Shown: one piece after another, positions 1 through 64,000 of the stretch
How the letters are laid out: each line of letters starts with the position of its first letter
Position numbering within the stretch: the stretch's first letter is position 1
Source: a bacterium
GTDB lineage: Bacteria; Myxococcota_A; Bradymonadia; REDH01
DNA length: 64,000 bases
Direction of reading: 5' to 3'
Assembly: GCA_030427825.1 (NCBI GenBank)
Contig: JAUICO010000006.1
Location: 16-64,015, forward strand
Made by a program: the position numbers and the translations under genes
Notes under the pieces: model-generated
What the model saw: only the letters and a program-made list of their open reading frames with translations
Databases searched by the model: none
Told to the model about the DNA's origin: nothing

Positions 1-1089
1 GCGCAGCGTGCGGCGTAGACGAGTTCCAGAAGGCCCCTCGATGGCGTCACGGACTCGGTGCAGCATGTCAAAGTAGTCAATCTGCCCCTCACGCTGTTGC
101 ACCGTTTCAAGTTGTGCGACCGTAATTGGCAACAGGACCTCAAGCAGCATCCCGATCAGCTGCGGGAGAGCGCTGACCAGATGTTGCCCATGCCGAAACC
201 ACTCAACGTGCCACTCACTCTTGTTGAACGGGCTGCGCAGCTTTCCGGCGTTGGTCAGCGCTGTACCGAAGAGACAATCCCCTGCGTCAGCCAGCACCGC
301 GTCGATCGCGTCGTCGCGAGTTGCGAAGGCCCCCTCGCGCCACGGGGTTGTGCTCTCGAAGTGTGGGAGCGCCGCTTTGGCGACAGAACCGTCCTTGTTG
401 CGGGCGGCGTCGTAGAAGCGCTCCCAGTCGGTGTTGTCGAGGAGCGTGCCGATGGCCTCGCGGACCTCTGACGTTACCCGCCACCCGTAGCGAAGATACT
501 CGTGTGCGCGACCGGCCTGCAGCAGCTCCGTAAAATCGGTCAGCCGCATCACGCTCAAGAGTTCGGCAACGGACTCCCGCACTTCAGGGTCTGTGGCCAG
601 CGCGGTGCGCAGCACCTCACGGAAGGCCTGCTGCACCGCGACGCTTTCATCGACCAGCTCGATGTCGAAGGGCATGCCCGTGTCGATCGCAAGCTCGCTG
701 AGGACGCGGTTGCAGAAGCCGTGGATAGTGCGGATAGACGCGCTGTCGAAGTCGTGGAGCGCGCGCCGAACCCGCCGGCGCGCGAGCGCGTCCAACGCGA
801 TGTGTGCTTCCGTGGGGTCGGCGTCACTCTCGGTCGCGTCACTGAGTCGGCGCAGAAAGCCACGAATTCTCTCTCGCAGCTCCCTGGTTGCCGCCTCAGT
901 GTATGTAACGATCAGAAGCTGGTCGATTGTAGTGTTTGTTTCGACCAGTATGCGCGCAACCAGGCGCTCGATCGTGTAGGTCTTACCGGTGCCGGCGGCC
1001 GCCTCGATCACCGCATGCGCCGCTTCGCCCTGTACTACCGGGATCTCGGCGACAGACTGTGGGATTGCGACTCGTACCAGTGCACTCAT
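1..1089 (-). CDS. recB: RecB-like UvrD-family helicase/nuclease, N-terminal part. The gene runs off the window edge.
   Basis: I translated the minus frame myself (it is not in the ORF table because there is no in-window stop). It gives MSALVRVAIPQSVAEIPVVQGEAAHAVIEAAAGTGKTYTIERLVARIL..., a UvrD-type Walker A (AGTGKT) followed by helicase motif-rich sequence. The ATG at 1089 overlaps the recC stop as ATGA, which is the usual recC-recB order. Confidence 0.6.
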   Translation of the reverse strand, partial: MSALVRVAIPQSVAEIPVVQGEAAHAVIEAAAGTGKTYTIERLVARILVETNTTIDQLLIVTYTEAATRELRERIRGFLRRLSDATESDADPTEAHIALDALARRRVRRALHDFDSASIRTIHGFCNRVLSELAIDTGMPFDIELVDESVAVQQAFREVLRTALATDPEVRESVAELLSVMRLTDFTELLQAGRAHEYLRYGWRVTSEVREAIGTLLDNTDWERFYDAARNKDGSVAKAALPHFESTTPWREGAFATRDDAIDAVLADAGDCLFGTALTNAGKLRSPFNKSEWHVEWFRHGQHLVSALPQLIGMLLEVLLPITVAQLETVQQREGQIDYFDMLHRVRDAIEGPSGTRLRRTLR

Positions 1090-4000
1090 CGGTACGCTCC
1101 CACGAGAATCGCTTCGTACCTTCGAGCGAGCAGCGCTTCAAACTCAGCAGCGTCGGGCACAGGGTACGCCGCGGCGTCGTGCAGGACCCCCCGTGCCTCG
1201 GCGAGCCGGTTGTCACTCTCGAGGACCGTCGTCACGCAGGTCGCAATACTCTCCAGCCGACGCCCACGTGCATATTCGAAGACTGCTTCGATCGGCAGAA
1301 AGCGCTCGTCCCCGCCCTCTCGCGTCAAATCCAGAGCAAGGTTCGCCAACCACACAGCAGCGGACCCGCAGCGTGCGAACTCCGGGCGACTCTCTCGGCA
1401 GAAGGTCAGCTGCTCCCTGCCGGGGCGTCGCCGCTGGGAGCCATCATAGAGAAGGTCGCAGGTGGCTCTCGTGATCACGCCGGCGGCTTCGAGAGCGGCA
1501 GAATCCACCCAGGCACGCGCGAGCTCGGGCTCGTGGTACGAGCGTGTGCCCGAGGTGCGCATCGCATCAAATACCACACATCGCTGCTGGCGCCTCATCC
1601 ACGGCAGGGTGACGCCGGTGATCGAAATCTCGACATCCGGTGCATCCGGAGAGCGCACCTGCAGCGTATCCAGGTGTTCGTCGACGTGTTGGTACCGGTA
1701 GCTGCGTCCAAAACGGAAGACGACCGGTACCTCGCCGAGGTCGATGTTGTCTTCGGCAGCAAGCTGTCGCGCGAGCTCGAAGTAGTCACGCGCCTGGTCC
1801 ACGTCATGATCGAAGAACACCTGGGCCGGCGCCGCACCCCGCTGTTCCAGCGCTCGGAGCTCTCGCTTGTACACGATGGAAGCTCGTTCCGGGTTGCCGC
1901 CGCCTTCGGAGATGGCGGCGCGGACCAGCGCGTTGCGCACGCTCCATCGAAGTGAGGTCGGCTCCCATGGCTCAGGCTCTCGTGTCACACGCCTGAGGCC
2001 GCGCATGCGCTGCGCCGCCCGCGCTTGAATGGGAGCGCAGAGAAAGTCGGCAAGAGAGCGCAGGTCGACCGAAATGCGACGGATGTCCCGACGCTTCCCG
2101 GGGCCCTCCGAGTCCTCAGTTGTCGACGCTGCGGCGTCGCCGGCAGCGACGATGGGCTCTTCGCGTCGCCAAACAGCGTCGAGGGCATCCCGCGCCGCCG
2201 GACCCGCGCTCTCGCGCAGCTCCTGCCAGGTCTCCGGGCGAAATCCGGCACCGAGGGAGCGTCGCAGAGACGCTGCAAGCCGAGCCGCCTGCTGTGTGCG
2301 TGCGAGGTGCGGGCGCCAGGTGGTCTCCGACTCGTCCCGAATCGATGAGGTGGCCTCCACGTGGATGGCCTGCAGGCCGCGGGGGCTGAGGTGTCTGCTC
2401 AGTGTGTGCGTGAATTCCTCAACTACCGACGACTCAGACGAAGCCTCGCCGCTGATGGGGTCTCTGCCCACATAGCTCACCGTCAGCCGCTGCCGCGCGG
2501 ACAGGAGCGCGATCAGGAAGTGATAGCGATCCCGTTCCTGTACGGTGGTTTCTCCAGCTCGACGCCGGTTCGAGCGCACGTCCATCTGGTTGCGCTCGTC
2601 GGCAGAAGGGAACTCCGACTCTCCCAGGCCGGGAACAAACACATAGCGTGCTGGAATCATGTGGGTCGAAGAAAGCGGACCTACGAGGACTCCGGTGTCC
2701 AGCTCGGGAGAGCGCTGGCCGGGGATGCCGCGAAGCGCCCTGGCAAAGAGCTCTCCGGCGGCAACAAAGGGCACGCGACTGTGGTCATGAATGTCGTTGC
2801 CGCATCGGTCGATGGCCTCGAGGGCCCGTCGAAGCGCTGCCCGCTCCCGGTCGCTGTCCGGCCGCAGCTGTTCGCGGCAGAAAGAGACGACTACTGAGCT
2901 CCACTCGGCGGCGCTCATCCGTTTGGTCTCGAGTATCGCCAGCAGTCGCAGAATCCCCCGAACCGCCTGTACGAAGCGGGCGAGAGTGCCTCGTTGCTCG
3001 GGGTGCACCTCCAGGGGCAGCATGCGCGTATCGCTGCCGTCGAACCAACGCTCCTCACCGCTCTCGATCGGGCGCATCGCCGAGCCGAGTATCAGCCGGT
3101 TGAGCGCCTGCTCCCAATGAAAGTTGCCGCGGTGCAGGTAGGTGTCCGCTACCGAGTTCGCGTCTCGCCCGAATAGCGTGTTTGTTTCATCGACCCATCG
3201 CCGCCACACCGCAGCTTCATCGTCGTATCCGTTGCTGTGCGCGAGGGGGATCAGCACGCCGAGCATCTGGCGCCGTGTCAGCTCTGTGTGTGGAAGCGCA
3301 AGCAGTGCCTCGATTGCCTGCACCGCACGGCTGCTGCGATGTAGAGGAGAGTCAACAATGGTGTGGCGTATCCGCGGTTGGCTGCGGAATGCGGACTCCA
3401 GCTGCGCGACATACTCTTCGAGCGAGCCATCGGGAATCATCACACAGAAGTCGCTGAATCGCGCCCCGTCGTCTGCGTGCACAAGGGTCCAGATGTTGTC
3501 CGCGATCAGCTCGCATTCCGCGCGTACAGATGCGCAGGCGATCACGCGAACTGAAGGGTCGCCGGCGCCGACATTGTCGTCGCCGGACGCCGGCGGGGCG
3601 ATGGCTTCGCGGCGCGGCTCCCGAAGAAGAATGTCACGTTGGACCGCGTTCAGCACGGTTTCCGTGCCGGGGACCTCAAAATGTTGCTCAAAGGTGCAGT
3701 CCGTCAGCGTGTTGACGAGGCGTACAAACTCGCGTCCCGGGCGGCCCCAGAGGCGCAGGGGCGGTGTGTCGTCGTCCTCACGTATCGAGAAGGGGTCTTC
3801 GGATTCGGTCCAGCGCGCACCGATCGCGCGGTCGTTGGCGCGCTCATCAAAGCGGGAACGAAGGGACGCGAGCTCGCCCCCGCCAAAGAGCCTGGCGGAT
3901 TCGACGTCCTCCCAATATTCCATGCACGGATTCAACGCATACAGAAAGACATCGCAGCGGTCGCCGAGCTCGTAGACAAACTGCGCCAGTGAGGCGGATA

Positions 4001-4634
4001 CGTTTTCGACGCCGAATACGAAGACCTGCGGCGGCACCGACGCGCCTGCCGCGAGCGCCTGCCGCGCACCCTGTGGCAACGAGACACTCCGCCGATCGCC
4101 CGAGGTGATCGCGGCGCGCCACAAGGTCTTCTGCCACGCCTGCGCGGGATGCTCGACGTCGCTGTCCTCGCCCCGCGCCCACCTCTGCAACATGTCGTCA
4201 CGGCTGAATGAGTACTCTTCAAACAGCGTCGCCAGTCGTCGAGCGAGCTCGGCGCGATGACGCGCGTGTGTGGTTTGTTCCGATCCTCTCGCCAACCAAC
4301 GTGTGATCGGCGCCATCTCCGGACGCTCCATCAGGTGCGGCGATTCCAGAAGAACGAAGAAGCGCAAGAATAGATTGTCGGCGCTGAGTACGGTGACTTC
4401 TTCGTCAACGGACGCGCTCAAGCCCGCGGCGAACTTCACGAGCTGAACGAATCGAAGCCCGGCGGCGATTCCGAGCTTTTCGGCCAGGCGAACCCGCAGC
4501 CAGGACTGTACGATTCGGTTTGGTGTGATGATGGTGATCGGCGCCAGGGGCGCCTGTCGCTGCGCTGTATCTACCCGCGTCGCCAGTGGCTCGACGAGGG
4601 CTTCAAGTCGGTTGGACCATGCCAGCTCAATCAC
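1086..4634 (-). CDS. recC: Exodeoxyribonuclease V gamma subunit (RecC)-like. The listed ORF extends to 4991, but the probable true start is the GTG near 4634.
   Basis: The segment WSNRLEALVEPLATRVD...PITIITPNRIVQSWLRVRLAEKLGIAAGLRFVQL matches the RecC N-terminal signature (HSNRLDVLEAL...ILVQS.GM.QWL...GIAANI.F). There is no Walker A, it is ~1180 aa, and it sits immediately upstream of recB. The first ~119 aa of the listed ORF are S/P/R low-complexity and overlap the divergent gene. Confidence 0.6.
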   Translation of the reverse strand: MIELAWSNRLEALVEPLATRVDTAQRQAPLAPITIITPNRIVQSWLRVRLAEKLGIAAGLRFVQLVKFAAGLSASVDEEVTVLSADNLFLRFFVLLESPHLMERPEMAPITRWLARGSEQTTHARHRAELARRLATLFEEYSFSRDDMLQRWARGEDSDVEHPAQAWQKTLWRAAITSGDRRSVSLPQGARQALAAGASVPPQVFVFGVENVSASLAQFVYELGDRCDVFLYALNPCMEYWEDVESARLFGGGELASLRSRFDERANDRAIGARWTESEDPFSIREDDDTPPLRLWGRPGREFVRLVNTLTDCTFEQHFEVPGTETVLNAVQRDILLREPRREAIAPPASGDDNVGAGDPSVRVIACASVRAECELIADNIWTLVHADDGARFSDFCVMIPDGSLEEYVAQLESAFRSQPRIRHTIVDSPLHRSSRAVQAIEALLALPHTELTRRQMLGVLIPLAHSNGYDDEAAVWRRWVDETNTLFGRDANSVADTYLHRGNFHWEQALNRLILGSAMRPIESGEERWFDGSDTRMLPLEVHPEQRGTLARFVQAVRGILRLLAILETKRMSAAEWSSVVVSFCREQLRPDSDRERAALRRALEAIDRCGNDIHDHSRVPFVAAGELFARALRGIPGQRSPELDTGVLVGPLSSTHMIPARYVFVPGLGESEFPSADERNQMDVRSNRRRAGETTVQERDRYHFLIALLSARQRLTVSYVGRDPISGEASSESSVVEEFTHTLSRHLSPRGLQAIHVEATSSIRDESETTWRPHLARTQQAARLAASLRRSLGAGFRPETWQELRESAGPAARDALDAVWRREEPIVAAGDAAASTTEDSEGPGKRRDIRRISVDLRSLADFLCAPIQARAAQRMRGLRRVTREPEPWEPTSLRWSVRNALVRAAISEGGGNPERASIVYKRELRALEQRGAAPAQVFFDHDVDQARDYFELARQLAAEDNIDLGEVPVVFRFGRSYRYQHVDEHLDTLQVRSPDAPDVEISITGVTLPWMRRQQRCVVFDAMRTSGTRSYHEPELARAWVDSAALEAAGVITRATCDLLYDGSQRRRPGREQLTFCRESRPEFARCGSAAVWLANLALDLTREGGDERFLPIEAVFEYARGRRLESIATCVTTVLESDNRLAEARGVLHDAAAYPVPDAAEFEALLARRYEAILVGAYR

Positions 4635-4812
4635 AAAACGGCGGGGTTGAAGGTGAGCCGAGAGGGTATTGCCGGCGGGCACAGCACGCAAGCAGACGGT
4701 GGATGCCGAAGACGGGGACGTGGCGATGCCTGATGGCTGGGGATGTTGACAGCGGCACCCGGCAGCCACGATTGAGCACAGGCGATTCGAAGTACCCGCA
4801 CAGTCGAAGGTC

Positions 4813-6936
4813 TTGATTACATCACGCACACCGACCCTTGCATACGCACTGAAGGACGCCCTCGGCGAGGGCGCGCTGGACCTGCTCCTTGCCGATGCGA
4901 CGCTCGTCGAGGTGTCGTCCGGCGATGAGATTGTGCGCGAAGGCGAGCACGGCGACGCCCTGTATGTCGTGCTTGAAGGGGACGCGATCATCCACCGACA
5001 CAGCGGGGACGGCCGGGATACCGTTGTAGCGAACTGTGGTCCGGGCGAGCACTTCGGAGAAGCCGCGCTCCTGCCCGGACGCAGCCCTCTTCGCAGCGCC
5101 GGCGTGCGGGCGCGAACCCGGATGCGTCTGCTGAGAATCGAACGCGAGCACTTTCAGCGGGCCCTCGCCGCGGACCGTGCGTTCAAGCGACGCCTTGAGG
5201 AGCGAGCGGATTCACACCGGGCCGCTGCAGTTGTACGCAGCTCGGCGCTGCTGGATGCTCTTGGACTCAGCGACAACGAACGCGCCGCATCGATCGCTTT
5301 CGAGCGAGGCACTTCCCTCTTCGGTGCCGGGGAACCCGCGCGTGCGCTGTATTTCGTCATAAGTGGTGCCGTTGAAGTGTACGTCTCTACGGGCGATGGC
5401 GATCATGTGATCAGTACCCTGGGTGGCGGACATTGCTTCGGTGAAGTCGGGCTTCTCGAGGACGCGCCTCGGACCGCCTCGGCGCGCGTCATCGAGGATG
5501 CCCGGCTGCTGGTGATCTCGGCCGAGCACGTGCGCGCCACAATGTCAGAGTCGCCACGTCTCGCGGGCATTTTTCGCGAACTCAAGCGAAGCTACAAGTT
5601 GCCGCGAAGAGGCACGGTGACTCAGTACGTGAATCGCGTTGATGGCCAGGACGCGATTACGACGGTGTATGAGCTTGAGGGCCATAGGAGCGTTGTCGCG
5701 GTCAGATCGATGCGGGGTGAGTCATTCACCGCGCGCGTTGTCGGCGAGACCGCAACGAATAGGCTTCGGTACGCCGATAGGGAACACGGTGTGGAGCGCA
5801 GCCTGGGGTTGAGTGCATCTGGAGCACTCGTCGAACTCGTTGTGCACGGGCCGTGGATCCAACTCAGCGAAGTGTTTCGGTTGCTGCTTGACGGGGTGGA
5901 GAATGACGCCGGACTCACGGCACGGTTCGAAGAAGCAGGCTCGATCGCTTTGGCCGATGTTAACGAGAGCCCGGGCGTACGCTGTGTGTGTGTAGGGGCC
6001 GGCACGTCGGCAGTGATCGAAGCACTGCGGGTCGGCGATGGGAGCTTTTCAGAGCTTCAAGCCGAGACTGGCTGCGGTACCGTTTGCGGGTCCTGCGTGC
6101 CGGCGATTCGTCACTTCGTTGACAACGGCGTGTGGCGGCCGGCGGTGATCAGCGAAGACCGTTTTCTCGCTGAGGGCACGCGCGAGTTTGCAATCAAACC
6201 ACTTGATGGCCCAGCCGAGCGATTCGTCCCGGGACAACACATCGTGCTGTCCGGACTCGTTGACGGTATGTGGGTTCAACGCGCCTACACACTGACAACG
6301 GCGGGCGATCCGGCACCGGAGTATCGGATTGCGGTCAAGCGTGAACCATCGGGCGTGTTCTCGAACTGGCTTTTCTCTGAGGGTGGTCGCGACGCGATTC
6401 TGCAGGTGAGCTCGCCGCGAGGCAGCTTGTGCTGGAGCGCGGACGACCGCCCGACGGTGTGTTTGGTCGCTGGGATTGGCTGCACACCGGCGCTGGCAAT
6501 CGTTGCGGCTCACACGCAGCGCGAGTCGTCGAGTCCGCTGCACGTCGATTACTCGGCAGGCAATCGTGATTCAGCGGCGGCGCTCGACGCGCTCTCGGCG
6601 GCGGCAGAAGCATGCGGGTGCCTCACGCTGCGTACCCGGTTTACGTCGGATGAGGGGCGGATTGATGAGGCCGCAGTGGCTGCCCTGGCTTCGCAGCACC
6701 CGGCGGCGCAATACGTTATCTGCGGGCCGGAATCGTACGCAGGAGTCGTAATGCGCGGCCTCCGACTTGCGGGGGTTTCGGACGCTGCGATCCACACCGA
6801 GTCTTTCGTGCTGCAAAGTGAATCGCGGGCGACGAAGAACGATGGCGGGGGCGCGGACGTCAGGGGTGGCGGCGCGCGTCGTGCCTCACCCGGTGTCCTC
6901 AAGAGTCTGTTGCGAAGCGTGTTCGGCCGCGGCTGA
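4813..6936 (+). CDS. Fusion protein: two tandem cyclic-nucleotide-binding domains, a BFD-like [2Fe-2S]-binding motif, and a ferredoxin-NADP reductase-like FAD/NAD(P)-binding oxidoreductase domain.
   Basis: Two cNMP-binding-like segments (LVEVSSGDEIVREGEHGDALYVVLEGDAII...FGEAALL and SLFGAGEPARALYFVISGAVEVYV...CFGEVGLL). A C-x-C...C-x-x-C cluster (CVCVGAGT...ETGCGTVCGSCVP). An FNR-like RAYTLTT (RxY[ST]) FAD motif and a VCLVAGIGCTPALAIV NAD-binding motif. TTG start. Confidence 0.7.
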   Translation: MITSRTPTLAYALKDALGEGALDLLLADATLVEVSSGDEIVREGEHGDALYVVLEGDAIIHRHSGDGRDTVVANCGPGEHFGEAALLPGRSPLRSAGVRARTRMRLLRIEREHFQRALAADRAFKRRLEERADSHRAAAVVRSSALLDALGLSDNERAASIAFERGTSLFGAGEPARALYFVISGAVEVYVSTGDGDHVISTLGGGHCFGEVGLLEDAPRTASARVIEDARLLVISAEHVRATMSESPRLAGIFRELKRSYKLPRRGTVTQYVNRVDGQDAITTVYELEGHRSVVAVRSMRGESFTARVVGETATNRLRYADREHGVERSLGLSASGALVELVVHGPWIQLSEVFRLLLDGVENDAGLTARFEEAGSIALADVNESPGVRCVCVGAGTSAVIEALRVGDGSFSELQAETGCGTVCGSCVPAIRHFVDNGVWRPAVISEDRFLAEGTREFAIKPLDGPAERFVPGQHIVLSGLVDGMWVQRAYTLTTAGDPAPEYRIAVKREPSGVFSNWLFSEGGRDAILQVSSPRGSLCWSADDRPTVCLVAGIGCTPALAIVAAHTQRESSSPLHVDYSAGNRDSAAALDALSAAAEACGCLTLRTRFTSDEGRIDEAAVAALASQHPAAQYVICGPESYAGVVMRGLRLAGVSDAAIHTESFVLQSESRATKNDGGGADVRGGGARRASPGVLKSLLRSVFGRG

Positions 6937-6945
6937 GAGCCGTTC

Positions 6946-7704
6946 TCAGCCCGCGGCTTCAAGGGGCGCTATTGACACCTCTGTCGTGGGTGCCGGGGTC
7001 TGTTTCATGCGAAAATGCAGGAGGTAGAGGTAGACCAGATCCAACACGAGGATAGTGACACACAGGAAGGTGAGAAAGGCCCAATGCTCAATGTGTGGAT
7101 TCATCAGCGGCAGAAACACGTGGGCACCGATGGCCGTCCCGAGGGTTCCAAGCATCTTGAGCCATGCGCCGGCGACGCTGAGGCCGCGACCATCTTCGCG
7201 TTGAAAGAACGCCCAGATGAAGAGGACGCTCATCACAAGGTTGATGAAGAAGGCGTCGATGAGCGCGAGGCGGTCCTGAAAGGTGATCACGAAGGTCAGC
7301 TGCCCGGCGATGCCGATAACAATCGCCGCCGGCACCCACACACGGAACCACTTTCGCAACCAGTAGTTCTTCTGCATGGCGGCTCCATAGGTCCAAAGCT
7401 GCCAGACCAGCAGGCAGTCGAGCAAGAGCCAGCCCATGTTCAGGGCCGGCCACAGCGTGTTGAAGTTCGGCAGGATCAGATACATCGACTCCCAGCCGAA
7501 GTTCAGGCACATCGCGATCGCCGGCACCGCCGGAGCCTTGTCACGGAATCCTTTCCTGAGAAAGCAGATGTAGGCGAGGATCCATAGCACGCAGCCGAAA
7601 GAGCAGACGAGGTGGTACCAGGCCCAAAGGTCCAGGGCCTCGGGCGGGGCATTCTCAAAGTTTGGAAGATACGCGTTCAACATCGTCTCTGGCTCGCGGC
7701 GCAA
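6946..7704 (-). CDS. Multi-pass integral membrane protein of unknown function.
   Basis: 252-aa ORF with 6-7 hydrophobic helices and many W/F/L residues. No recognisable catalytic motif. Confidence 0.5.
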   Translation of the reverse strand: MRREPETMLNAYLPNFENAPPEALDLWAWYHLVCSFGCVLWILAYICFLRKGFRDKAPAVPAIAMCLNFGWESMYLILPNFNTLWPALNMGWLLLDCLLVWQLWTYGAAMQKNYWLRKWFRVWVPAAIVIGIAGQLTFVITFQDRLALIDAFFINLVMSVLFIWAFFQREDGRGLSVAGAWLKMLGTLGTAIGAHVFLPLMNPHIEHWAFLTFLCVTILVLDLVYLYLLHFRMKQTPAPTTEVSIAPLEAAG

Positions 7705-7840
7705 TCGTGGAGAGGTTTACTATCGTGCGTTATCTCGCGGCGGATGCACCGCGCCGCACAATGATGTCACTTGACCGAAGGGATGAGCATGTACCTGCTC
7801 GCCTCACGCGCGTCACACGATTTGTAGTATTACCCTCTCC

Positions 7841-7920
7841 AGGGAAGCACAGCTTTCCGCCGGGGTTCGAGGGGGTGAAAACCCGCTCGCAGAGCGCGAG
7901 ACAGCGTCTCGCACCCCGCC
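7841..7920 (+). repeat. Copy A (short form, ~80 nt) of a structured three-hairpin intergenic element.
   Basis: gGGAAGCacaGCTTTCC / gggggtGAAAaccc / GCGAGACagcGTCTCGCacc. It shares its order, palindromes and end motifs with the copies at 10215, 13113 (minus) and 13764. Confidence 0.8.
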
Positions 7921-8013
7921 CATGCGACGACACGGGCGCGCACCTCATCAGACACTGGTCGGGGTGGTGCCCCGCTGCTATGTCGACTGCCGATTCGTTG
8001 CTAAGGAGCACGC

Positions 8014-9234
8014 TTGTTACCTGCCAATGCACCGGTCCCGGACCGCTTCAGTCGCCGGGATGAAGCAGCGCGCATGTTCGGCGAGGACGCGCGCCGCTTC
8101 GCACAGTACATGATGCAGGGCGACCCCCTGGCTGATGCGCTCGCGTTGCGGCTGTCGAAGGGGCGAATCGGAGCGTCGCAGGCATTGGTGGACCGCGCGT
8201 TGCGCGAAGGCGTCGACCGACTGGGCGTGATTCCGGGCGAGCTTCGCGCCCTGCTGGATGAAGTTGAGCAGGTTCCGGACTGGGTAGACTTTGACAGAAT
8301 CCACCACGGTGCAGTGGCGGTTCAACGCCTGGGGCCGGCTGCCATGCTGATTCTCTCGGCGTGGTCGCTGATGAACAGCTATCACAGCGGACCGGCAGTC
8401 AAGGCACTGATGTTCACCGGAGAGTTAACGACTCGCGCGCCGCGTCGCCTGGCTGAGACGGGACGATTCGTCACGGAAGTGACGCAGGTGGATGGTCTCA
8501 GACGCTTTGGAAGAGGCCTTGAGATTACGGTGAAGGTACGCATCATGCATGCGCAGGTTCGCCGGATGATTCACGCAGATGCCTCTGTTTGGAATGCCTC
8601 TGCATGGGGCGCGCCGATCAATCAGGCGGACATGCTGGGGACGATTGTCGAGCTGTCTTTCCTGGTGATCGAAGGGGCCCGAAAGCTGGGTTTTCGGTTC
8701 ACAAGGAAGGAGCGCGAGGACATTGTTCACTTGTGGCGCTACGTCGGCCATCTTTCCGGGGTTTCACCCTGGCTGTTGGAGCATCTGGATTCCTACGAGC
8801 GTGGGTGGGAGTTCTCGCAGATGATCCGTATGGTGCAGGCGGGCTCCGACGACGACTCAGTCGCACTCGCGGCTGCGTTGAGAGACGCGAGCTACCAATC
8901 CGTATCAAGCAGGTTTGAGCGGATGATGTTGCCGGTTGTGACTCGACTGCATAACGGCCTAGTCTGGTCATTCAACGGGGATGAGATTGCGCGCGACTTG
9001 AAGACTCCGAACCGAGCGTGGCGGCATGCACGCCTGCCGATACGAGCCGTGATCAGCGTGCTCGAGCTGGTGCGAATATGTGTGCCGGGGATGTCTGCGG
9101 CACTGTCCAGGCGACGAAACGCCGCCGGCCTGGCGCGGATCTCATCGATGCTTGAGAATCGAGAGCCTGCGTTCACCGTGGGTTCGTCGACAGAGCGCCT
9201 TCTCTCGACCACGCCGCACCGGGCGATTGAGTAG
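8014..9234 (+). CDS. DUF2236 / MpaB-like oxygenase-family domain protein (tentative).
   Basis: 406 aa, TTG start 15 nt after AAGGAG. The RIMHAQVRRMIH segment and overall alpha-helical composition recall the DUF2236 family. No other motif identified. Confidence 0.4.
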   Translation: MLPANAPVPDRFSRRDEAARMFGEDARRFAQYMMQGDPLADALALRLSKGRIGASQALVDRALREGVDRLGVIPGELRALLDEVEQVPDWVDFDRIHHGAVAVQRLGPAAMLILSAWSLMNSYHSGPAVKALMFTGELTTRAPRRLAETGRFVTEVTQVDGLRRFGRGLEITVKVRIMHAQVRRMIHADASVWNASAWGAPINQADMLGTIVELSFLVIEGARKLGFRFTRKEREDIVHLWRYVGHLSGVSPWLLEHLDSYERGWEFSQMIRMVQAGSDDDSVALAAALRDASYQSVSSRFERMMLPVVTRLHNGLVWSFNGDEIARDLKTPNRAWRHARLPIRAVISVLELVRICVPGMSAALSRRRNAAGLARISSMLENREPAFTVGSSTERLLSTTPHRAIE

Positions 9235-9325
9235 AACAGCGGCTCCGGGAGTGCCGCTCCGGTATGGCCTGAGCGTCGAGTTGCCCCCGCTTGAGCACTT
9301 GAGCCGAGGCGACTAACGTGGCTGC

Positions 9326-10171
9326 ATGCTCACTCTCGCTCAGCGAATCCAAACACCGCCGCTGAAGTGCCAGGGCATAAAGACGAAGCTCCTGCCTTTC
9401 ATCGCTGCATCGATTGACTGGGATTACGCCGGGACGTGGATTGAACCCTTCGGGGGCTCTGGAGTGGTGGCGCTGAACATCGCGCCGCCGCGGGTTCGCT
9501 ACTCGGACGCGAATCCACATATTGTGAACTTGTATGCCGGGATTCGCGACGGGCGGGTGACGCCGGAGTCGGTACGTGTACACCTTGAACGCGAAGGCGC
9601 ACAGCTTCTCGAAATCGGCGAAAGTCACTACTACGCGATTCGATCGCGATTCAATGCGTCGCATGATGCACACGACTTTATCTTCCTAAATAGGAGCTGT
9701 TTCAACGGCCTGATGCGCTTTAACCGTAGCGGCGGTTTCAACGTTCCTTTCTGCCGCAAGCCGGAGCGATTCCGACCTGCGTACGTCACGCGCATCGTGA
9801 ACCAGGTCGCGGCTATGGCGATGGCGATGCAGCGATCAAGTTGGGAGATCCTTTGTCTGGATTGGAGGGAATGCGTCGCGACCGCCGTCGCCGGCGATCT
9901 TGTGTACATGGATCCGCCGTATATCGGCCGTCACGCTGACTACTACACACAATGGGATGAGAGCGAAGCCCAGGCGCTTGCGGCGTGGGCGCGCAGTGCG
10001 CCCTGCGGATTCGCCTGTTCGATGTGGGCAAAGACGCAATATCGCACCAACACACACCTCGAAGAGGACTGGTCCTGGGCACGCACCGTGACCACGGAGC
10101 ACTTCTTTCATCTGGGCAGCTACGAGAAGCTGCGCGGCGGAGTCACCGAGGCCCTGCTGCTGCCCGCATAG
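9326..10171 (+). CDS. Dam-like (D12 class) N6-adenine DNA methyltransferase, an orphan with no restriction-enzyme partner.
   Basis: EPFGGSG (motif I; E. coli Dam has EPFVGAGSV). FLNRSCFNGLMRFNRSGGFNVPF matches Dam LYLNRYGYNGLCRYNLRGEFNVPF. DPPY catalytic motif (VYMDPPYI). ATG start. GC content slightly below the flanks. Confidence 0.85.
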   Translation: MLTLAQRIQTPPLKCQGIKTKLLPFIAASIDWDYAGTWIEPFGGSGVVALNIAPPRVRYSDANPHIVNLYAGIRDGRVTPESVRVHLEREGAQLLEIGESHYYAIRSRFNASHDAHDFIFLNRSCFNGLMRFNRSGGFNVPFCRKPERFRPAYVTRIVNQVAAMAMAMQRSSWEILCLDWRECVATAVAGDLVYMDPPYIGRHADYYTQWDESEAQALAAWARSAPCGFACSMWAKTQYRTNTHLEEDWSWARTVTTEHFFHLGSYEKLRGGVTEALLLPA

Positions 10172-10214
10172 AACGGCGCACTCAACCCCGACTGCTGCTA
10201 CCAACCCCCCATCA

Positions 10215-10349
10215 GGAAAGCGCAGCTTTCCGCAGGGATTCCAAAGGGTGAAAACCCTTTGGCAGAGCGCGAGAAGCAATCGAGTCCGGTTGCCGGTGGC
10301 AACCGAGCGAGAGCGCTAGTGCTGATCGCGTAGCGAGCAGTCTCGCACC
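10215..10349 (+). repeat. Copy B (long form, ~135 nt) of the structured element.
   Basis: GGAAAGCgcaGCTTTCC / ccaaagggtGAAAaccctttgg / GCGAGA + ~70-nt insert (ccggttgccGGTGgcaaccg and cgcta...tagcg hairpins) + cagTCTCGCacc. ~85% identical to the reverse complement of 13113-13247. Confidence 0.8.
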
Positions 10350-10354
10350 ACGCA

Positions 10355-12037
10355 CTACTCGTCGCTGATCGTCAGCTCGGCGCCCATCAGCACCGGCTTC
10401 ATCACCTTGCCTGAGGCATTGCGCGGAAGTGGTTCTCGTCGAATCTCCCAGTGTGCCGGAATCTTGAAATACGCGAGCTTTGATTCCAGCGCCTGTTTGA
10501 TCTCATCGATATCCGGTGTGGCGCCGGGTAGGGGAACCAGGATGGCCTTGCACTCCTGCCCCAGCTCCTCGTGCGGGACGCCTACGACGGCCACCTCGTC
10601 GATTCCCGGCAGCAGCGCGAGCTGCGCCTCGATCTCTGCAGGGTAGATGTTCTCGCCTCCCCGAATGATCAGATCAGTGCGCCGGGACGCGATGTGCAGT
10701 CGCCCGTCGCGCAGGAAGCCGATGTCGCCGGTGCGCAACCACCGGTCACCGGTGATTCGCTCCGCGGTCGCCTCCGGATTGCGCCAGTAGCCCTGCATGA
10801 CAAGAGGAGAGCGAATCCAGATTTCGCCGATCTCACCGTCTGGCAGGCCGACCCCGTGGTCGTCGCGTATGCTCACCTCCACTGTCGGTAGCGGGCGCCC
10901 CACAGACGTGGGAAACTGTGCGAGCTCGTCGCCGAAAGTGATGGTTGCCAGCGCGCAGGCTTCCGTCAGCCCGTATCCCACGGCAGCGGTGGTTCTCACG
11001 CTCGGCATGCGCGTTTTGAGTTCCGTCATCAGCGCCTCAGAGACCGGTGAGCCGCCGAGCCCGACAAAGCGCATGCTGCTGAGGTCGTATTGGTCGAAGT
11101 CCGGATGAGCGAGGACGCGATGCACCATCGTGGCGGTCGGCCCCCAGCCCGAGACCCGCTCGCGCTGAATGATCTCGAGGATTTCGCCGGCATCGAAGCG
11201 TCCGACGGTCCACACCGTTTTGGCGCCTACGACCATGCGGGTGATAATTCCGGCGTAGAGCCCGGACACATGAAAGAGCGGCGTACTCACCAGGGCGCAG
11301 TTTTCTTCTGTCTGAACCACATCAACACCGCGCAGCTGGTCGAGCATGCTCGCACGTGCGCCGTGAAATATCTGAATCCCGGTCAGAGCAATGATGTTGC
11401 GGTGTGTGGCTACAATGCCCTTCGGTCGCCCGGTCGTGCCGCTGCTGTAGAGAATCGCCGCCGGGTCGTCTTCGTCGATGTGTGTTTGGCAGAGCGCCGC
11501 GTCCATGTGTGGACGGGTCAGGGCGTCAAAGCCCTCTTCAATCACGACCGTCGGACACATCTCTCTCGCTTCGGGAGCCCGCGCCAGTCGCTTGCGATCT
11601 ACGAAGAGGACCTTTGGTACACAGTCTTTCAGAGCAAACAGGATCTCGTCACGCACCCACCAGCCGTTCAGCCCGACAGGGAGAGCGCCGAGGCTGATAG
11701 CGGCCCAGAAAGCGATGACCCACTCCGGCTTGTTTGAGGCCAGAATCGCAACTCGGTCACCCTTTTGAACGCCAAAGCGCTCACGCAATGCGGCCGCGGT
11801 GGCGCACACCAACCGATAATGTTCTGCGTAGGTGATTCTGCGATCGCCGAAGATGACGTATTCGCGTTCACCGAAGCCTGCGCTTGCGGCGAGTACGTCT
11901 CGCAGCGAGCGGTGGCGGCTTCGAAACACAGACATCGGGACACCGGCGACATCTTCGATGTGTGTTTCGAAGTGGCTTCCGGGTGCCAGCAACGCGGCCT
12001 CAATCCCGGCAAGGTCCGCCGCAACGTCAGGTGACAT
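10355..12037 (-). CDS. AMP-dependent synthetase/ligase (acyl-CoA synthetase family).
   Basis: YSSGTTGRPKG AMP-binding signature. ~560-aa two-domain adenylate-forming enzyme layout. Its start overlaps the upstream AKR stop by 11 nt. Confidence 0.85.
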   Translation of the reverse strand: MSPDVAADLAGIEAALLAPGSHFETHIEDVAGVPMSVFRSRHRSLRDVLAASAGFGEREYVIFGDRRITYAEHYRLVCATAAALRERFGVQKGDRVAILASNKPEWVIAFWAAISLGALPVGLNGWWVRDEILFALKDCVPKVLFVDRKRLARAPEAREMCPTVVIEEGFDALTRPHMDAALCQTHIDEDDPAAILYSSGTTGRPKGIVATHRNIIALTGIQIFHGARASMLDQLRGVDVVQTEENCALVSTPLFHVSGLYAGIITRMVVGAKTVWTVGRFDAGEILEIIQRERVSGWGPTATMVHRVLAHPDFDQYDLSSMRFVGLGGSPVSEALMTELKTRMPSVRTTAAVGYGLTEACALATITFGDELAQFPTSVGRPLPTVEVSIRDDHGVGLPDGEIGEIWIRSPLVMQGYWRNPEATAERITGDRWLRTGDIGFLRDGRLHIASRRTDLIIRGGENIYPAEIEAQLALLPGIDEVAVVGVPHEELGQECKAILVPLPGATPDIDEIKQALESKLAYFKIPAHWEIRREPLPRNASGKVMKPVLMGAELTISDE

Positions 12038-13019
12038 CGTTGCCGATCAGCATCACCTCTTCGGTGCGGTCCGTGGCAGGTGGCGGTGTCGGCCACATGT
12101 CTGAGATCTCCTGATACAGGTCGTCGCTGATTCGATAGTCCGCGCCGTCGAGAAGCGGGCGCATCTGCTCAACGGTGCGGGCACCGATGATGGGGGCTGT
12201 CACCGCCGGGTGGGTGCGCGCCCACGCCACGGCCAATGTCGCGGGGTGCACGCCGGCCTTGTTTGCGATCCCGACAAACTGTTCAGCGGCGGCGTAATAG
12301 TGCGGGTCCGAATACCGCGCCCTGTACATTTTGTTTGACACCAGGCGCCCCGAAGGCGGTCGCAGGTCTTTGCCGTACTTGCCGGTAAGCAATCCACCGG
12401 CGAGGGGGCCGTAGGCAAGTACGCCGAGTCCCTCGGACTGCGCCATCGGCAGAATCTCTACTTCGGCCTGGCGCTTCACCGCGCTGTACATAGGCTGAGT
12501 GCAAACCGGCCGGGCCCAGCCGTACTTCTCACACATGTCGACGGCCTTCTGCGTCTGCCAGGCCGAAAAGTTGCTGACCGCCGGGTAGAGGATCTTTCCC
12601 TGCCGAACGAGGTCGTCCACCGCCCGCATCGTCTCGTCGAGAGCGGTCATGCTGTCGTAGCGGTGCAGGAAGAAGACATCGATGTAGTCGGTCCCAAGAC
12701 GCCTGAGGCTGGCTTCAACAGCCCGCACCAGATGGTAGCGCGACAGCCCCCAGTCATTCGGTCCCTTTCCGGTGGGAAAGTACGCCTTGGTGGTCAGCAC
12801 GATGTCATCCCGCGACCGCCCGATCAGCTTGCCAAGCAGCAGTTCACTGCGCCCCTTCCCGTAGATATCGGCGCAGTCGAAGGTGTTGATCCCGGCGTCC
12901 ATCGCCGCCCGAAACAGAGCGGCCGAAGCCTGGTCGTCTGCGTCGCCGCCGAAGGCCATCGTACCGAATACCAGCGCCGATACTTTGACGCCCGTGCGCC
13001 CCAGCAGCTTGTACTGCAT
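12027..13019 (-). CDS. Aldo/keto reductase. The true start is the ATG at 13019; the listed ORF has a 186-aa spurious extension.
   Basis: MQYKLLGRTGVKVSALVFGTMAFGG...DTFDCADIYG...LHRYD is the AKR signature. First gene of an operon with the acyl-CoA synthetase. Confidence 0.85.
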   Translation of the reverse strand: MQYKLLGRTGVKVSALVFGTMAFGGDADDQASAALFRAAMDAGINTFDCADIYGKGRSELLLGKLIGRSRDDIVLTTKAYFPTGKGPNDWGLSRYHLVRAVEASLRRLGTDYIDVFFLHRYDSMTALDETMRAVDDLVRQGKILYPAVSNFSAWQTQKAVDMCEKYGWARPVCTQPMYSAVKRQAEVEILPMAQSEGLGVLAYGPLAGGLLTGKYGKDLRPPSGRLVSNKMYRARYSDPHYYAAAEQFVGIANKAGVHPATLAVAWARTHPAVTAPIIGARTVEQMRPLLDGADYRISDDLYQEISDMWPTPPPATDRTEEVMLIGNDVT

Positions 13020-13112
13020 CGTCAGTTCCCCAGGTTCGAAATTGGTGTGCGCAACAGCTACACGATCCGAAGTCGCCGGGGAATGCCGCCGCGCGATCGG
13101 GTGCTTACGCGA

Positions 13113-13247
13113 AGTTGCGAGACTGCTCGCTGCGCGATCAGGACTACCGCTTTCGCGCGGTTGCCACCGGCAACCGGGCTCAATTGCTTCTCGCGCTCTG
13201 CAAAGGGGCTTTCGCCCCTTTGAACCCCGGCGGAAAGCTTCGCTTTC
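13113..13247 (-). repeat. Copy C (long form, minus orientation) of the structured element.
   Basis: The reverse complement reads GGAAAGCgaaGCTTTCC / caaaggggcGAAAgcccctttg / GCGAGAagcaattgagcccggttgccggtggcaaccg...cagTCTCGCaa. It is in the sense orientation for the AKR operon and ends ~96 nt before the AKR ATG. Confidence 0.8.
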
Positions 13248-13374
13248 CTGAAGAGCGTCTTGAGCTGCGGACACTCCTGAGAATAGCAGTGGCCGAGCTT
13301 CGAGAATGTGACGTCGAGCACTATAGCGGCAATCATCTTGCGCGAGTGCGAATCGAACTACTGAGGAGACCCTG

Positions 13375-13722
13375 ATGGCGTGGCAGATTGTTCGAGTGGT
13401 CGTGAGTGTGGCGGTGATCATTGCGGTGAGCGAGGTGGCTTCCCGCAGCTCGACCCTGGGTGCGGTGCTGGCGTCGATCCCCCTGGTCAGCGTCCTGGGC
13501 ATGATGTGGCTGTACCTGGACACCGGCGAGACGGAAACGGTGGCGGCTCTGAGCCGTGACATCGTCTGGCTGGTCATCCCCTCACTTGTCCTCTTTGTTC
13601 TGCTGCCGATCCTGCTTGAGCGCGATTGGGGCTTCTGGACCGCTCTGGCGACGTCGATCGCGGCAACGGTGGGATGCTACCTGCTCACCATCGCCGCGAT
13701 GAGCCGACTTCGAGGTGGGTGA
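13375..13722 (+). CDS. Small hydrophobic membrane protein (3-4 TM helices) of unknown function.
   Basis: 115 aa, essentially all hydrophobic helices. No motif. Confidence 0.45.
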   Translation: MAWQIVRVVVSVAVIIAVSEVASRSSTLGAVLASIPLVSVLGMMWLYLDTGETETVAALSRDIVWLVIPSLVLFVLLPILLERDWGFWTALATSIAATVGCYLLTIAAMSRLRGG

Positions 13723-13763
13723 TTCCAGGCGCCCACAATCATCCGACCCGAAAAACCACCAAC

Positions 13764-13838
13764 GGAAAGCGTAGCTTTCCGTGGGGTGCAGGGGCATGCG
13801 CCCCTGCCGGGAGCGCGAGGGCAGCGCCCTCGCACCCC
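13764..13838 (+). repeat. Copy D (short form) of the structured element.
   Basis: GGAAAGCgtaGCTTTCC / gcaggggcatgcgcccctgc / GCGAGGGCagcGCCCTCGCacc. The stems of hairpins 2 and 3 differ from copy A but remain self-complementary. Confidence 0.75.
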
Positions 13839-13971
13839 CACGCCGCTACTCAGAGCGCCACTCAGATTTGACCCGGTGGGCGTGTCGATCTAGCTGCCAT
13901 GTACACTCGCACGATCGGGACCGGCGCTGCCAGGCGCGGGGGACACGTGTGGCCAGACCCCGGGTTTTGGA

Positions 13972-16527
13972 ATGACAGTCGCCAGACTACTGCTCGCTAC
14001 GTCAGCGGCAATGCTCTTCGCATTGATGGGAGCTGCGCATGCGGCGTGCCCGGATCAGAACCTCGGTTCTCAGCTGGGAACGGTGGCGACGGGTTCTACA
14101 TGTGATGCGTTGAATGACGACGCCGGCAGCTGCGGGACGGTGAATGGGACGGATGAAGATGTCGCATTCGTTTGGACGGCGCCCGAGGCCGGCACCTACA
14201 CTTTTGCGACCCTCGGCTCGAGCTACGACACGGTAATCTACGTGCGCGACGGCGAGTGTGGCAGCACGGAGCTGGCCTGCGACGACGACACGGCGGACGG
14301 GACCCTGTCGCTCATCAGCGATCTGCCACTCGCGGCGGGTCAGACCGTCACGATTCATCTGGACGGCTACAGCGGGTGCGGAAACTACTCACTGACGATT
14401 GAGAATACGACGACGCCACCCTGCGCCGATGAGAACATCGGCTCGGCTCTTGGCGCGGTCTCCTCCGGGACCACCTGTGGGCTGGGAGACGTCATTGAGG
14501 GAAGCTGTGACAGCGGAAGCGGTGGCGAGGAGCGGATCATCGCGTGGACCGCGCCGCAGTCCGGCGACTACACTTTCAGCCTCGCCGGCTCCTCGTACGA
14601 TACGATTCTGTCGCTTCGCAACGGCGCATGTGACGGCGTGGAGCTCGGTTGCGATGATGACGGCATCGACATCGGTGGTGCATCGCGGCTCAGCGATGTG
14701 GCTCTGAGCGCGGGCCAGGAGATCTTCATCGTTGTCGATGGGTACACCGGCTGTGGCAGTTACTCGCTGAACATCTCCGGGAACTTCCCGGCCCCGTGTC
14801 CGGGCACCGACCTTGGCAGCGCGGTGGGCAACGGAGTGGCGGGCGGCACTACCGGCGGGACCTCGGGCATGACCTCGGGCTCCTTTGGAGACTGTTCCGG
14901 ATCGACCGGACCGGAGGCATCCTATCTTTGGACTGCACCGGCTACAGGCACCTACAGCTTCAGCACAGACAACGGCTCGACCAACTTCGATACAGTGCTC
15001 TATCTTCGCGCGGTCGGATGTTCGGGCGCGGTAATCGCGTGCAGCGACGATGAAGACCCGGGCGGCTTCTTTGGCGGCGGTAACTCGCGGTCGTCGATCT
15101 CGGGAATCAATCTCAGCGGCGGACAGCAGGTGGTGATTGTCGTCGACGGATACGACAGCACTGAGAGCGGTTCATTCGCCCTCGACATTGGCGGCGGCTG
15201 GTGCGGCGACGGCACCATTCAGGCAGGGGAAGAGTGCGACGGCGCCGGTACCGTGAACATCTCCGGTCAGTCCGACTGCGCGACGCTGGTGCCGGGTTCA
15301 TCAGGTGTTGTTGTTTGCGGCGAGACCGGAATCAGCGGTTGCCGGAGAGACACCAGCGGGTGCTCGGTGACCTGCACACCGAGCACAGAAGTGTGCGACG
15401 GGCTGGACAACGACTGCAATGACACCGTCGATGATGGCGGCTCGGCGTTGTGCAGCGACCCGCCAAACGCAAGCGGTGTGTGCAACGGATCTGCCGGCTG
15501 TGGGCTGATCTGCAACTCGGGCTTCTTTGACGGCAACGGCGACGTATCCGACGGATGCGAGAGTTCGTCGTGCCAACCGACGAACGGCGGCGTCGAAGTG
15601 TGTGATGGTTTGGACAATGATTGTGATGGTACCAATGACAATGGGGGCAACGCGCTGTGTGTAGACCCGGCAAACGCGACCGCAGTGTGCAACGGAGCAG
15701 CTGGGTGTGCGTTGGTTTGTGACAATGGGTTTGTCGACGCGAACGCTGATGCATCGGACGGCTGCGAAGTCGCGGTGCTCACGGACAGTGACGGGGATCA
15801 GGTACCCGATGCAAGTGACAACTGCCCCTTTACTGCGAACGTCGACCAAACGGACACAGATGGGGACGGCGTCGGTGACGCCTGTGACACCGTGGGCCCG
15901 GTAGACAGCGACGGTGACGGCATCAGCGACGAGAACGACAACTGCCCGCTGAACAGCAACCCGGGTCAGGAAGACAGCGACGGCGACGGCGCCGGCGACA
16001 TCTGCGACACGGGGGACCCGCCGGACGGCGACGGCGACGGCATCGCTGACGCAAACGACAACTGCCCCCTCGTCGCGAACGCGGATCAGGCAGACGACGA
16101 CAACGATGGCGTCGGAAATGTATGCGACACGACGGGCCCTGCGGCGGACACGGACGGCGACGGCGTCGTCGATTCCGAGGACAACTGCGTTGCTGCTTTT
16201 AATCCCGGGCAGGAAGACAGCGACTTCGATGGTATTGGCGATGTCTGCGATACAGGCACCCCCGGGGGCGATGCGGACGGCGACGGCGTGCCCGACGCTA
16301 CCGACAATTGTGTTCAGGTTCCCAATACCAGACAGACAGACACGGATCGCGACGGTATCGGCGACGCCTGTGACACGAACAACAACGCAGGTGGTGGCGG
16401 ATCGCGGCCGTCGGGAACGCGGGTGCGCGGCGGCTCCCTGTTTGGTTGTGCGTCATCGCAGGCGCCGGCCTCGGGCGTCGCGCTCCTGCTGATCGGTCTG
16501 CTCTGTGTGGTCAGACGTTTGAGGTGA
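13972..16527 (+). CDS. Large secreted multi-repeat protein with a MYXO-CTERM-like sorting tail.
   Basis: Signal peptide (MTVARLLLATSAAMLFALMGAAHA). Four ~125-aa N-terminal repeats (CPDQNLGS...GSSYDT...CDDD...GYSGCGNYSL). CGDG...EECD and CDGLDNDC(N/D)D cysteine repeats (Myxococcus-type / MopE-like). About ten thrombospondin-type-3-like Ca-binding repeats (DSDGDGI(A/S)DENDNCP). C-terminal GCASSQAPASGVALLLIGLLCVVRRLR. Confidence 0.75.
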   Translation: MTVARLLLATSAAMLFALMGAAHAACPDQNLGSQLGTVATGSTCDALNDDAGSCGTVNGTDEDVAFVWTAPEAGTYTFATLGSSYDTVIYVRDGECGSTELACDDDTADGTLSLISDLPLAAGQTVTIHLDGYSGCGNYSLTIENTTTPPCADENIGSALGAVSSGTTCGLGDVIEGSCDSGSGGEERIIAWTAPQSGDYTFSLAGSSYDTILSLRNGACDGVELGCDDDGIDIGGASRLSDVALSAGQEIFIVVDGYTGCGSYSLNISGNFPAPCPGTDLGSAVGNGVAGGTTGGTSGMTSGSFGDCSGSTGPEASYLWTAPATGTYSFSTDNGSTNFDTVLYLRAVGCSGAVIACSDDEDPGGFFGGGNSRSSISGINLSGGQQVVIVVDGYDSTESGSFALDIGGGWCGDGTIQAGEECDGAGTVNISGQSDCATLVPGSSGVVVCGETGISGCRRDTSGCSVTCTPSTEVCDGLDNDCNDTVDDGGSALCSDPPNASGVCNGSAGCGLICNSGFFDGNGDVSDGCESSSCQPTNGGVEVCDGLDNDCDGTNDNGGNALCVDPANATAVCNGAAGCALVCDNGFVDANADASDGCEVAVLTDSDGDQVPDASDNCPFTANVDQTDTDGDGVGDACDTVGPVDSDGDGISDENDNCPLNSNPGQEDSDGDGAGDICDTGDPPDGDGDGIADANDNCPLVANADQADDDNDGVGNVCDTTGPAADTDGDGVVDSEDNCVAAFNPGQEDSDFDGIGDVCDTGTPGGDADGDGVPDATDNCVQVPNTRQTDTDRDGIGDACDTNNNAGGGGSRPSGTRVRGGSLFGCASSQAPASGVALLLIGLLCVVRRLR

Positions 16528-17902
16528 GCGCCGCCGCTTTTGAGACGCCGACTCTGTAGTGCCAACGCCCGCCGAGGTAGCGCACGATGCACCCGGCGGC
16601 GATGCATGCGATGTGTGCAGTCAGCGCGTACCATGCACCCCTGGCGCCGAGTCCCTGCTTGATTCCGAGGAACCAGGCCAGGGGGACAAGAACTAGCCAG
16701 GCAGAGATGACCGTCAGCCACATTGTGAAGCGCGTATCGCCGGTGCCGTTGAGGGCTCCGGTTGTGATCATGGCGACCGCGTCGAGGACCTGGAAAAAGG
16801 CGGCGATATAAAGCAGCTGCGAACCGATGCGCAGCACGTCCGCGTCGTTGCGAAAGATCATGATCAGCGCCTCTGGAAACGCAAAGAAGATGAGCGCAAG
16901 AAAGCCCATGATACCGACGCCCAACGTCAATGCGGATCGGTAGGAGCGGTGCACCAGATCCAGTCTGCCCGCACCGGCGTAGCGTCCGGTGAGGACACCC
17001 GCAGCGTCGCCGAGCCCATGTCCGGGCAGGAAGCTCACGCTGATGATCTTGATGGCGATCGTGTTGGCTGCGAGCTCGGCGTCGCCGAGCCGTGCCATCA
17101 GGACGACGATCAGCGACCAGGCGGCGATCTCCAGGGTCCACTGCACGCCCATCGGAAGGCCGATGTGCAGCAGCGCACGCGCCTCGCTGACGCGGATCGA
17201 GATTGCACGACCGTGATCGCGAACAAAGAGCGTCAGGACGGTCGCCGCGCCGACCACTGTTGCGATCACAGTCGCGATGGCCGCTCCCTGGTGTGCGAGC
17301 TCAGGAAAGGGTCCGATGCCGAAGATGAGCAACACGTCGAGGCCGATGTTGATGCCGTTGACCAGCAGGGTGATCCACATCGCGGTACGTGTGTCGCCGG
17401 TGCCCTTGTAGAAGTTGATGCCCGCGAGCATTGCGTACCAGAAGAGGGCGCCGGCCACGCGTATGTCAAAGTACTCACGCGCGATCGACTGCACGTTGTC
17501 ACTGCCGCCGACGGTCACGAAGAGCCGGGGTGAAATCAAACAGAATAGGGTCACACCGAGGCCACCCGCGATCGCGATCGCGAACGAGGTCCAGCCAATC
17601 TCGCGAATCTCGTGCTCGCGCTGTGCGCCGATTCGTTGCGATGTCAGGATTTTGGTCGACATCAACAGGCCCATGAAGAAGGCGTTGATGACCATGGTGA
17701 AGCTTGTAGCGAGGCCCACAGCCCCCACGTGGGCTTTCCCCAGCTTTGCGACGAGCAGGGTGTCCGCGACTCCCATCACGGTGAACGAGAGCATGGACAC
17801 GATGATCGGGCCGGCGAGTACGGCGACTTCACGAACGCTGCCGGCCTCGTATCGGCTGTCAACGGCGGGATTGGTCGAGTTGTTTGGATGTGCAGCGGAC
17901 AT
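16511..17902 (-). CDS. MATE-family multidrug/Na+ efflux transporter. Start reset to the ATG at 17902.
   Basis: 12-TM layout with two halves. NorM-like N-terminus (SVREVAVLAGPIIVSMLSFTVMGVADTLLVAKLG). Confidence 0.8.
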   Translation of the reverse strand: MSAAHPNNSTNPAVDSRYEAGSVREVAVLAGPIIVSMLSFTVMGVADTLLVAKLGKAHVGAVGLATSFTMVINAFFMGLLMSTKILTSQRIGAQREHEIREIGWTSFAIAIAGGLGVTLFCLISPRLFVTVGGSDNVQSIAREYFDIRVAGALFWYAMLAGINFYKGTGDTRTAMWITLLVNGINIGLDVLLIFGIGPFPELAHQGAAIATVIATVVGAATVLTLFVRDHGRAISIRVSEARALLHIGLPMGVQWTLEIAAWSLIVVLMARLGDAELAANTIAIKIISVSFLPGHGLGDAAGVLTGRYAGAGRLDLVHRSYRSALTLGVGIMGFLALIFFAFPEALIMIFRNDADVLRIGSQLLYIAAFFQVLDAVAMITTGALNGTGDTRFTMWLTVISAWLVLVPLAWFLGIKQGLGARGAWYALTAHIACIAAGCIVRYLGGRWHYRVGVSKAAALTSNV

Positions 17903-18210
17903 TTCGAAACTCAGGCTCAGACAGAGTCGGCTTTGGGCCGGTAGCGTTGCCGTGGTTTGAATGGCGCAAGCTGAAACCACGGCCCGGGGTGGGCGGCGGC
18001 ATCAACAAACAATCAGGTGTTAGAAAGCCGCACAGAGAAGACGCGAGTCCGGTCGTCGATGGGCATCGGCGCCGTGTTCGCTTCGACCGCCCTCGTGAGG
18101 GCAGGCCGACTGATGAGTACGGGATTCTTCATAACGAGGGTGACTCTGAACCCGCGCGCAGATGGGGTCAAGCAAAATGTCTGCGCGTGTCAGGTCTGGT
18201 TCACTGGGGA

Positions 18211-19059
18211 ATGGGGGTATATAGGGGCGCGTTGAAAGGCATATCGCGCATTCGAGGGCACGCGCAGTTGAGGGATTCGAAGGACAGAGAGCGGAGGAAA
18301 TCGGCGGCTCTGGTGCTTGGTATCAGCGGCATCGCCGCCGGCGCCTGCATCGGTCCCACGGTGTCGCCGGACAATCTGGTTCAGCCGCGTCGCCGCCAGG
18401 TTGTGGTTTCCCGCACAGCGGTTGATCCCTTCCTGCTCGAGTCGGTGGGGTTTTCAGCTCCGGACCGCGTGAGGCTGCGTTTTTCGGCGCCGCTGTTACC
18501 GGCGATCGTGCCGGATCCCTCGCAGTTTCGCCTGAGTTTCGCGTGGGCAGACGGCGATCCCGGCAATCCGGAGACCTACGCGACCTACTACGCCGAGATC
18601 CCCTATGAAGAGCTGGGGTGGATCGCGGATCGTGTCGAGCCTGACCAGACCTATGAGGTTCCGGTAGGGGTGCCTGATGTCGTGGGTGTGCGGATCCCTG
18701 AGGGGCGTTCCGACGAGATGGAGCTGCAGCTGTCGCGACCGGTGTATGCAGACTTCTTTGACGCCTATTGCCGCGACCCCGAGGTCGGGAGCTGTGCCGA
18801 GACCGGGATTGGCGGGCAGTGTGGTGCCGGCGTTTACCTTCACTACGATCTGCAGTTCGCGACGCCGGTTGCGTCAGCAGAGGGTCAGGTGCTCGCACCC
18901 ATCGGTGCTGCCTGGGTAGTCGCGCGGCCCTGGGAGAGCACCAGCGCCGGCAACTTCGTGGCCTACACCGAAGACGATATTCAGATAGCCCGGGTCCCCG
19001 GGTACTTTCCCCTGCGCCCGGGCCCGGTCCCTCTGCGCTGTGATAGCGGAGACGAATGA
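18211..19059 (+). CDS. Putative lipoprotein of unknown function. Start uncertain; an upstream TTG is possible.
   Basis: Lipobox-like LGISGIAAGAC after a basic n-region. The part of ORF 17884.. upstream of 18211 is antisense to the MATE gene. Its stop overlaps the next gene as ATGA. Confidence 0.4.
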   Translation: MGVYRGALKGISRIRGHAQLRDSKDRERRKSAALVLGISGIAAGACIGPTVSPDNLVQPRRRQVVVSRTAVDPFLLESVGFSAPDRVRLRFSAPLLPAIVPDPSQFRLSFAWADGDPGNPETYATYYAEIPYEELGWIADRVEPDQTYEVPVGVPDVVGVRIPEGRSDEMELQLSRPVYADFFDAYCRDPEVGSCAETGIGGQCGAGVYLHYDLQFATPVASAEGQVLAPIGAAWVVARPWESTSAGNFVAYTEDDIQIARVPGYFPLRPGPVPLRCDSGDE

Positions 19060-19640
19060 GAGCGACCTGGGAAAACGACGCGAACTGGTTCATCGGCCTG
19101 CCGGTGTCGCCGGCAGGCTGGTGGAGCGAGTTGGACGAGCTGCCCAAAGGCAGCCGTGCCTTCACGGGTAGCGACCTGCACATGACGGTGGCCTTTCTTG
19201 GCCGCTGCGGCAGAGAGGCCGCGCTGGCGGCGTGGGAGGCTGCGAAGGTCGCGGTTGCGGACCCGATCACGATCTCGCCGGGGCCTGTCCGACCCTACGG
19301 TAAGGTGAAACGACCTTCAGCATACGCGGTAGAGCCGCAGGCCGGGCGCGAAGCGGTGAGTGACTTCATCGCGCGCTATCGTGACATTATACTCAGCGCC
19401 GCGAACGCTCCACAGGACCCACGAGCGCCGCGTCCGCATTTTACCGTAGCGCGCCCGCGCAGGGACGCGCATTGGCGTGATCGCGAGGCGTTGGCCGCGT
19501 GGGCTCGCGGGCAGAAGCTGCCGGCGGTGTCGATCCCTATCGAGCGCATCGCTCTGTACACCTGGTCTCGAGCGCGGGGTGAGCGCCTGTTTGAGATCGT
19601 GGAGTCGCGACCGATCAACGCAGGCCCGGGTAGCGAGTGA
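19056..19640 (+). CDS. 2H phosphoesterase superfamily protein (LigT-like 2'-5' RNA ligase / cyclic phosphodiesterase).
   Basis: Two H-x-T-x motifs, HMTVAF and HFTVAR, ~90 aa apart, which is the 2H fold hallmark. 194 aa. Confidence 0.7.
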   Translation: MRATWENDANWFIGLPVSPAGWWSELDELPKGSRAFTGSDLHMTVAFLGRCGREAALAAWEAAKVAVADPITISPGPVRPYGKVKRPSAYAVEPQAGREAVSDFIARYRDIILSAANAPQDPRAPRPHFTVARPRRDAHWRDREALAAWARGQKLPAVSIPIERIALYTWSRARGERLFEIVESRPINAGPGSE

Positions 19641-20854
19641 CCGTTCGGCTGCGGCTCTCTCGCGCCGCAGAGCGCCGTGTTCGCTCAGGCCATTGCTGGG
19701 TGTTCGAGAGTGACATCGCCAACGTCCGCGATGACGGCTCTGCGGTCGCGGTTGCCTATGACGCGAAGAACCGTCTGTTGGCGATAGGCCTCTACGACCG
19801 AGGCTCGAGGCTGCGCTTTCGCGTTCTCTCGCGCGAGCCGTGTACGGTTGATGGCGCCGAGCTGCGCGGGCGCGTGTCGGGGGCAGCGGCGAAGCGCGAA
19901 GAGTGGTTCGATGCGGGGACCACCGGGTTTCGGGTCGTAAACGGCGCAGGCGACCGCCTCCCCGGCGTCGTCATTGACCGATACGGCGAAACGGCTGTTC
20001 TCAAGCTGTACAGCGGGGCGTGGAAGCCGTGGCTGCAGGATCTTGTTGATGGCTGCGCTCAGATGGCGGGCGTAGAACGGGTCGTCCTGCGCCTGTCTCG
20101 GGCGTTGGCCGCGACGGGCGAGATCGAGCTGGTTTCCGGAGGGGTCGTTTCAGGAACGGTGCTTCCGGCTCATTCGAGCTTTCATGAGAACGGTGTTTGC
20201 TTTGAGGTGGACCCGCTGCGGGGGCAGAAGACAGGATTCTTTCTCGACCAGCGAGAGAATCGTGCCCGCATTGAGTCCCTGGTCAGAGAGAGCGGCGCGC
20301 GGTCGGTCCTGAATGTGTTTTCGTACACGGGCGGGTTTTCGTTGTTTGCGGCTCGTGGCGGCGCTTCGCGTGTGGTGAGTGTGGACGCCAGTCGGCCCGC
20401 GATCGATGCGCTGCAGCGCAATATCCACCTAAACATGGGGCCGGGAAATGACGCTTCGATGATCGCCGAATGTGAATTCGAAAACGTATGCTCGGACGCC
20501 TTCGTCGCCATGCGGAGCATGCGTGAATCGGGCCGTGTTTTCGATGTTGTGATCGTGGACCCGCCCTCGATGGCTTCGCGGGCAGACCAGCGCGACCAGG
20601 CCCTGCGCGCGTACGGACGTCTGGCGACCCTCGCGGCCCGACTGGTTGCTCCTGAAGGCACGCTCGTGCTGGCGTCGTGCACGGCGCGGGTGCGGGCAGA
20701 GGATTTTGAGACCGTGTGTGTCCGGGGCGCCGAGCGGGCGGATCGCCGACTTGTCGTTACGGCGAGGTACGGTCATGCGGTAGACCACCCGACGGCTTTC
20801 GATGACGCGCAGTACTTGAAGTGTTTGTTCGCTTCGACCGCGACCTTCAGTTGA
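19637..20854 (+). CDS. rlmI: RlmI/RlmK-like SAM-dependent rRNA methyltransferase with an N-terminal PUA-like domain.
   Basis: GHCWVFESDI (cf. RlmI GHPWVY), QKTGFFLDQRENR (cf. QKTGYFLDQR), VDPPSMA (DPPxF-type motif IV), ~400 aa. The GTG start overlaps the upstream stop as GTGA. Confidence 0.75.
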   Translation: MTVRLRLSRAAERRVRSGHCWVFESDIANVRDDGSAVAVAYDAKNRLLAIGLYDRGSRLRFRVLSREPCTVDGAELRGRVSGAAAKREEWFDAGTTGFRVVNGAGDRLPGVVIDRYGETAVLKLYSGAWKPWLQDLVDGCAQMAGVERVVLRLSRALAATGEIELVSGGVVSGTVLPAHSSFHENGVCFEVDPLRGQKTGFFLDQRENRARIESLVRESGARSVLNVFSYTGGFSLFAARGGASRVVSVDASRPAIDALQRNIHLNMGPGNDASMIAECEFENVCSDAFVAMRSMRESGRVFDVVIVDPPSMASRADQRDQALRAYGRLATLAARLVAPEGTLVLASCTARVRAEDFETVCVRGAERADRRLVVTARYGHAVDHPTAFDDAQYLKCLFASTATFS

Positions 20855-20866
20855 GAGAGACTCGGT

Positions 20867-21634
20867 TTAGCGCAGCAGAGCGACGACGCAGGTCACGATC
20901 GCCATCACGAGGGCGATGCGTCGGATTGTGTCCTGACTGCCTTCGAGAGAGAGCCGTACGCCGAGTTGTGACCCGGCCACAGCGCCGATCGCGAGTACGA
21001 ATCCCGGGATCCAGTCGACCAGCCCCTGTGACGCAAAGACGGCGAGTGCTACGATATTCAGTGCAAACACGACCGCAGACTTGAGTGCGTTTGCGACGCC
21101 GAGGCTGTGGTTGAGCGTGCCGGCGACCACCGCGAGCAGCACCAGCCCAACACCCGCCTGGATGAAGCCGCCGTAGAAGCCCGCAAAGAGCAGTCCCACG
21201 ACGGCGACAGGCCGCGACTTCAGGTCATGCGCCGCGCTGTCTGCGTCAGCCTCTGTCGGCGACCTGCGCCGTAGCAGCAGGAAGAGGGCCACGGTGATCA
21301 TCGTTCCGATCAGAATGGGCTCAAAGATGGCGTTCGGAAGCACGGCCGCGAGTTGGCTGCCCGCAAACGAGCCCAGCACGATCAGGGGCGCGAGGATGAG
21401 CGCTGTCCGACGGTCCAGGGCTCCGCGCCTCTCGAACGCCGCGGTCGCCGCACCGGACTGCAGCAACACCCCAACACGGTTCGTCGCATTCGCTACATTC
21501 GCAGGAAGCCCCACCAGCATCAGCGCCGGTACCGTCAGCATCGATCCGCCGCCGGCCACGGTATTGATGAATCCCGCCACTACGCCGACGAGGGCGAGGA
21601 TGACATAGGCAATGGTGGGGTCGAGTTGGGACAT
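20867..21634 (-). CDS. TauE/SafE (TSUP, DUF81) family anion exporter. Start reset to the ATG at 21634.
   Basis: MSQLDPTIAYVILALVGVVAGFINTVAGGGS is a typical TSUP N-terminus. 8-TM, 255 aa. The listed 591-aa ORF is a read-through antisense to rsgA. Confidence 0.8.
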   Translation of the reverse strand: MSQLDPTIAYVILALVGVVAGFINTVAGGGSMLTVPALMLVGLPANVANATNRVGVLLQSGAATAAFERRGALDRRTALILAPLIVLGSFAGSQLAAVLPNAIFEPILIGTMITVALFLLLRRRSPTEADADSAAHDLKSRPVAVVGLLFAGFYGGFIQAGVGLVLLAVVAGTLNHSLGVANALKSAVVFALNIVALAVFASQGLVDWIPGFVLAIGAVAGSQLGVRLSLEGSQDTIRRIALVMAIVTCVVALLR

Positions 21635-21673
21635 CGGCTCAGACGGCGTGCGGAGACCGAAGCCGTTACGCGA

Positions 21674-22924
21674 ATGCGCTGCGATGTGCCATTGGCAGGG
21701 AGCGAGACGGCGCGGTTGTGCGCTTTGCGTAGCGCGCCTATCGCAGTCTCGATGGATGCGCGTGAGAGGCAGAGATTGCAGGGGCTCTTTGATGGGCTCG
21801 ACGAGGGGACGCAGCGTTCGTTGTTGAAACGGGCGTCGCGGCGCCGGCGCTCCATGGAGCGGGAGGCAGCGCGGGCGCAGCGTGAGAAGAGCTCGATCGC
21901 TGCGCATTCGGCGAAGCGCAGGCGGGTTCGGAAGGTGCAGGTACCGGAGCAGCGCGAGGTCGCGCTCCTGTTGATGGTCGAGGATGGTCTTGCCGGCGGT
22001 GAGAAGCAGCGTGCTGATGGCGATGTCGGGGTGGTCACTGCGGTGTATTCGGGGTGCTGCGATGTTCGCACGGACGATGGGGTGCGCCTTGCATGGCTGA
22101 CGTCGGACGTAGCGCGGCAGCAGAAGACGCTCCTTGCGGTGGGCGACCGCGTGGTGGTCGAGGACGCCGACGACGAGCGGCATATCGTTCGAGAGGTGCT
22201 TCCGCGTCGCACTCGGCTGTCGCGTCCGGACCCGCATCATGAAGCGATGGAGCGTGTGATCGCGGCGAACATTGATGTCGTAGTGCTCGTCGTGAGCGTT
22301 CAGGATCCGCCCCTTCGGCCCCGCCTGATCGACCGCTGCATTCTGGCGATAGAGCGGGGCGGAGCGCGGCCGCTGGTTTGCGTCAACAAGATGGATCTGC
22401 CGGAGGATCGCGAGGCTGCGCTTGCGCCCCTTGCTGCCTACGCCGACGCTGAGGTCTCTATCGTGCCCGTGTCGGCGGCGACGGACGAGGGGCTGGAGGC
22501 ATTGCGGGCAGCGATACGGGGCAAGCTGTGTGTCTTTGTCGGACACAGCGGTGTCGGAAAGTCCTCGTTGCTGAACGCGTTGATCGGAGAAGACTTCGCC
22601 ATCACCGGAGCTGTGCGTGAAGGCGACGGCCGGGGCCGACATACGACGACGACTTCAGCCATGGTGGAGCTGCCGGGCGGCACCTCGGTCATCGATACGC
22701 CGGGGGTTCGAGCCTTTGGTCTCTGGGACCTGCGCGCCGAAGATCTGGGCTGGTACTTCCCGGAGTTCGACGAGTGGGCGCCTGCGTGTCGCTTTCATAA
22801 CTGCAGCCACACGCACGAACCCGACTGCGCGGTGCGTGCCGCGACCGAGTCGGGAAGTGTCTCGAAGTACCGGCACGCAACGTACCTGCGGCTGCTCGAA
22901 GAACTCTCGGGCGAAGCCGGGTAG
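21674..22924 (+). CDS. rsgA: Ribosome small-subunit-dependent GTPase A (RsgA/YjeQ) with a basic N-terminal extension. The start is either 21674 or 21752.
   Basis: OB-fold region, circularly permuted GTPase motifs (VNKMDL = NKxD, GHSGVGKSSL = G1, DTPG = G3) and a C-terminal zinc-finger (C..H.C.H...C). The portion of the listed ORF before ~21650 is antisense to TSUP. Confidence 0.8.
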   Translation: MRCDVPLAGSETARLCALRSAPIAVSMDARERQRLQGLFDGLDEGTQRSLLKRASRRRRSMEREAARAQREKSSIAAHSAKRRRVRKVQVPEQREVALLLMVEDGLAGGEKQRADGDVGVVTAVYSGCCDVRTDDGVRLAWLTSDVARQQKTLLAVGDRVVVEDADDERHIVREVLPRRTRLSRPDPHHEAMERVIAANIDVVVLVVSVQDPPLRPRLIDRCILAIERGGARPLVCVNKMDLPEDREAALAPLAAYADAEVSIVPVSAATDEGLEALRAAIRGKLCVFVGHSGVGKSSLLNALIGEDFAITGAVREGDGRGRHTTTTSAMVELPGGTSVIDTPGVRAFGLWDLRAEDLGWYFPEFDEWAPACRFHNCSHTHEPDCAVRAATESGSVSKYRHATYLRLLEELSGEAG

Positions 22925-22931
22925 GGCGTCT

Positions 22932-23273
22932 CTATGCGGCGTCGTCCAGCTTCTCTTCGATCTTCTCTTCGATGTCATCAACGACCTCGCCGGCTTTTTC
23001 AGCGAGGGCCTCAAGCTCTCCACTGAAGCGGTTCGTGATCTTGATCGTGGCGTCGGTAACGGCGCCGACACCTGACTTGATCACCTGCGCGAGGGAGTCG
23101 GCGACGTTCTGCTCTTTGAGGACGGCCTTGTCGACGAGCTCCTGCGCCTCAGCTCCGGGGGTGAACCCGGTGCCGGCATCACGGACCCCGCGAACGACCG
23201 AGGTGTGGACGGCAAAGACGGCGTCAACGACGTCATTGATCGAGGCTTCAATCTTTCGGATGAGGGCTTCCAT
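22932..23273 (-). CDS. Small alpha-helical protein of unknown function.
   Basis: 113 aa, ATG start, acidic C-terminus (DDIEEKIEEKLDDAA), no signal peptide. Possibly phasin-like, but the evidence is insufficient. Confidence 0.35.
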   Translation of the reverse strand: MEALIRKIEASINDVVDAVFAVHTSVVRGVRDAGTGFTPGAEAQELVDKAVLKEQNVADSLAQVIKSGVGAVTDATIKITNRFSGELEALAEKAGEVVDDIEEKIEEKLDDAA

Positions 23274-23339
23274 GTCGGCTCCGTGGCGTGGCGCGGCGGC
23301 GGAATCGCCGTCGTCGATGGGGCGAATGTATTACGAAAC

Positions 23340-23400
23340 GTGGGCGTGTCAACACTTTGTCACACGTTTTGTGTTACATGGAGATCTTTGCGGTACCCAA
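23340..23400. promoter_or_regulatory. Candidate operator in the divergent intergenic region.
   Basis: AAACGTG-N21-CACGTTT inverted repeat enclosing TGTCAaca...TGTCAcac direct repeats ~10 bp apart. Locally AT-richer. Confidence 0.25.
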
Positions 23401-23463
23401 AGAGGCCGACGGCAGGTCGGGGGCGATTTACCAGCGAGCCCAATTCTGCCATGGGAGGCCCCG

Positions 23464-23853
23464 ATGGATGGGAGCAACGCACATAGGAATGCACCGGCCC
23501 GCGTGGGTCTCCGGGTCGTTGCCCTGTGCGCCCGAGCCCTGATGGTGCTGACGCTCCTCATTGGCAGCACCTACGGATGTCTCAGCAGCGGCCCCGATGA
23601 AGGCGGGATCGGCACGCATGTGGGCAACCCGAATGACGGCGACGCAACGGATACCTCCGTGGGATTTGATGTGAGCGAAGATTCCTCGCAGGCGGACGTC
23701 GTTTCGGACACGGATGTCACCCACGACGTTGCGGACGCGGACAATGACGTCGATGCGGACGATGACGGCGATGGCGGCTCGGGTGATGGCGATAGCGGCG
23801 ACACCGAGGACGGCTCGGATGCCATCGACACGGACGTTGAACAGGGCGAGTAA
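23464..23853 (+). CDS. Small, highly acidic (Asp-rich) putative lipoprotein.
   Basis: MDGSNAHRNAPARVGLRVVALCARALMVLTLLIGSTYGC (signal peptide + lipobox) followed by a D/G/S-rich tail. The upstream part of ORF 22972.. is antisense to the previous gene. Confidence 0.4.
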   Translation: MDGSNAHRNAPARVGLRVVALCARALMVLTLLIGSTYGCLSSGPDEGGIGTHVGNPNDGDATDTSVGFDVSEDSSQADVVSDTDVTHDVADADNDVDADDDGDGGSGDGDSGDTEDGSDAIDTDVEQGE

Positions 23854-23906
23854 ACGGGGACCGCGCCGCGCAGGCGCACTAACGGTGAACAGGGAGAGAT
23901 CGATAG

Positions 23907-26900
23907 ATGCTCATTCTTCGAGGCGCGCCGGCGCTGTCTGACTTTCGACGTGGACGCCTGCTCGGCGAGCTGAAATCGGTAACCTCGATCGACGATGTCT
24001 ATGCTGAGTATGTCCACCTGGTGGAATTCTCGGCGCCGTTCTCGGTGCGCGAACGCGAAGTTCTGGCCCGTCTGCTGCAGTACGGCCCTCGCGCGCACGC
24101 CGAGGAGGCGAACGGTCAGCTGGTTGCGGTCTTTCCCCGGGAAGGCACGATATCGCCCTGGTCATCGAAGGCGACCGAGATTGCGCACAACTGCGGGCTG
24201 TCCAAAGTCGAGCGCATCGAACGCGGGGTCGTTTGGGACCTGCGCAGCACCGCAGGCCTCAGCACTGAGCAGCTGCGTGCCTGCGCCGCGCTGCTACACG
24301 ACCGCATGACCGAGACGGTTGTGTTTGATTTGGAAGATAGCAAGGCGCTGATGAACTCCGAGGCGGCGCGTCCGCTCCGACATGTAGATGTTTTGGCCGG
24401 CGGCGCTGATGAGCTCCGCCGCGCGAACGCTGAGTTTGGCCTCGCGCTGGCAGACGATGAGATTGACTATCTTGTCGCGTCGTTCACGCAGCTGAAGAGA
24501 AACCCGACGGACGTCGAGTTGATGATGTTTGCTCAGGTGAACTCCGAGCACTGTCGCCACAAGATCTTCAATGCCTCGTGGACCATCGACGGCGAGGACC
24601 TCGACGACTCCCTGTTTGGGATGATCCGAAAGAGTCACGCGGCGTCACCGGAGCACACACTGTCAGCGTACTCTGACAATGCTGCCGTCATTGAAGGCAG
24701 CCGCGCCGGTCGCTTCTTCCCGGACGCCGAGGGCCGCTACGGATATCACGACGAGGACATTCACATCGTCATGAAGGTCGAAACACACAATCACCCGACA
24801 GGCATCGCGCCCTGGCCGGGCGCAGCGACGGGTTCCGGCGGCGAGATTCGAGACGAAGGAGCAACCGGTCGCGGCGCCAAACCGAAGATGGGGCTGTGCG
24901 GCTTCTCGGTCTCGAACCTGCGCATCCCCGGCTACGAACGAAGTTGGGAGTCGGTGCTCTGCAAGCCGGGGCGCATCGCGTCATCGCTTGAGATCATGAC
25001 CGAAGGCCCGATCGGAGCCGCAGCGTTCAACAACGAGTTCGGCCGGCCGAATACCTGCGGCTACTTTCGCACCTTTGAGCTTGACGTGGATGGCCCGAAC
25101 GGCCGCGAGACCCGCGGCTATCACAAGCCGATCATGGTGGCCGGTGGCGTGGGCAACATACGACCGGACCACGTTCTGAAGAACGAGATACCCGAGGGCG
25201 CGAGCCTGGTGGTGCTCGGCGGACCCGCAATGCTGATCGGCCTCGGTGGTGGTTCGGCCTCTTCGATGAGTACCGGTGAGAGCACCGAAGACCTCGACTT
25301 CGCCTCTGTGCAGAGGGCGAACCCGGAAGTTGAGCGACGCTGCCAGGAAGTCATCGATCGCTGCTGGGCGCTGGGCGCCGACAACCCGATCGCGTCCATC
25401 CACGATGTCGGCGCCGGCGGACTGAGCAACGCGCTGCCCGAGTTGATCCACGACAGCGACCGCGGCGGCAGGATCTCGCTGCGGGAGATTCCCAGCGCTG
25501 AGACGGGTCTTTCGCCGATGGAGATCTGGTGCAACGAAGCGCAGGAACGCTACGTACTCGCGATCCCTGCTGAGCGCGTCGATGTGTTTGTCGCGATCGC
25601 CGAGCGCGAGCGTGCTCCCTTCGCAATCGTGGGGACCGCCGATGCGAGCGATCGCCTCGAGGTTGCAGACACCCTGCTTGGTGAGCCCGCAGTGGACCTG
25701 CCGATGAGTGTGCTCTTTGGCCGCGCGCCACGCATGCACCGGGAAGCCACACACGCCGAGTGTGTTTCGCCTCGCCTTGACGTCGCGGCTGAGACATCGT
25801 CGTTACGTGACTCCCTGTTTGATGTGTTGCGACACCCCTCGGTCGCCGACAAGACTTTCCTGGTAACCATCGGTGACCGCAGCGTTACGGGCATGATCGC
25901 GCGGGATCAGATGGTTGGTCCCTGGCAGGTTCCGGTGGCAGATGTCGCGGTGTCGACGGCGTCGTTTGACACCTATGCCGGCGAAGCGATGGCGATCGGC
26001 GAGCGCAGTCCGGCGTCACTCGTTGACGCGGCGGCGGCCGGGCGCATGGCTGTGACCGAAGCGATAACGAACATCGCCGCTGCACCCATTGTCGACCTTG
26101 GACGAATTCGTCTGAGCGCGAACTGGATGGCGCCTGCCGGCCACGCCGGAAATGACGCCGACATGTTTGATACGGCGCGCGCGATCGCTACCGAATTCTG
26201 CCCCGCGCTGGGTATATCGATCCCCGTCGGTAAGGACTCGATGTCGATGCGGACGGTTTGGACCGATGACGGCGAGGAGCGTCGGGTTACCGCTCCGTTG
26301 AGTCTGGTGATCACAGCGGTGGGACCGGTGAGCGACGCACGCGCGACGCTTACACCTCAACTGCGCCCCGACGAGGGCACCGTGCTGGTTCTGCTCGACA
26401 TTGAGCGGGCGCCCGGCCGACTCGGCGCCTCTATCCTTGCCCAGACGCAGAGCACGCTGGGTGGAGCCGTGCCCGATGTGCGCGATCCGCAGCGGCTCCG
26501 TACCTTCTTTGAGCTCGTGCAACGCGCGATTCGCGATGAACTGTTGCTCGCGTATCACGACGTGTCCGACGGCGGCGTTGCTGCGGCGCTGTGTGAGATG
26601 GCTTTCGCGGGTCGATGCGGGTTGAGCGCAGACCTCAGCGCCATCGACACCGACGCGGCTGCGGCGTTCTTCGCTGAAGAGGCAGGCGCTGTGGTACAGG
26701 TGCGACGTGACGACCTCGTGAAGCTTCGCTCCTTCGCGACGTTGTATGGCTTCGAGGGACGGCTTCTCGAAATCGGTGCGCCGACACAGGGCGGGGACAT
26801 CGAGTTGACCCACGGATCTGTGCGCCTGAGGGAGTCTCGGATCGCCCTGCATCGCGCCTGGTCAGAGACGACCTGGCAGATGCAACGCCGGCGCGATAAC

Positions 26901-27800
26901 TCGGCGTGTGCCGACGAAGAGTACTCCCGCATTCTCGACGCTGAAGACCCCGGCTTGAGCGTGCAGCTGACCTACGATCCGGCAGCGGCGCCCTTTGCGG
27001 CGACGCCCGGTGTGCAGGTCGTGTCCAGGCCGGCGGTAGCCATCCTGCGTGAGCAGGGCGTGAACGGGCAGATCGAGATGGCCGCCGCCTTCGATCGCGC
27101 CGGATTCGACGCGGTCGACGTCCACATGAGCGACGTCATTGCCGGCCGCCACAGTCTCGACGAGTTTCGCGGTCTGGTAGCCTGCGGAGGCTTCTCGTAC
27201 GGCGATGTGCTCGGCGCAGGCGAAGGGTGGGCGAAGTCCATCCTCTTCAACGCGCGGGCGCGGATGGAGTTCAGCGCCTGGTTTGCCCGCCCGGACACCT
27301 TCTCACTGGGAGTGTGTAACGGCTGCCAGATGCTGGCCACGCTCGCAGAGATGATTCCGGGTGCAGAGACCTGGCCGCGCTTCGTTCGCAATCGCTCGGA
27401 GCAGTTTGAAGCTCGATTTTCGATGGTCGAAGTTCGGGACAGCCCGTCGATCTTCCTCGCAGGCATGGCCGGCTCTCGAATGCCGATCGCCATTGCACAC
27501 GGAGAGGGCAGGGCGGAATTCGCGGACGACGCTGCGGCACGGGCCTTTGTTGACGGCGGCCTGAACGCGCTGGGTTTTGTCGACAACCGCGGTGCGGTCG
27601 CACGGGAGTACCCGAGCAACCCCAACGGATCGCCTTATGGCCTGACCGGCGTGACGACGACGGACGGTCGAGTCACCATCATGATGCCTCATCCGGAGCG
27701 GGTGTTTCGCAGCGTGCAGATGTCCTGGCATCCTGACGGAGCCGGCGAGGACAGTCCGTGGATGCGCATCTTTGGGAACGCCAGAGCCTGGGTTGGCTGA
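23907..27800 (+). CDS. purL: Phosphoribosylformylglycinamidine synthase, single-chain large form.
   Basis: 1297 aa. N-terminal PurS-like domain, FGAM synthetase core and a C-terminal glutamine amidotransferase domain (GVCNGCQ catalytic Cys). Confidence 0.95.
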
Positions 27801-27880
27801 GCGCCCGGGGCTGCAGGTAGGATCGGAGCCCCGACTCGCAGGGTTTTCGCGAATCGGCGAAAGCGCGTAGATTCGGTTGG

Positions 27881-29746
27881 ATGAGAGGAACTCAGCACCT
27901 GGTTTCAGCCCTCGTGGTGGCGTTGTGCTGCATGCACGGTGCCGCCGACGCGGGACCTCGCGCAGAAGCCGAGGCTGTGTATCGCTCTCTCGCGCCCACG
28001 GCAGACGCGGCTGCGAGTGAAATCGAGCGTGCGATCGTGGCGTGGTACGCGGGTGAGCGCCTGCGACCTGTGTTCACTGACGGCGTCGGCCTGACACCTC
28101 TGGGGGAGCGCGCGGCGAGGCTGATCGAAGGTGCGCACCGTGACGGGGTGGACCTGCAGGGTGTCGACCGTCGCCTGCGTGACGGGATCGAAGCGCTACG
28201 GCATCCGCCGGAGTTTCAGTGGCCGAGCTTCGTTCTTGCGGACGACCGTCACCTCACAGAGCTGGTTTCAGGCGCCCTGGCGCCGCCCCTGGGTGGAGCG
28301 GTACGACTCGCGCAACTGGTACGGCGCCTGGGCCCGAGCCGCATACGAGAGGAGACGGCGAACGCTGCGCGGGAGCAACTGGCGCAGCGTTTTCGCCTCG
28401 CGGCAGAGACGGAGTATGCGCTGGCCCATGTGGTGATGTACCAGGCTGAGCTGCGTGTTCTCGGGGAGGACAGCGTTCCGCTCGAGGTCATGGCCGCTGA
28501 TCGTGAGGCTGAGCGCTTCAACCGTCGGCAGCGCCGAAGAATCCGCCGCGGTCAGGTCGAGCCGGCCGCGGTGGACCACGTGCTGAGCTGGCGTCGGGAG
28601 ACGCTGGCGTCGCTGATGCCTCGGCTCGCCGCCCCGGCGTCCGCCGATGCGGTCATGCGCGATATCGAGCCGCGGTCGCCCCACTACGAGCCACTGATCG
28701 ACGTGCTCGCGCGTTACGAAGCGATCGTTGAGAGTGGCGGCTGGTGGACTCTCGCAGGCGACGAGGAGCTGCGGCTGGGCGACGAAGGCGGGCTCGTGCT
28801 CGCGCTGCGAAACCGACTTGCGGCCGAGGGATACGTCTCAGAAGCCGAGGACGAAGATGTCTTCGATACCGGTCTGAGAGATACGCTACAGCGATGGCAG
28901 GTCGACCGGCAGCTGATCCCAACCGGCACGGTCGACGAATACACCCGCGCCGCTCTCGACGTATCGGCGCCGGAGAGGCTGGCGCAGGTGATGATCGCCA
29001 TGCGGCGGCTGCGCCACAGCCCGGTACCCGCCACCGGCGACTACATTCGGGTGAACATCCCGCAGTTCGTCGGCGAGTACCGCGCCGACGGTGAGCTGCT
29101 GCACGAGTGGCGAAGCGTAGTCGGCAAGGTGCGCGGAAACGGCTCGAACTTCACGCCGGAGCTGCGCACACAAATCGGGGTCCTGGAGTTCAATCCATAC
29201 TGGTATCCGCCGAATCGTCTGGGTGGTTTGCGCGATGATGGGCAGCGGCGTGTGGTGGGCCCCGGGCCGTGGAATCCTATGGGGCAGGTGAAGTTTGTGC
29301 TTCCCAATACAAGCGCGATCTACCTTCACGATACCAACGACCCGGAGTGGTTTCGTGAGACCTGGCGCGCGGAATCACACGGATGTGTGCGTGTCGACAA
29401 CGCGTTGGACCTCGCGGCCGTAATCGTGTCGAGGGACCGGGGCTGGGAGATGGAACGCGCGGAAGCCTGGATCGAAGAAGTCATCGACGACGGCGCGACA
29501 GTGCGCTGGGAACCCGAGGGAGTCATCCCGGTCTTCTTCGAGTACATTACGGTTTGGGTGGACGGCGACCGGGTACGCTTCGGTACCGACCTCTATCGCT
29601 GGGACACAGACGAGTCCGAAGCGATCCTGCGTGAGCTGGACCATACCGGGCGCGCGACCATCACCGAGTCACGGTACACGCGCGCGGCACGTCTTCGTAC
29701 GCTGAGCCGCCGCCGCCACGATGTCGAGTTCGGCGGCTACGACTGA
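27881..29746 (+). CDS. YcbB/LdtD-like L,D-transpeptidase.
   Basis: Signal peptide. C-terminal YkuD domain with IYLHDTNDPEWF...SHGCVRV (catalytic His/Cys). Large N-terminal scaffold as in E. coli YcbB. Confidence 0.75.
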   Translation: MRGTQHLVSALVVALCCMHGAADAGPRAEAEAVYRSLAPTADAAASEIERAIVAWYAGERLRPVFTDGVGLTPLGERAARLIEGAHRDGVDLQGVDRRLRDGIEALRHPPEFQWPSFVLADDRHLTELVSGALAPPLGGAVRLAQLVRRLGPSRIREETANAAREQLAQRFRLAAETEYALAHVVMYQAELRVLGEDSVPLEVMAADREAERFNRRQRRRIRRGQVEPAAVDHVLSWRRETLASLMPRLAAPASADAVMRDIEPRSPHYEPLIDVLARYEAIVESGGWWTLAGDEELRLGDEGGLVLALRNRLAAEGYVSEAEDEDVFDTGLRDTLQRWQVDRQLIPTGTVDEYTRAALDVSAPERLAQVMIAMRRLRHSPVPATGDYIRVNIPQFVGEYRADGELLHEWRSVVGKVRGNGSNFTPELRTQIGVLEFNPYWYPPNRLGGLRDDGQRRVVGPGPWNPMGQVKFVLPNTSAIYLHDTNDPEWFRETWRAESHGCVRVDNALDLAAVIVSRDRGWEMERAEAWIEEVIDDGATVRWEPEGVIPVFFEYITVWVDGDRVRFGTDLYRWDTDESEAILRELDHTGRATITESRYTRAARLRTLSRRRHDVEFGGYD

Positions 29747-29755
29747 CCCGCAATC

Positions 29756-32149
29756 TCAGTTTGCCGGGTAGACGATGGCTTCAGAGACCTTGGCGATGCG
29801 GTCGATCACCAGGTTCTGGTAGGTCAGCTCATCGTCACCGGTGGTCGACACCCGGCCGGTCATGTGTTGCGCCCACTGCGTGCGAATGTGCTGTGTGAGC
29901 TCGCCCACCGTGATCGTTCCATCGGTGGGAAACACATCTGCGTCGCCGGCGAGGCCGGTGCGGATAAAGTGTGACAGGTAGCCGCCGGCTTCGAAGTTCT
30001 CTGCGACGAGTGAGATGACGTCTTCTTCAGAGGAGAAAATGCCGACGCGGTTTGGCTCGGTGACGAGGTCGCGGGCGAAGCCGCCGGAGAAGCACGCGTC
30101 CATCGCGATGATCTCCAGACGTGCATCGACAGGTTCCAACCACAGCGCCAGCTCGTCGTCATTGATGTGCCCGTCGCGAACATACATGGACTCGTCGCGT
30201 CCATCGGGTTCGCCTTCGTCTCCGGTGTCGCGCTGACCACCGTGCCCTGAGTAGAAGAAGAGGAAGGTGTCGTCGGGACCCACCTGCGCGGCGACGTCCG
30301 CGATTGCGCTCTGCAGGGCGTCACGGGTAACCTCGGCGTCGGTCAGCACCACACTCTCCGGTGCAAGAATGCCGGTCTCGGCCAACGAGCCGTGCAGCTT
30401 GGTCGCGTCGTCTGCGCAGTACGCCAGTGAGCTCTGGTCGACGTACTCGGTGATGCCGGCGATGACCGCGTAGATCTGCCCGCCGGGTCGTCCGTTCGTG
30501 ATGGAGGTCGCGAGAGCGCCCGTTGCCGGCACGCCGTCACTGATCGAGATTCGGTAGCTGCCGGTCTGCCCGGCACCGTACGAGGTGACAAAAACCTTCA
30601 TCAGTGTTCCGTCCGCTGCGACGCCGATCCGCGAGTTGTAGTTGCCCGGCTCCGCGTCGTCGTTTGCATCCGAGTAGCCGATGTCGGATTCGACAAGGAC
30701 GTAGGTATCGAAGTCGTCGGACTCCAGGTCGATCGTCAGCGCGGTGCCTGCGGGAGCCTGCACGGTGTACACATCGTAAAACTCACCGCTGGTGAAGGAC
30801 GGCTCGCTGCCGTCGAGAGTACCCGCGATCACATCGCCCACACGCAGGTCTGCGCCGGTTTCCGCAGGTACGCCGGTGGGCTCCTCTGTCAGCGCCGTGA
30901 TCAACCCGCCGCGTTGCAGGCTGAGGTTGAACGCTCCCGCCTCTTCGATCTCGTAGCTTGAGGCGATGATGTTCCATGCGCCCGATGTCGGGAGCACGTA
31001 GTCGATGCGGCTGTTGAAGTTGTCGACAGCCACGTCATCGTTCTCGGTGCCGCGGCCGTCGGGGCCCTGCAGAAAGAGGTAGGTGTCGAAGTCTGCTGAC
31101 GACAGATCGATGACCACGCGTTCGCCGGCGTGACCGGTAAAGGTGAAGCTCTCGACGCTCTGGCCTGTGGCACGTGTGGCGTCGCCGCCGTCGAGTTCAC
31201 CGGTCAGCGATTCGCCGTATGCGATCGCCGTAGCGCCGGAGGTCGCCGTCGGCTCTGCCTGCAGCGCGACGTCTTCCCGGTAGGCGCTGAGAGCGTAGGT
31301 ACCGCCGGTGGTTGAATCGTAGGGCCTGACAGTCAGGTAATAGGTGCCCGACTCCGGCGCGACAAAGCTCGCCCGGCTGTTTGTGCCCTGTCCGGGCGCG
31401 TCGTCGTTCGCGGTTGCAAAGCCGCCCGGTCCGTCGATCTCGACCACCGTGTCGAAGGCGTCCGAGCTCGCGACGACGACCACGCTCTGCCCGCCATCCA
31501 GTGCGACGGCCCAGCGGTCCATGGCGCCGCCGGAGATGTGGGTTGCATCCCCCTCATCGAGGCTGCCGGCCACGTCGGCGCCCAGCTCGAGAGCCATGGC
31601 GGGTGTGGGCGCCGGCAGTGCCATTTCGGCCGACGACAGAACGTAGCTTCCGGTCTCTCCGGGTGCGTAGCTGGTGACTTCGACGATATAGGCAGCGGTT
31701 TGCGGCAGTCGCACCCGTAGCCGTGCGTTGACGTTGTCGTGGCCACGGTCGTCGTTGAATTCCATGTAGCCGCCGGGTCCGCGTATCACGAGCCAGGTGT
31801 CGAACTCGTCCGAGTCGGCATCGAGAATCAGAACCTGGCCTGCGCGTCCGACGAAAGAGTAGCGATCCATGTACTCGCCGGTGTCGTAGGTCGGGTCGCC
31901 GTCTGCGAGGCTGCCCGCTACGCGCTCCGCGTCGGAGCCGCCGATGGCCAGCGGGATCGCTGAGGTACGGAGTTCCTCGATGAGGGGATCGGTGACCTCG
32001 GGAACCAACTCGGCGACCTCGACGACTGACTGTATGCCGTCGTCAACAGCTGCGCCCGGCGTCTCCGTGGCCTGGTTGCCGCCACAGGCGGCGATAGCGA
32101 GCGCGCCGCTGAGGGCGATGGCGCCCCGGATGATGCGATGGGTCGTCAT
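29756..32149 (-). CDS. Lipoprotein with 4-5 pre-peptidase C-terminal (PPC)-like repeats and a C-terminal peptidase C14 (orthocaspase) domain. Start reset to the ATG at 32149.
   Basis: MTTHRIIRGAIALSGALAIAACGG (lipobox), preceded by a GGAG RBS. Repeats of ~95 aa (LDxGD.T...G...D.Y.......V.I.L.S.DFDT.L.....G............N.R......GTY...V.SY....G.Y.LS). C-terminal FFYSGHG and IIAMDACFSGG form a caspase-type His/Cys dyad. Confidence 0.7.
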   Translation of the reverse strand: MTTHRIIRGAIALSGALAIAACGGNQATETPGAAVDDGIQSVVEVAELVPEVTDPLIEELRTSAIPLAIGGSDAERVAGSLADGDPTYDTGEYMDRYSFVGRAGQVLILDADSDEFDTWLVIRGPGGYMEFNDDRGHDNVNARLRVRLPQTAAYIVEVTSYAPGETGSYVLSSAEMALPAPTPAMALELGADVAGSLDEGDATHISGGAMDRWAVALDGGQSVVVVASSDAFDTVVEIDGPGGFATANDDAPGQGTNSRASFVAPESGTYYLTVRPYDSTTGGTYALSAYREDVALQAEPTATSGATAIAYGESLTGELDGGDATRATGQSVESFTFTGHAGERVVIDLSSADFDTYLFLQGPDGRGTENDDVAVDNFNSRIDYVLPTSGAWNIIASSYEIEEAGAFNLSLQRGGLITALTEEPTGVPAETGADLRVGDVIAGTLDGSEPSFTSGEFYDVYTVQAPAGTALTIDLESDDFDTYVLVESDIGYSDANDDAEPGNYNSRIGVAADGTLMKVFVTSYGAGQTGSYRISISDGVPATGALATSITNGRPGGQIYAVIAGITEYVDQSSLAYCADDATKLHGSLAETGILAPESVVLTDAEVTRDALQSAIADVAAQVGPDDTFLFFYSGHGGQRDTGDEGEPDGRDESMYVRDGHINDDELALWLEPVDARLEIIAMDACFSGGFARDLVTEPNRVGIFSSEEDVISLVAENFEAGGYLSHFIRTGLAGDADVFPTDGTITVGELTQHIRTQWAQHMTGRVSTTGDDELTYQNLVIDRIAKVSEAIVYPAN

Positions 32150-32284
32150 TTGTGTCTCCTGGGATGTAGCGACTGCACATCGAATCGATGCGTAGTCAGC
32201 GACGGGTGTACTGCGATCGCCGGAGCCGCGACTCCGTTGATGTCTTCTACTGACGCGCGAAACTGCAGAGCATTCTGCACGGAC

Positions 32285-32315
32285 GCTTTGGGGAAGCAAG
32301 AAGGCAGCTTCCCTG
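32285..32315 (-). terminator. Possible hairpin terminator after the cox-III/IV pair.
   Basis: GGGAAGC-9 nt-GCTTCCC perfect 7-bp stem, ~70 nt downstream of the subunit-IV stop. There is no U-tract, so it is weak. Confidence 0.25.
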
Positions 32316-32383
32316 GAGCCCGGCGGCGCCCGGCCCTGCAGCGGATCGTCTCGCGTTGCGCAGACTCCGGCGCGTGCCTGCCC

Positions 32384-32650
32384 TCAGGAGATCAGCGCCG
32401 CAATCAACGCGACGCCGAGGGCAACGAAGGTCGCACAATGCAGAGCGAGAGCCACGCGAGATGCCCGGAGGAGACCCATGAAGACGGCGCCGACGAGCAG
32501 GCACTTCGCGATGGCCATCGAGAGAATCGGGAGCGCGCCGGATGCCTCCGCAGCGACGCGCTGATCGACGAAATACATCGAGAAGGTCAGCGCCACGAGG
32601 ACGATCCACGTCACATCCACAAGGCGCGCATTGGCTCGTGCCGCGTTCAT
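32384..32650 (-). CDS. Small two-helix membrane protein, prokaryotic cytochrome-oxidase subunit IV-like.
   Basis: 88 aa, two TM helices. The ATG overlaps the subunit III stop as ATGA, which is the same arrangement as caa3-type coxIII-coxIV. Confidence 0.5.
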   Translation of the reverse strand: MNAARANARLVDVTWIVLVALTFSMYFVDQRVAAEASGALPILSMAIAKCLLVGAVFMGLLRASRVALALHCATFVALGVALIAALIS

Positions 32651-33252
32651 TGCGCCCCGACGAGATAGAGGAGGGGAAAGAGTAATATCCAGATCAGGTC
32701 GACGAGATGCCAGTACGTTGCGGTCGCTTCGACGGCGCCGGCATTCTCGGCGTAGGCATCCAATCGGCGCACCTTCCATGCCATCATGGCGGCAAACACG
32801 ATGCCGAAGAGCACGTGCATCAGGTGCATCAGGGTCAGGAAGATGTAGTAGAACCAGTAGTTGTTGGTCGACATCGTGATGCCGCCTTCCAGGGTGTGGC
32901 CATACTCCGCAAACTTGATGACGGTGAACACAACGCCCGACAGCGCGGTACCGACAAGCCATGCAGCTGCCGGCCGGCGCTCTTCGATCGCCAGCGCAGC
33001 GCGCGCCACCATCCAGCTGCCGGTCAGAAGCACTGCCGTATTGATGGTTCCGGACAGCACAGGGAGCGTCGCCTGTGAATCTCTATAGATGTCGGGGTCC
33101 GCAGAGTATCCTGCGGCATATGCGACGAAAAACATGGCGAATGTGAGCAGCTCGGCGACAACAACAATCCAAATGACTGTGCCGCCGGGGAGCGCATCCC
33201 ACCAGTGCGCGTTTTTCTGGTTTTCGTTTCTATTCTCGATAGTTGCGGACAT
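32647..33252 (-). CDS. Haem-copper oxidase subunit III family protein (Cox3/NorE-like).
   Basis: YWHLVDLIWILLFPLLY matches the YWHFVD(V/I)VWLFLY subunit III signature. 5 TM helices, 201 aa. Confidence 0.75.
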   Translation of the reverse strand: MSATIENRNENQKNAHWWDALPGGTVIWIVVVAELLTFAMFFVAYAAGYSADPDIYRDSQATLPVLSGTINTAVLLTGSWMVARAALAIEERRPAAAWLVGTALSGVVFTVIKFAEYGHTLEGGITMSTNNYWFYYIFLTLMHLMHVLFGIVFAAMMAWKVRRLDAYAENAGAVEATATYWHLVDLIWILLFPLLYLVGAQ

Positions 33253-33382
33253 TCAGTCTGCTGTGTGCGCTGGTGTTGGTTGCGACGTTCGAAGCGAATT
33301 TCGATCTGCACGTCGTCCAACGTTCCACACAGCCAAACAAATGACGAGGGCCATTGCAAGTATGCGCGGCCGCGATTTCCGC

Positions 33383-35896
33383 CTACTTGATGATCAAGTT
33401 CAGAATACGCCCGGGGACGTAGATCTCCTTCACCAGGTTGCCCGCTTCAAGCAGGGGCTTCACGCGGGGCAGCTCTCGGGCAGCTGCCATAGCTTCGTCC
33501 TTGTCGGCGCCGGCAGAGATCTCGATGGTGCCTCTGGTTTTGCCCATGACCTGTACCGCGATCGTAATCGTGTCGGCAACCAGCAGGGCCTCGTCGACTG
33601 CGGGCCACTCCTCGTATGCGAGCGTGTCTGTGTGCCCAAGTCGAGACCACACTTCTTCGGCGAGGTGCGGCGCAAAGGGAGCCAACAGCAGGGTGAAGCG
33701 CTCAGCGATGGCGTGTGGAATCCGCTTCCACTTGTAAAGCGCGTTGAGCGCTTCGATCAATGCCGCGATCGCCGTGTTGAAGCGCATCTCTTCGATGTCG
33801 TCGGCCACTTTCTGTGTGGCAGCGTGCAGAAGACGCTCCTCGTCTTTTGTCGCTTCTACGTTCTGCACTTTGTCTGAGAGCCCGTCCTCTGAAGCAAACA
33901 GGCGCCACACACGAGACAGGAACCGGTACATGCCGCGGACACCGTCGGTCTGCCACGGTTTGGTTGCGTCCAGGGGTCCCATGTACATTTCGTAGAGACG
34001 CAGGGAGTCGGCGCCGTACTCGTTGATCACGTCGTCCGGGTTGGCGACGTTGAGTTTGGACTTGGACATCTTCTCGACCTGAGAGATCAGCTTTGTGTCC
34101 GTCCCTTTCAGGTAGAAGTCGCCGTCGCGCTCCTCGGTATCGTCTACGTGGTAATACTTCCCGGCTTCGTCCTGGTACGAGAAGGCGAGGATCATCCCCT
34201 GATTGAAGAGCTTCTGGAAGGGCTCTTTGGTGGACACAAAACCGGCGTCGTAGAGCACCTTGTGCCAGAACCGGGCATACAGGAGGTGCAGCACCGCGTG
34301 TTCCGCGCCGCCTACGTACAGGTCGACGGGCATCCAGTGCTTTTCCTTCTCAGGATCCACGAACGCCTTGTCGTTGTGTGGATCGATGTAGCGCAGGTAG
34401 TACCAACACGACCCGGCCCACTGGGGCATCGTATTTGTCTCGCGCATCACCGGCTTTCCACTCACCGGGTCCACGGTCTGCACCCAACCTTCGGCGCGGG
34501 CGAGGGGCGGCTCGCCGTCGTCTGTCGGCCGATATTCTTCGAGGTGCGGCAGGGTCACCGGAAGATCGGTCTCGGGGACCGTCGTTACCGTGCCGTCCGC
34601 ATGATGCATGACCGGGAAGGGCTCGCCCCAGTAGCGCTGGCGGCTGAAGAGCCAGTCACGCAGGCGGTAGTTGACCTGCGCCTCGCCGAGCCCCTTCTCA
34701 ACGAGCCACTCGGTGATGCGAGCGCTCGCCGCCGGCACATCCAGGCCGTCGAGGATTCCGGAGTTGACCATGACGCCGTCGCCGCTCCAGGCCTCCTTCT
34801 CGATGTCGCCACCCGAGACCACCTCGATGATCGGGATGTCGTACTTCTTTGCAAACTCCCAGTCGCGGGGGTCATGGGCGGGAACCGCCATGATCGCGCC
34901 CGTGCCATAGGTGATGAGCACATAGTCGCTGATCCAGATCGGGACCGGCTCACCATTGACCGGATTCGTCGCGTAGGCGCCGGTGAAGACACCGGTCTTG
35001 TCCTTGGCCAGGTCCGTGCGTTCAAGATCTGACTTGCGTTCCGCGAGCTCGATGTACGCGTCTACGGCCTCGCGTTGCTCCGGCGTGGTCAGCGTCTTCA
35101 CCAGATCATGCTCCGGTGCGAGCACCATGTAGGTACAGCCGAACAGGGTGTCCGGTCGCGTCGTGTAGACCCGCAGCGTCTCATCGCCGGGCAGGGCGAA
35201 GTCGACCTCGGCGCCTTCGGAGCGCCCGATCCAGTAGCGCTGCATCTCCTTGATCGACTCGGGCCAGTCGAGGTCATCGAGGTCGTCGATCAGGCGTTGT
35301 GCATATTGCGGAATGCGGAGCAGCCACTGGCGCAGGTTCCGTCGAATCACCGGATCGCCGGTCTCGACATACCGACCGTCCTGCACTTCTTCGTTGGCGA
35401 GGACGGTTCCCTGGGCCGGGCACCAGTTGACCGGCACTTCGGCTTGATAGGCCAGGCCGCGCTCATGCAGCTGTAGGAAGATCCACTGGGTCCACCGGTA
35501 GTAGGACTCATCGGTGGTGTTGATCTCGCGATCCCAGTCGTAGCTGAAGCCGAGTCGTTTGATCTGCGCCCGGAAGTTGTCGACGAACTGTTTGGTCAGC
35601 GTCGCCGGATGTTCGCCCAGACGCATGGCGGCACGCTCGGCGGGGAGTCCGAAGGCATCCCACCCCATCGGGTGCAGTACGTTGAGCCCTTTCATCCGCT
35701 TGTAGCGCGCGAGGATATCGGTGGCGGTGTAGCCTTCCGGATGACCGACGTGCAGCCCGCTCCCCGACGGGTAGGGAAACATGTCGAGGATGTAGTATTT
35801 CTCCCGCTCCGGGTCGTCTTCGGTGCGGAAGGTGCGATTGCGGTCCCAGAAGTCCTGCCATTTCGGCTCAATCACTTCAGGCTTGTAGTCGGACAT
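33383..35896 (-). CDS. leuS: Leucine--tRNA ligase.
   Basis: 837 aa. [12 protein letters not shown] (HIGH) and KMSKS motifs. Editing and anticodon-binding domains colinear with bacterial LeuS. Confidence 0.95.
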
Positions 35897-36016
35897 CGTG
35901 TTTCTCTCCGCGCGTGGCCGTCGCTCCTGCCGAGCCGGCTCAGGTCGGTCGCCGCGCTAGCACAATGCAGGGCGCGGGCGTAAGCCCTGCGATTTCGCGA
36001 CATTGGTGCTAATGGC

Positions 36017-36763
36017 GTGCGCGTGGATGTGAACGAAAGAGTCGAAGCCGCCTGGCCCGTTGTCGCCGGGGCCGCCGGCGTGCTGATGGTGGTGCAGGTA
36101 GTGGTCGAGGCCATCGCCGACCTGAGCATCGGCGCATCGATGTGGCCGTTGCTGCTGTGCATCTCGGCCGCGATTGCACTGGTCGTCGGCATGTGGCGCC
36201 GCCAGAGTCACCTGCTCTTCGTGCTCGCGCCGAGCCTGTGCGTGCTGAGCCTCGCAGTTCTGTCGGACGATGGTAAGCAGCACATCTGGCAGCCGGGGCG
36301 CTGGATTCTCTTCTCTGTGACCGTGCTGGTCTTCGTTGCCGCAGCAGGCGTCTGGTGGTCGCACCTGGTTGAGGCCGACTCCGAAGCGGAAGTCAGGCCC
36401 GAGCGAAAGAAGGCGGCGGATCAGGCGGCGCGGGGCTTTTTGGAGTGGCGGGCAGGCGCGGCGTTGCTGCTGCTCGCGATTCCTGTCACTGATGCGGCTC
36501 TGTTCGCGCCCGTGGGCACCTCCTCAGAGATCGCGCTCCCGGCCCGAGCGCTGGTCACGCTGATCATGGCGTTCGTGTGGCTGACCGTCCTGTACTCCTT
36601 CTTCATTACGCCCATGCTCAATCTGGACGCCGAGGTAAGGACCCTTCGAATGAACCTGAGGGCGCAACGCAGGCCGGCTACCATACGCCGCCTGCGCATG
36701 GAGCTTGCGGCGATGGCTGTGATTGGTGTTGTGTGCGCCATCGTTCTTGCCGTTGTGGGATGA
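36017..36763 (+). CDS. Integral membrane protein of unknown function, first gene of the ECF sigma operon.
   Basis: 248 aa, ~6 TM helices. Its stop overlaps the next start as ATGATG. Confidence 0.45.
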   Translation: MRVDVNERVEAAWPVVAGAAGVLMVVQVVVEAIADLSIGASMWPLLLCISAAIALVVGMWRRQSHLLFVLAPSLCVLSLAVLSDDGKQHIWQPGRWILFSVTVLVFVAAAGVWWSHLVEADSEAEVRPERKKAADQAARGFLEWRAGAALLLLAIPVTDAALFAPVGTSSEIALPARALVTLIMAFVWLTVLYSFFITPMLNLDAEVRTLRMNLRAQRRPATIRRLRMELAAMAVIGVVCAIVLAVVG

Positions 36764-36975
36764 TGCCGCCACGTCTGCTGCAAATTGCGTCTCTATCGCT
36801 GATCGTCGTCGCTGTCGCGATGCTGGTCGCGACCGCCCGCATGTTGCTGAGCGGGAGCATCGTAGCCGGCGTTGTGACAGGCACGATGGCCCTCGCAACC
36901 CTGAAAGGCTCTACGGACTTCGCGCGTCTGGCCGTGTTCACCGCGACCGAAGACGATCGGGCGAACCGTGGGTGA
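36760..36975 (+). CDS. Small (71 aa) two-helix membrane protein.
   Basis: MMPPRLLQIASLSLIVVAVAMLVATARMLLSGSIVAGVVTGTMALATL. Translationally coupled on both sides. Confidence 0.35.
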   Translation: MMPPRLLQIASLSLIVVAVAMLVATARMLLSGSIVAGVVTGTMALATLKGSTDFARLAVFTATEDDRANRG

Positions 36976-37516
36976 GGCGCCCTCTGACGAGGACCTGGTC
37001 AGGGCATGGATTGGCGGCGATGAGGCCGCGTTTCGCGCACTCTATGAACGATACGCCCCGCAGCTGACACGAATCATGCGCCGCACCGTGTCCCGCGAGC
37101 AGGACATCCAGGACATCGTGCAGCAAACCTTCCTGAACGTGCACCGAGCCCGAAAGGACTTCGACTTGAAGCGCCGTTTCCGCCCCTGGATCATGACCAT
37201 CGCGCTGAACGTAAAGCGCGAGCACTTTCGGCGGAAGCAGCGCAGACCCGAGCACGAGATGCCGGAGTATGATCTTCCGGATCAGGGTGATGGCGACACA
37301 GCACACTCGCGTCTCGAAAGAATGGCTGAGGCCGAAGCGGTACGCGCGGCCCTCGCGACTCTCTCTGAAGGACAGCGGACCGTGATCGAGCTGCACTGGT
37401 TCGGCGAGAACTCCTTTGCTGAGGTCGCAGAGATCGTGGGCGCGAACGTGAGCGCGGTGAAGGTGCGCGCGCACAGAGGCTACAAGCAGCTCAGGATGCT
37501 GTTGGTGAAACAGTAG
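36968..37516 (+). CDS. ECF-type RNA polymerase sigma factor (sigma-70 family, group 4).
   Basis: Sigma-2 region (DIVQQTFLNVHRARKDF) and sigma-4 HTH region (FAEVAEIVGANVSAVKVRAHRGYKQLR). 182 aa, GTG start. Confidence 0.85.
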   Translation: MGEAPSDEDLVRAWIGGDEAAFRALYERYAPQLTRIMRRTVSREQDIQDIVQQTFLNVHRARKDFDLKRRFRPWIMTIALNVKREHFRRKQRRPEHEMPEYDLPDQGDGDTAHSRLERMAEAEAVRAALATLSEGQRTVIELHWFGENSFAEVAEIVGANVSAVKVRAHRGYKQLRMLLVKQ

Positions 37517-37651
37517 GGGGATCGTGACGCGACGACGCGCGCAAAACGTAGCTGAATTGACGACCCCATCGCGGGCGAACTTAGGTGTGACCGTGTGGTC
37601 ACGGGTGGCATACTGCCGGACGCACCCTCGTCGGGGCTCAGGACCGATTGA

Positions 37652-38392
37652 TTGATGAATGAAGACTTCGACATAGACCGCGAGCTGCAGGAGCTTGTCA
37701 GCGGATCCCCGGAGATCGGCGGAGACCTCGGTCTCAAGTGCGCCGATATCGATGCCGGCTTCGCCCGGCTGCAACTCGAGGTGGCCGGGGACCCGAAACT
37801 GCGCTCGCTTTCGACGACGACGCGAATCGCGATCATCGGCGGAACCGCCGTGGCTTCGCTGCTCTTCGCCGCGGCGGCCATGGGTCGCCTTGACCTCGGC
37901 GATCTGCTGACCAGCGCCGACATCCTCTTCACCCTCAGCCTGGTGGCCGCCGGGCTCGTGGCGCTACTGCTCTCGGTGCGCCCTATGCATCGACCGCCCC
38001 TCGATCCCCGGGTGATGCTCGGCGTTGCCGGTCTGCTGGCAGTTGGCGTGCCCCTGTTTCACGCGCTCGTCCCACACACTACCGGCAGCCACGTCTCGAT
38101 GGGCGGCGCGTCACACGCCTTCGGTTGCCTGGCCAGAGGGTTCGCCGTGGCGCTGCCGACGCTGATTGTCGCCCGCGTGCTCGACCGGGGAGGGCACGGG
38201 GGAACAAGCTCTGCCGGCTTCGCCGCCATCGCCGCCGGCGCGACCGGACTCGCCGCGTTGGATCTTTCGTGCTCGCTGGTGTCCGTAGAACACATCGTGT
38301 TGGGCCACGCACCGTTGATCGTCGCGTTGCTGCTGGCGTACCTCGGCCTGTCGCGGCTTGGCCGGCCGCTATCTGCGAGACGTGCCACATAG
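37652..38392 (+). CDS. Putative membrane anti-sigma factor (DUF1109/NrsF-like).
   Basis: It is immediately downstream of the ECF sigma. Short cytoplasmic N-terminus followed by ~6 TM helices. The assignment is by position. Confidence 0.45.
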   Translation: MMNEDFDIDRELQELVSGSPEIGGDLGLKCADIDAGFARLQLEVAGDPKLRSLSTTTRIAIIGGTAVASLLFAAAAMGRLDLGDLLTSADILFTLSLVAAGLVALLLSVRPMHRPPLDPRVMLGVAGLLAVGVPLFHALVPHTTGSHVSMGGASHAFGCLARGFAVALPTLIVARVLDRGGHGGTSSAGFAAIAAGATGLAALDLSCSLVSVEHIVLGHAPLIVALLLAYLGLSRLGRPLSARRAT

Positions 38393-38474
38393 AGAGCACC
38401 TGCCCGTCCCGTGAGCGACTGCGTGGGCACCGGTGCGCGCATCGGGCCACAGCTGACGACGTCCGCGACTGAGC

Positions 38475-40217
38475 TCAGTTGCCATGGCCCGGTCCGACGA
38501 TTCTTGAGCGCCACTCGTGGTACACGAATCGCGGCGAGTGCTCGTCGTTGTGGCAGGTCGTGCAGACCGCGGGCGGTGTGTCTCGCGCGACTCCGTGCTC
38601 CGAATCGGTCCATTCGGCGGGTGACGCCGCGTGCAGGGATCCGGGGCCGTGGCAGGACTCACACTGGACATTCTCCAGGCCGTCGGTGTGTCCGAGTGTC
38701 GAGCCCCCGGGCTGCCGCCAGCCGGTGACGTGGCAACCGACGCAGCTACGATCGTACTCCTTGTCGCGATCGACAAGCGTCTGGATCGCATGGCTGTGGT
38801 TGGTGGTCTGCCAGAAGGCGTAGGCGTCGCCGTGGCATCCGCGACAGGTTTCAGCCCCGACGTAGCTCGCCGCGCCCTCCGCGGCGGGCTGCGGAGGTGG
38901 AGCGTTCGCCAGGTTGATCTCGGCGAGCCCCCGGTTCCAGGTCTCTCGGCGGAAGCGAATCTCGTCGTCCTCTGGGAGTCCGGGTTCGATAGGGATGGGC
39001 TCGTACAGGAAGCGCGGGCCGCCGGCGTCGAAGGCCGGCGCGCTGCCTGCCATCGCGTCGAGACTTGTGGCGAATCCGGAGCGCCGCTCAACGAGGGCGC
39101 CGAGGATCGGTGGCGGTGCCGCCGGATCCGGACTTGCGGCTTCGATCTGCGCGATCTGCGCGTCCAGCTCGGCGATCACCTCGCTGAGACGCGCCCGCTC
39201 CGCATCGCTCCCGCTGACGGCATTCCTCCAGCTCGTGGTCGCTGTGGCGCCGTGGGTGGGGCGATGCAGCTTCAGGCGCCCGACGTAGCGGCCCTGGTCG
39301 TGGGCTTCGAGCGTCCACGCACCGCCGATCTGTTCCAGCTCGTCCGTCTGGCGCGGATCGACGCCGATCACGATGAAGTCGATACCGGCGGCGCCTCGCA
39401 GCTGGGCTCTGGCGCCGTCAATGTCTCCGGCGAAGAGAAGGACAACGGTCTCGGCGCCGCCCTGACGTGCGGCTTCCGCTGCTGCCGTGGCCGCGTCCGC
39501 TGCTGCCGTGGTCGTCACCCCGTCCATGCGAAAGAGTGCCGGATCAACAGCGCCCACGATCCCGATCGTCTCGCTGCTGCCGTCGCCCGACTCCACGACC
39601 ACCTGTATCTGCGCTTCGGGTTGGGCGCCATCGTCAAAGCCCAGGTTGGCCGCGAGGATGTGTATCCCCGTGCCGGCGAACTGTTCGCGGTAAAAGTCGG
39701 CCCCCAGGGCGAGGTCGTTGGGTCCGGGCACCGTGGCGACGACGTTCATGCGCCGCAGGGCATCGACGATGAGAGGGGCCTTACTGCGCTCCTGCGGAAT
39801 GTCCGCCGGATCGAGGTCCGGCCAGGCGAAAAGGGTGTTGCCCGCGTCGACCACCACGCTCCCACCGGCAGTCGCCGCTGCACTGCGTGTAAAGCCCACA
39901 ACGCGTTCGATACCGCCCAGAAGCAGGTCTTCGGTACAGCCGCAGGGCTCTGTGTAGCCCTTGAGACCGGCAATGATCAGCACGGAAGGGGCGTCCGGAC
40001 GAGGATCCGCAACTTCGACGCTCCCCGCCGCCGGCCCCGCCGGCCGGGTCTGAGCCGCACGGTCCGACGCGACGTGTCCGGCCGCGTCTACGCCCGAAGC
40101 ACCGTTACCGCGTTTGCACCCCGTCGCGCCACCGAGGGTCACAACAAGCACAAATGCAGTGAGAGTCCAGCTCACCGAACTCCGATATACCTCGGCGAGA
40201 CGGGAATTTGGGCCCAA
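38475..40217 (-). CDS. Multihaem c-type cytochrome lipoprotein with four CxxCH motifs and a large N-terminal domain. Start probably the TTG near 40217.
   Basis: C-terminal CRGCH, CVGCH, CESCH and CTTCH motifs. Signal peptide + lipobox (LVVTLGGATGC) after a GGGGGGG Shine-Dalgarno. The region upstream of 40217 is a hairpin element, not coding. Confidence 0.65.
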   Translation of the reverse strand: MGPNSRLAEVYRSSVSWTLTAFVLVVTLGGATGCKRGNGASGVDAAGHVASDRAAQTRPAGPAAGSVEVADPRPDAPSVLIIAGLKGYTEPCGCTEDLLLGGIERVVGFTRSAAATAGGSVVVDAGNTLFAWPDLDPADIPQERSKAPLIVDALRRMNVVATVPGPNDLALGADFYREQFAGTGIHILAANLGFDDGAQPEAQIQVVVESGDGSSETIGIVGAVDPALFRMDGVTTTAAADAATAAAEAARQGGAETVVLLFAGDIDGARAQLRGAAGIDFIVIGVDPRQTDELEQIGGAWTLEAHDQGRYVGRLKLHRPTHGATATTSWRNAVSGSDAERARLSEVIAELDAQIAQIEAASPDPAAPPPILGALVERRSGFATSLDAMAGSAPAFDAGGPRFLYEPIPIEPGLPEDDEIRFRRETWNRGLAEINLANAPPPQPAAEGAASYVGAETCRGCHGDAYAFWQTTNHSHAIQTLVDRDKEYDRSCVGCHVTGWRQPGGSTLGHTDGLENVQCESCHGPGSLHAASPAEWTDSEHGVARDTPPAVCTTCHNDEHSPRFVYHEWRSRIVGPGHGN

Positions 40218-40292
40218 ACTCGACCCCCCCAAAGGGTCAAGGGAACTTCGTTCCCTTGCGGGGGTGCAGGGGGCAGAGCCCCCGCCCACGCC
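40218..40292. repeat. GC-rich double-hairpin element in the 5' region of the cytochrome gene.
   Basis: CAAGGGAAC-ttcg-GTTCCCTTG (9-bp stem) followed by GGGGGcagagCCCCC. Possibly a distant relative of the 7.8-13.9 kb element family (shared ccaaagggt and gcagagc strings). Confidence 0.4.
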
Positions 40293-40315
40293 TGCGCCAT
40301 CACGGAGGTCTACAT

Positions 40316-41035
40316 TCACGCAACGGCGCGTCGCAGCAGGGTGTCGATGTATTTGTCGATCCATGCCTGTGCGACTCCGGCCTTTGGATACAGGGCTTCG
40401 AGTGCTCGGAACGCTCGGTGGTGCACTCGATGTTCCCCGTTACGCCGAGCTTCGGATTCCGTCAGTGGTGGCGCGACCCAGTGGCAGATCTCGTGGTACA
40501 TGACGTACTCGACCACGAAGGGCGGGATGGTGGCATCATCGAGCACCGGGTGCAGGCGGATCTCGCCCGTTGTGTTTCGCAGGGAGCCCAGTCGCAGGGA
40601 GCCGCCTTTCCGGATGGCCTTGCGGCCCCAGGTGACCTTGAGGCCGCGACCTCGATCAGGTTGTGGGAGGTGCGTCAGTGCGCTCTGGTAGACGGCTTCA
40701 AGATCAATGTGGCGCGGCTCGTGCGAGGACTTCGTCGCCGCCGCGTCGTAGATTCCGAGGGGGCCGATGCGCTGGGACGCACGGTCGAGAAGCTCTCGAA
40801 TACGGGTTCGCATGAAGCCGCCGCCTGAGAGAGCGCGGGTGAAAAGCGCGGTGAATTCTGGGTCGTCGACGATGGTCCAGTGTACGCGGGCTGTGTACAC
40901 CCGGTCGTCGGGCCGCGAGAGCGTGACTGACGGGATGCGGTTTGCGGTGACGACAAGGCGGCTCAGCGACCGCGCCGTGGCGGGCAGACCGGCGTCTGCA
41001 CGTCGGAGCAATCGGGTAGCCCGTGTGCGCATGAC
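40316..41035 (-). CDS. DUF45 / YgjP-like (M48-type HExxH) metal-dependent hydrolase. Start uncertain; the listed ORF overlaps valS by 200 nt.
   Basis: WGRKAIRKGGSLRLGSLRNTTGEIRLHPVL...VVEYVMYHEICH matches the YgjP/DUF45 core (WGSC...I.LN..L...P...I.YV..HEL.H). Confidence 0.55.
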   Translation of the reverse strand, partial: VMRTRATRLLRRADAGLPATARSLSRLVVTANRIPSVTLSRPDDRVYTARVHWTIVDDPEFTALFTRALSGGGFMRTRIRELLDRASQRIGPLGIYDAAATKSSHEPRHIDLEAVYQSALTHLPQPDRGRGLKVTWGRKAIRKGGSLRLGSLRNTTGEIRLHPVLDDATIPPFVVEYVMYHEICHWVAPPLTESEARRNGEHRVHHRAFRALEALYPKAGVAQAWIDKYIDTLLRRAVA

Positions 41036-41171
41036 GTCGGGCGAGGGCGCGCCCTCGGGCCAGGCGTTCTCGCGGTAAATCCGCACGCGCCTGTCGACGG
41101 GTGCGGTGTACAGCGGAAGACTCAGCTGCACCGGCGAGAGCTGCGGGTCGAATTCGATCACGCTGCCAATG

Positions 41172-43928
41172 TTATACCGATTCGAGGCGACGCAAGCCGG
41201 CATCCAGCGCTGCGCGGGCTTCCTGAGCCTCTGCGAGCTTCGCGCGGTCTTTCGCGATGACCGCGGCAGGAGCGTTGTCGACAAAGCGGGGATTGCCGAG
41301 CTTCTTCTCGAAGAAGGCAATATCCGTGTCGACTTTCGCGATGGCCTTCGTGATGCGTTCGCGTTCGGCATCGACGTCGATGAGTCCTTTCAGCGGCACG
41401 ATGATCTCGGTACCGGATTCCACAGCGGTGGCTGCTGCTGACGGGCGCTCAATATCGGAGGAATGGACGCTGATCTTATCAACGCGCGCCAGCTTTCGGA
41501 CGTAGCCGGCGGCGGCGCCCAGGGATGCCTGAAAGGAGGGGTCGTCGTTGATCAACATGACCTCGGGCAGCGCCTTACCCATCGACAGGTTGGATTCGCC
41601 GCGGATGCGTCGGACGCCGGTGACAATCGAGGTCACGGCCTGCACTGCGCGAGCGTCGTCTTCAAAGACGGGGATGTCTTCTGCGCGGGGCCACGCTGCG
41701 GTCGCGAGGAATTCGGAGTCACGGTTGTGCACGGGTACGGCGGCCCAGATCTCTTCGGTCACGAAGGGGATGAAGGGGTGCAGCAGGCGCAGAATGATGT
41801 CGAGTGTGTGCGCGAGCACTGTGCGGGTTGTGTTGAGGTCGCCCGGGTAGTCGTCGTCGCTGGCGTACATGACGGGCTTGGTCAGCTCGAGATACCAGTC
41901 ACAGAACTCGTGCCAGACGAAGTTGTACAGCGCCTGCGCGGCTTCCGAGAATCGGAAGTCCTGTAGCGCGGACTCCACAGTGGCCGTCGTGTGATGCAGG
42001 CGCGTGAGCAGCCAGCGATCGGCCGGCGAGAGCTGCGCTGCGCTCGGGTCGAGGGGCTGCGGCTCGTAGCCTTCGAGGTTCATCAGGGTGAAGCGTGCCG
42101 CGTTCCACAGCTTGTTCACGAAGGCTTTGTAGCCTTCGACCCGCTTCACATCGAGTTTGATGTCTCGGCCGGCGGCGGCGTACATCGCGAGGGTCAGCCG
42201 CAGGGCGTCCGCACCCTGAGGCGCGATGCCCTCGGGGAAGTCGCGGAGCAGCATCTGATAGGTCTCGCGCTCCTGCTCATCGAGGTCTTCGGCTTTCACG
42301 CCGTCGATGAGATGCAGCGGGTCGATGACGTTGCCCTTGGTCTTGGACATCTTGTGGCCGTCTTTGTCCCGCACCATCGCGTGCAGAAAGACGGTCTTGA
42401 AGGGCACTTCGTCCATGAAGTGCAGCCCGAAGAAGATCATGCGGGCGACCCAGAAGAAGATGATGTCGAAGCCGGTCTCCATGACCGTCGTCGGGTAGAA
42501 CTTCTTCAGATCGTCCGTATTTTCGGGCCAGCCGAGGGTGGTGAAGGGCCAGAGCCCGGAGCTGAACCAGGTGTCGAGGACGTCTTCATCGCGCTGGAGC
42601 GACGAGGACCTGCAGTGCGCGCAGCACTCCGGCGCCGTGGTCGCCACGGTCGGCTCGCCGCAGTCGTCGCAGTGCCATGCAGGCACCCGATGCCCCCACC
42701 AGAGTTGCCTGGAGATGCACCAGTCGCGGATGTTCTCCATCCAGTGAAAGTAGGTCTTCTCCCAGCTCTCGGGCACGAACTGGATGCGGTTGTCGCGCAC
42801 GGCGGCGATCGCCGGCTCGGCCAGGGGCTGCATGCGTACGAACCACTGGCGGCCCACGGAGAGCGGCTCCACGATGGCACCGCTGCGTTGCGAGCGGCCG
42901 GGCATGAAGCGATACGGCTCTTCCTTTACAAGGAGGCCGAGCCCTTCGAGATCGGCGAGAACCTTCCTGCGGGCTTCGCTGCGATCCAGCCCGGCGTAGT
43001 CGGCAGGGCAGGTGTCCAGCATGCAGGCGTCGAGTCCGATAACCTGAATGCGCTCCAGATTGTTTCGGCGTCCGGTCTCGAAGTCATTGAAGTCGTGGGC
43101 CGGTGTGATCTTCACAGCGCCGGAGCCGAACTCCATGTCTGCGGCTTCGGCGTCGCAGATGATGGGGATCAGGCGGTTTGAGATCGGCACGACGGCGTTC
43201 TTCCCGTGCAGGTGGGAGTAGCGCGGGTCGTCCGGGTGAATCGCCACGGCGGTGTCGCCGAGCAGGGTTTCGGGCCGTGTTGTGGCCACGGTGAGGGTCT
43301 CGTCGGAGCCCTCGATGGGGTAGGCGATGTGCCAGAGAAAGCCGTCTTCTTCCTCCTGCTCGACTTCGAGGTCGGAGAGCACGGTCTTTGCGACCGGATC
43401 CCAGTTCACCAGTCTCTCTTCGCGATAGATGAGGCCTTCTTCGTAGAGGCGCACGAACACTTCGTTTACGGCGCGGCTCAGGCCCTCGTCCATGGTGAAT
43501 CGTTCGCGGGACCAGTCGACGCTGGCGCCCATGCGGCGGATCTGGAAGGTGATTCGATCACCATACCTGTCCTTCCACTCCCAGACCTTCTCCAGGAAGC
43601 GCTCGCGGCCCAGCTCCTGGCGGGTGATCCCCTGGCGTGCGAGGTCCCGTTCGACGACTGTCTGCGTGGCGATTCCGGCGTGATCGGTGCCGGGCAGCCA
43701 GAGGGCTTCGTAGCCGGACATCCGCTTCCACCGAATCAGGACGTCCTGAATCGTGTCTGTGAGGGCATGGCCCATGTGCAGCGAGCCGGTGACGTTCGGC
43801 GGCGGGATGACGATGGTATAGGGTTCGCGCTCACTCTTCGGGTCCGCGATGAAGCAGCCGGAGCTTTCCCAGCGCTCGTACCAGCGGGATTCGATATCGG
43901 CGGGTTTGTAATCTTTGGGCAGGTTCAT
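41172..43928 (-). CDS. valS: Valine--tRNA ligase. Start reset to the ATG at 43928.
   Basis: [17 protein letters not shown]...[14 protein letters not shown] (HIGH), KMSKTKGN (KMSKS), C-terminal coiled coil. 918 aa. Confidence 0.95.
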
Positions 43929-44217
43929 GGCGTGCCGCGGTGGTGTCTGAGTAGGTGGTGTTCGATCAGCGGGCTGAAGTCGGTCGCACGCATTGGGCCA
44001 ACCGGCTGCGTGTGGCAATAGCGAAGCGTGGGAGGTCGTGGCACCGTCACACCATCTGCGGGTCGAATCGGTGGGCAGACGGGCCGTCTCGATCGCCGGG
44101 CACGTACCGCGGCGCTGCCAGGTCACCCGGCCGACAAAGCCGTTGCTGCCTGCAATGCCTCGTCGGTTGGGCGTCGACTTGCGGTGCCCGGGCGCGATGA
44201 CGCCCCCAGCAGAGGGG

Positions 44218-45327
44218 TCAGCTGTTGCGGTTCATCCGGCCTTCCGCGATGCGCGGCAGGTCGTTTGCGACGAAGGCATCCACCTTGCGGACCGCGTACT
44301 CGACGACTTTTTCGCGAAGCTGTTCGCGGAGCACGTCAGAGATGGCTTCTTTGACGAGGCCGGGCACGACTTCGCGCACGATGGCTCGGAGTTCTTCGCG
44401 AGACACAACGATCTGGTCGGCGGGTACGGCGGGTGCTGCCGGGGCCGGGGCAACGGGTGCGGCGGGTGCGGCGGGCACCTGCGCGACCGGGACCTGCGCG
44501 ACGGGAGCCGCGGCGACGGGAGCCGCGGCGATGGGCGTCGGGGGCCTGGGCGGTACCTGAGCCGGGGGCCGCGGGGGAGCCGCGGGGGTTGCGGGAACGG
44601 TCGGGGTCGGGGGGAGGCCCGGAGCGGCCGATACAGCCGGCGCCTCGCTCGCTGCGGCCGCGGAATCGTCGCTGCTTTCGCCGTCGCTGCGGCCTTCGTC
44701 GTCTACGGCAGGCGCCTGGCCTGTGGCGATGTCGTCCGTGCCTGCTGCGGCCGCGGAATCGTCGCTGCTCGTTTCATCGGCGGACGCTGCTGCAGGCGCA
44801 TCGGTTTCTGCGGGAGCAGCGGGTGTTACGGAGGGCACCTGGACCGTGCCGACCTGATCGGTCACGACGGTCGCCGCAGCTTCCGCAGCTTCCGGAGCTT
44901 CCGGAGCTTCCGGAGCTTCTGCGGCTTCTTCCGGTGCGGCTGCGCTTTCTGCCTGCGGAGATGTGCTCTGCAGGGCGGCGACCGCATCCAGCAGATCCTC
45001 CGTGCGGAACGGCTTTTTCAGCTTTGCCGATGCGCCGCAGTCGTTGAACGCGCTCTCATCGAGGCCGTGGTGGTCTCCGTAGAGCAGCAGCACGGCGGTG
45101 CTGCCGAGCTCGGACGTGGAACGAATCGCGCGCGCGAGGTCGTATCCGCTGCGGCCGGGGAGGTTGTAGTCGACGATGGCGACGGCGGGGCTGTGGTCGA
45201 GGGCGGCTCGAAGGCCTGCCTCCGCGGTATCCGCGGTGACGACCTCTTTGCCAGAGCCGTGAAAGGCCCACTCAACAACCGTGCAAACGGTTCGGCTGTC
45301 GTCGACGATCAGGATCGTATCGGTCAT
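44218..45327 (-). CDS. Response regulator with an N-terminal receiver domain, a ~200-aa Pro/Ala/Glu-rich disordered linker and a short conserved C-terminal helical domain (RomR-like architecture).
   Basis: [22 protein letters not shown]...[21 protein letters not shown] is a CheY-like receiver. The linker has [27 protein letters not shown] and similar motifs. C-terminal [39 protein letters not shown]. Confidence 0.7.
44440..44960. repeat. Coding tandem and dispersed short DNA repeats inside the response-regulator linker.
   Basis: ggagcttcc x4 (44885-44920). gcgacgggagccgcg x2. A ~25-nt repeat ctgcggccgcggaatcgtcgctgct at ~44651 and ~44741. gcggcgggtgcggcgggc. Confidence 0.7.
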
Positions 45328-45457
45328 CGGCAGGTTTCCGACGGGAGGTTGGAACGCAGCTCAGCGCCCCCTTTTGCGGGCCGCCACTGCATTTTCGACG
45401 CTACCATCGAGCAGCGAAGGTGGTCAACAAAGCCCGGCTTTGCGCAACAATCTCGGC

Positions 45458-46006
45458 TCAGGTGGGGGGCGGCAGGGGGCGTAGCGGTCGCCGCTGACCG
45501 AAGATCTCGACAGTGTACCCTGCCCCGTCGTGGTCCAGGTTCGCGGTCACCGTTCGGTACGCGGCGTCGATGAGACGGGCCTGTCCGCGCGCGAACTCTG
45601 CCGTGATCACCTCGTCGCCATCCGTGGCCAGCGTTGCCGTGTCCAGCGGCTCTTTGCTGCCGTCGGCGAACGTGGCGGTGAGATCTTTCCGGCCGTCACC
45701 CGGGGCGGAGCTCGTGATGGCCTGCACGAAGTGGCCCCAGCGCTCGACGCTGACGGGGTAGGTGTAGGGCGGAATCGTCAGGATCCAGGTGCCGGCAGCG
45801 GTCTGGGAGAGGGAGCGGTGAAAGAGTTTTGCGAGTCTGCTGTGGGAGAAGGGCACGCCTTCATGGCGCCAACGGCCGTCCGCGCCGAGGGTGATATCGT
45901 CGAGAGCGGCACCGCCGGAGAGGAAGCCGCGCACCCGCTCGGGCACGTCGGGGTCGTCGACCACAGCCGAGCGAAGATCTTCGAGTTTGGCGTCGCGCGA
46001 GTTCAT
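45458..46006 (-). CDS. DUF1285-like protein. Start reset to the ATG at 46006.
   Basis: DGRWRHEGVPFSHSRLAKLFHRSL...WILTIPPYTYPVSVERWGHFV resembles the DUF1285 consensus (dG.W.y.G.pI.r..l.kLF..vL). 182 aa. Confidence 0.45.
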   Translation of the reverse strand: MNSRDAKLEDLRSAVVDDPDVPERVRGFLSGGAALDDITLGADGRWRHEGVPFSHSRLAKLFHRSLSQTAAGTWILTIPPYTYPVSVERWGHFVQAITSSAPGDGRKDLTATFADGSKEPLDTATLATDGDEVITAEFARGQARLIDAAYRTVTANLDHDGAGYTVEIFGQRRPLRPLPPPT

Positions 46007-46206
46007 GGCATACCTGCGAAAGTAAGGGGGGCATCGACGTGGCCTGCGCGCATGTTTTGCGAAGGGCCCGCGCCGGGTGTATTGCACGATGTGAGCGTAT
46101 ATCCCGCACCGCATTCGGCGTGACAACCCGGACAGTCTCCTGTAAGGGTTGCGGCCGTTGTGCGTCCATAGCGGGTTGAAAGACACTGCACGCAGAGAGT
46201 GAGATT

Positions 46207-47019
46207 ATGACGATGTTCCGAGCCACAATCATTGCCGTGGTGTGCCTGTTTTTCGCAGCGCCCGTGTTGGCGCAGAGCGAAGCTGAAGAGGCGGGAAACC
46301 GCGCGATTGACGCTGTGACCGGCGGTTCCGACGACGGGGGAGACTCCGCGGAAGGCGCTGCCGATGTCGAAGCCGCGGGGGCGGACGGCGAAGAAGCTGA
46401 CGACGCTGACGACACGGTGACCGGCGACGGCGTGAACCCGAACGACACGGGTAGCGGCGTGGCAGGCGCGTTGGACGACGGCAGCTACGGTCTTCGAATC
46501 GAAGAGCTTGAGGATCAGGTCAACGAGCTGAAGGAGGACGTGTTCCGCTCGAAGTCGCGCCTGTTCCTGCTTCGTGAGCAGATCCTACAGGACAACATCG
46601 GTGGAGCCCGCGCCATCATTGAGCACAAGAGTGAGTTCGGGAACCGACTCCTGATCACGCAGGTGCTCTACAGTCTCGACGGCGACCTGGTGTTCAGCAC
46701 GACCGCCGAAGAGGCGGAGGTCGACTCTCTCGACGACATCCTGATCATGAACGACGCCATTCTACCCGGCCCGCACAACATCTCAGTGCAGATGAGCATA
46801 GAGGGTAACAGCAGTTTCTTTTCGTACCTCAACGGATACCACTTCACGATCACCTCGTCTGAGGCCTTCTCGGTAGAGCAGGGGCAGACGGCTGAGGTTG
46901 ATGTCGTGGCATTTGAGCGTGGCGACTCGAACGAGCCCTTCGAGGAGCGACCTACGGTCCGCTTCGAAGTGGATCTCTACGCCACGACTGAAGTTGAAGG
47001 CACCGACGGAGGATCATGA
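46207..47019 (+). CDS. Secreted protein with an acidic N-terminal region. First gene of the envelope-machine cluster.
   Basis: Signal peptide (MTMFRATIIAVVCLFFAAPVLAQS), D/G/E-rich segment, then a ~150-aa domain. Its stop overlaps the next start as ATGA. Confidence 0.5.
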   Translation: MTMFRATIIAVVCLFFAAPVLAQSEAEEAGNRAIDAVTGGSDDGGDSAEGAADVEAAGADGEEADDADDTVTGDGVNPNDTGSGVAGALDDGSYGLRIEELEDQVNELKEDVFRSKSRLFLLREQILQDNIGGARAIIEHKSEFGNRLLITQVLYSLDGDLVFSTTAEEAEVDSLDDILIMNDAILPGPHNISVQMSIEGNSSFFSYLNGYHFTITSSEAFSVEQGQTAEVDVVAFERGDSNEPFEERPTVRFEVDLYATTEVEGTDGGS

Positions 47020-49319
47020 TGTCAATTGGTGGGCTGTATCGCGGCCCGCGAACGCAGGCCGCGCTGCTCGGCGCGATCGTGTTGTTCGCGCCATCGGTGC
47101 TTTTTGCGCAGAGCGTGACGGCGCTCTCATCCCAGGCGGACGAGCTCAGTGTCTCCGTCGATGAGTTGAATCGCGGACTTGTGCGCCCTGAGTTGGAGCG
47201 ACATGAGGTCGATCCCGGCCGCCGCGCTGCGGAAGGCGAAGTGCTCTTCCTGGTCGGTGACTACGAAGGCGCCGCCACCTCGCTGGCGGAGCTGGTAGAG
47301 AGCCGGGAACACGCGGCGCATCCGGCGATGCCGCGGGCGCGCTACATTCTGGCAGAGAGTCTGTACCAGGTCGGCGCCTATAGTATCGCTGCGGATTACT
47401 TTGAGACAGTGCTTGCGGGCCCCGAGGTCGACTATCAGCGCGACGCTGCGGTCCGTCTGCTCGAGATCGCGTTGAAGCTTCGTCGCTATGAAGAAGTGGA
47501 CCAGCGATATGGTCAGATGCTGGCTCGCTTCGGCGATGATCTGGGTGACCGCCTCGCCTATCTTCAGGGTCGGGCGCGGCACCTGAGCGGCGACTACAAT
47601 GCTGCAGTGACCGCGTTCCGTACTGTTCCTGCGAATTCGGACCTGTACGTGCAGAGCAGGTACCTCGCAGGAATCGCGCTGGTACAGCTCGATGATCTTG
47701 AGAACGCGATGGCGGAATTCGCTGCGGCCTCCGAGCTGAGCGCTGAAGCGATGCCGGGCACTCCTGAGCACGACGTTCATCAGCTGGCCCAGCTCGCGAT
47801 TGGCCGTCTGAACTACGAGTCATCGGCGTTCACCCCCGCGGTACTGGCGTACGCGCAGGTCGACTCGCAGAGCGATCACTTCTTCGATGCGATCTACGAG
47901 ATGTCCTGGACGCTGATCCGTGAGGAGCGTTTTACTGACGCCATCTACAACCTTGAGCTGCTGTACCTGCTCAGCGAAGGCGCACACTCGCGATATCGCG
48001 CTGAGGCGGGTCTCGTGGTGGGCGACCTTTACCGACGCAATGAGCGCTTCGACGACGCAGTGCGTTCCTTTGGTGATGTGGTCGAAGAGTTCGAGCCGAC
48101 AAGGGCCCGCATCGATGACCTCCTCCGCGGGGGGCACTCGGTGCTGGAGATCTACAACGCACTGGTCGGACACGACGACACGTTGCGGACGGGGCTTCGA
48201 GTCAGCGACTGGGTCGAAGAGACTCCGGAGATGACCCGCGCCATGGGCGTAATCCGCGACGCTGCCCGCCTGGAAGGGTGGGTCGAGAGTGCACGTGACA
48301 CGGTCAATGCACTCGACGCGGCCCTGAATTCGCGCAGCCGAGTGGATATCTTCCCTGAGCTGCGCAACGCGTGGGCACACCTGGTGGGTGCGCAGGGCAC
48401 GAGCCTGCAGATCCGTTCTGACCTTCTCGAGGTCGAGCGCGAGCGCTCCTACGCGACGCTTCCGCCGGCGGAGCAGACACGTCTGGGCGAGCTGCGCGCA
48501 TTGAGCACGGCGGCGTGGACGGAGTTCGGAAACACCCCCAACAGCTTCGATGAGCTGCTGGAAGTGGAGACGCAGCGTGGAGATGAGATCCAGGCGATGA
48601 TTCTTGATGTGTATCGCACGGAGCTGCAGCTGGAAGGCGAGCTCCGCGAAGTGCAGTCCATGCGGGATATGCTTCGCGAGCGAGTTCGTCGCGGCGAGAC
48701 GAGTCGCGACGTGGCCCTCCAGGCCGAGGCCGAGCTTATTGCTGAAGAAGAGCGCATCCACTCGGCGATGCGTGAACGGCGCGAGCTGCGCGAGCGGCTT
48801 GAAGTTCGCGCGGCTACGACCGGTGTAGGCGGAATCTCCGCCGACTCGGAACGTGCGGCGCAGGAAGTACTGTTCGCCTTCGCTCAGGAACATGACCTGA
48901 TCGCCGGCGCCGGCGCCACCTACGACGATCTCAATGACGTCTACGCGAAGCTGGACGACATCGACCGACGAATCGGAATCTCCTTTTCAGCGATCGATTC
49001 ACTGGTTCAGGACGTGTTGCTGGGATTCCACCAGGTCCTTGCGGATGAGAGTCGACGACTTGAGGCATACGAGGCGGTGCTTCGCCGGTACGAGCGCTCC
49101 GGCGCGACCGTCGCCGGCAGCATCGCCATGGACAGCTTCAGGCAGGTCCGCGATCGTGTCGCCGAGATTACGCTGCGAGCGAATCTGGGGATGATCGATA
49201 TCAAGTGGTGGGAGAAGGAAAGCGTGACCCGGCGGATTTCGGACCTGTTCGAGGAGAAGGACCGCCAGTTGCGGATTCTCGACGCCGACTTCGCAGAGAT
49301 TCGTCTCTCGGACGATTGA
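47016..49319 (+). CDS. Secreted TPR-repeat protein (767 aa).
   Basis: Signal peptide. Multiple TPR-like helical hairpins (AADYFETVLAGPEVDYQRDAAVRLLEIALK...). Coiled-coil C-terminus. Translationally coupled on both sides. Confidence 0.65.
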   Translation: MMSIGGLYRGPRTQAALLGAIVLFAPSVLFAQSVTALSSQADELSVSVDELNRGLVRPELERHEVDPGRRAAEGEVLFLVGDYEGAATSLAELVESREHAAHPAMPRARYILAESLYQVGAYSIAADYFETVLAGPEVDYQRDAAVRLLEIALKLRRYEEVDQRYGQMLARFGDDLGDRLAYLQGRARHLSGDYNAAVTAFRTVPANSDLYVQSRYLAGIALVQLDDLENAMAEFAAASELSAEAMPGTPEHDVHQLAQLAIGRLNYESSAFTPAVLAYAQVDSQSDHFFDAIYEMSWTLIREERFTDAIYNLELLYLLSEGAHSRYRAEAGLVVGDLYRRNERFDDAVRSFGDVVEEFEPTRARIDDLLRGGHSVLEIYNALVGHDDTLRTGLRVSDWVEETPEMTRAMGVIRDAARLEGWVESARDTVNALDAALNSRSRVDIFPELRNAWAHLVGAQGTSLQIRSDLLEVERERSYATLPPAEQTRLGELRALSTAAWTEFGNTPNSFDELLEVETQRGDEIQAMILDVYRTELQLEGELREVQSMRDMLRERVRRGETSRDVALQAEAELIAEEERIHSAMRERRELRERLEVRAATTGVGGISADSERAAQEVLFAFAQEHDLIAGAGATYDDLNDVYAKLDDIDRRIGISFSAIDSLVQDVLLGFHQVLADESRRLEAYEAVLRRYERSGATVAGSIAMDSFRQVRDRVAEITLRANLGMIDIKWWEKESVTRRISDLFEEKDRQLRILDADFAEIRLSDD

Positions 49320-49363
49320 TGCGGACACTTTGGAACATAGCACCGACACCTTCGAGGAAAGGG

Positions 49364-52300
49364 ATGCGATCAATTTTTCATAACCGCGCAATGGTCTGCG
49401 TTTATGTCGCGGCGGCGTTGACTGCCGGCGCGGCAGTCGCCGTGGACAGTCGTGCCCATGCGGACTCCGGGGCTCCGGCTGACTTCGCAGTGGGGGGCTC
49501 GCCAGAGGCTCTGACTCCGTTTGAGCATCCCGAGAGCGAGCTGCTCGCTCAAGCGGCGGAAGGCGAAGAGGCTGAAGGCAGTGAGCGCACGCTCCTGTCG
49601 CGCCCGATGCCTGGAACCGATGAAGTCGAGGCGAGCGCCATTACGGACTTCGAGCGCGCTCTGCGTGACTACGAAGAAGAGATGCTCGACTACCGACGAA
49701 GCATCGAGCAGGTTGTTGAGGTCGAATACCTGAGTCGTCGCGGCCAGATTCGAGACTTCTTCCAGGACGAAATCGACGCGCTTCGTATCGAAGAGCGTGC
49801 GCGGCGTGCCGAGGCAATCGCAGACTTCGAGGGCTTCCTTGAGCGCTTTCCGAATCACCCGGACTACGCGCCGGACGTCATCTTTCGCCTCGCCGAGCTG
49901 AACTACGAAAAGGCAGAGGATGACTACCTTCTTGCCGACATCGAGTACGCCGAGTTGGAGCAGCGCTACGACCTTGGTCTGATCGCAGAGCTGCCAGACC
50001 CGCCGGAGAAGAACTTCAACCCCAGCATCCGGCTCTTTGAGCGCCTGCTGAATCAATTTCCCGACTACCGTCAGGCGGACGGCGCGTACTATCTGTTGGC
50101 GATGTGCCAGCTGCAGATGGACGAGTACGATCCATCGCTGGCGAACTTCACAACCCTCGTGTCCGCGTACCCCAACTCCGACTTTGCTCAGGAAGGCTGG
50201 CTGCGTATCGGCGAGTTCCACTTTATGGAGTTGGACTTTCAGCTCGCCCGTGCCGCGTACGAGCGTGCGATCGAGTACGGTGACTCTATCTGGTACGACA
50301 AGACCCTCTTCAAGCTGGGCTGGTCGAACTACCTGTTGAACGACTACGACACCGCGATCAACAACTTCCAGACTCTGTTGCGCTACTACGGCGAAGATGA
50401 CGATGGGGCGACGGAGAAGGCTGTGCGTGAAGAAGCGCTGCAGTACTTCGCGATCGCGGTGTCCGAAGAGGACTGGGACTTCGACGGTGAGGTGGATGAA
50501 GGATTCGTCCTCGGTCGGGTGGAACAGTACCTGAGCGAAGATGAGCCGTTTACGGTTGAAGTGCTCGACCGGATCGCGACGATGTTGATGGACAATCAGC
50601 GTCATCAGCACGCCATCGACGTGCATCGCTACATTCTTGAGCGGTACCCGTTGGATCCGGAGAACCCGAAGCGTCACGAGCAGATCATTATCGCATTCTC
50701 GCGAATGAATGAGATTCCGCAGGCTCTCGCTGAAGGTCGGCGTCTGGGCGAGCTCTATGGCCCGGACTCCGAGTGGTGGCGAGCCCAGGAGATGGAAGGA
50801 AACCTGGAGCAGATGGCCTACGCCGAGCAGCTTGCACGTGACATGCTCTTTCAGACGGCGAACACGCTCTATGTTGAGGGCGACGACCTCGCTGCGCGCG
50901 CCATCATTGAGGGCGATGACACGCTCCTCGCGCAGTCGGTGCAGCGCTACCAGGCCGCTGCGCAGATCTATGAGGAGTTCCTGAGCCTCTACCCGAACGA
51001 TCCCGAAGCCTACACCGTGCAGATGTATCTCGGTCAGGCCCGCTTTAACTCGGATGAGTTCGCGGAGGCGGCCACCGCTTTCGCCGCAGTTCGCGACTCA
51101 CAGATCAGCAATCAGTTCCGCGTCGCAGCTGCGGGTCTCACGATCTCTGCCTATGAAAAGGCTCTAGAGAAGGCCATCGACGCGGGCGAGCTCGACGGAA
51201 TCGCGTGGCCGGCGCATCGGGACAATGTCCTCGCGGACCTTCTGCCCGATATCGGCATCGAGGCCGAAGACGATGAGGATGACGAAGACGAGGCGGGTAG
51301 CGGCCCGCGCGACGCGTCGCAGATTCCGGTTCCCGAGCTGTCGGGGTTGTGGGCGGCGTCGATCGACCGCTACGTCGAGATGGACCTGAACGCAGAGGAT
51401 GATCCCACTCAGCAGGGTCGCTACGGCTACAACGCCGCGATCATGTACTACCTGCATGGCCATTACAACGAGGCGAAGGAACGATTCGCGTACATCGTTG
51501 AGAACTACTGCGGTCAGGATGAGGTCGGATTCTCGGCCGGCTTCCTGATGAACTCCGCTCGTCTCTCGGGCGCCTTCTCGGAAGCCGATGCAGTCAAGCA
51601 GTTGATCGAGCGACGAGTCGCCGCCAATTGTGTGGACCCGGAGATTCTGGCCGCGCTTGAGCGCGACATGGATCTCATGATCATCGGAATCGCGTTCGAA
51701 GCGGCCGAGGCCTACTACCGCGAAGGAGACTACCTCGCGGCGGCGCAGGAATATGTGCGCGTGGTCAATCAGTACCCGGAGAACGAAGACGCTGCGAAGG
51801 CGCTGTTTAATGCGGGTCTGATCTACGAGCAGGACCTGCGGATGAACGAGCTGGCGATGCGCCAGTTCGACCGCGTCATCGCGGAGTACCCGCAGAGCGA
51901 GTTCATCAACGACACGCTGGTGCGTATCGCGATCAACTCGAAGCGCTTCTTCGATTTCGATCGCGCCATCTCGACCTTCCAGCTTCTCTACGACCGCGGC
52001 TACAACAGCGACCTGGTGGAGCATCCGCTCCTCGATGCGGCACAGCTGCGCGACTATTCACAGCAGCACCGCGAAGCGATACGATCGTACGAAGAGTGGT
52101 TGGGTGACAATGCGAATGACCCGCGCGCTCCGGCGGTTCTGTACCAGACGGCGGTGATCTACCGACGTCTCGGCGACGAGCGTGCCGCGATTCGTGCTCT
52201 TGAGCGGTTCCGCCAGCAATACGGCCGACGTCAGAGCGACATCATCGATGTGGACGCCGCGGTCATCGACTCGCTGCACGCTGAGATGGAGTACTACGAA

Positions 52301-52987
52301 GCGAACAACAACACGCGCTCGTACAACCGCGCCCTGGACCAGCTGCTGGACGAATTCTCCGCTCGGAACCCGGACAACCCGGAGTCGACATACGTTGTGG
52401 CGGAACTCGCCTACAACAACGTTGTTGAAGAGTACGAAGAGTGGGACTCCGCCGATCTGGGCGAGACTCTCAGTACGCAGCGAACACGCCTGACGGAGCG
52501 TCGAGAGGGAATGCAGGATCTGTTGGACCGCTTTGACGCGGTGTCAGGCTTCAACTCTGCGGATTGGACCGTGTGTGCCTGGTACATGAGAGGACGAGTC
52601 TACCAGCGCATGGCGGACCTGCTCTACAGCCTGCCGACACCGGATTTCCGTGGCGACTACGACGCAGAGGATGAGTACGTCCTGCAGATTGAAGGCTTCG
52701 CATCGCAGTACGAGGATGCGGCTGTCCTGGAATGGCAGGCGACCTATCCGCTCATGCAGCAGCTGGGCGTTGTTAACGAATGTACCTACAATATGACCCG
52801 TGAGCTGAACCGATACCGCGGTGGCGAGTTTCCGATCTTCCGAGAGGCGGAGACCCACATGGAGAGCGTGCTCTTTGCGCCGCAGGTCTTTGCGGTTCCA
52901 CGCCTTGAGGTTGAGGACGAGCAACGTGAATCGATCCGTCTCCATGACGAAGACGAAGCCGGCGATGCCGATGAAGGACAGGAGTAA
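49364..52987 (+). CDS. Large secreted TPR-repeat protein (~1210-1260 aa), GltD/AgmU-sized. Start either 49319 or 49364; 49364 has a GGAAAGGG RBS.
   Basis: Signal peptide (MVCVYVAAALTAGAAVAVDSRAHA). >10 TPR-like repeats throughout and an acidic C-terminus. Confidence 0.65.
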   Translation: MRSIFHNRAMVCVYVAAALTAGAAVAVDSRAHADSGAPADFAVGGSPEALTPFEHPESELLAQAAEGEEAEGSERTLLSRPMPGTDEVEASAITDFERALRDYEEEMLDYRRSIEQVVEVEYLSRRGQIRDFFQDEIDALRIEERARRAEAIADFEGFLERFPNHPDYAPDVIFRLAELNYEKAEDDYLLADIEYAELEQRYDLGLIAELPDPPEKNFNPSIRLFERLLNQFPDYRQADGAYYLLAMCQLQMDEYDPSLANFTTLVSAYPNSDFAQEGWLRIGEFHFMELDFQLARAAYERAIEYGDSIWYDKTLFKLGWSNYLLNDYDTAINNFQTLLRYYGEDDDGATEKAVREEALQYFAIAVSEEDWDFDGEVDEGFVLGRVEQYLSEDEPFTVEVLDRIATMLMDNQRHQHAIDVHRYILERYPLDPENPKRHEQIIIAFSRMNEIPQALAEGRRLGELYGPDSEWWRAQEMEGNLEQMAYAEQLARDMLFQTANTLYVEGDDLAARAIIEGDDTLLAQSVQRYQAAAQIYEEFLSLYPNDPEAYTVQMYLGQARFNSDEFAEAATAFAAVRDSQISNQFRVAAAGLTISAYEKALEKAIDAGELDGIAWPAHRDNVLADLLPDIGIEAEDDEDDEDEAGSGPRDASQIPVPELSGLWAASIDRYVEMDLNAEDDPTQQGRYGYNAAIMYYLHGHYNEAKERFAYIVENYCGQDEVGFSAGFLMNSARLSGAFSEADAVKQLIERRVAANCVDPEILAALERDMDLMIIGIAFEAAEAYYREGDYLAAAQEYVRVVNQYPENEDAAKALFNAGLIYEQDLRMNELAMRQFDRVIAEYPQSEFINDTLVRIAINSKRFFDFDRAISTFQLLYDRGYNSDLVEHPLLDAAQLRDYSQQHREAIRSYEEWLGDNANDPRAPAVLYQTAVIYRRLGDERAAIRALERFRQQYGRRQSDIIDVDAAVIDSLHAEMEYYEANNNTRSYNRALDQLLDEFSARNPDNPESTYVVAELAYNNVVEEYEEWDSADLGETLSTQRTRLTERREGMQDLLDRFDAVSGFNSADWTVCAWYMRGRVYQRMADLLYSLPTPDFRGDYDAEDEYVLQIEGFASQYEDAAVLEWQATYPLMQQLGVVNECTYNMTRELNRYRGGEFPIFREAETHMESVLFAPQVFAVPRLEVEDEQRESIRLHDEDEAGDADEGQE

Positions 52988-54664
52988 ATGTTGATGAAGA
53001 CTCGCATTCATCAGGTTGCGGTACTTGTCCTCGCCGGGCTGCTTGCTGCCTGCGGTAGCAAGCAGAGCGCTACTGAGGGCAGCACAGGCACCACCCGTCC
53101 GGACGCCCGACCGACTGCACAGGCAGCAGCGCCCAACGCCTCCCCTGCGCAAGCGCCTGCCCCGGCCGCTGCGCCGACAGAAACGATTGCGGAAGCAGAG
53201 CCCGCTCCGGAGGATGCGGCGCCCATCGTGGCGCCTGAAGACGGTACCATTGAAGAGCGTCTGATGTACCGGATGGAGGAGGCCGTTGATCGCGCCCGCC
53301 GCGGTAATTTCGAGATCGCGAAGGTGGAGTTGCTTCAGCTGCTGCGCGAAGACCAGGTGGCTGCATACGCGGCTTACAACCTTGGTGTCATCGCGTACTA
53401 TGAGGGTCAGACCGGTCAGGCGCTGGAATATTACGAAGTCGCGCTCGAGCAGGACCCGACCTTCGCCCCACCGTTGCTCGCGACGGTGCGTCATCACATG
53501 GCGGGTGGCGATACATCGGTGGCTCGCGACCTGGTCCGACGACAACTGCAGAACTCGGAAAACGCGCCGACCGTTCAGGGCGTCGAGTTGTACCTGACGC
53601 TGGCCGACGGTCGCTACGAACAGGTTATCCAGGACGGTCGCCAGGTATTGATCGCTGACGCCGGCAATATGGATGCGCATTTCACGATGGCGATGGCGCA
53701 CTACAACCTGGGCCGGCTTGAGCTCGCTCGCTATATTCTCGAAGAGGGAATCTCGCGCGACGAAGGCCGTCCCGATTTCTACTTTGCTCTTGCTCGCATC
53801 TACCTTGACCGCGACGAGAAGATCCGCGCGCGAACCTACCTCGAGCGGGCGCTTGAAATTGACTCGAGTCACCCGGAAGCGAGCAACAACCTCGGCGTGC
53901 TGAATCTCGAGTCACGAAACTTTGAAGCGGCAGAACAACTGTTTCGCGGTGCCATCGAGCGTGCTCCGAACTACGAAGAAGCGTGGGTGAACCTGGGGAA
54001 CGCGTTGAAAGGTCAGCAGCGATACAATGAGGCCCGTGATGCATACAACCGGGCCATGCAGATGAGCCCGACCTATCCGGCGCCGTACTACAACCTGGGA
54101 ATTCTCTTTCTGGATACCGAGATGGACGGACTGGGTGAGGCGGACCGAATTCAGCGCGCGCTGGAGTACTTCAGCGACTTCCGAACCCGCTACGGTGCGG
54201 GTCTTCCCGCAGAGCATCCGGTCAACACCTACCAGAGTGAAGCGGTTGCACGCCTCGAAGTCATTCGCGAGCTGGAGCAGAGTGCGCAGCTGGAGCAGGA
54301 GCAGGACACACGGCAACCGGAGCAGTCCAATCAGGAAGGCGGGTACGCCGATCAGGCTTGCTTCGACGACTTCTGTGTTGACGATGCCGATCCGGACCAG
54401 TGCTACCAGGATTTCTGCGGAGGCTCCGGCAGTGACGGCGGCGATAGCGGGACGCCGGCGAGCTATCCGGACCAGGGATGCTTTGAAGAGTTTTGTGAAG
54501 GGGAGATGGACGAAGCCCAGTGCTATGAGGACTTCTGTGGCGGCTCCGACGACGAAGACACTGAGAGCTCGGATGGCGGCGGCTATGAAGACCAGCAGTG
54601 TTTCGACGACTTCTGCGCGGGCGATGCCGACCCCGACCAGTGCTACCGCGACTTCTGCGAGTAG
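52988..54664 (+). CDS. TPR-repeat lipoprotein with a C-terminal 4x Cys-rich acidic repeat.
   Basis: MLMKTRIHQVAVLVLAGLLAACGSK (lipobox). TPR repeats (YNLGVIAYYEGQTGQALEYYEVALEQDP...). The C-terminus carries four copies of Q.CF(D/E)(D/E)FC....D..QCY.DFCGG. Confidence 0.7.
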   Translation: MLMKTRIHQVAVLVLAGLLAACGSKQSATEGSTGTTRPDARPTAQAAAPNASPAQAPAPAAAPTETIAEAEPAPEDAAPIVAPEDGTIEERLMYRMEEAVDRARRGNFEIAKVELLQLLREDQVAAYAAYNLGVIAYYEGQTGQALEYYEVALEQDPTFAPPLLATVRHHMAGGDTSVARDLVRRQLQNSENAPTVQGVELYLTLADGRYEQVIQDGRQVLIADAGNMDAHFTMAMAHYNLGRLELARYILEEGISRDEGRPDFYFALARIYLDRDEKIRARTYLERALEIDSSHPEASNNLGVLNLESRNFEAAEQLFRGAIERAPNYEEAWVNLGNALKGQQRYNEARDAYNRAMQMSPTYPAPYYNLGILFLDTEMDGLGEADRIQRALEYFSDFRTRYGAGLPAEHPVNTYQSEAVARLEVIRELEQSAQLEQEQDTRQPEQSNQEGGYADQACFDDFCVDDADPDQCYQDFCGGSGSDGGDSGTPASYPDQGCFEEFCEGEMDEAQCYEDFCGGSDDEDTESSDGGGYEDQQCFDDFCAGDADPDQCYRDFCE

Positions 54665-54675
54665 GCGGAACAACG

Positions 54676-54936
54676 ATGGAGACGACAATGACATCACGAT
54701 CGTTCGCATTGATTGCAGGTCTGTTCTTCACGATCGCGGTTCTCATGATCGCTTCGATGGCGGCGGCCGAAAACGAGAACATCTTCATTTTTGAAGAAGA
54801 CATCATCACGGGCGAGATCGAGAAGCCGGAGGCGTTCTATGTGCTCCGTGCATCGAGCCTCGACTACGAGTTTGACGACCGTGCGGAGAGCTTCCTTGAG
54901 GAGCTCCGACGAACCGTGGACCACGAAGCGTTTTGA
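54676..54936 (+). CDS. Small secreted protein (87 aa) of unknown function.
   Basis: METTMTSRSFALIAGLFFTIAVLMIASMAAAE is a signal peptide. Acidic mature part. Lower GC than the neighbours. ATG start. Confidence 0.35.
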   Translation: METTMTSRSFALIAGLFFTIAVLMIASMAAAENENIFIFEEDIITGEIEKPEAFYVLRASSLDYEFDDRAESFLEELRRTVDHEAF

Positions 54937-55495
54937 GTCGGACAGCGCCGAACTGAGTACGACTCAGGGGCCTTGGGCGGCGGCCTTGATGTGGCCTGCT
55001 CGGCACGCGAGACCCATTTGGGGTACGCGAACTACGTGCCACGACTGATCTACGTGAACGGGCGACGTCCCTGACCTGTTGGCGAGCGCCATCCGCCGCC
55101 GGCCGGACCGGTTCAAGGGAGTCGCCAAAGCCGCGCGTGAGCGCGATGCAGAGGCCCCGGTGACTCGGGTCTTCGGAGGCACACCTGTTGCCTCCTGCGC
55201 ATGCGCGCGGCCAAAACCGATGGCCCGAAGTACCTGTCAGTTGTGGGCCGCTCACGGCTTCCGCCGACACAGATCGTAGACCGATACCGAGATTCTGGCG
55301 TCGCCATTTTCGCTGTGTTAGTTCAGCACTCGACGTGGGGACGCAGATGAAAGCCAAATGGCTTGTGGACCGAGAATCCGCATAGTAAAGGGCTTCTCCA
55401 CGACGAATTTCGTCAATCACGGGTGGTAACATTTGAGCGGCGGTTCGCTCAATTTGTGTTGGACCTCAGTTAACTAAGACAGGAGCTAGTGAACT

Positions 55496-56137
55496 ATGGG
55501 AGCGATCGCGGATGCATTTCGTGACGGAGGAATCTGGATGTACCTGATCCTTGCGGTATCTATTATCGCGCTTGGGATCATCATCGAACGATTCATCTTC
55601 CTGTTCTTCAAATACAACATCAACGCGAATGCGTTCATGGCGCAGATTCAGAAGCTTGTGATGGCCGGTAATATCGACCGCGCAATCAAGCTCTGTAACG
55701 CCGCCCCGAGCGCAGCGCTGCCGAAGGTTGTGAAGGCTGGTCTCACCCGCGCGAACAAGGGCGAAGTCGCCATTCAGAACGCGATTGAGGAAGCGAGTCT
55801 GGAAGTGATTCCAGTCGTTACTCAGCGTACGCCGGCGCTTCTTGCGCTCGCGAACATCGCGACTCTGCTTGGTCTTCTGGGAACGATTATCGGTCTGATC
55901 GAGGCTTTCAAAGCGCTCGAGGAAGCACCGCCTGAGGAGAAGCAGGAATGGCTGGCACGCGGTATCGCGCTCGCGATGAATACGACGGCCTTCGGCCTTA
56001 TCGTTGCCATCCCGGTACTACTGTTCCACCTCTTCCTGTCAGGAATCACCAAGAAGATCGTCGGTGAGATTGACCAGTACTCGGTCAAGCTGGAGAACCT
56101 TCTGGTGGCTCACTCGAAAGGTCAGACAGTAGACTGA
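55496..56137 (+). CDS. MotA/TolQ/ExbB-family proton channel subunit (AglR/TolQ-like).
   Basis: 3-TM topology, conserved C-terminal TM pair (GIALAMNTTAFGLIVAIPVLLFHLFL). AGGAG RBS. 213 aa. Confidence 0.85.
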   Translation: MGAIADAFRDGGIWMYLILAVSIIALGIIIERFIFLFFKYNINANAFMAQIQKLVMAGNIDRAIKLCNAAPSAALPKVVKAGLTRANKGEVAIQNAIEEASLEVIPVVTQRTPALLALANIATLLGLLGTIIGLIEAFKALEEAPPEEKQEWLARGIALAMNTTAFGLIVAIPVLLFHLFLSGITKKIVGEIDQYSVKLENLLVAHSKGQTVD

Positions 56138-56280
56138 TTCGGTCACGGTCTGGGCTGTATTGCTGGGTGCGACCGTGGCGAAACCTCGCTTCCGGTCGCA
56201 TTTCACATTCAAGGCACTGGTAGACCAACGGGCTGACCTCGATCCGATGCGGTGAGGCGGCGCAACAGGGGCTTACAATC

Positions 56281-57066
56281 ATGGCAAGAAAACGACGAGT
56301 GGAAGTAGACGACGGACAGGGTGACCTGAACCTCGCTCCCATCATGAACATGGTGATGATTCTGATTCCGCTGCTTCTCCTGATGGTGAAGTTTACCGAA
56401 ATCAGCATCATCAACGTCAACGCGCCTGCCCGCGGTCAGTCTGCGCGCCAGGCGGATGACGAGCCGGATGAGGAAGAAGTGCAGGTCCCGCGGGTCGTTG
56501 TCTCAATCTCGAGCGACGGGTTCCGCCTCCTGGACATGCAGCAGCTGCCGGCCTTCGAAGAGTTTGTCCGTCCTGTCACGGGTTGTCCGGGTGCAGGGTC
56601 GACCGGTGGCACTGCGGTTGTTAACCCTCATACAGCTACGGCAACGATCCCTCCGACCATCTGTCTCCGACAGGGTACGGAAGGCATGCCTCTTTCAGAG
56701 CGGCTCGACTACGCCGGCTTGTATAATCATCTGGTCCGCATACGCATGAAGCCGGAATGGTTTGATGCCTTTGGTGAGGAGAACAACTCCATCATCAGCA
56801 TCCTCCCTGATTTCGAGATTCCCTTCGCGACTATCGTGGAGACGATGGATGCGTCGCGCTTCTTTCTCAAGCCGGCGAACTCCGACCTTCCGCCGCCGAC
56901 TGCGGCGTCGGCTCCCGAATCGTACATGCTTGCCGGTGGCAATGGCGCTACGGTCGAAGACCTGAAGAACGCGCACTACGTGGTCACCGAGGGAGACACA
57001 CCTACGCAGGTCGATCTCTTTCCGGATCCGGTGCTGCTCCTGCCGAACGCAGGATCGGGTGGCTGA
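56281..57066 (+). CDS. ExbD/TolR-family protein with a ~120-aa C-terminal extension (AglQ/S- or ExbD-like).
   Basis: DLNLAPIMNMVMILIPLLLLMVKF matches the ExbD/TolR N-terminal TM signature. 261 aa, compared with ~140 aa for typical members. Confidence 0.8.
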   Translation: MARKRRVEVDDGQGDLNLAPIMNMVMILIPLLLLMVKFTEISIINVNAPARGQSARQADDEPDEEEVQVPRVVVSISSDGFRLLDMQQLPAFEEFVRPVTGCPGAGSTGGTAVVNPHTATATIPPTICLRQGTEGMPLSERLDYAGLYNHLVRIRMKPEWFDAFGEENNSIISILPDFEIPFATIVETMDASRFFLKPANSDLPPPTAASAPESYMLAGGNGATVEDLKNAHYVVTEGDTPTQVDLFPDPVLLLPNAGSGG

Positions 57067-57127
57067 GCGCCGCTCGCCGAGTATTCCTCCCAGTTCCACT
57101 TTTCCGAGCTACTCCTGACGGAGCATT

Positions 57128-57724
57128 ATGGCAGACCAGCAAACACAACTTGAAGAGGTAGAAGCGCTTCTTGCTCGCCGGAAGCGGGCCGCGCGAAAAG
57201 CGCGTGTCGCAGCCAGTCGGGTGGAGAAGGAAGAAGGCCTCAACATCAACTCGATGATGGACATGATGGTCATCATCCTGTGCTTCCTACTCAAAAGTAT
57301 CGGGTCGGACCCGGTGACCATCACTCAGAGCGCTGACCTGCGTCTGCCGTATTCCACGGCGGAGCTGGCGCCGGAAGACATGATTACGATCACGGTCACC
57401 AAGCGCAGCGTGATGGTGGACGATCACGAGATCGTGCCTCTCACGGATGGCTCTGTTGACGTCGGTCTCCTGCAGAGCGCCGAGTCGCTGATCATTCCTG
57501 AGCTTCAGGCTTCCGTTGAAGAGCTGTTGCAGGAGCGTGAGCAGCTCTCCGCCCAGTTGGGCCGGGAGTTTGAGAAGATTGCGACACTCATCTGCGACAG
57601 CGAGACCCAGTATCGACTGCTTGCGCAGGTCATGGCGACCGCGAATGCAGGCGGTATTCAGAACTTTAAGTTCGCAGTAATCAAGCGTGGCCAGGGCGCC
57701 GGCCTGGTTTCTGCGTCAGATTGA
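57128..57724 (+). CDS. Second ExbD/TolR-family protein.
   Basis: LNINSMMDMMVIILCFLLKS TM signature and a periplasmic ExbD-like domain. 198 aa. Confidence 0.8.
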   Translation: MADQQTQLEEVEALLARRKRAARKARVAASRVEKEEGLNINSMMDMMVIILCFLLKSIGSDPVTITQSADLRLPYSTAELAPEDMITITVTKRSVMVDDHEIVPLTDGSVDVGLLQSAESLIIPELQASVEELLQEREQLSAQLGREFEKIATLICDSETQYRLLAQVMATANAGGIQNFKFAVIKRGQGAGLVSASD

Positions 57725-57855
57725 CGAGCGGGTGTCGTCTTACTGGTGAGCGCAGAGCGACAGTTGTATGATGCGACTGCGTCCGATCACGTCGCGCGTA
57801 ACTAATCGCACGACGCACACCACCGAATTCGCCTGAAGGCAGACAAGGACACTCG

Positions 57856-59235
57856 ATGGCAACTCAAAAGCGCGAGAGAATTCTTCGACTCGGTATCATT
57901 CAGAATGGCCGAATCATTGAAGAGCGCCTGGTACGGGAACGCAAGCCGGTAAAGGTCGGCCAGACCCTGAAGAACGACTTTGTCATTGCTTCCGGTGAGT
58001 TCCCGCAGTCGCACATACTTTTCGGCGTGAAAGGGGGAAGATACGTTCTCAATTTCACCGAGAAGATGGCGGGGCGCCTTGCGCTCGGCGACGCGGTACA
58101 TGATCTGAACAGCCTCAAGCAGACCGGCAAGGCTCGACGATCGGGCGGAAGCTGGGAGCTCGACCTTTCGGATCGCTCGCGAGGCAAAGTGTCGCTTGGC
58201 GACGTCACGATTCTGTTTCAGTTCGTGAACCCGCCGCCCCTTCGAGTGCTGCCGCAGCTGCCTGCAAATATGCGAGGCGGGATCCTCCTGTTCATGGCTT
58301 CGGTTATGGGCCTGAGCGGAGTACTGCTGGCCACGCTCACCTTCTCGGCAATTCTCCAGATCGGGTTCGTAACGTACGTACGGTATTTTGTGCCGCCGCC
58401 TCCACGTCCGACGCTCGCAGACATCTCTGCTCGCATCATTCGGCCGCCGGCTCCGATTGAGGAGGAGCCCGACGTTGAGGATGTTGATTTGACAGAAGAT
58501 GGCGACATCGTCGTCGACAATGCAGAGACCGACGAAGGCGCAGAGGACGATTCCGGTGCCGTCGAACAGGATAGCGGCGGTGGTGCTTCTGACGGAGAGA
58601 TCCGGGAAGTCAGTGAGCGGGTTGTTCAGGAATCGGCGCTGTCTTCACTTCTTGGAGCTGACGGTGGCATCGATCTCGGGATCACGACGACGGACCAGAT
58701 GGCCGCAAACCGCGCTGAGGAGGCGCTGGCGAATCAGCAGGCTCGTGGTGCAGTCGGAGACGGCATTGTGTCGAGTGCAGGCCTCGGAACCAGTCAGGGC
58801 GCGGAAGGCCGACAGGGACGCCACGGAGTAGGCACTGGTGGTTCAACGGTGGCTGCGACGGCGGAGGTCGCGCAAGCCGCAGAGAGTGAGCAGGTTCGCG
58901 TAACTGCAAACGTGCGTGGAAGCAGCGCCCGTACAGCCGGTTCGGGCAGCCTCGATAACAGCGCCGTGAATCGTGTACTCCGGCGCCGTAGCCGAGATGT
59001 TGAGCGGTGTTATGAGCGTGGTTTGAACTCAAACCCCGGTCTTGGCGGTCGTGTCGTTGTCCAGTTCACCATTGGTACGGACGGTCGGGTCTCGAACGCG
59101 CGACTGCCTACGAATGAAGTCGGCAGCTCGGTTGGAAACTGTATTCTGGGCCGTGTCCGTCGGTGGCGATTCCCGGAACCCGACGGCGGTACCGTCACGG
59201 TCCGTAAGGCGTACGTGCTCAGCCCCGGCAGTTGA
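57856..59235 (+). CDS. Bitopic protein with an N-terminal FHA-like cytoplasmic domain, one TM helix, a Pro/Gly-rich periplasmic linker and a C-terminal TonB-C-like domain (GltG/GltJ- or TonB-like).
   Basis: N-terminus GQTLKNDFVIASGEFPQSHILFGVKGGRYVL is FHA-like. TM helix GILLFMASVMGLSGVLLATLTF. C-terminus CYERGL...GGRVVVQFTIGTDGRVSNARL...VRRWRFPEPDGGTVTV fits TonB_C. Confidence 0.55.
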   Translation: MATQKRERILRLGIIQNGRIIEERLVRERKPVKVGQTLKNDFVIASGEFPQSHILFGVKGGRYVLNFTEKMAGRLALGDAVHDLNSLKQTGKARRSGGSWELDLSDRSRGKVSLGDVTILFQFVNPPPLRVLPQLPANMRGGILLFMASVMGLSGVLLATLTFSAILQIGFVTYVRYFVPPPPRPTLADISARIIRPPAPIEEEPDVEDVDLTEDGDIVVDNAETDEGAEDDSGAVEQDSGGGASDGEIREVSERVVQESALSSLLGADGGIDLGITTTDQMAANRAEEALANQQARGAVGDGIVSSAGLGTSQGAEGRQGRHGVGTGGSTVAATAEVAQAAESEQVRVTANVRGSSARTAGSGSLDNSAVNRVLRRRSRDVERCYERGLNSNPGLGGRVVVQFTIGTDGRVSNARLPTNEVGSSVGNCILGRVRRWRFPEPDGGTVTVRKAYVLSPGS

Positions 59236-59409
59236 TGGGACAGAAGCGCTGTGTCCGGGCCCATCTTCACGGTGTGCATAGAGCGACCAGATCTTCTCCG
59301 AGCCTGCCTTAGATTGACAGCCTTCGTCGGCTGGATTACGTATCCAAGCTGAGAAATCTGACCCCGAATCTCCGTTGTAGTGTCGCTAGATGCGGCCCTT
59401 GGAGGAACA

Positions 59410-59970
59410 ATGCACCGAATCTTGAAGTGCACAGTGGTAGCACTGTGCTTTGCTCTACTGCCGATTGCCATCGTGAACTCGCAGTCTACCGCGTCTGAAA
59501 CAGACGATGTGGCGCGAATGAGCGATGAGGAGAAGATCTCCGCTGCTCGGCAGAATCGAACCGAAATGGCCAACGCTCGGGACAGAGTGGCCGAGCTCGG
59601 TGCAGAGGTCACTGAGGCGGAAGGCGATGGAAGTCGAGGTCGCTGCATCGAGCAGAATCTCGCATCGATCGACGGCTTCATTCGAGTTGGCGCCCGTGCT
59701 TTCGACCACATGGTCGAAGCTCTCGGTATCGGCGACGACCAGCATGCGGTACACCAGTTCCTGATCATCAGGACGGTGAAGCAGAGCACGCTCGGTCGTG
59801 AAGCTGATGCTCGCCAATGCGCCGGATTCGCGCTGACGTACACCGGCGACACGCAGCGTCGCGTTGAGATTGATGAGATGCCCACGGATGTACTGAATAT
59901 TTTGAACAACTGGGGCGGCGCGGTGATCATCCGAGAGGATATTCGGCCCAACGGAACAGCCACCTTCTGA
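59410..59970 (+). CDS. Secreted protein of unknown function (186 aa).
   Basis: MHRILKCTVVALCFALLPIAIVNS is a signal peptide. GGAGG RBS. No motif. Confidence 0.4.
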   Translation: MHRILKCTVVALCFALLPIAIVNSQSTASETDDVARMSDEEKISAARQNRTEMANARDRVAELGAEVTEAEGDGSRGRCIEQNLASIDGFIRVGARAFDHMVEALGIGDDQHAVHQFLIIRTVKQSTLGREADARQCAGFALTYTGDTQRRVEIDEMPTDVLNILNNWGGAVIIREDIRPNGTATF

Positions 59971-60091
59971 TTCATTGGTTCTGCAAATCTGCCTTTTCAA
60001 ATTCTATAGCTATCGACCGGCATGCTCTTCTGTTAGGAGCGCCGTCCCATCGCGCAGGACCCGAGTCGGGTTGTGCAACGAGAGTGTCTAA

Positions 60092-61510
60092 ATGATTTCA
60101 ATGAAGACGATACGCGCCATCATGGTGTGCAGCGCCATCGCGCTTGCCGGTATGGGGAGCGCCCCAGACGGGCACGCGGCAGAGTCAACAGGGATCGACG
60201 TCGGAAACCTCGTGATTCGGCCGTCGCTCCGTTTGTCAGTAGGTTACAATACCAACGTCTTTCTCCAGTCCAAGCGTGAGCTCGACGGTGAGATGGCATC
60301 GCCGGTACTGGCCATTTCACCGCGCCTCGCGTGGGCAGTGAACAACCCCCGCAGCATCGATTTCAATGGCGATTTCGGGGTCTCATGGACGCAGCCTTTT
60401 GCCGGTGATCCGGGTGTCAACGAAGACTTTCGCGATCAGCACCTGACCGCCAGTGGCTCTGCTGGACTCGTGTTCAATCCGCGGGGCGCAGTGAGCTTTT
60501 CGCTTGAGGATCGCATGCGTCTCGCCGACACGGACGCGTCCGTCGATATTCAGGAAGACGAGTTTGGTGTGGTGTTTTCCGAGCGCGGCAATGACATCGG
60601 CGCCGCCAAGATTTTCGCGAACTCACTTTCTGCCAGCATCGGCTTTCATCCTCACGGGATGTACCGGGAGAGCCGCATGGGTTTCAGCGGCACCCTGTCG
60701 GCGCATTGGCGTCGGTTCCGCTACCTTGAGCGTCACAGTTCGGACCACAGCGCGATGGGTGGACGGCTTCAGTTGAACTGGAACTTCCTTCCGCGCTCGA
60801 TGGTCTATCTGGTCCTCGGTGTGGACCGAACCGTTTATGACGAAGATGCGTCGCTTGCACTCACGCGAATCGAAGTTCTTCCTTCACCTGACGTCGTGAA
60901 CAATCCACTGAGGAACGTGGCTTCCACAGCGGTGCGCGTAAGCATCGGCTATGCTGGCCTTATCGCTCGTCGCCTTTCCGCAACCGCACAGATCGGGTTT
61001 GGTGTGGGCCTCTACGAAGAGGGTGCATCACCCTCGAGGATCGGTGCGCTTCTTCAGCTTCGTTACCAGATCAATTCGTCGAACAGCCTCCAAGTTGGCT
61101 ACTCCACCGACTTCGCAGATGCGACGTTTGCCAACTACATCGATTTCCATCGCCTGTGGGCGGGTTGGAGCGCCGAGGGTGAGAAGTTGAGCGGTGAAAT
61201 CGCAGCGTTCTGGCAGATCAATTCCTATTCAGAGTTCCAGTCCACCGTGCCTGACGACGAAGGCGGCGTGGTCGAGGTGTACAACGCCAGCGAACGCTCC
61301 GATTACATTCTCGGCGCCAAGGCATCGATCGCGCTGCACATCACCTCCAATGTGCATGTTGGACTGCGTTACCAGATCAACGGAACGTGGACGGACTTCG
61401 AAGCGACGCGGACCGGCGGCTCGATTGATGACCAGATCAACACGCCTCTTTCCGGCGATCCGGAGTTCCTGAGGCACCAGATCATGCTCTATCTTCAGCT
61501 GCAGATGTAG
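60092..61510 (+). CDS. Putative outer-membrane beta-barrel protein.
   Basis: Signal peptide. Alternating hydrophobic beta-strand pattern throughout, with a C-terminal aromatic-rich strand (HQIMLYLQLQM). 472 aa. Confidence 0.45.
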   Translation: MISMKTIRAIMVCSAIALAGMGSAPDGHAAESTGIDVGNLVIRPSLRLSVGYNTNVFLQSKRELDGEMASPVLAISPRLAWAVNNPRSIDFNGDFGVSWTQPFAGDPGVNEDFRDQHLTASGSAGLVFNPRGAVSFSLEDRMRLADTDASVDIQEDEFGVVFSERGNDIGAAKIFANSLSASIGFHPHGMYRESRMGFSGTLSAHWRRFRYLERHSSDHSAMGGRLQLNWNFLPRSMVYLVLGVDRTVYDEDASLALTRIEVLPSPDVVNNPLRNVASTAVRVSIGYAGLIARRLSATAQIGFGVGLYEEGASPSRIGALLQLRYQINSSNSLQVGYSTDFADATFANYIDFHRLWAGWSAEGEKLSGEIAAFWQINSYSEFQSTVPDDEGGVVEVYNASERSDYILGAKASIALHITSNVHVGLRYQINGTWTDFEATRTGGSIDDQINTPLSGDPEFLRHQIMLYLQLQM

Positions 61511-61637
61511 CGGTCCAGTCGTGAACGTGGGGAAGTCAGCGGTGTGATCTTCGTGTCTCATCTTGCTCCCTGTGCCGGCCATTTGCTTCCACCCGACGCA
61601 TGTGGTGGAGGCAGCCCAGACCGGATGGATGTGCAAA

Positions 61638-62309
61638 ATGACGACCGACTTCAGAGAGCAACCGCGAAGGCGACAACCGGGCTCCCACTTCATCGGGTCG
61701 TGTCTTTCGCTACTTCTGACTCTTGCTGCGACGTCGCTGCTTGTCAGCGCGTGCAGGACCCAGGTCAGCGACGACTATTTGGAGTGGGCGCGAAGGTCGT
61801 ACGCTGAAGTGCCCGAAGTGCGTCTGGGAGCCGGCGACGAGCTGGAGCTCCGAATCTATCCGGATCGTACACTATCCGGTGAGTACGTTGTCCCACCGGG
61901 CGGCGCGATCAATCACCCGCTCATCGGTCTACTCCAGGTCGCGAACCGGACCTGTTTCGAGATTGAGCAGGATGTAACGACCCGGCTCGCAGACGGGCTG
62001 TACCGGTCCCCTGCGGTAACCTGCCAGATCACGAAGCTGCAATCGGCGGCTGTGACCATGATTGGCAGCTTCAGTACGACCGGCGCCTTCGCGTATCGCG
62101 AAGGCCTGACTGCCATTGACGCGCTCGCGGCTGCAGGTGGGTTCACAGCGGGTGCCGGTCGGGACCGGGTACAACTCACTCGAGTTATTGATGGCGTTCA
62201 GTACGAGATCGTGATTCCGCTACAGTCGGTCTTGAAGGGAAGAGCGCCGAATTTTCTACTCTGGCCTGATGACCTGCTATATGCACCCGGGCAGGGAGCG
62301 TTCGACTGA
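61638..62309 (+). CDS. Polysaccharide export outer-membrane lipoprotein, short Wza/GumB type.
   Basis: Lipobox LLVSAC. Poly_export-like motif (GDELELRIYPD...YVVPPGGAINHPLIGLLQVANRT..EIEQDV). SLBB-like GLTAIDALAAAGGF. Confidence 0.7.
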   Translation: MTTDFREQPRRRQPGSHFIGSCLSLLLTLAATSLLVSACRTQVSDDYLEWARRSYAEVPEVRLGAGDELELRIYPDRTLSGEYVVPPGGAINHPLIGLLQVANRTCFEIEQDVTTRLADGLYRSPAVTCQITKLQSAAVTMIGSFSTTGAFAYREGLTAIDALAAAGGFTAGAGRDRVQLTRVIDGVQYEIVIPLQSVLKGRAPNFLLWPDDLLYAPGQGAFD

Positions 62310-62314
62310 GGTAG

Positions 62315-64000
62315 ATGGCGACTGTACCGCAAAATTCAGAGAGCAACGGGCAGACAGGACCTGGAATCCAGGAACTTGTGCGTTCGATGCTCCGCCATTT
62401 TTGGACGATGTTGGCGGTGTTCACGATCGTTTGCGCCGCCGGTGTGTTCTACACGATGCGGCAGCCGGAGATGTACCGTGCAAAGGCATTGATACAGATC
62501 CAGACCGCGACACCCCCGGTCATGGGTCGGGATATCGACGCCACCCTTCTGATGCTTGGCTCGTATCATGACGCAAGCAAGTACCGGGCGACTCAGAATC
62601 GGATACTCAAATCGAGCACGATTGCCGAGGAGGTGGCGCGTAGGCTCGACCTCTATAACGACCTTGAGTTTCTGGGCCTTACCGGCGTCCAGGATCCGGA
62701 GGAGTTGGCGCAGAGGTTGAGCGCGGCGGATCCTGTGCCGCGAATCACGCGAATGCTCACAGTGATACCGGATCAGACGACGATGCTGATTGCGTTGGAG
62801 GCTGTCGGCACGAACCCGAAGACCTGTGCCGATATCGTCAACACCACGGCGGAAGTCTACCGTGACCACACCTACGGTGAACGCATCGCGTCTGTCTCGA
62901 GCGCAATCGATTGGCTGCAGGAACAATACCAGCAGCTACGTTCAGAGTTGGAGAGTTCAGAAGCGTCGCTCTACAACTTTCGTAGGGAACGGAACCTGCT
63001 CGGCGTATCGATGGGCGATCAGCACAACCTCACCGCTCGGGCAGTCAGTACCCTCTTCCTGCAGCTATCAGAGGCGCGACTGTCCGCAACGCAGTTGCAG
63101 ACGACAGTCGATCAGTTGCAGGGCGCCGATGATGTGGATGAGCTTCTGGAGTTGGGCATTGAGGAAGTCGTTAACAACGACCTGATTCAAGAGCTGAAGG
63201 GGCAGCTGACGCTGATAGAAGCGGAGCGAATTCGCAGCGGGGTCGACCTCCTCGGTGAGCACCCACAGATGGTTGCGCTCGATCAGCAGGAGGCACTGAT
63301 TGAAGCCTCCCTGAACCGAGAGATTACGAACGCGATCTCGGCGCTCCGAGTGAACTATGATTCGGCGCGCGCATTGGAGTCGATGCTCCAGTCACGCCTG
63401 GACTCGGTATACTCCGAAGCGCTGGTTCTGGGTGAAACGGAGCTTGAGTATGAACAGCTTGAGCGCGAGGTCATCGCGAACCGTGCCATCTTCGATTCGA
63501 TCGAACAGCGCCTGAAGGAGGTCGAGCTCGCCGAGCAGATGGAGCAGAACAACGTCGAGATCATTGAACGAGCAAGAGTGCCGGGCGCCCCGTTTAAGCC
63601 GAACAAGCTGATGAACGTTGCCGGAGCGGCAATCGTCGGGCTCTTTCTCGCCATCGGCGTCGCCGTATTGCTCGAGATGCTCGATAACACCGTCAAGACG
63701 CAGCAGCAGATCGAGTCGAAATTCGGAGTGCCTTTTCTCGGGGTCATTCCAACGATTCGTGCGACCAATCAGACTCGTCAGAGCACGCGTGGGCCGATGC
63801 GGGGCGAGGAATACAATCCGGACACCTTTGTCGATGATTACCCTAAATCTACCGTTGCGGAGTCCTGCAGGTCGATCCGAACCAATCTGATGTTCATGTC
63901 GACGGACAAGCCGTTGGAGCGGATTCTGGTGACCTCAGCGGGTCCACTCGACGGGAAAACCACCACAGCGGTCAGCATCGCTACGGTGCTGGCGCATAGT
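62315..64000 (+). CDS. Polysaccharide co-polymerase / tyrosine autokinase (Wzc/GumC-like), truncated at the window end.
   Basis: N-terminal TM helix, long periplasmic coiled-coil, second TM helix (AIVGLFLAIGVAVLL), then a Walker A motif (SAGPLDGKTT) at the edge. Reading frame reconstructed by hand from 62315. Confidence 0.7.
   Translation, partial: MATVPQNSESNGQTGPGIQELVRSMLRHFWTMLAVFTIVCAAGVFYTMRQPEMYRAKALIQIQTATPPVMGRDIDATLLMLGSYHDASKYRATQNRILKSSTIAEEVARRLDLYNDLEFLGLTGVQDPEELAQRLSAADPVPRITRMLTVIPDQTTMLIALEAVGTNPKTCADIVNTTAEVYRDHTYGERIASVSSAIDWLQEQYQQLRSELESSEASLYNFRRERNLLGVSMGDQHNLTARAVSTLFLQLSEARLSATQLQTTVDQLQGADDVDELLELGIEEVVNNDLIQELKGQLTLIEAERIRSGVDLLGEHPQMVALDQQEALIEASLNREITNAISALRVNYDSARALESMLQSRLDSVYSEALVLGETELEYEQLEREVIANRAIFDSIEQRLKEVELAEQMEQNNVEIIERARVPGAPFKPNKLMNVAGAAIVGLFLAIGVAVLLEMLDNTVKTQQQIESKFGVPFLGVIPTIRATNQTRQSTRGPMRGEEYNPDTFVDDYPKSTVAESCRSIRTNLMFMSTDKPLERILVTSAGPLDGKTTTAVSIATVLAHS

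Follow-up and report, generated by a model that had tools for sequence, protein, structure and literature searches.

What kind of enzyme is encoded by a gene that joins two cNMP-binding (CNB) domains to a BFD-type [2Fe-2S] domain and an FNR-type FAD/NAD(P)H module, to what acceptor does it pass electrons, and could a cyclic nucleotide control that transfer? These questions are raised by a 707-aa protein encoded near one end of the 64-kb stretch of DNA that was analysed (hereafter the window). The gene, its border with the neighboring recC and the parts of its product are as follows.

1086-4682, minus strand: recC (public gene call)
4683-4812, no strand: intergenic region of 130 bp, common to the gene and the divergent recC (gene calls on the same contig)
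4813-6936, plus strand: whole gene, TTG start, stop at 6934-6936, 707 aa (ORF list and translation)
4849-5238, plus strand: cNMP-binding domain A, residues ~13-142 (Pfam cNMP_binding; PKA-R/PKG matches by profile and fold)
5053-5103, plus strand: phosphate-binding cassette of domain A, F81-G-E83 ... R94-S-A96 (family alignment)
5239-5592, plus strand: cNMP-binding domain B, residues ~143-260 (best Pfam stretch 162-246)
5437-5484, plus strand: phosphate-binding cassette of domain B, F209-G-E211 ... P-R220-T-A-S223 (family alignment)
5593-5703, plus strand: junction and β segment, residues 261-297, family-specific, including Y261-x-L-P264-x-R-G267
5704-5952, plus strand: divergent Rubredoxin_C-like domain, residues ~298-380 (profile matches, hhalign)
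5977-6120, plus strand: BFD-like [2Fe-2S] domain, residues ~389-436 (Pfam Fer2_BFD; predicted ligands C391, C393, C425, C428)
6136-6432, plus strand: FNR-type FAD-binding β-barrel, residues ~442-540, with R490-x-Y492-T493 (Pfam FAD_binding_6; Foldseek 4eh1)
6445-6810, plus strand: NAD(P)H-binding Rossmann sub-domain, residues ~545-666 (NCBIfam flavohaemoprotein and BenC alignments to residue 666; PDB profiles)
6811-6933, plus strand: C-terminal tail, a Gly/Ala-rich disordered linker and the conserved amphipathic peptide V-L-K-S-L-L-R-S-V-F-G-R-G

Domain architecture of the 707-aa protein

The reading frame at 4813-6936 is the one given in the original prediction; it is matched exactly in the ORF list and is likewise called on the plus strand of the same contig by a public gene caller, and an identical 707-aa protein (P0001) is present in public assemblies. 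The domain matches of this protein exceed chance by far, and each domain proposed for it at the outset (two cNMP-binding, a BFD-type [2Fe-2S], and an FNR-type FAD/NAD(P)H) is upheld by Pfam, NCBIfam, PDB profiles, and Foldseek, so that by its sequence the architecture is that of a stand-alone CNB-CNB-RubC-like-BFD-FNR reductase. The gene was also thought to share a control region of ~180 bp with recC. A shared intergenic region does exist, but by the public recC call it measures 130 bp; a sigma-70-like promoter and an inverted repeat were both sought in it and neither was found, and scans of the flanks for promoters, terminators, and inverted repeats returned nothing exceeding shuffle expectation. 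A functional meaning for this region, and with it a link to recBCD, was dropped because recBCD adjoins the reductase gene at none of the relatives' loci examined.

Pfam recognizes cNMP_binding in two stretches of the protein (E=2.1e-44), the tandem aligns as a single unit with PKA-R in a PDB profile search (profile residues 4-250 against PKA-R residues 37-271), and Foldseek matches the predicted model to PKA-R and PKG at E ~1e-18. The three methods thus agree with the expectation that the N-terminal repeats are cNMP-binding folds of the PKA-R/PKG-like tandem type, and the opposite outcome was not seen. By these matches both domains are of the eight-stranded β-barrel type with a cassette of the form G-E-x(n)-R-x-A-(T/S), and the Gly-Glu...Arg-x-Ala-(Thr/Ser) residues are retained in 64-72 of 72 family members in either cassette: in domain A, G82 and R94 in 72/72, E83 in 71/72, and A96 in 69/72; in domain B, G210 in 72/72, E211 in 65/72, R220 in 64/72, and T/S223 in 66/72. 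The likeness to PKA-R and PKG lies in these two consecutive CNB domains with canonical cassette residues. Unlike those proteins, the reductase has no inhibitor/pseudosubstrate segment, docking/dimerisation domain, or kinase partner, and its output is an intramolecular redox module. A CRP-like transcription factor was ruled out by the absence of an HTH domain: Pfam finds no HTH family in the protein at E<=1, and the NCBIfam CRP and FtrB matches are confined to the CNB part and fall far under their cut-offs.

The ~130-aa segment that follows, confidently folded in the AF2 model, was at first said to have no recognizable family. This holds for Pfam, which returns no match to it even at E<=1, but its C-terminal two thirds are probably homologous to a Rubredoxin_C-type domain. 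Pfam does not detect Rubredoxin_C (PF18267) directly in the 707-aa protein, and the evidence for homology, which is strong, comes from transitive profiles: a family profile without the BFD domain matches the Rubredoxin_C region of Pyr_redox_2-Rubredoxin_C-BFD proteins at 40-51 bits, and hhalign pairs the middle domain with Rubredoxin_C at a probability of 99.2% (E=8e-20, 83 columns). In NirB-like Pyr_redox_2-Rubredoxin_C-Fer2_BFD flavoproteins a Rubredoxin_C-type domain likewise precedes BFD, and the NCBIfam NirB alignment spans residues 373-436 of the reductase, which nonetheless lacks the two-dinucleotide-binding Pyr_redox_2 domain and obtains its flavin from the FNR-type module C-terminal to BFD. 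The preceding junction (residues 261-297) consists of predicted strands with a pLDDT of ~74-89; it has no Pfam match, and a profile of the segment retrieves family members only. G267 is nearly invariant (>=90% in the 72-sequence alignment A2), and Y261 and P264 are conserved at >=90% in the 15-sequence alignment A3.

Pfam places Fer2_BFD at residues 391-434 (E=4.2e-6, above the gathering score), and C391, C393, C425, and C428 (C-x-C ... C-x2-C) are invariant in 72/72 sequences, while a fifth cysteine, C421, is not conserved. Directly C-terminal to this cluster domain lie the FNR-type FAD and NAD(P)H sub-domains. The former is matched by Pfam FAD_binding_6 (residues 446-539, E=1.5e-6), with R490 invariant and Y492 and T493 conserved at >=90% in the 72-sequence alignment. 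The latter has no match to Pfam NAD_binding_1 and is covered in a PDB profile search by flavohaemoglobins, BenC, and MmoC, as well as by the reductase part of NCBIfam flavohaemoprotein (residues 442-666, 5.4e-27); its Rossmann motifs G554-x-G556-x-T-P559, C637-G638, and terminal aromatic F665 are conserved. The AF2 model reaches a pLDDT of 86 with the 72-sequence alignment and of 50 with a 2-sequence alignment, and Foldseek superimposes the model, NAD(P)H sub-domain included, on 4eh1 with a TM of 0.82-0.84 and an rmsd of 2.3-2.9 Å. Fer2_BFD, FAD_binding_6, the NAD(P)H sub-domain, and their motifs bear out the proposal of a flavin/iron-sulfur electron-transfer protein, as predicted from sequence.

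The FNR modules of flavohaemoglobin and BenC are alike in FAD β-barrel, NAD(P)H Rossmann fold, and motifs. In contrast to flavohaemoglobin, the reductase has no globin, and its NCBIfam match comprises profile positions 155-393 only, at 94.7 bits against a cut-off of 432. The Fer2 domain of BenC, MmoC, and PDR is plant-type, whereas the cluster of the reductase is of BFD type and N-terminal; Pfam finds no PF00111-type Fer2 domain in the 707-aa protein, and 2pia and 6laa match the FNR part only in the PDB profile search. Bfd itself is a small protein of ~65 aa genetically linked to bacterioferritin, whereas BFD is here a domain inside a 707-aa protein.

A widespread family of electron donors and its acceptors

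The gene product is one stand-alone version of an electron-donor module that is widespread among bacteria and has hardly been studied. An exhaustive HMMER search returned 575 representatives at E<=1e-30, the best 150 of which are nearly all full-length, with the family profile aligning over positions ~20-700, and clustering at 50% identity leaves at least ~145 full-length representatives, spread over many phyla. Overall identity among the compared sequences is only 23-39%. The fusion is therefore not the rarity it was first taken for. Extreme rarity had also been suggested by word-indexed searches with the protein and with the 72-sequence profile, which yielded almost only cNMP-domain proteins, and was overturned by the exhaustive search. 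It had been allowed that the architecture might prove to be a well-annotated widespread family; widespread it is, but its members carry automatic composite names only.

About half of the best 150 representatives (~70) are stand-alone proteins. The fusions in this set are to a His-rich 4-TM domain, possibly a cytochrome b (29), P450 (13), NO synthase (NOS) oxygenase (8), CXXCH multihaem c (8), FA desaturase (2), and NIR_SIR nitrite/sulfite reductase (1), and one family member is fused to Trp dioxygenase. The His-rich 4-TM fusions have a multihaem cytochrome c gene alongside. A P450 or desaturase gene adjoins each of the seven nearest stand-alone relatives that were checked: a divergent P450 gene at P0002/L001, P0026/L164, P0233/L165, and P0237/L166, a P450 gene downstream at L004 and P0235/L169, and an FA desaturase gene downstream at P0025/L163. 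Together, the fusions and these neighbors therefore point to a redox partner of oxygenases.

The same survey bears on a role in iron metabolism, in which a fused Bfd and ferredoxin-reductase would feed bacterioferritin or ferric chelates, a parallel to the separate Fpr/Bfd/BfrB system of Pseudomonas aeruginosa on which the Rivera laboratory has reportedly worked. The [2Fe-2S] domain is of the bacterioferritin-associated ferredoxin type, the FNR module belongs to the class that reduces such ferredoxins, and the His-rich 4-TM fusions recall NOX/ferric-reductase logic. Bacterioferritin, siderophore, and iron-uptake genes, however, were found neither beside the gene nor beside any relative examined, no ferritin-family gene occurs among the ORFs scanned in the window, and the fusion partners and neighbors are oxygenases and cytochromes. 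An iron-mobilising or ferric reductase is accordingly considered very improbable.

Judged by sequence, the characterized relative of the module is the N-terminal reductase of the self-sufficient NOS of Sorangium cellulosum (scNOS), which is said to have been described by Agapie et al. in PNAS in 2009. In the published accounts consulted, the N-terminal part of scNOS and of the Silicibacter enzyme SiliNOS is a 2Fe-2S/FAD/NAD(P)H reductase and the C-terminal part the NOS oxygenase, and scNOS is reported to move electrons from NAD(P)H through FAD and 2Fe-2S to its acceptor (PMC3701330, PMC4436077). NOS-fused family members share this published order, contrary to the initial statement that no characterized enzyme has it. 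P0028 and ~25 other NOS fusions match the 707-aa protein at ~350-420 bits; these matches run the length of the module and take in the middle domain as well as both CNB domains. All but a few NOS-fused members also carry PF00027 (cNMP_binding), whereas the scNOS and SiliNOS accounts consulted refer to 2Fe-2S/FAD/NAD(P)H only and make no mention of cNMP-binding domains or regulation (PMC3701330, PMC4436077). Compared with scNOS by that description, the reductase is alike in placing BFD-type 2Fe-2S, FAD, and NAD(P)H in the same order, N-terminal to the acceptor in the fused enzymes, and differs in having no fused oxygenase: it ends 41 residues past the FNR module with no attached acceptor (NOS oxygenase) domain, must act in trans, and bears a tethered C-terminal peptide instead.

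A second likeness is to the reductases of class IV/VII self-sufficient P450s (P450RhF/CYP116B), which in the available part of their description pass electrons from NAD(P)H through flavin and [2Fe-2S] to a P450 and are often fused to it (PMC7260179). These PDR-like reductases contain FMN and a C-terminal plant-type ferredoxin, are located on the C-terminal side of the P450, and lack a sensor domain, whereas members of the present family combine FAD with a BFD-type cluster, lie N-terminal to the P450 when fused, and carry two CNB domains. To our knowledge, few types of natural redox partner are known to P450 and NOS enzymologists. With at least ~145 diverged clusters, a BFD-type cluster joined to an FNR module, and many acceptor classes, the family represents a new class of native redox partner, of practical use for supplying "orphan" P450s.

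Putative control of electron supply by cyclic nucleotides

The conserved sensor domains are the potentially surprising part of the module. The reading that we regard as probable is that of a stand-alone reductase donating to an oxygenase, whose CNB domains most likely bind cAMP or cGMP and gate the electron supply. Such a soluble reductase would transfer electrons from NAD(P)H to the FAD of the FNR-type module, on to the BFD-type [2Fe-2S] cluster, and from there to a separate haem or di-iron oxygenase, and would correspond, in free form, to the module that scNOS and many uncharacterized P450, desaturase, and cytochrome fusions carry in covalent linkage. Binding of a cyclic nucleotide, most likely cAMP or cGMP, to the PKA-R-like CNB pair would be transmitted across the conserved helix/Y-x-L-P-x-R-G junction and through the Rubredoxin_C-like domain, and would shift the [2Fe-2S] domain with respect to either flavin or acceptor. 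The second messenger would thereby set the supply of electrons and, with it, the activity of the oxygenase, a functional analogue of the Ca2+/calmodulin gating of mammalian NOS. Gating by a cyclic nucleotide is plausible because both sensor domains have kept the residues predicted to contact the ligand.

CNB folds may also bind ligands other than cNMPs or nothing at all, as with CooA, NtcA, and trypanosomatid PKA-R among those with other ligands. The reductase might correspondingly be constitutive, its CNB domains being vestigial, having only a scaffolding or dimerising role, or recognizing haem, 2-oxoglutarate, a nucleoside, or some other ligand. Position 97 of domain A, Ser/Asn/Thr in most members, is Gly in this protein, and the cyclic-nucleotide-independent PKA-R structures 6flo and 6hyq are among the fold matches. 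The searchable literature yielded no paper on cNMP binding or gating for any family member and no experiment tying one to a cyclic nucleotide, and scNOS is reported to be active in vitro in secondary accounts that make no mention of added cNMP (PMC3701330, PMC4436077). On the other hand, both domains retain the ribose-phosphate contacts (Gly, Glu, Arg, Ala, Thr/Ser) at an overall identity of only 23-39%, which is hard to explain unless the ligand bears a phosphate, and the cluster of one relative includes a Guanylate_cyc (class III cyclase) gene, on the same strand and two genes upstream. A constitutive reductase is thus judged rather unlikely.

Gated electron supply may extend well beyond this protein. 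We put forward tentatively, and with slightly more doubt than conviction, that CNB-CNB-RubC-BFD(-FNR) is a portable second-messenger-gated electron-supply cassette, fused to or encoded beside many acceptors across phyla (P450s, NO synthases, desaturases, tryptophan dioxygenase, nitrite/sulfite reductase, and trans-membrane cytochrome chains), by which cAMP or cGMP would act post-translationally, at the step of electron delivery, on oxygenase chemistry and even on extracellular electron export. The His-rich 4-TM fusions with their adjacent multihaem cytochrome c gene give a hint of such cNMP-controlled electron export across the membrane. The physiological inputs that stimulate bacterial NOS enzymes have been stated to be unknown (PMC4436077). 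If true, the cassette proposal would supply the input that switches on bacterial self-sufficient NOS and would constitute a bacterial counterpart to the Ca2+/calmodulin control of mammalian NOS; the regulation is directly testable.

Local context and the C-terminal tail

Searches of the 64-kb window with tblastn and three partner P450 queries found no P450, Pfam found no P450, desaturase, or NOS on its large ORFs, and no nucleotide cyclase was found among the ORFs scanned. That the window lacks the oxygenase classes seen beside relatives counts against the oxygenase-partner explanation. An MpaB/Lcp-like oxygenase gene does lie 1 kb downstream of the reductase, at 8014-9234, but neither it nor the neighboring Pyr4-like cyclase recurs at other family loci or as a fusion partner, which likewise counts against that explanation. 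The partner in the host genome could be this MpaB/Lcp-like oxygenase, or a P450 or desaturase encoded beyond the window. As one stand-alone member with a partner not identifiable from the window, the single locus is a modest finding, and interest is greater, moderate to high, for the family.

The stand-alone form, with no obvious acceptor in the window and with a conserved tethered C-terminal peptide suggestive of docking to another protein, would also suit a redox-responsive signalling protein, in which NAD(P)H/NAD(P)+ or O2 is signalled to the CNB domains by the flavin/Fe-S state and the output is, for example, cNMP buffering or sequestering, or protein recruitment via the peptide. Yet the module is the only reductase present in the fusions with P450, NOS, and desaturase, all of which are strictly donor-dependent, and Pfam and NCBIfam find no typical output domain (HTH, kinase, or GGDEF), which makes a signalling role highly unlikely next to that of an electron donor. 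Within the tail, the linker is predicted at a pLDDT <50, and the motif L-x-x-L-(L/F)-x-S-(L/V/F)-F-G is common to the six nearest stand-alone relatives and missing in four more distant stand-alone members compared. As a side observation, an SrpI-like shell gene adjoins the P0002 locus and the tethered C-terminal peptide resembles a cargo tag, but neither the window nor any other locus yielded an encapsulin.

Domain organization of the protein

At the positions originally given, 4813-6936 (+), lies an uninterrupted ORF of 707 codons with a TTG start, and gene calls on two public contigs yield a protein (P0001) identical to the one encoded in the window. Its divergent arrangement with recC was also borne out by the gene calls, although the shared region measures 130 bp instead of the ~180 bp first proposed (recC is publicly called at 1086-4682 (-)), and a scan of these 130 bp returned neither a consensus promoter nor a palindrome. 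The domains anticipated from the sequence, namely two cyclic nucleotide-binding (CNB) domains, a BFD-type [2Fe-2S] domain and a flavin domain, were all recovered by Pfam.

Pfam matches in the 707-residue protein
Two stretches: cNMP_binding (E=2.1e-44)
Residues 391-434: Fer2_BFD (27.5 bits against a cut-off of 26)
Residues 446-539: FAD_binding_6

The NAD(P)H sub-domain has no match to the Pfam NAD_binding_1 model, but an FNR-type FAD/NAD(P)H module extends to residue ~666 according to NCBIfam, a PDB profile search and the AlphaFold model. In NCBIfam the protein aligns to the reductase half of flavohaemoprotein, BenC, PaaE and MmoC, proteins of these types were matched again when the PDB was searched with the family profile, and the AlphaFold model (pLDDT 86) fits the FAD/NAD module of a Vibrio NO dioxygenase (4eh1) with a TM-score of 0.82-0.84 and an rmsd of 2.3-2.9 Å. 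The lack of an HTH domain rules out a CRP-type regulator, and assignments as a Bfd, a PDR-like (P450RhF-type) reductase or a flavohaemoglobin were rejected on membership features.

The cofactor sites are strongly conserved in an alignment of 72 sequences sharing 23-39% identity with the window protein. All four cysteines of the BFD domain (C391, C393, C425, and C428) are invariant, in a C-x-C ... C-x2-C arrangement with 31 residues between the pairs, a spacing that matches E. coli Bfd. The R-x-Y-T flavin motif of the FNR module comprises an invariant R490 with Y492 and T493 in at least 90% of sequences, and little or no variation is seen in G554-x-G556-x-T558-P559, in C637-G638 or in the terminal aromatic residue, F665. 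Conservation extends to the cassettes of the first CNB domain (G82 in 72/72, E83 in 71/72, R94 in 72/72, and A96 in 69/72) and the second (G210 in 72/72, E211 in 65/72, R220 in 64/72, and T/S223 in 66/72), and the two domains align jointly, as a single unit, to PKA regulatory subunits and PKG by both profile and fold. Judged from this alignment, both phosphate-binding cassettes are canonical and evidently under selection. A purely structural role for the CNB domains, or a ligand other than a cNMP, would fit the cNMP-independent homologues of PKA-R that the fold search returned; the conservation of the cassettes in both domains opposes this alternative, which is considered unlikely, if far from negligible.

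The region between the CNB domains and BFD had been described as belonging to no recognisable family. This holds for Pfam, which finds no match in residues 255-389 with the threshold relaxed to E≤1, but not for residues ~298-380, which are probably a divergent Rubredoxin_C-like domain homologous to the one N-terminal to BFD in flavoproteins of the NirB type. When metagenomes were scanned with the middle region plus BFD as seed, a second family of ~660-700-aa proteins came up as well, organized by Pfam as Pyr_redox_2, Rubredoxin_C and Fer2_BFD, with DUF4405 in some. The assignment follows from the match of a middle-region profile without BFD to the Rubredoxin_C stretch of these proteins (40-51 bits) and from the hhalign comparison of the two alignments (probability 99.2%, E=8e-20, 83 columns). 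In NCBIfam, residues 373-436 align to NirB, and a model built from a deep alignment folds the middle region into a compact domain with seven strands and two helices (block-mean pLDDT ~74-95). Residues 261-297 are family-specific and contain a conserved Y-x-L-P-x-R-G junction behind the last CNB helix (G267 in at least 90% of the 72-sequence alignment; Y261 and P264 in at least 90% of a 15-sequence alignment).

The C-terminus (window 6811-6933, residues 667-707) consists of a Gly/Ala-rich linker, modelled with low confidence, and after it the amphipathic peptide VLKSLLRSVFGRG. An L-x-x-L-(L/F)-x-S-(L/V/F)-F-G motif with a flexible Pro/Ala/Gly-rich linker is common to the six nearest stand-alone members (the window protein, P0002, P0025, P0026, P0233, and P0237) and missing from the four more distant ones compared. 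It may tentatively be regarded as a docking or membrane-association peptide of a trans-acting form.

Distribution of the family and its fusion partners

The architecture is not rare. No more than one or two full-length relatives came out of two word-indexed searches, an artefact of selecting candidates through common cNMP-domain words; when 1.84 billion cluster representatives were scanned exhaustively with HMMER, 575 proteins emerged at E≤1e-30. The best 150 of these (all E<1e-90) cover profile positions ~20-690 in nearly all cases. Named source organisms include Polyangiaceae, Rubrivivax, an alphaproteobacterium, Planctomycetota, Candidatus Sericytochromatia and Ardenticatenales, and thus span several phyla; the members carry automatic names only ("cyclic nucleotide-binding domain-containing protein" at NCBI, and a further automatic name at JGI), and the window protein reaches the cut-off of no NCBIfam model. 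The family is therefore widespread and not curated. Roughly 70 of the best 150 are stand-alone proteins of 640-730 aa, as in the window, and the remainder carry extra domains.

Domains fused to family members (counts refer to the best 150)
Cytochrome P450: 13
NOS oxygenase: 8, plus ~30 further clusters in the wider listing
Fatty-acid desaturase: 2
His-rich four-helix membrane domain (~170 aa, two classes): 29
Membrane-anchored multihaem cytochrome c with five CXXCH motifs: 8
Nitrite/sulfite reductase NIR_SIR domains: P0072 (1253 aa)
Tryptophan 2,3-dioxygenase (PF03301): P0241 (929 aa)
N-terminal FAD-oxidoreductase/halogenase-like domain: P0133, P0172
N-terminal sulfotransferase with C-terminal P450: P0055 (1607 aa)

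The Polyangiaceae orthologue (locus L003) is a 1287-aa reductase-P450 fusion. A role as a redox sensor in place of an electron donor is contradicted by fusions to enzymes with an obligate need for a reductase, and is very improbable.

For the His-rich membrane domains, matches to prokaryotic cytochrome b561 stay below threshold (E=0.013 and 0.78). A multihaem cytochrome c gene precedes or follows these fusions in most loci examined (L094, L096, L097, L099, L101-L105, L116, and L117; P0032, P0036, P0090 and others), and together they look like a CNB-equipped trans-membrane electron export chain. Four relatives keep the CNB-CNB-Rubredoxin_C-BFD unit with FNR replaced or missing: in L107 (8399-11692), L130 (4057-7683), and L158 (3002-5749) the C-terminal regions of ~390-470 aa match no Pfam family, and in L122 (9176-11707) the unit is joined without a gap to a P450 domain. 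It is therefore the sensor-plus-ferredoxin unit that seems to be a conserved, mobile core.

Gene neighbours and proposed function

Each of the nearest stand-alone relatives, ranked by similarity to the window protein, adjoins an oxygenase gene.

Oxygenase genes beside stand-alone relatives
P0002 (L001): P450, divergent
P0026 (L164): P450, divergent
P0233 (L165): P450, divergent, gap 26 nt
P0237 (L166): P450, divergent, gap 26 nt
L004: P450, directly downstream
P0235 (L169): P450, directly downstream
P0025 (L163): fatty-acid desaturase, downstream

The partner P450s of unrelated loci share 22-56% identity. These adjoining oxygenases, combined with fusions in which the module is the only reductase for reductase-requiring enzymes, constitute a redox-partner signature. 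A Bfd/Fpr-like reductase that mobilises iron is a further alternative, and a very remote one, as ferritin and iron genes are lacking at all loci examined.

An electron-donor role is thus the preferred reading, and the closest described system is the nitric oxide synthase of Sorangium cellulosum (scNOS), which needs no separate reductase for catalysis because it carries one at its N-terminus, with a 2Fe-2S cluster and FAD- and NAD-binding motifs; Silicibacter NOS has the same architecture (PMC3701330; PMC4436077), and PMC4436077 states that the physiological inputs stimulating enzymes of this type are unknown. The NOS-fused family members have exactly the scNOS domain order, with PF00027 (cNMP_binding) in all listed but a few. 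Homology to this reductase portion runs along the entire window protein, which would work in the same way, except that scNOS-type enzymes carry a covalently attached oxygenase and it has none. Electrons would pass from NAD(P)H through FAD and [2Fe-2S] to a separate oxygenase. Binding of cAMP or cGMP to the tandem CNB unit would move the B/C helix and the junction/Rubredoxin_C-like domain, so that BFD would be repositioned towards the flavin or the acceptor and electron flow would be gated. The donor role is very probable, cNMP gating is somewhat favoured, and the two combined are reasonably likely. The original prediction of a cyclic nucleotide-gated electron-transfer enzyme is thus partly supported, the unusual fusion itself being confirmed.

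The searchable literature, which covers few subscription journals, was silent on the stand-alone family, on its P450, desaturase and cytochrome fusions and on the CNB domains. The window protein may be a stand-alone, trans-acting form of the scNOS-type reductase that is apparently undescribed, an earlier mention being possible. The family would place a conserved second-messenger sensor on an electron-supply cassette serving NOS, P450s, desaturases and trans-membrane cytochrome chains, a proposal that is cheaply testable; the window locus is an ordinary-looking member, and the family is of greater interest than the locus.

Two genes upstream of the stand-alone P0231 (L167/L168), and on the same strand, is a class III nucleotide cyclase (Guanylate_cyc, 3216-4580 (+)); a multihaem cytochrome c gene comes after P0231. 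This cyclase, the sole one seen near a family member among the loci inspected, is a single supportive case and not a pattern.

Several loci have features of their own. L095 carries two stand-alone paralogues ~5 kb apart on one contig (2025-4103 (-) and 9179-11254 (+)) with a FAD-oxidoreductase/halogenase-like gene between them, beside one copy; the same domain type is fused in P0133 and P0172. The alphaproteobacterial homologue at L005 (9869-11889 (+)) is split into overlapping ORFs of 515 and 318 aa at the BFD/FAD boundary, reflecting either a long-read assembly frameshift or a pseudogene, and an ORF resembling the P450 queries (phmmer E=4e-125) stops 6 nt upstream. In L001, the locus of P0002, the homologue closest in architecture, an SrpI-like family 2A encapsulin shell gene (3-635 (-), E=3e-56) lies beside the divergent P450. 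The linker and short conserved C-terminal peptide of the stand-alone reductases superficially resemble an encapsulin cargo tag; a search of the window and of the loci other than L001 returned no encapsulin gene.

Candidate partners in the window

The 64-kb window encodes no P450, desaturase or NOS. The genes downstream of the reductase are as follows.

Genes downstream of the reductase gene
6946-7704 (-) (public start: 6946-7683): Pyr4-like transmembrane terpene cyclase (PF25129, E=3e-22), convergent with the reductase gene
8014-9234 (+): MpaB/Lcp-family oxygenase (PF09995, E=2e-18), 1 kb downstream of the reductase gene
10355-13577 (-): AMP-binding enzyme and aldo/keto reductase, beyond this pair

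The MpaB/Lcp-family oxygenase could be the acceptor, but this is no more than a guess, because neither it nor the cyclase recurs at other family loci or as a fusion; the gene for the true partner may lie elsewhere in the genome. The cyclase and oxygenase genes are mutually divergent and, since the two families are chiefly familiar from meroterpenoid pathways of fungi, could form a small bacterial terpenoid-tailoring unit.

A D12-class N6-adenine DNA methyltransferase (9326-10171 (+)) has no recognised restriction endonuclease among the nearby ORFs scanned, and is possibly an orphan methylase. Farther along, a single protein combining pre-peptidase C-terminal (PPC) and caspase (Peptidase_C14) domains (29756-32299 (-)) and a 629-aa protein with cytochrome c554/c7-like multihaem motifs (38475-40364 (-)) appear unrelated to the reductase gene.

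Follow-up and report, generated by a model that had tools for sequence, protein, structure and literature searches.

Four neighbouring intergenic gaps in an uncultured myxobacterium-like genome harbor copies of a non-coding multi-hairpin element of 80-150 bases, which is a new family of small structured repeats. The copies, A to D, lie within one 64-kb stretch of DNA (the window) and have in common a first hairpin (hairpin 1), a second hairpin (P2), a short GAGC tag and a third hairpin (P3). We favor, with a probability of about 0.4, the interpretation that they represent a lineage-specific, modular, structured intergenic repeat which includes a hairpin module of mobile elements, has spread locally and acts in the form of stem-loops in untranslated regions. 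As such, it would be of the same kind as the pneumococcal BOX, the enterobacterial ERIC and the Bacillus bcr1 repeats. It would have been assembled from palindromic modules, namely hairpin 1, P2 and the GAGC-tagged P3, to which a two-hairpin insert can be added internally. At least one module (the tag with P3, and in copy D also P2) is common to plasmid and phage DNA. The four adjacent gaps would have received their copies at the DNA level, through duplication or insertion, and not because a conserved gene leader was inherited, and the copies would be co-transcribed with their neighbours as 5', 3' or intercistronic untranslated RNA. The stem-loops in this RNA would be under selection as generic elements that govern the processing, stability or end formation of transcripts, and not as a ligand sensor. 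The copies with their sharp boundaries, the modular build, the compensated stems, the homology to mobile-element DNA and the lack of the element at homologous genes of relatives are observed directly; transcription, the effect at the RNA level and the mode of spread are what we infer.

The copies and their genomic setting

The first-pass annotation of this DNA had correctly described the four copies, with their positions, internal order and orientation. Copy A (7829..7925, + strand) lies in a divergent gap between the genes for a Pyr4-like membrane terpene cyclase (6946-7704, -) and an MpaB/Lcp-family oxygenase (8014-9234, +); its end is 94 nt from the TTG start codon of the latter, which is preceded by AAGGAG. 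It is built of hairpin 1 (GGGAAGC-aca-GCTTTCC, with one G.T pair; 7842..7858, +), P2 (CGAGGGGGT-gaaa-ACCCGCTCG, 9 bp with one G.G mismatch and a GNRA loop; 7868..7889, +) and the tag CAGAGC with P3 (GCGAGAC-agc-GTCTCGC; 7890..7912, +). Copy D (13751..13846, +) is likewise a short form, located in a tandem gap 42 nt past the stop codon of a gene for a 115-aa membrane protein (13375-13722, +) and 134 nt before the gene for a secreted protein with thrombospondin type 3 repeats (13972-16527, +). Its hairpin 1 (GGAAAGC-gta-GCTTTCC; 13764..13780, +) extends to 9 bp (13762-13782) and is followed by P2 (GCAGGGGC-atgc-GCCCCTGC; 13788..13807, +) and by the tag GGGAGC with P3 (GCGAGGGC-agc-GCCCTCGC; 13809..13833, +).

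Copies B and C are long forms, which differ from the short ones by a single, independently folding two-hairpin module inserted at the same point in P3. The expansion of the third hairpin by two further hairpins had been recognized before, but the insert measures ~58 nt and not ~70 nt. Copy B (10203..10350, +) occupies a convergent gap between the genes for a D12-class adenine methyltransferase (9326-10171, +) and an acyl-CoA synthetase (10355-12037, -), beginning 42 nt past the stop codon of the former and abutting the stop codon of the latter with its 3' end. It consists of hairpin 1 (GGAAAGC-gca-GCTTTCC; 10215..10231, +), P2 (CCAAAGGGT-gaaa-ACCCTTTGG; 10241..10262, +) and a stretch (10263..10346, +) with the tag CAGAGC, GCGAGA, the insert and a terminal hairpin (GCGAG-cagt-CTCGC; 10333-10346, +); the insert contains one hairpin at 10287-10305 (+; CGGTTGCC-ggt-GGCAACCG) and a small GNRA-type hairpin. 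Copy C (13110..13261, -) is found in a divergent gap, 97 nt upstream of the start of an aldo-keto reductase gene (12027-13016, -). It shows the same succession of hairpin 1 (GGAAAGC-gaa-GCTTTCC; 13232..13248, -), P2 (CAAAGGGGC-gaaa-GCCCCTTTG; 13201..13222, -) and tag CAGAGC, GCGAGA, insert and terminal hairpin (13117..13200, -), with a hairpin at 13158-13176 and a GCGCGAAAGCG hairpin in the insert and GCGAG-cagt-CTCGC at 13117-13130 (all -). Together, B and C form an inverted repeat of 136 nt (88% complementary) that brackets the aldo-keto reductase/acyl-CoA synthetase operon.

The copies are discrete units with sharp boundaries, which we could place to within a few nucleotides, and unrelated flanks. 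They begin ~10 nt ahead of hairpin 1, where a lead rich in pyrimidines is seen (ACCCTCTCCA in A, ACGCTCTTCA in C), and their ends (ACCCTCTCCAGG... and ...CTCGCACC) are not complementary, so that terminal inverted repeats are absent; the sole candidate for a terminal repeat, the closing stem P1, lies inward of hairpin 1 and does not form in B. By eye, and with boundaries good to a few nucleotides, no consistent direct repeat that could represent a target-site duplication was seen at the four boundary pairs. Two of the gaps are divergent, one is convergent and one tandem, and the flanking genes are functionally unrelated. The earlier view that the stems speak for selection rather than simple duplication does not hold in this form: the copies are duplicated units set between unrelated flanks in gaps of mixed type.

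Within the window, the pattern GGAAAGC-N3-GCTTTCC (with up to two mismatches) is found four times against 0.21 expected, a number reached in 0/100 shuffles. A covariance model built from the four copies (R1) separates them (62-92 bits; A 92.2, D 74.5, C 63.4, B 61.8) from the next match in the window (18.5 bits), and its scan revealed no further copies in the remaining 58 kb. This next match (40237..40299, +; E=0.03) is a possible degenerate fifth copy of uncertain membership, which is located between two minus-strand genes; it consists of CAAGGGAAC-ttc-GTTCCCTTG followed by a D-like GGGGTGCAGGGGGC-aga-GCCCCC and has neither tag nor P3. The confinement of the four copies to 6 kb of the 64 kb has a probability of ~0.003 under random placement.

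Beyond the window, the element as a whole was not found. Rfam 15 gave zero matches at gathering score over the 64 kb and nothing relevant at E<=10 between positions 7500 and 14200, in agreement with the earlier statement that it was not recognized as a known motif. A scan of other Myxococcota, which the first-pass annotation had proposed, covered ~200 kb of the closest relatives sampled (with a ValS identity of 70% at most) and yielded nothing, and two pattern scans that covered GTDB representative genomes, JGI metagenomes and IMG/VR returned chance matches only.

Folding, covariation and the question of a regulatory leader

Each copy is more stable than its own shuffles (z = -3.4 to -4.9), and 93% of the cells in the core alignment are paired. 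In this alignment of four sequences, a size at which R-scape-type statistics have no power, both sides have changed at 7 pairs, compared with 2.7 +/- 1.1 in shuffles (0/500 reach 7) and 0-2 pairs in slid controls. The compensatory changes noticed before are therefore real, and they are concentrated in P2, where they occur at 5/9 pairs with pairing kept. Among A-C, the P2 stem varies in 8/18 columns and the rest in 5/46 (Fisher p=0.005). Hairpin 1, the GAGC tag and the base of P3 are invariant across the copies, as are the CAGAGC junction nucleotides in A-C. The P2 stems are self-complementary as reported, albeit longer in two copies: that of A is 9 bp (cgagggggt/acccgctcg, one G.G) and not 4 bp, and that of D is 8 bp. 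The co-variation claimed for P3 applies to its upper pairs, but its five basal pairs (GCGAG/CTCGC) are invariant. Around P2 and P3, a closing stem P1 (GGGGT/ACCCC) can form in A and D, in C only with two G.U pairs and in B not at all, and RNAalifold fails to recover it.

The first-pass annotation had considered both an RNA and a DNA palindrome bound by protein. The two strands fold alike, the antisense strands at least as stably as the sense strands, and the hints for the sense strand are few, limited to GNRA loops and three sense-strand G.U pairs, which fit an RNA stem-loop. The GAAA loop is retained in P2 of A, B and C, as had been seen, and the insert hairpin carries GAAA or GAGA. On the sense strand, the last hairpin is not followed by a U-tract in any of the copies A-D; the only hit of the terminator scan is hairpin 1 of D on the opposite strand, which is followed by a T-run. 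Likewise, no promoter-like sites flank the four copies.

These observations bear on the idea that the element is a dedicated cis-regulatory leader of a local regulon, which would co-ordinate adjacent operons of a terpenoid/lipid-type gene cluster. In this case, a P1-P2-P3 three-way junction RNA would bind a protein or small ligand, and/or hairpin 1 would serve as the operator of a dimeric transcription factor. The genes nearby, which include those for the Pyr4-like terpene cyclase, the MpaB-family oxygenase, the acyl-CoA synthetase, the aldo-keto reductase and a MATE exporter, fit this idea, as do the presence of exactly one copy in each sizeable gap between 7.7 and 14 kb, with none elsewhere in the window, and the sense orientation of A, C and D, 94-134 nt upstream of start codons. 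Furthermore, the 7-3-7 palindrome of hairpin 1, with its invariant arms and free spacer, resembles an operator, and both the invariant junction and the GNRA loop on P2 would suit a binding RNA. However, the hairpins of B are still perfect although it lies between two convergent stop codons with no downstream gene, orientation is uninformative in divergent and convergent gaps, and the closing stem has the shortcomings described above. The long and short forms would differ by 58 nt inside the would-be aptamer, and no gene for a DNA-binding regulator adjoins the copies. In relatives, the homologs of the downstream genes do not have such a leader: the MpaB-family loci (L014-L017) and the acyl-CoA synthetase loci (L010-L012) are without an R1 match, a comparison in which orthology is uncertain because the closest homologs are only 54-59% identical. 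Overall, we regard a dedicated leader as unlikely.

Far less probable still is that the copies are paralogous genes for small RNAs (sibling sRNAs), which would act in trans from their own promoters. Several clustered intergenic copies with a conserved structure would be expected of such genes, and the myxobacterial sRNA Pxr, with its three stem-loops, has paralogs (PMC5684412, PMC5568312). Against this stand the absence of promoter-like sites and the position of the sole terminator-like site on the opposite strand, as well as the lack of a conserved single-stranded seed and the fact that the variable part is a stem and not a loop. Pxr is, moreover, assumed to be in Rfam, where no match was obtained.

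The intergenic repeat that we prefer accounts for discrete units with unrelated flanks in every gap type beside functionally unrelated genes, and is in line with the negative Rfam search, the homologs without the element and the chance-only pattern matches. Several features argue against it, first among them the clustering in 6 kb; dispersed repeats are seldom packed so tightly. The lack of terminal inverted repeats and of a consistent target-site duplication, the equal folding of both strands and the missing U-tract weigh in the same direction. Furthermore, there is no transposase, integrase or phage gene among the genes of the 64-kb window. Lastly, the invariant hairpin 1 arms and the tag look more like a sequence-specific recognition site than like a generic stem-loop.

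A tagged hairpin common to plasmids and phages

One module of the element has a wider distribution. The P2-tag-P3 segment of copy D matches Gluconobacter plasmids with 92% identity over 48 nt (E=7e-10), its P2 being homologous to GCAGGAGCC-tgc-GGCTCCTGC there. The tag and P3 (GGGAGC-GCGAGGGN-loop-NCCCTCGC) are part of a conserved, unannotated element of ~115 nt in 69 Rhizobiales plasmids, precede HNH/terminase genes in eight phage contigs, and recur on Methylocystis and Agrobacterium plasmids. Copy D carries this canonical tagged hairpin (GGGAGC-GCGAGGGN-loop-NCCCTCG(C)) exactly, and A-C a derived form (CAGAGC-GCGAGAC...). In all instances, the tag reads (G/C)(G/A)GAGC; tag and basal stem are invariant, whereas the loop and top pairs vary. 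This sharing of the tag and P3, and of copy D's P2, with plasmids and phages had escaped the first-pass annotation. As these parts are common to plasmids and phages of other phyla, the element is a composite and not one indivisible structure.

The module adjoins traG, DUF736, toprim and WGR genes in transfer/establishment regions of the plasmids, a tyrosine recombinase gene in Gluconobacter, where TTTT follows P3, and an IS256 transposase gene in a viral contig. It occurs essentially once per replicon (in 70 places in 69 plasmids, and once in each phage contig) and at a fixed place, which is the behavior of a functional site, unlike that of a selfish repeat, and which speaks against the repeat interpretation. 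A model of the plasmid family (R2, with hairpins in the order H1-H2-tag-H3-H4) finds the element of phage L034 (22.4 bits, E=2.7e-4), but does not recognize the copies in the window (D with 7.0 bits, E=2.8; A-C not listed). Rfam returned nothing at the plasmid and phage sites.

Alternatively, the GAGC-tagged hairpin may be a DNA-level recognition site. Once extruded, in single-stranded or cruciform DNA, it would be the substrate of an enzyme acting in trans that binds or cuts it; this could be an HUH/Y1 transposase (the case of REPs and RAYTs), a recombinase, a nuclease associated with terminase, a primase or the machinery of single-strand promoters, for example. The copies in the window would then be amplified or hitch-hiking copies of this site. 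We consider this somewhat unlikely, even though REPs have the layout seen here, in which a short conserved 5' tag directly adjoins a perfect palindrome of 7-9 bp whose 3-nt loop is free, albeit with GTAG or CGTC where our element has GAGC (PMC3733652). The invariance of tag and basal stem beside a variable loop would agree with such a site, and so would the plasmid setting, the position immediately before HNH/terminase genes of phages, which is the place of cos sites, and the neighbouring recombinase and transposase genes. In the window, the triloop hairpins, the strand-symmetric folding and the inverted pair B and C around an operon are compatible with DNA as well, but the 64 kb hold no RAYT, IS200, transposase or recombinase gene. 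Moreover, the core sites of tyrosine recombinases need spacers longer than 3 nt, so that the spacer here is too short for them. Finally, H3 of some plasmid copies holds G.U pairs (TGAGGGG/CCCCTTG), which are A.C mismatches on the other strand, and therefore at most one strand would be active.

Comparison with known systems

Several known classes fit poorly: the tag departs from the one that defines the RAYT-associated REPs, the lack of terminal inverted repeats and, by eye, of a consistent target-site duplication argues against a MITE, and the lack of a sense-strand T-run after any last hairpin argues against an intrinsic terminator. A riboswitch or conserved leader would be expected at homologous genes in other taxa, and the MpaB-family and acyl-CoA synthetase loci of relatives do not have the element. 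A and D may resemble a riboswitch in that a closing stem can form around two hairpins, of which one has a GNRA cap, at a distance of ~100 nt from the start codon downstream; unlike in a riboswitch, this stem is not a constant feature of the copies, B is framed by two stop codons and there is no Rfam match.

REPs are palindromes of 20-40 bp with a GTAG or CGTC tetranucleotide at one end (PMC3733652), and the P3 module is similar in being a conserved tag that abuts a palindrome of 20-30 nt. Likewise, the whole element combines several kinds of palindromic units in a mosaic, as do BIMEs (PMC2817692). It differs from both in its GAGC tag, its units in one orientation instead of alternating ones, the absence of a RAYT nearby and its length of 80-150 nt. 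REPs are dispersed through a genome in high copy number and often flank the gene of a RAYT or IS200-type Y1 transposase, of which there is none among the genes of the window.

The bcr1 and ERIC repeats are transcribed and ~127-155 nt long; the RNA structure of bcr1 is maintained by compensatory changes, as is pairing in P2 of our element, and ERIC alters mRNA decay depending on its orientation (PMC3184786). Neither shows sequence similarity to the element, which also lacks the 5-bp direct repeats that flank bcr1 in the Bacillus cereus group and the terminal inverted repeats and TA duplications of the ERIC/IRU type in enterobacteria. In its architecture, though in this respect only, it is comparable to BOX (boxA-boxB(n)-boxC) of S. 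pneumoniae, which is co-transcribed as 5' or 3' extensions of operons: both are shorter than 200 nt, intergenic, strongly folded and modular, with fixed end modules and an optional, self-folding internal module (PMC3049150). By contrast, BOX elements are dispersed, number about a hundred per genome and have ends that pair with each other, whereas four clustered copies of our element are known from the 64-kb window, with a weak closing stem that does not enclose hairpin 1.

The four-hairpin element of the Rhizobiales plasmids, of which we know no published description, and its phage relative share the tag and hairpin GGGGAGCG-CGAGGG..CCCTCG with the element in the window. All are non-coding multi-hairpin units that are absent from Rfam and have a hairpin directly before the tag, but the plasmid element has nothing that corresponds to hairpin 1 or the B/C insert, nor does the window element to plasmid H1, H2 and H4, and the elements of plasmids and phages are essentially single in each replicon. 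It is conceivable, if rather doubtful, that the tagged hairpin is the recognition site of a hypothetical trans-acting factor, be it an RNA-binding regulator or a DNA enzyme that acts on extruded or single-stranded hairpins. This site would then serve conjugative plasmids in the establishment region, phages where the packaging module begins, and some chromosomes in other places. The elements of plasmids, phages and the myxobacterial genome would represent a single undescribed cis-acting class in three architectures, with the cluster in the window as its chromosomal, multi-copy form.

Architecture and covariation of the four copies

The hairpin element occurs in four copies in the window, A (7829-7925, forward strand), B (10203-10350, forward), C (13110-13261, reverse) and D (13751-13846, forward), which are present as the first-pass annotation had described them from the sequence alone. 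The hairpin 1 pattern GGAAAGC-N3-GCTTTCC, with up to two mismatches, is found four times in the 64 kb, against 0.21 occurrences expected. Each copy folds with a z-score of -3.4 to -4.9 relative to dinucleotide shuffles, and a covariance model built on the short-form core of the copies (R1) scores them at 92, 74, 63 and 62 bits, the next-best match in the window reaching 18.5. Likewise, 10 of the 27 perfect hairpins with a stem of at least 7 bp lie inside the four copies, and their density outside is at the background level across the rest of the window.

The element starts with a pyrimidine-rich lead of ~10 nt, followed by hairpin 1, whose 7-bp stem is invariant save for one G.T pair and whose 3-nt loop is free. 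The closing stem, P1, is weak: it is present in A and D, forms in C only with two G.U pairs and is absent from B; it was not recovered by RNAalifold. P2 measures 8-9 bp, and in A, B and C it is capped by GAAA. It is joined by a tag, CAGAGC in A-C and GGGAGC in D, to P3, a stem with an AGC loop, a base (GCGAG/CTCGC) that never varies and upper pairs that covary. In the long form, represented by B and C, an insert of ~58 nt at the top of P3 contributes two further hairpins.

The compensatory changes claimed in the annotation are borne out: seven pairs are altered on both sides, versus 2.7 +/- 1.1 in shuffles (0 of 500 reach seven), a result that rests on four sequences, so that its formal significance is weak, and whose shuffle control can be inflated by relatedness. 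In the core alignment, 93% of the cells are pairing. Five of the seven changed pairs are located in P2, and among A-C the varying stem columns are enriched there as well (8/18 versus 5/46 elsewhere, p=0.005). This concentration indicates that P2 is free in sequence and constrained in structure, and the element provides a clean small case of structure preserved through compensated change. In hairpin 1, the tag and the base of P3, the constraint is on sequence, and the invariance of the hairpin 1 arms and the tag suggests that these are recognized by a sequence-specific binding partner. An assignment of the strand by folding energy was ruled out, as the energies are symmetric between the two strands; a sense-strand RNA is hinted at only by the GNRA loops and a handful of G.U pairs.

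Genomic setting

The window, from an uncultured Myxococcota-like organism, is ordinary chromosomal DNA that encodes PurL, LeuS, ValS and TPR proteins. Its nearest homologs share at most 70% identity with ValS, 59% with the acyl-CoA synthetase and 54% with the MpaB-family protein. A genomic island was rejected, given a composition without anomaly and no mobile-element genes in the window. With gene starts inferred from ORFs and ribosome-binding sites, every sizeable gap between 7.7 and 14 kb, four in all, holds one of the copies. Two of these gaps are divergent, with copy A 94 nt ahead of the MpaB-family oxygenase gene and copy C 97 nt ahead of the aldo-keto reductase gene. In the convergent gap, copy B follows the Dam-like methylase gene by 42 nt and abuts the stop codon of the acyl-CoA synthetase gene; it is not the source of this stop, since the C-terminus of the synthetase is native. 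The tandem gap holds copy D, 42 nt downstream of a small membrane-protein gene and 134 nt upstream of the gene for a secreted TSP3-repeat protein. Similarity between the copies ends sharply at the element boundaries, and B and C form a 136-nt inverted repeat that brackets the reductase-synthetase operon.

Four random sites would fall within 6 of 64 kb with p ~0.003. This tight clustering, with one copy per gap, speaks for a local regulon, which we nevertheless consider unlikely; the four adjacent transcription units probably share a post-transcriptional or DNA-level feature. A scan for sigma-70 promoters and terminators gave nothing above chance, and no sigma-54 or ECF-type promoter was seen by eye inside the element. 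A Logan unitig of 2.6 kb, the only other contig with a window protein, breaks within copy B; as its other end breaks within a gene, the break is uninformative as a sign of repetition.

Several further features were observed in the window. At 40237-40299, two hairpins similar to the 5' half of copy D form a possible fifth site of uncertain homology; its hairpin 1 stem has a different sequence and is fully complementary, and the gap is absent in two relatives, in which the flanking genes overlap. A Pyr4-like transmembrane terpene cyclase gene (6946-7704, reverse) is divergent to the MpaB/Lcp-family oxygenase gene (8014-9234, forward), and together with the nearby acyl-CoA synthetase, aldo-keto reductase and MATE exporter they may constitute a small cluster of terpenoid or lipid-modifying genes. 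Precisely at the junction of two convergent genes, an 8-bp hairpin (6931-6951, GGCTGAGA-gccgt-TCTCAGCC) likely serves as a bidirectional terminator and is unrelated to the element. The methylase gene immediately upstream of copy B (9326-10171) encodes a D12-class (Dam-like) N6-adenine DNA methyltransferase, with no restriction partner in sight. Tandem thrombospondin-type-3 calcium-binding repeats (15217-16379; periods of ~51, 69 and 120-123 nt) lie within the gene for the 851-aa secreted protein downstream of copy D. Finally, the most GC-rich kilobase of the window holds, inside the response-regulator ORF region, a perfect 26-nt direct repeat, GCTGCGGCCGCGGAATCGTCGCTGCT, at 44651-44676 and 44744-44769 (spacing 93 nt).

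A shared module in plasmids and phages

The annotation had not recognized the element as a known motif, and a search of Rfam agrees: at both gathering and permissive thresholds, no family matches the element or the plasmid and phage sites described below, and a known RNA family was therefore rejected. The whole element is not widespread either. The pattern GGAAAGCNNNGCTTTCCG-N20-45-GAGCGCGAG, which requires hairpin 1, gave a single chance match, in coding sequence, in the genomes of 185,579 species (GTDB representatives) and none in JGI metagenomes, and a relaxed version gave two chance matches in IMG/VR, again in coding sequence. A complementary pattern that leaves out hairpin 1 had 10 metagenome matches, none of which is recognized by R1. 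R1 also found nothing in ~200 kb from the nearest relatives, including loci with homologs, possibly not orthologs, of the MpaB-family protein and the acyl-CoA synthetase; a conserved leader of the downstream genes was rejected because the element is absent from these loci.

Parts of the element do recur on mobile DNA. In a low-stringency BLAST search of plasmids, copy D matched two Gluconobacter sphaericus plasmids, pSJF2-c (L028 3001-3049) and pSJF2-d (L029 3001-3049), with 90-92% identity across 48 nt (E=7e-10 and 3e-8); the modules of A-C had chance-level matches only. The Gluconobacter sequence, GCAGGAGCC-tgc-GGCTCCTGC CGGGAGC GCGAGGGC-agc-GCCCTCG, corresponds to P2-tag-P3, with P2 altered on both sides relative to copy D. 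It lies between a WGR-domain gene and the gene for a 193-aa tyrosine recombinase, upstream of parA, copG and repA. Such identity over 48 nt points to horizontal spread or to very strong non-coding constraint.

The tag and P3 alone are present on a Methylocystis plasmid and, 88% identical to that site over 41 nt, in a viral contig beside an IS256 transposase gene. On this contig (L031, IMG/VR 3300037258_001049; 5255-5345), the tagged hairpin follows the stop codon of the IS256/Mutator-family transposase gene by ~25 nt and is preceded by nested GNRA-capped hairpins, including the 11-mer GCGCGAAAGCG also found in the insert of copy C. The idea that the hairpin marks one end of an IS256-family element was discarded: the viral contig stops too soon, and among plasmid transposases even the nearest show no more than 52% identity.

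In IMG/VR, the pattern GGGAGCGCGAG-N9-CTCGCA has 10 matches, eight of which, the IS256-transposase contig included, carry the tag and P3. All eight are true hairpins of 8-9 bp, although the pattern fixed only 5 bp, and their top pair switches between C-G and G-C. The form on phage contigs is GGGAGC-GCGAGGGG-aat-CCCCTCGC; it is found on L034 (8246-8271), L032 (9378-9403) and L040 (402-427), each on the reverse strand, and on L033, L036, L037 and L039. On the first three, which are annotated, an HNH endonuclease or large-terminase/portal module follows shortly downstream on the same strand, its start codon, where evident, being 15-45 nt from the hairpin. A small covarying hairpin, GSCGC-aac-GCGSC, precedes the tagged hairpin in L034, L036, L037 and L039. 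Each phage contig has one tagged hairpin, and four of the eight sites (these seven and L031) are less than 400 nt from where their contig stops; the hairpin may accordingly belong to a cos-proximal element or to a late leader. The CAGAGC tag of A-C gave only chance matches without hairpins in viral contigs, and cultured phages gave no match.

On an Agrobacterium plasmid, the phage-type hairpin is embedded in a run of other hairpins (Agrobacterium leguminum p2, L049 3955-4075, NZ_CP119974.1 107354-107474; likewise L051-L059). At 72-89% identity, this four-hairpin region of ~115 nt is shared by at least 69 Rhizobiales plasmids, of which 57 are conjugative. It is almost always unannotated and essentially single-copy, with 70 places in 69 plasmid records. 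It is situated in the transfer/establishment region, with traG, WGR, DUF736, DUF1173, thermonuclease, toprim and ArdC-like genes as neighbours. Ten members align as H1, H2, tag, H3 and H4, with all four hairpins recovered by RNAalifold and no match in Rfam. A covariance model built from the plasmids alone (R2) detects the phage element at full length (22.4 bits, E=2.7e-4), which places the plasmid and phage elements in a single family. On the window, R2 gives 7.0 bits for copy D (E=2.8) and does not list A-C. The element of the window is outside this family but contains its central module.

Given that the tagged hairpin is essentially single-copy and fixed in position on plasmids and phages, it could be a functional site that is read as DNA or RNA by some factor, a reading that we regard as doubtful. 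We found no literature on a hairpin at these positions.

Interpretation and relation to known repeats

We favour, with a probability of roughly 0.4, a small structured intergenic repeat whose likely effect is that of UTR stem-loops acting on transcript stability or processing. The element is a composite of palindromic modules that was duplicated as a unit into unrelated intergenic DNA, its stems being maintained afterwards; as part of UTRs, these stem-loops would then affect the stability or processing of the transcripts.

The element also leads to a non-coding motif that lacks both annotation and a match in Rfam. Its position is fixed on at least 69 Rhizobiales plasmids, in phage contigs it directly precedes the HNH/terminase genes, and Gluconobacter plasmids share it with a myxobacterium-like chromosome at 92% identity. 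Its occurrence in phages, plasmids and chromosomes across phyla implies that it is either a very small mobile unit or the target of a shared factor from the host or from mobile elements, and both alternatives can be tested experimentally.

The element of the window shares its behaviour with known small structured intergenic repeats. Like BOX (PMC3049150), it is built of modules, of which an internal one is optional and folds on its own; as in bcr1, which is transcribed (PMC3184786), structure is preserved by compensatory changes. ERIC, which is co-transcribed and has an orientation-dependent effect on mRNA decay (PMC3184786), belongs to the same group. By contrast, the element lacks terminal inverted repeats and target duplications and is thus not a canonical MITE, and with a GAGC tag in place of the GTAG or CGTC of REPs (PMC3733652) it is not a canonical REP either.

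Follow-up and report, generated by a model that had tools for sequence, protein, structure and literature searches.

The window, the 64,000-nucleotide stretch of DNA analyzed here, contains four copies (A-D) of an element that is real, structured, strand-specific and non-coding, and their tight clustering in adjacent intergenic gaps is non-random. We tentatively read the copies as a small non-coding element family, lineage-restricted so far, that serves as a strand-specific structured cis element, most likely RNA, common to the transcription units of the neighborhood. The known set comprises five sequences from two genomes, the fifth coming from L120, a related metagenome contig and the only second genome where the locus could be compared.

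Copies of the element and neighboring genes

A covariance model built from the copies returns exactly four matches in the window (Table 1); together with the L120 copy, the family members match with E values from 1e-15 to 1e-22. All four copies lie within one stretch of 6-7 kb, and the remaining ~58 kb of the window is without a copy. Of the window's 22 intergenic gaps measuring 100 nt or more, they occupy four adjacent ones (p about 0.003-0.005), and the element is absent from the other 18; here it is not a generic high-copy repeat. The hairpin 1 motif gives eight strand matches in the window, corresponding to four palindromic sites versus 0.13 expected, and its palindrome never occurs there without the remainder of the element. 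The copies are strictly intergenic and found in both orientations. No copy was detected in ~190 kb of more distant Myxococcota, exact-pattern scans of viral and metagenome contigs gave no match, and aldo-keto reductase (AKR) homologs (~64% identity) in other contexts have no element beside them.

Table 1. Positions of the element copies, their parts and associated features (window coordinates except where L120 is named)
Feature	Positions	Strand	Remarks
Copy A	7836-7921	+	Short form; covariance model 94.7 bits, E 4.6e-22
Copy A hairpin 1	7842-7858		GGGAAGC-ACA-GCTTTCC, one G-U pair
Copy A closing helix (P0)	7861-7866 with 7913-7918		
Copy A hairpin 2	7868-7889		GAAA loop
Copy A hairpin 3	7896-7912		
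Copy B	10209-10355	+	Long form; covariance model 84.4 bits
Copy B hairpin 1	10215-10231		
Copy B hairpin 2	10241-10262		
Copy B extra module	~10275-10337		~61-63 nt
Copy B terminal hairpin	10333-10346		GCGAG-CAGT-CTCGC
Promoter-like block	13020-13085	-	66 nt, conserved; z = 7.3 vs ~0 for remaining flanks (window vs L120)
Copy C	13254-13108	-	Long form; covariance model 84.9 bits
Copy C hairpin 1	13232-13248	-	
Copy C extra module	~13126-13188	-	
115-aa membrane-protein gene	13375-13722	+	Flanked by copies C and D; ortholog in L120 at 36-383
Copy D	13758-13842	+	Short form, most divergent copy; covariance model 68.7 bits
Copy D hairpin 1	13764-13780		
Orthologous copy in L120	1012-1098		Upstream of, and sense to, the AKR/acyl-CoA-synthetase operon

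Gene identities around the copies are backed by Pfam and NCBIfam profile matches. Copy A is located in a 309-nt divergent gap between a Pyr4-like terpene cyclase gene (6946-7704, minus) and an MpaB/DUF2236 gene (8014-9234, plus); its conserved ...TCTCGCACC end at 7915 is 98 nt 5' of the TTG at 8014; an AAGGAG Shine-Dalgarno sequence precedes this start codon by 5 nt. Copy B fills a 183-nt convergent gap between genes for a Dam-family methyltransferase and an acyl-CoA synthetase. Its hairpin 1 starts 43-44 nt 3' of the methyltransferase stop at 10171, and its end is only 5 nt from the stop of the acyl-CoA synthetase, to which it is antisense. Copy C sits in a 355-nt divergent gap between the AKR gene (12027-13019, minus) and the gene for a 115-aa membrane protein of the NCBIfam PRK09272 subfamily (132.9 bits vs a cut-off of 119); 95-96 nt separate the end of the copy at 13115/13116 from the AKR ATG at 13019. 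Copy D starts 35-41 nt 3' of the 115-aa gene stop and ends at 13836/13837, 134-135 nt before the ATG of a TSP3-repeat protein at 13972; both flanking genes are on the plus strand.

These positions agree with an earlier sequence-only reading, which had placed the four copies in the same gaps with gene distances that are right within 1-2 nt (98 nt before the DUF2236 TTG for copy A, 44 nt after the methyltransferase stop for B, ~96 nt before the AKR ATG for C and 134 nt before the ATG of the secreted protein for D). Of the three copies that it assigned to 5' leaders, A and C are upstream of genes. The 115-aa gene had been left out of that account; copy D lies just past its stop and can equally be called a 3' or a 5' element, which gives a 3' end location for one copy (B) and arguably for two.

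The same reading took it as a rule that the copies are always sense to a neighboring gene. In a divergent gap any orientation is upstream of and sense to one gene, and in a convergent gap either strand is likewise sense to one neighbor, so the orientation of copies A, C and B carries no information. Only copy D could have been antisense, and the chance of the whole pattern is 0.5. As a lesson of method, sense orientation is guaranteed in such gaps, and the copies able to violate a rule of this kind should be counted first. The near-identical distances of 96 and 98 nt do not appear meaningful either: two of three distances falling within ~3 nt is expected by chance in roughly 8% of cases, and the spacing is not conserved (113 nt from the L120 copy to the AKR ATG). 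The combination "always sense, same distance" is mostly a by-product of gene arrangement.

The profile matches reveal a neighborhood that is functionally coherent and of lipid/isoprenoid type, with the Pyr4-like terpene cyclase, the MpaB oxygenase, a CasG-like steroid-24-oyl-CoA synthetase (670.8 bits) and the AKR. The L120 neighborhood additionally has a 4HBT thioesterase gene, located directly beside the element and missing at this site in the window.

Structure and sequence of the element

The element exists as a short form of ~85 nt (A, D) and a long form of ~146 nt (B, C), the latter with an extra insert of about 61 nt. It folds into a 7-bp hairpin, GGAAAGC-GNA-GCTTTCC (hairpin 1), followed by a closing helix (CGGGGT/ACCCCG) around two covarying hairpins; the closing helix is degraded in copies B and C. 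Hairpin 1 is invariant in sequence, and not merely in pairing, in 5/5 copies, with one G-U pair as the sole change. Elsewhere the copies have diverged, with 54-78% identity among paralogs and 54-58% between D and the other copies. Copies B and C are 88% identical over 136 nt, and over the core they share 78% identity vs 70% for C and its positional ortholog in L120.

The pairing has been maintained through these changes. In copy D the stem sequences of hairpins 2 and 3 are swapped for different, still complementary ones, and hairpin 2 of copy C differs from that of the L120 ortholog by two full compensatory changes and one wobble. Across the five sequences, a number that keeps the covariation statistics thin, 88.5% of cells are paired vs 35-50% with slid partners, and both sides have changed at six base pairs; the observed values are matched by only 0-1 of 500 shuffles, with the closing helix included or left out. 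RNAalifold, run de novo on the three short forms, generates the same four helices. The covariation-supported conserved secondary structure expected of a riboswitch- or leader-type RNA is thus present, as seen in five sequences only.

Loop motifs and G-U pairs indicate that the folding strand is the one called sense in the earlier reading. On this strand the hairpin 1 loops are ACA, GCA, GAA, GCA and GTA (4/5 fit G-N-A), hairpin 2 is capped by GAAA in A, B and C and by GACA in L120, and there are five G-U pairs vs two A-C. G-N-A and GAAA loops are stable in single-stranded DNA too, and the loops do not separate RNA from ssDNA. A stop in copy D and a frameshift in the L120 copy rule against coding.

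Conservation upstream of the AKR gene

The comparison with L120 shows that the element is held in place by purifying selection, because it is retained at the orthologous site although synonymous sites are saturated (third codon positions 48-49% identical) and the flanks are beyond alignment (z = 0.3 upstream and -0.1 for the distal downstream part); the element core aligns at 64/77 positions (z = 15.9). Retention upstream of AKR is expected of a cis-acting or promoter-associated element, and to that extent the conserved sequence supports such a role.

The only other conserved segment upstream of AKR is a promoter-like block. In both genomes its motifs CATTCC and ATCGTGTAG begin 19 nt from one another, and 38-39 nt separate the end of ATCGTGTAG from the AKR ATG. 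The block lies 29-46 nt downstream of the element, its spacing being variable toward the element and conserved toward the ATG. It has no conserved RNA fold (z-scores of -0.65 and +0.78 vs shuffles), and a Shine-Dalgarno pairing seen in the window is absent from L120. Since the block is downstream of copy C, this copy may lie outside the AKR mRNA. The position of the block weakens the leader version of the earlier proposal and corresponds to what the earlier reading had itself named as speaking against a leader.

No conserved promoter, including a shared promoter motif, was seen upstream of the copies. There is no intrinsic terminator on their sense strand, and hairpin 3 lacks a trailing T-run in every copy; the only terminator match, on the minus strand, is copy D hairpin 1, and no gene requires a terminator there. 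Two assignments were rejected here: an intrinsic terminator, as a GC-rich hairpin with a U-tract does not occur on the transcribed strand of the copies, and a riboswitch-type expression platform, given the missing sense-strand terminator, the Shine-Dalgarno pairing unconserved in L120 and folds no better than shuffles. The suggested cis-acting leader RNA or promoter-associated element is supported in part, by the structure and its retention upstream of AKR.

Comparison with known element classes

A search of Rfam 15 (4227 families) gave no match at gathering thresholds and only noise matches at E<=10 (9-17 bits vs thresholds of 38-100). There is a general likeness to orphan cis-regulatory RNA motifs known from comparative genomics (Rfam "Cis-reg" candidates), which also have covarying stems and invariant segments and precede genes of several transcription units in sense orientation; the present element differs in that it showed no expression platform, has one copy at a 3' end and is known from two genomes only.

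An REP is a single imperfect palindrome, 20-40 nt in length, with a GTAG-type head; REPs are present in high copy, usually as inverted doublets (PMC2817692). REP/BIME sequences and the present element are both extragenic palindromic repeats that occur in both orientations and fold as single strands (PMC2817692), and the former, like copy B, often lie between convergent genes. This class was rejected because the element has three distinct hairpins and a closing helix over ~85 nt and lacks the conserved GTAG head. Neither a Y1 transposase nor a RAYT gene was found in the 64-kb window, and the copies are few and clustered. REPs have known roles in mRNA 3'-end protection.

Elements derived from IS200/IS605 have subterminal hairpins at both ends, no terminal inverted repeats (TIR) or target-site duplications (TSD), and insert on the 3' side of a fixed tetra- or pentanucleotide. 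In the present element, hairpins close to either end and the absent TIR/TSD fit this description; the sequences 5' of the copies (CTCTCCA, CCCATCA, CTCTTCA, CACCAAC and CCGCAAA) contain no fixed target, and TnpA is absent from the window. A MITE, which would have TIR and flanking TSD, was rejected: the 5' end (..CAGGAAAGC) shows no complementarity to the 3' end (TCTCGCACC..), and none of the five copies is bordered by direct repeats. Integron attC sites consist of R''/R' core sites (RYYYAAC ... GTTRRRY) in a one-orientation array with an IntI integrase nearby. They were also rejected: the closing helix is unlike attC cores, copy C is inverted and no integrase is encoded in the 64 kb.

BOX elements of Streptococcus pneumoniae are modular boxA-boxB-boxC intergenic repeats, presumed mobile, of which a genome contains >100 dispersed copies. 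Both they and the present element are intergenic, non-coding, ~100-200 nt long and located near gene ends, with optional or variable internal modules and predicted stable multi-hairpin folds. The present copies differ in being confined to one 6-kb stretch, with none in the other 58 kb, in being conserved in place and in having no sequence similarity to BOX. The Correia/NEMIS repeats of Neisseria and the ERIC/IRU repeats of enterobacteria are likewise structured, ~100-150 nt long and found as long and short forms differing by an internal segment. They are transcribed together with adjoining genes, whose mRNA they can alter in processing or stability. The present element has neither the terminal inverted repeats and TA duplications of Correia elements nor the single long imperfect palindrome that makes up ERIC.

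Possible function and alternative explanations

As a cis element common to the local transcription units, the element would act as RNA, each copy being transcribed as the untranslated end of the adjoining unit: 5' of mpaB-dam, 5' of AKR-acs, 3' of dam, and 3' of the 115-aa gene (equally 5' of the TSP3 gene). Invariant hairpin 1 would provide a docking site for a trans-acting factor and the covarying helices a scaffold, and the units would share one kind of post-transcriptional control, affecting their stability, their processing or the definition of their boundaries, rather than being governed by a distance-dependent leader switch. A more specific reading, which we consider doubtful, would assign the element to a new class of RNA motifs that bind a factor or ligand, combine an invariant hairpin (GNA loop) with a three-way junction and, in some copies, an inserted domain, and coordinate steroid/isoprenoid-modifying units in an uncultured Polyangia-like lineage of Myxococcota. 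If it is a functional RNA or DNA module, the element offers a handle on the coordination of lipid/isoprenoid-type genes (terpene cyclase, MpaB oxygenase, CasG-like acyl-CoA synthetase and aldo-keto reductase) in a poorly known myxobacterial lineage, and adds a structured motif absent from Rfam.

Alternatively, the copies could be ssDNA mobile or recombination elements, like REP/RAYT or IS200/IS605-derived ones, that spread locally into adjacent gaps, their hairpins being recognized by a Y1/HUH enzyme encoded elsewhere in the genome. Multiple clustered copies, strictly intergenic and in both orientations, fit such an origin, as do the IS200/IS605-like lack of TIR and TSD, strand-specific folding with DNA-stable C(GNA)G mini-hairpins, and the variable presence of the 4HBT gene. 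Copies B and C also have a nested insert in common, and C resembles B more than it does its ortholog. We nevertheless regard this origin as unlikely. Transposase, RAYT and integrase genes are all absent from the 64 kb, the GTAG head and a conserved target tetranucleotide are both missing, and the viral and metagenome contigs gave no exact-pattern match. The paralogs are old and carry compensatory changes, unlike a recent burst, and retention at the orthologous site at synonymous saturation points to selection in place, which is not given to selfish copies.

The 7-3-7 palindrome GGAAAGC-N3-GCTTTCC could also be a dsDNA site (operator or upstream activating site) through which a dimeric transcription factor would jointly regulate the divergent promoters of the neighborhood; this amounts to the promoter-associated variant of the sequence-only reading. 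It would account for the sequence invariance of hairpin 1, the location of A, C and the L120 copy in divergent promoter regions, the promoter-like block at variable spacing downstream of the element, and the coherent neighborhood. An operator leaves unexplained the compensatory changes in hairpin 2 and the closing helix, the loop motifs and the one-strand G-U bias. Moreover, copy B sits between two stop codons, no transcription-factor gene is adjacent to the copies, and the palindrome never occurs by itself, making this explanation quite improbable.

The strict form of the earlier reading is very unlikely, namely that a classical leader RNA, either riboswitch-like or bound by a protein, precedes the start codon at a constant distance and controls MpaB, AKR/acs and the secreted protein. 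Copies A, C, D and the L120 ortholog are all sense and upstream, the structure is backed by covariation, and the two conserved islands 5' of AKR (element and proximal block) could be aptamer and platform. Against this, the orientation is uninformative, the distance varies between genomes, the proximal block has neither a conserved fold nor a shared Shine-Dalgarno pairing, and no terminator or Rfam match was found; B is at a 3' end, D lies 41 nt after a gene, and AKR homologs in other contexts lack the element. Sibling small RNAs acting in trans from their own promoters are likewise very unlikely given the missing shared promoter motif and U-tract terminator and the unconserved upstream flank, even though the ~85-nt fold with its closing helix is compact and self-contained, several diverged paralogs share one locus, as in some sibling sRNA families, and unpaired conserved stretches, such as GCAGAGC, could be seeds.

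Copies of the element and their gene neighborhood

The element is a hairpin-forming, non-coding repeat of ~85 nt (short form) or ~146 nt (long form). The four copies described in the sequence-only reading, A to D, are recovered both by repeat search and by direct reading of the sequence, and the gene assignments made there are correct. A covariance model built from the element copies, applied to the entire window without filters, returns exactly four matches; the remaining scores (≤20 bits) are reverse-strand echoes of the same four palindromes. The motif of hairpin 1, the 7-bp hairpin that opens every copy, has eight strand-matches in the window against 0.13 expected by chance. Of the window's 22 intergenic gaps that measure 100 nt or more, the copies occupy four adjacent ones (p ~0.003–0.005, on a rough gene map), and it is this clustering that is non-random.

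Features of the window and of the related contig L120
Feature	Sequence	Position	Strand	Remark
707-aa protein	window	4813-6936	+	
Pyr4-like transmembrane terpene cyclase	window	6946-7704	-	
Copy A	window	7836-7921	+	covariance model, 94.7 bits
MpaB/DUF2236	window	8014-9234	+	
Dam-family D12 methyltransferase	window	9326-10171	+	
Copy B	window	10209-10355	+	covariance model, 84.4 bits
Extra module of B	window	10275-10337		
AMP-binding acyl-CoA synthetase	window	10355-12037	-	
Aldo-keto reductase (AKR)	window	12027-13019	-	11-nt overlap with acyl-CoA synthetase
Conserved block before AKR	window	13020-13085	-	
Extra module of C	window	13126-13188		
Copy C	window	13254-13108	-	covariance model, 84.9 bits
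115-aa membrane protein	window	13375-13722	+	NCBIfam PRK09272 subfamily, above cut-off; ortholog in L120
Copy D	window	13758-13842	+	covariance model, 68.7 bits
Hairpin 1 of D, minus-strand reading	window	13782-13762	-	
TSP3-repeat protein	window	13972-16527	+	
Tandem DNA units	window	15217-16379		
Protein with caspase-like domain	window	29756-32299	-	
TPR-rich protein run	window	46207-57724	+	
GltC-like protein	window	47016-49319		
Longest gap without gene	window	54937-55495		559 nt, rough gene map
4HBT thioesterase	L120	409-900	-	163 aa
Element, short form	L120	1012-1098	+	covariance model, 86.9 bits
Conserved block before AKR	L120	1139-1205		

The genes around the copies share a lipid/isoprenoid flavor. 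On the acyl-CoA synthetase, the NCBIfam model of the CasG steroid-24-oyl-CoA synthetase scores 670.8 bits, below its cut-off of 750. The combination of terpene cyclase, MpaB-type oxygenase, CasG-like synthetase and AKR suggests, from these domain assignments, a sterol- or isoprenoid-modifying neighborhood and not the functionally mixed set described earlier. No defense-system context was found; PADLOC matches only the methyltransferase and the cNMP-binding domains.

Conservation between the window and a related contig

The nearest named homologs come from Myxococcales, Sandaracinaceae and Polyangiaceae MAGs. The only close relative found is L120, an ENA metagenome contig of 3,648 nt with an AKR 83% identical to that of the window. 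Its order is the 115-aa gene (-), a 4HBT thioesterase gene (-), one element copy (+), a 113-nt spacer, AKR (+) and acyl-CoA synthetase (+). The thioesterase gene is absent from this place in the window, a gene-sized insertion or deletion that directly abuts the element.

Third codon positions are only 48–49% identical between the two sequences, so that neutral sites are saturated. The element core nevertheless aligns at 64 of 77 positions (z = 15.9 against shuffles), as opposed to z = 0.3 for the upstream and -0.1 for the distal downstream flank, and between the orthologous copies hairpin 2 shows two full compensatory changes plus one wobble. Judged from this comparison, which gives the strongest result of the analysis, purifying selection on structure keeps the element where it is; the element is therefore not junk, nor is it a selfish insertion in decay. 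The L120 copy is 70% identical to C, 68% to A and 74% to B; the positional ortholog is thus not especially close to C, whose own highest identity is with B (78% in the core). These identities point either to a family evolving around a constrained consensus or to exchange of sequence between copies.

A second conserved island of ~66 nt lies directly upstream of the AKR ATG (z = 7.3). The starts of its motifs CATTCC and ATCGTGTAG are 19 nt apart in both genomes, and ATCGTGTAG ends 38–39 nt before the ATG in both, whereas the spacer between element and block differs (29 vs 46 nt). No conserved RNA fold is found in the block, neither genome's fold beating shuffles, and the hairpin that pairs with the Shine-Dalgarno sequence in the window is absent in L120; the block therefore resembles a core promoter or operator followed by a short 5' UTR. 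It probably serves the AKR/acyl-CoA-synthetase operon in that role. If it is the promoter, the AKR start site would lie downstream of copy C. No promoter or operator motif common to the six upstream regions of the neighborhood was found. A sigma-54 (-24/-12) promoter inside or downstream of the element was sought by eye and rejected, since each candidate misses the proper spacing by 1 nt or more; a sigma-70 scan was uninformative.

The element family is small and so far known from only two genomes. Homologs of AKR (~64% identity) and MpaB (~53%) sit in other gene contexts, with no element match in ~190 kb of loci. The genome-collection pattern AAGCNNAGCTTTCCGN{1,2}GGGNT, with 17 specified bases, was too loose: at least 106 loci matched, all those listed being chance matches without the rest of the element, and the scan is uninformative. 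A 22-base split pattern found 13 metagenome loci, all chance matches within coding sequence, and an exact-pattern scan of viral contigs gave two palindrome-only chance matches (15–19 bits). Plasmids and phages gave no blastn match to the long form, and a protein search with the concatenated six-frame translation of the copies revealed no spurious ORFs over other copies. Nothing usable was found in the literature on a myxobacterial repeat ('Mx-rep').

Fold of the element

One strand of the element adopts a specific four-helix fold, in which a sequence-invariant hairpin is combined with covarying helices. Hairpin 1 (GGAAAGC-NNN-GCTTTCC) is invariant except for one G-U pair in A. It is followed by a short G-rich stretch whose partner is a C-rich stretch at the 3' end; the two make up the closing helix P0, which surrounds hairpins 2 and 3. 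RNAalifold, applied de novo to the three short forms, yields exactly the same four helices. In the model alignment of five sequences, 88.5% of cells hold standard pairs, compared with 35–50% when partners are slid by one to three columns, and both-sided changes occur at six pairs, four in hairpin 2 and two in P0. The observed pairing values are reached by 0 to 1 of 500 shuffles. Coming from five sequences, these pairing and covariation statistics are suggestive of the fold, not conclusive. Copy D is informative all the same: the stems of its hairpins 2 and 3 have different sequences, yet are perfectly complementary.

Loop motifs and G-U pairs favor, as the folding strand, the one called sense in the sequence-only reading. 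On that strand the hairpin-1 loops are ACA, GCA, GAA, GCA and GTA (G-N-A in four of five, the A invariant and the middle base free), hairpin 2 has a GAAA loop in A, B and C and a GACA loop in L120, and there are five G-U pairs against two A-C. The complementary strand would have T-N-C and TTTC loops. Since RNA and single-stranded DNA both form stable C(GNA)G and GAAA loops, the loops do not tell one from the other.

A protein-coding element is ruled out: the one frame common to the copies is interrupted by a stop in D and a frameshift in L120. No Rfam family matches the element, whether gathering thresholds or a limit of E ≤ 10 are applied. Hairpin 1 of D, which on the minus strand precedes TGGTGGTTTT, was flagged there as terminator-like; the resemblance is probably fortuitous, as no minus-strand gene ends there.

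Orientation and distance

The distances between copies and genes noted earlier (98, 96, 134 and 44 nt) are reproduced within 1–2 nt, depending on where the edge of the element is drawn. Neither these distances nor the observation that every copy is sense to a neighbor counts for much as evidence. Copies A and C lie in divergent gaps, where any copy is automatically upstream and sense whichever its orientation, and B lies in a convergent gap, where either orientation is again sense to one neighbor. Only D, between two plus-strand genes, could have been antisense to both, so the probability of four sense copies is 0.5. Two of three distances within ~3 nt of each other have a chance of ~8%, and the L120 ortholog stands 113 nt from the AKR start, not 96. 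The 115-aa gene had been overlooked; D starts 35–41 nt after its stop and is therefore as much a 3' element as a 5' one. The end of copy B is 5 nt away from the stop of the convergent acyl-CoA synthetase gene, to which the copy is antisense. The orientation and distance pattern is thus largely a geometric artefact. What survives is the core idea of a cis-acting element common to neighboring units, detached from both arguments and from strict placement in leaders.

Interpretation

The element is conserved in place and tightly clustered in the inter-operon gaps of one neighborhood. Our leading reading, held tentatively, is that it acts as RNA at the untranslated ends of neighboring transcription units. 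A trans-acting factor would dock on hairpin 1, with the other helices as a scaffold; the outcome would be common post-transcriptional handling rather than a leader switch coded by distance.

An unlikely alternative is a mobile or recombining single-stranded-DNA element of the REP/RAYT or IS200/IS605 type that has spread locally. Such an origin would agree with the lack of terminal inverted repeats and target duplications in the element, which also has no U-tract, with the 4HBT indel adjoining it, and with the relationship of B to C (88% identity over 136 nt). The two long forms carry an extra module of ~61–63 nt within hairpin 3, with a GCGAG(A/C)AG direct repeat at its borders and a perfect 8-bp hairpin, CGGTTGCC-GGT-GGCAACCG, inside it; P0 is degraded in both. 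This module, which has no further occurrence in the window or in 137 fetched loci, may have arisen as a nested insertion; alternatively, deletion between the direct repeats may have produced the short forms. Local mobility is harder to reconcile with the conservation in place, with paralogs that are old and carry compensated changes, and with 64 kb that hold no transposase, integrase or RAYT gene.

Somewhat less probable still is a duplex-DNA operator or upstream activating site centered on the invariant palindrome, which the promoter-like block downstream of the element at AKR would suit; the covariation, the loop motifs and copy B speak against it. A strict riboswitch-like leader and a set of sibling small RNAs are each improbable.

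Both structured repeats between genes and orphan cis-regulatory motifs are familiar kinds of feature. This one is new and narrowly distributed, and its combination of traits is unusual: few but tightly clustered local copies, a GNA-loop hairpin that does not vary together with a covarying three-way junction, an optional inserted module, and demonstrable conservation in place. The element behind the flagged pattern merits modest follow-up once the lineage has a complete genome or a transcriptome.

Other features of the window

The 707-aa protein has an unusual architecture, with two cyclic-nucleotide-binding domains, a BFD-like [2Fe-2S] domain and a ferredoxin-reductase-type FAD-binding domain; its PADLOC matches to Pycsar effectors arise only via the cNMP-binding domains. 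In the gene of the secreted protein downstream of D, tandem DNA units of 120–123 nt code for thrombospondin type-3 repeats; the protein is similar to MtsC, a MYXO-CTERM cohesion protein (129.5 bits, below cut-off). A large minus-strand protein (847 aa as the ORF was scanned) has an EACC1-associated type of caspase-like domain at its C-terminus (49 bits, below cut-off). The longest gap on the rough gene map, upstream of a MotA/TolQ-like gene, has no Rfam matches. That gene and two ExbD/TolR-like genes follow the TPR-rich proteins, and the layout of the whole run is reminiscent of myxobacterial gliding-motility (Glt/Agl) clusters.
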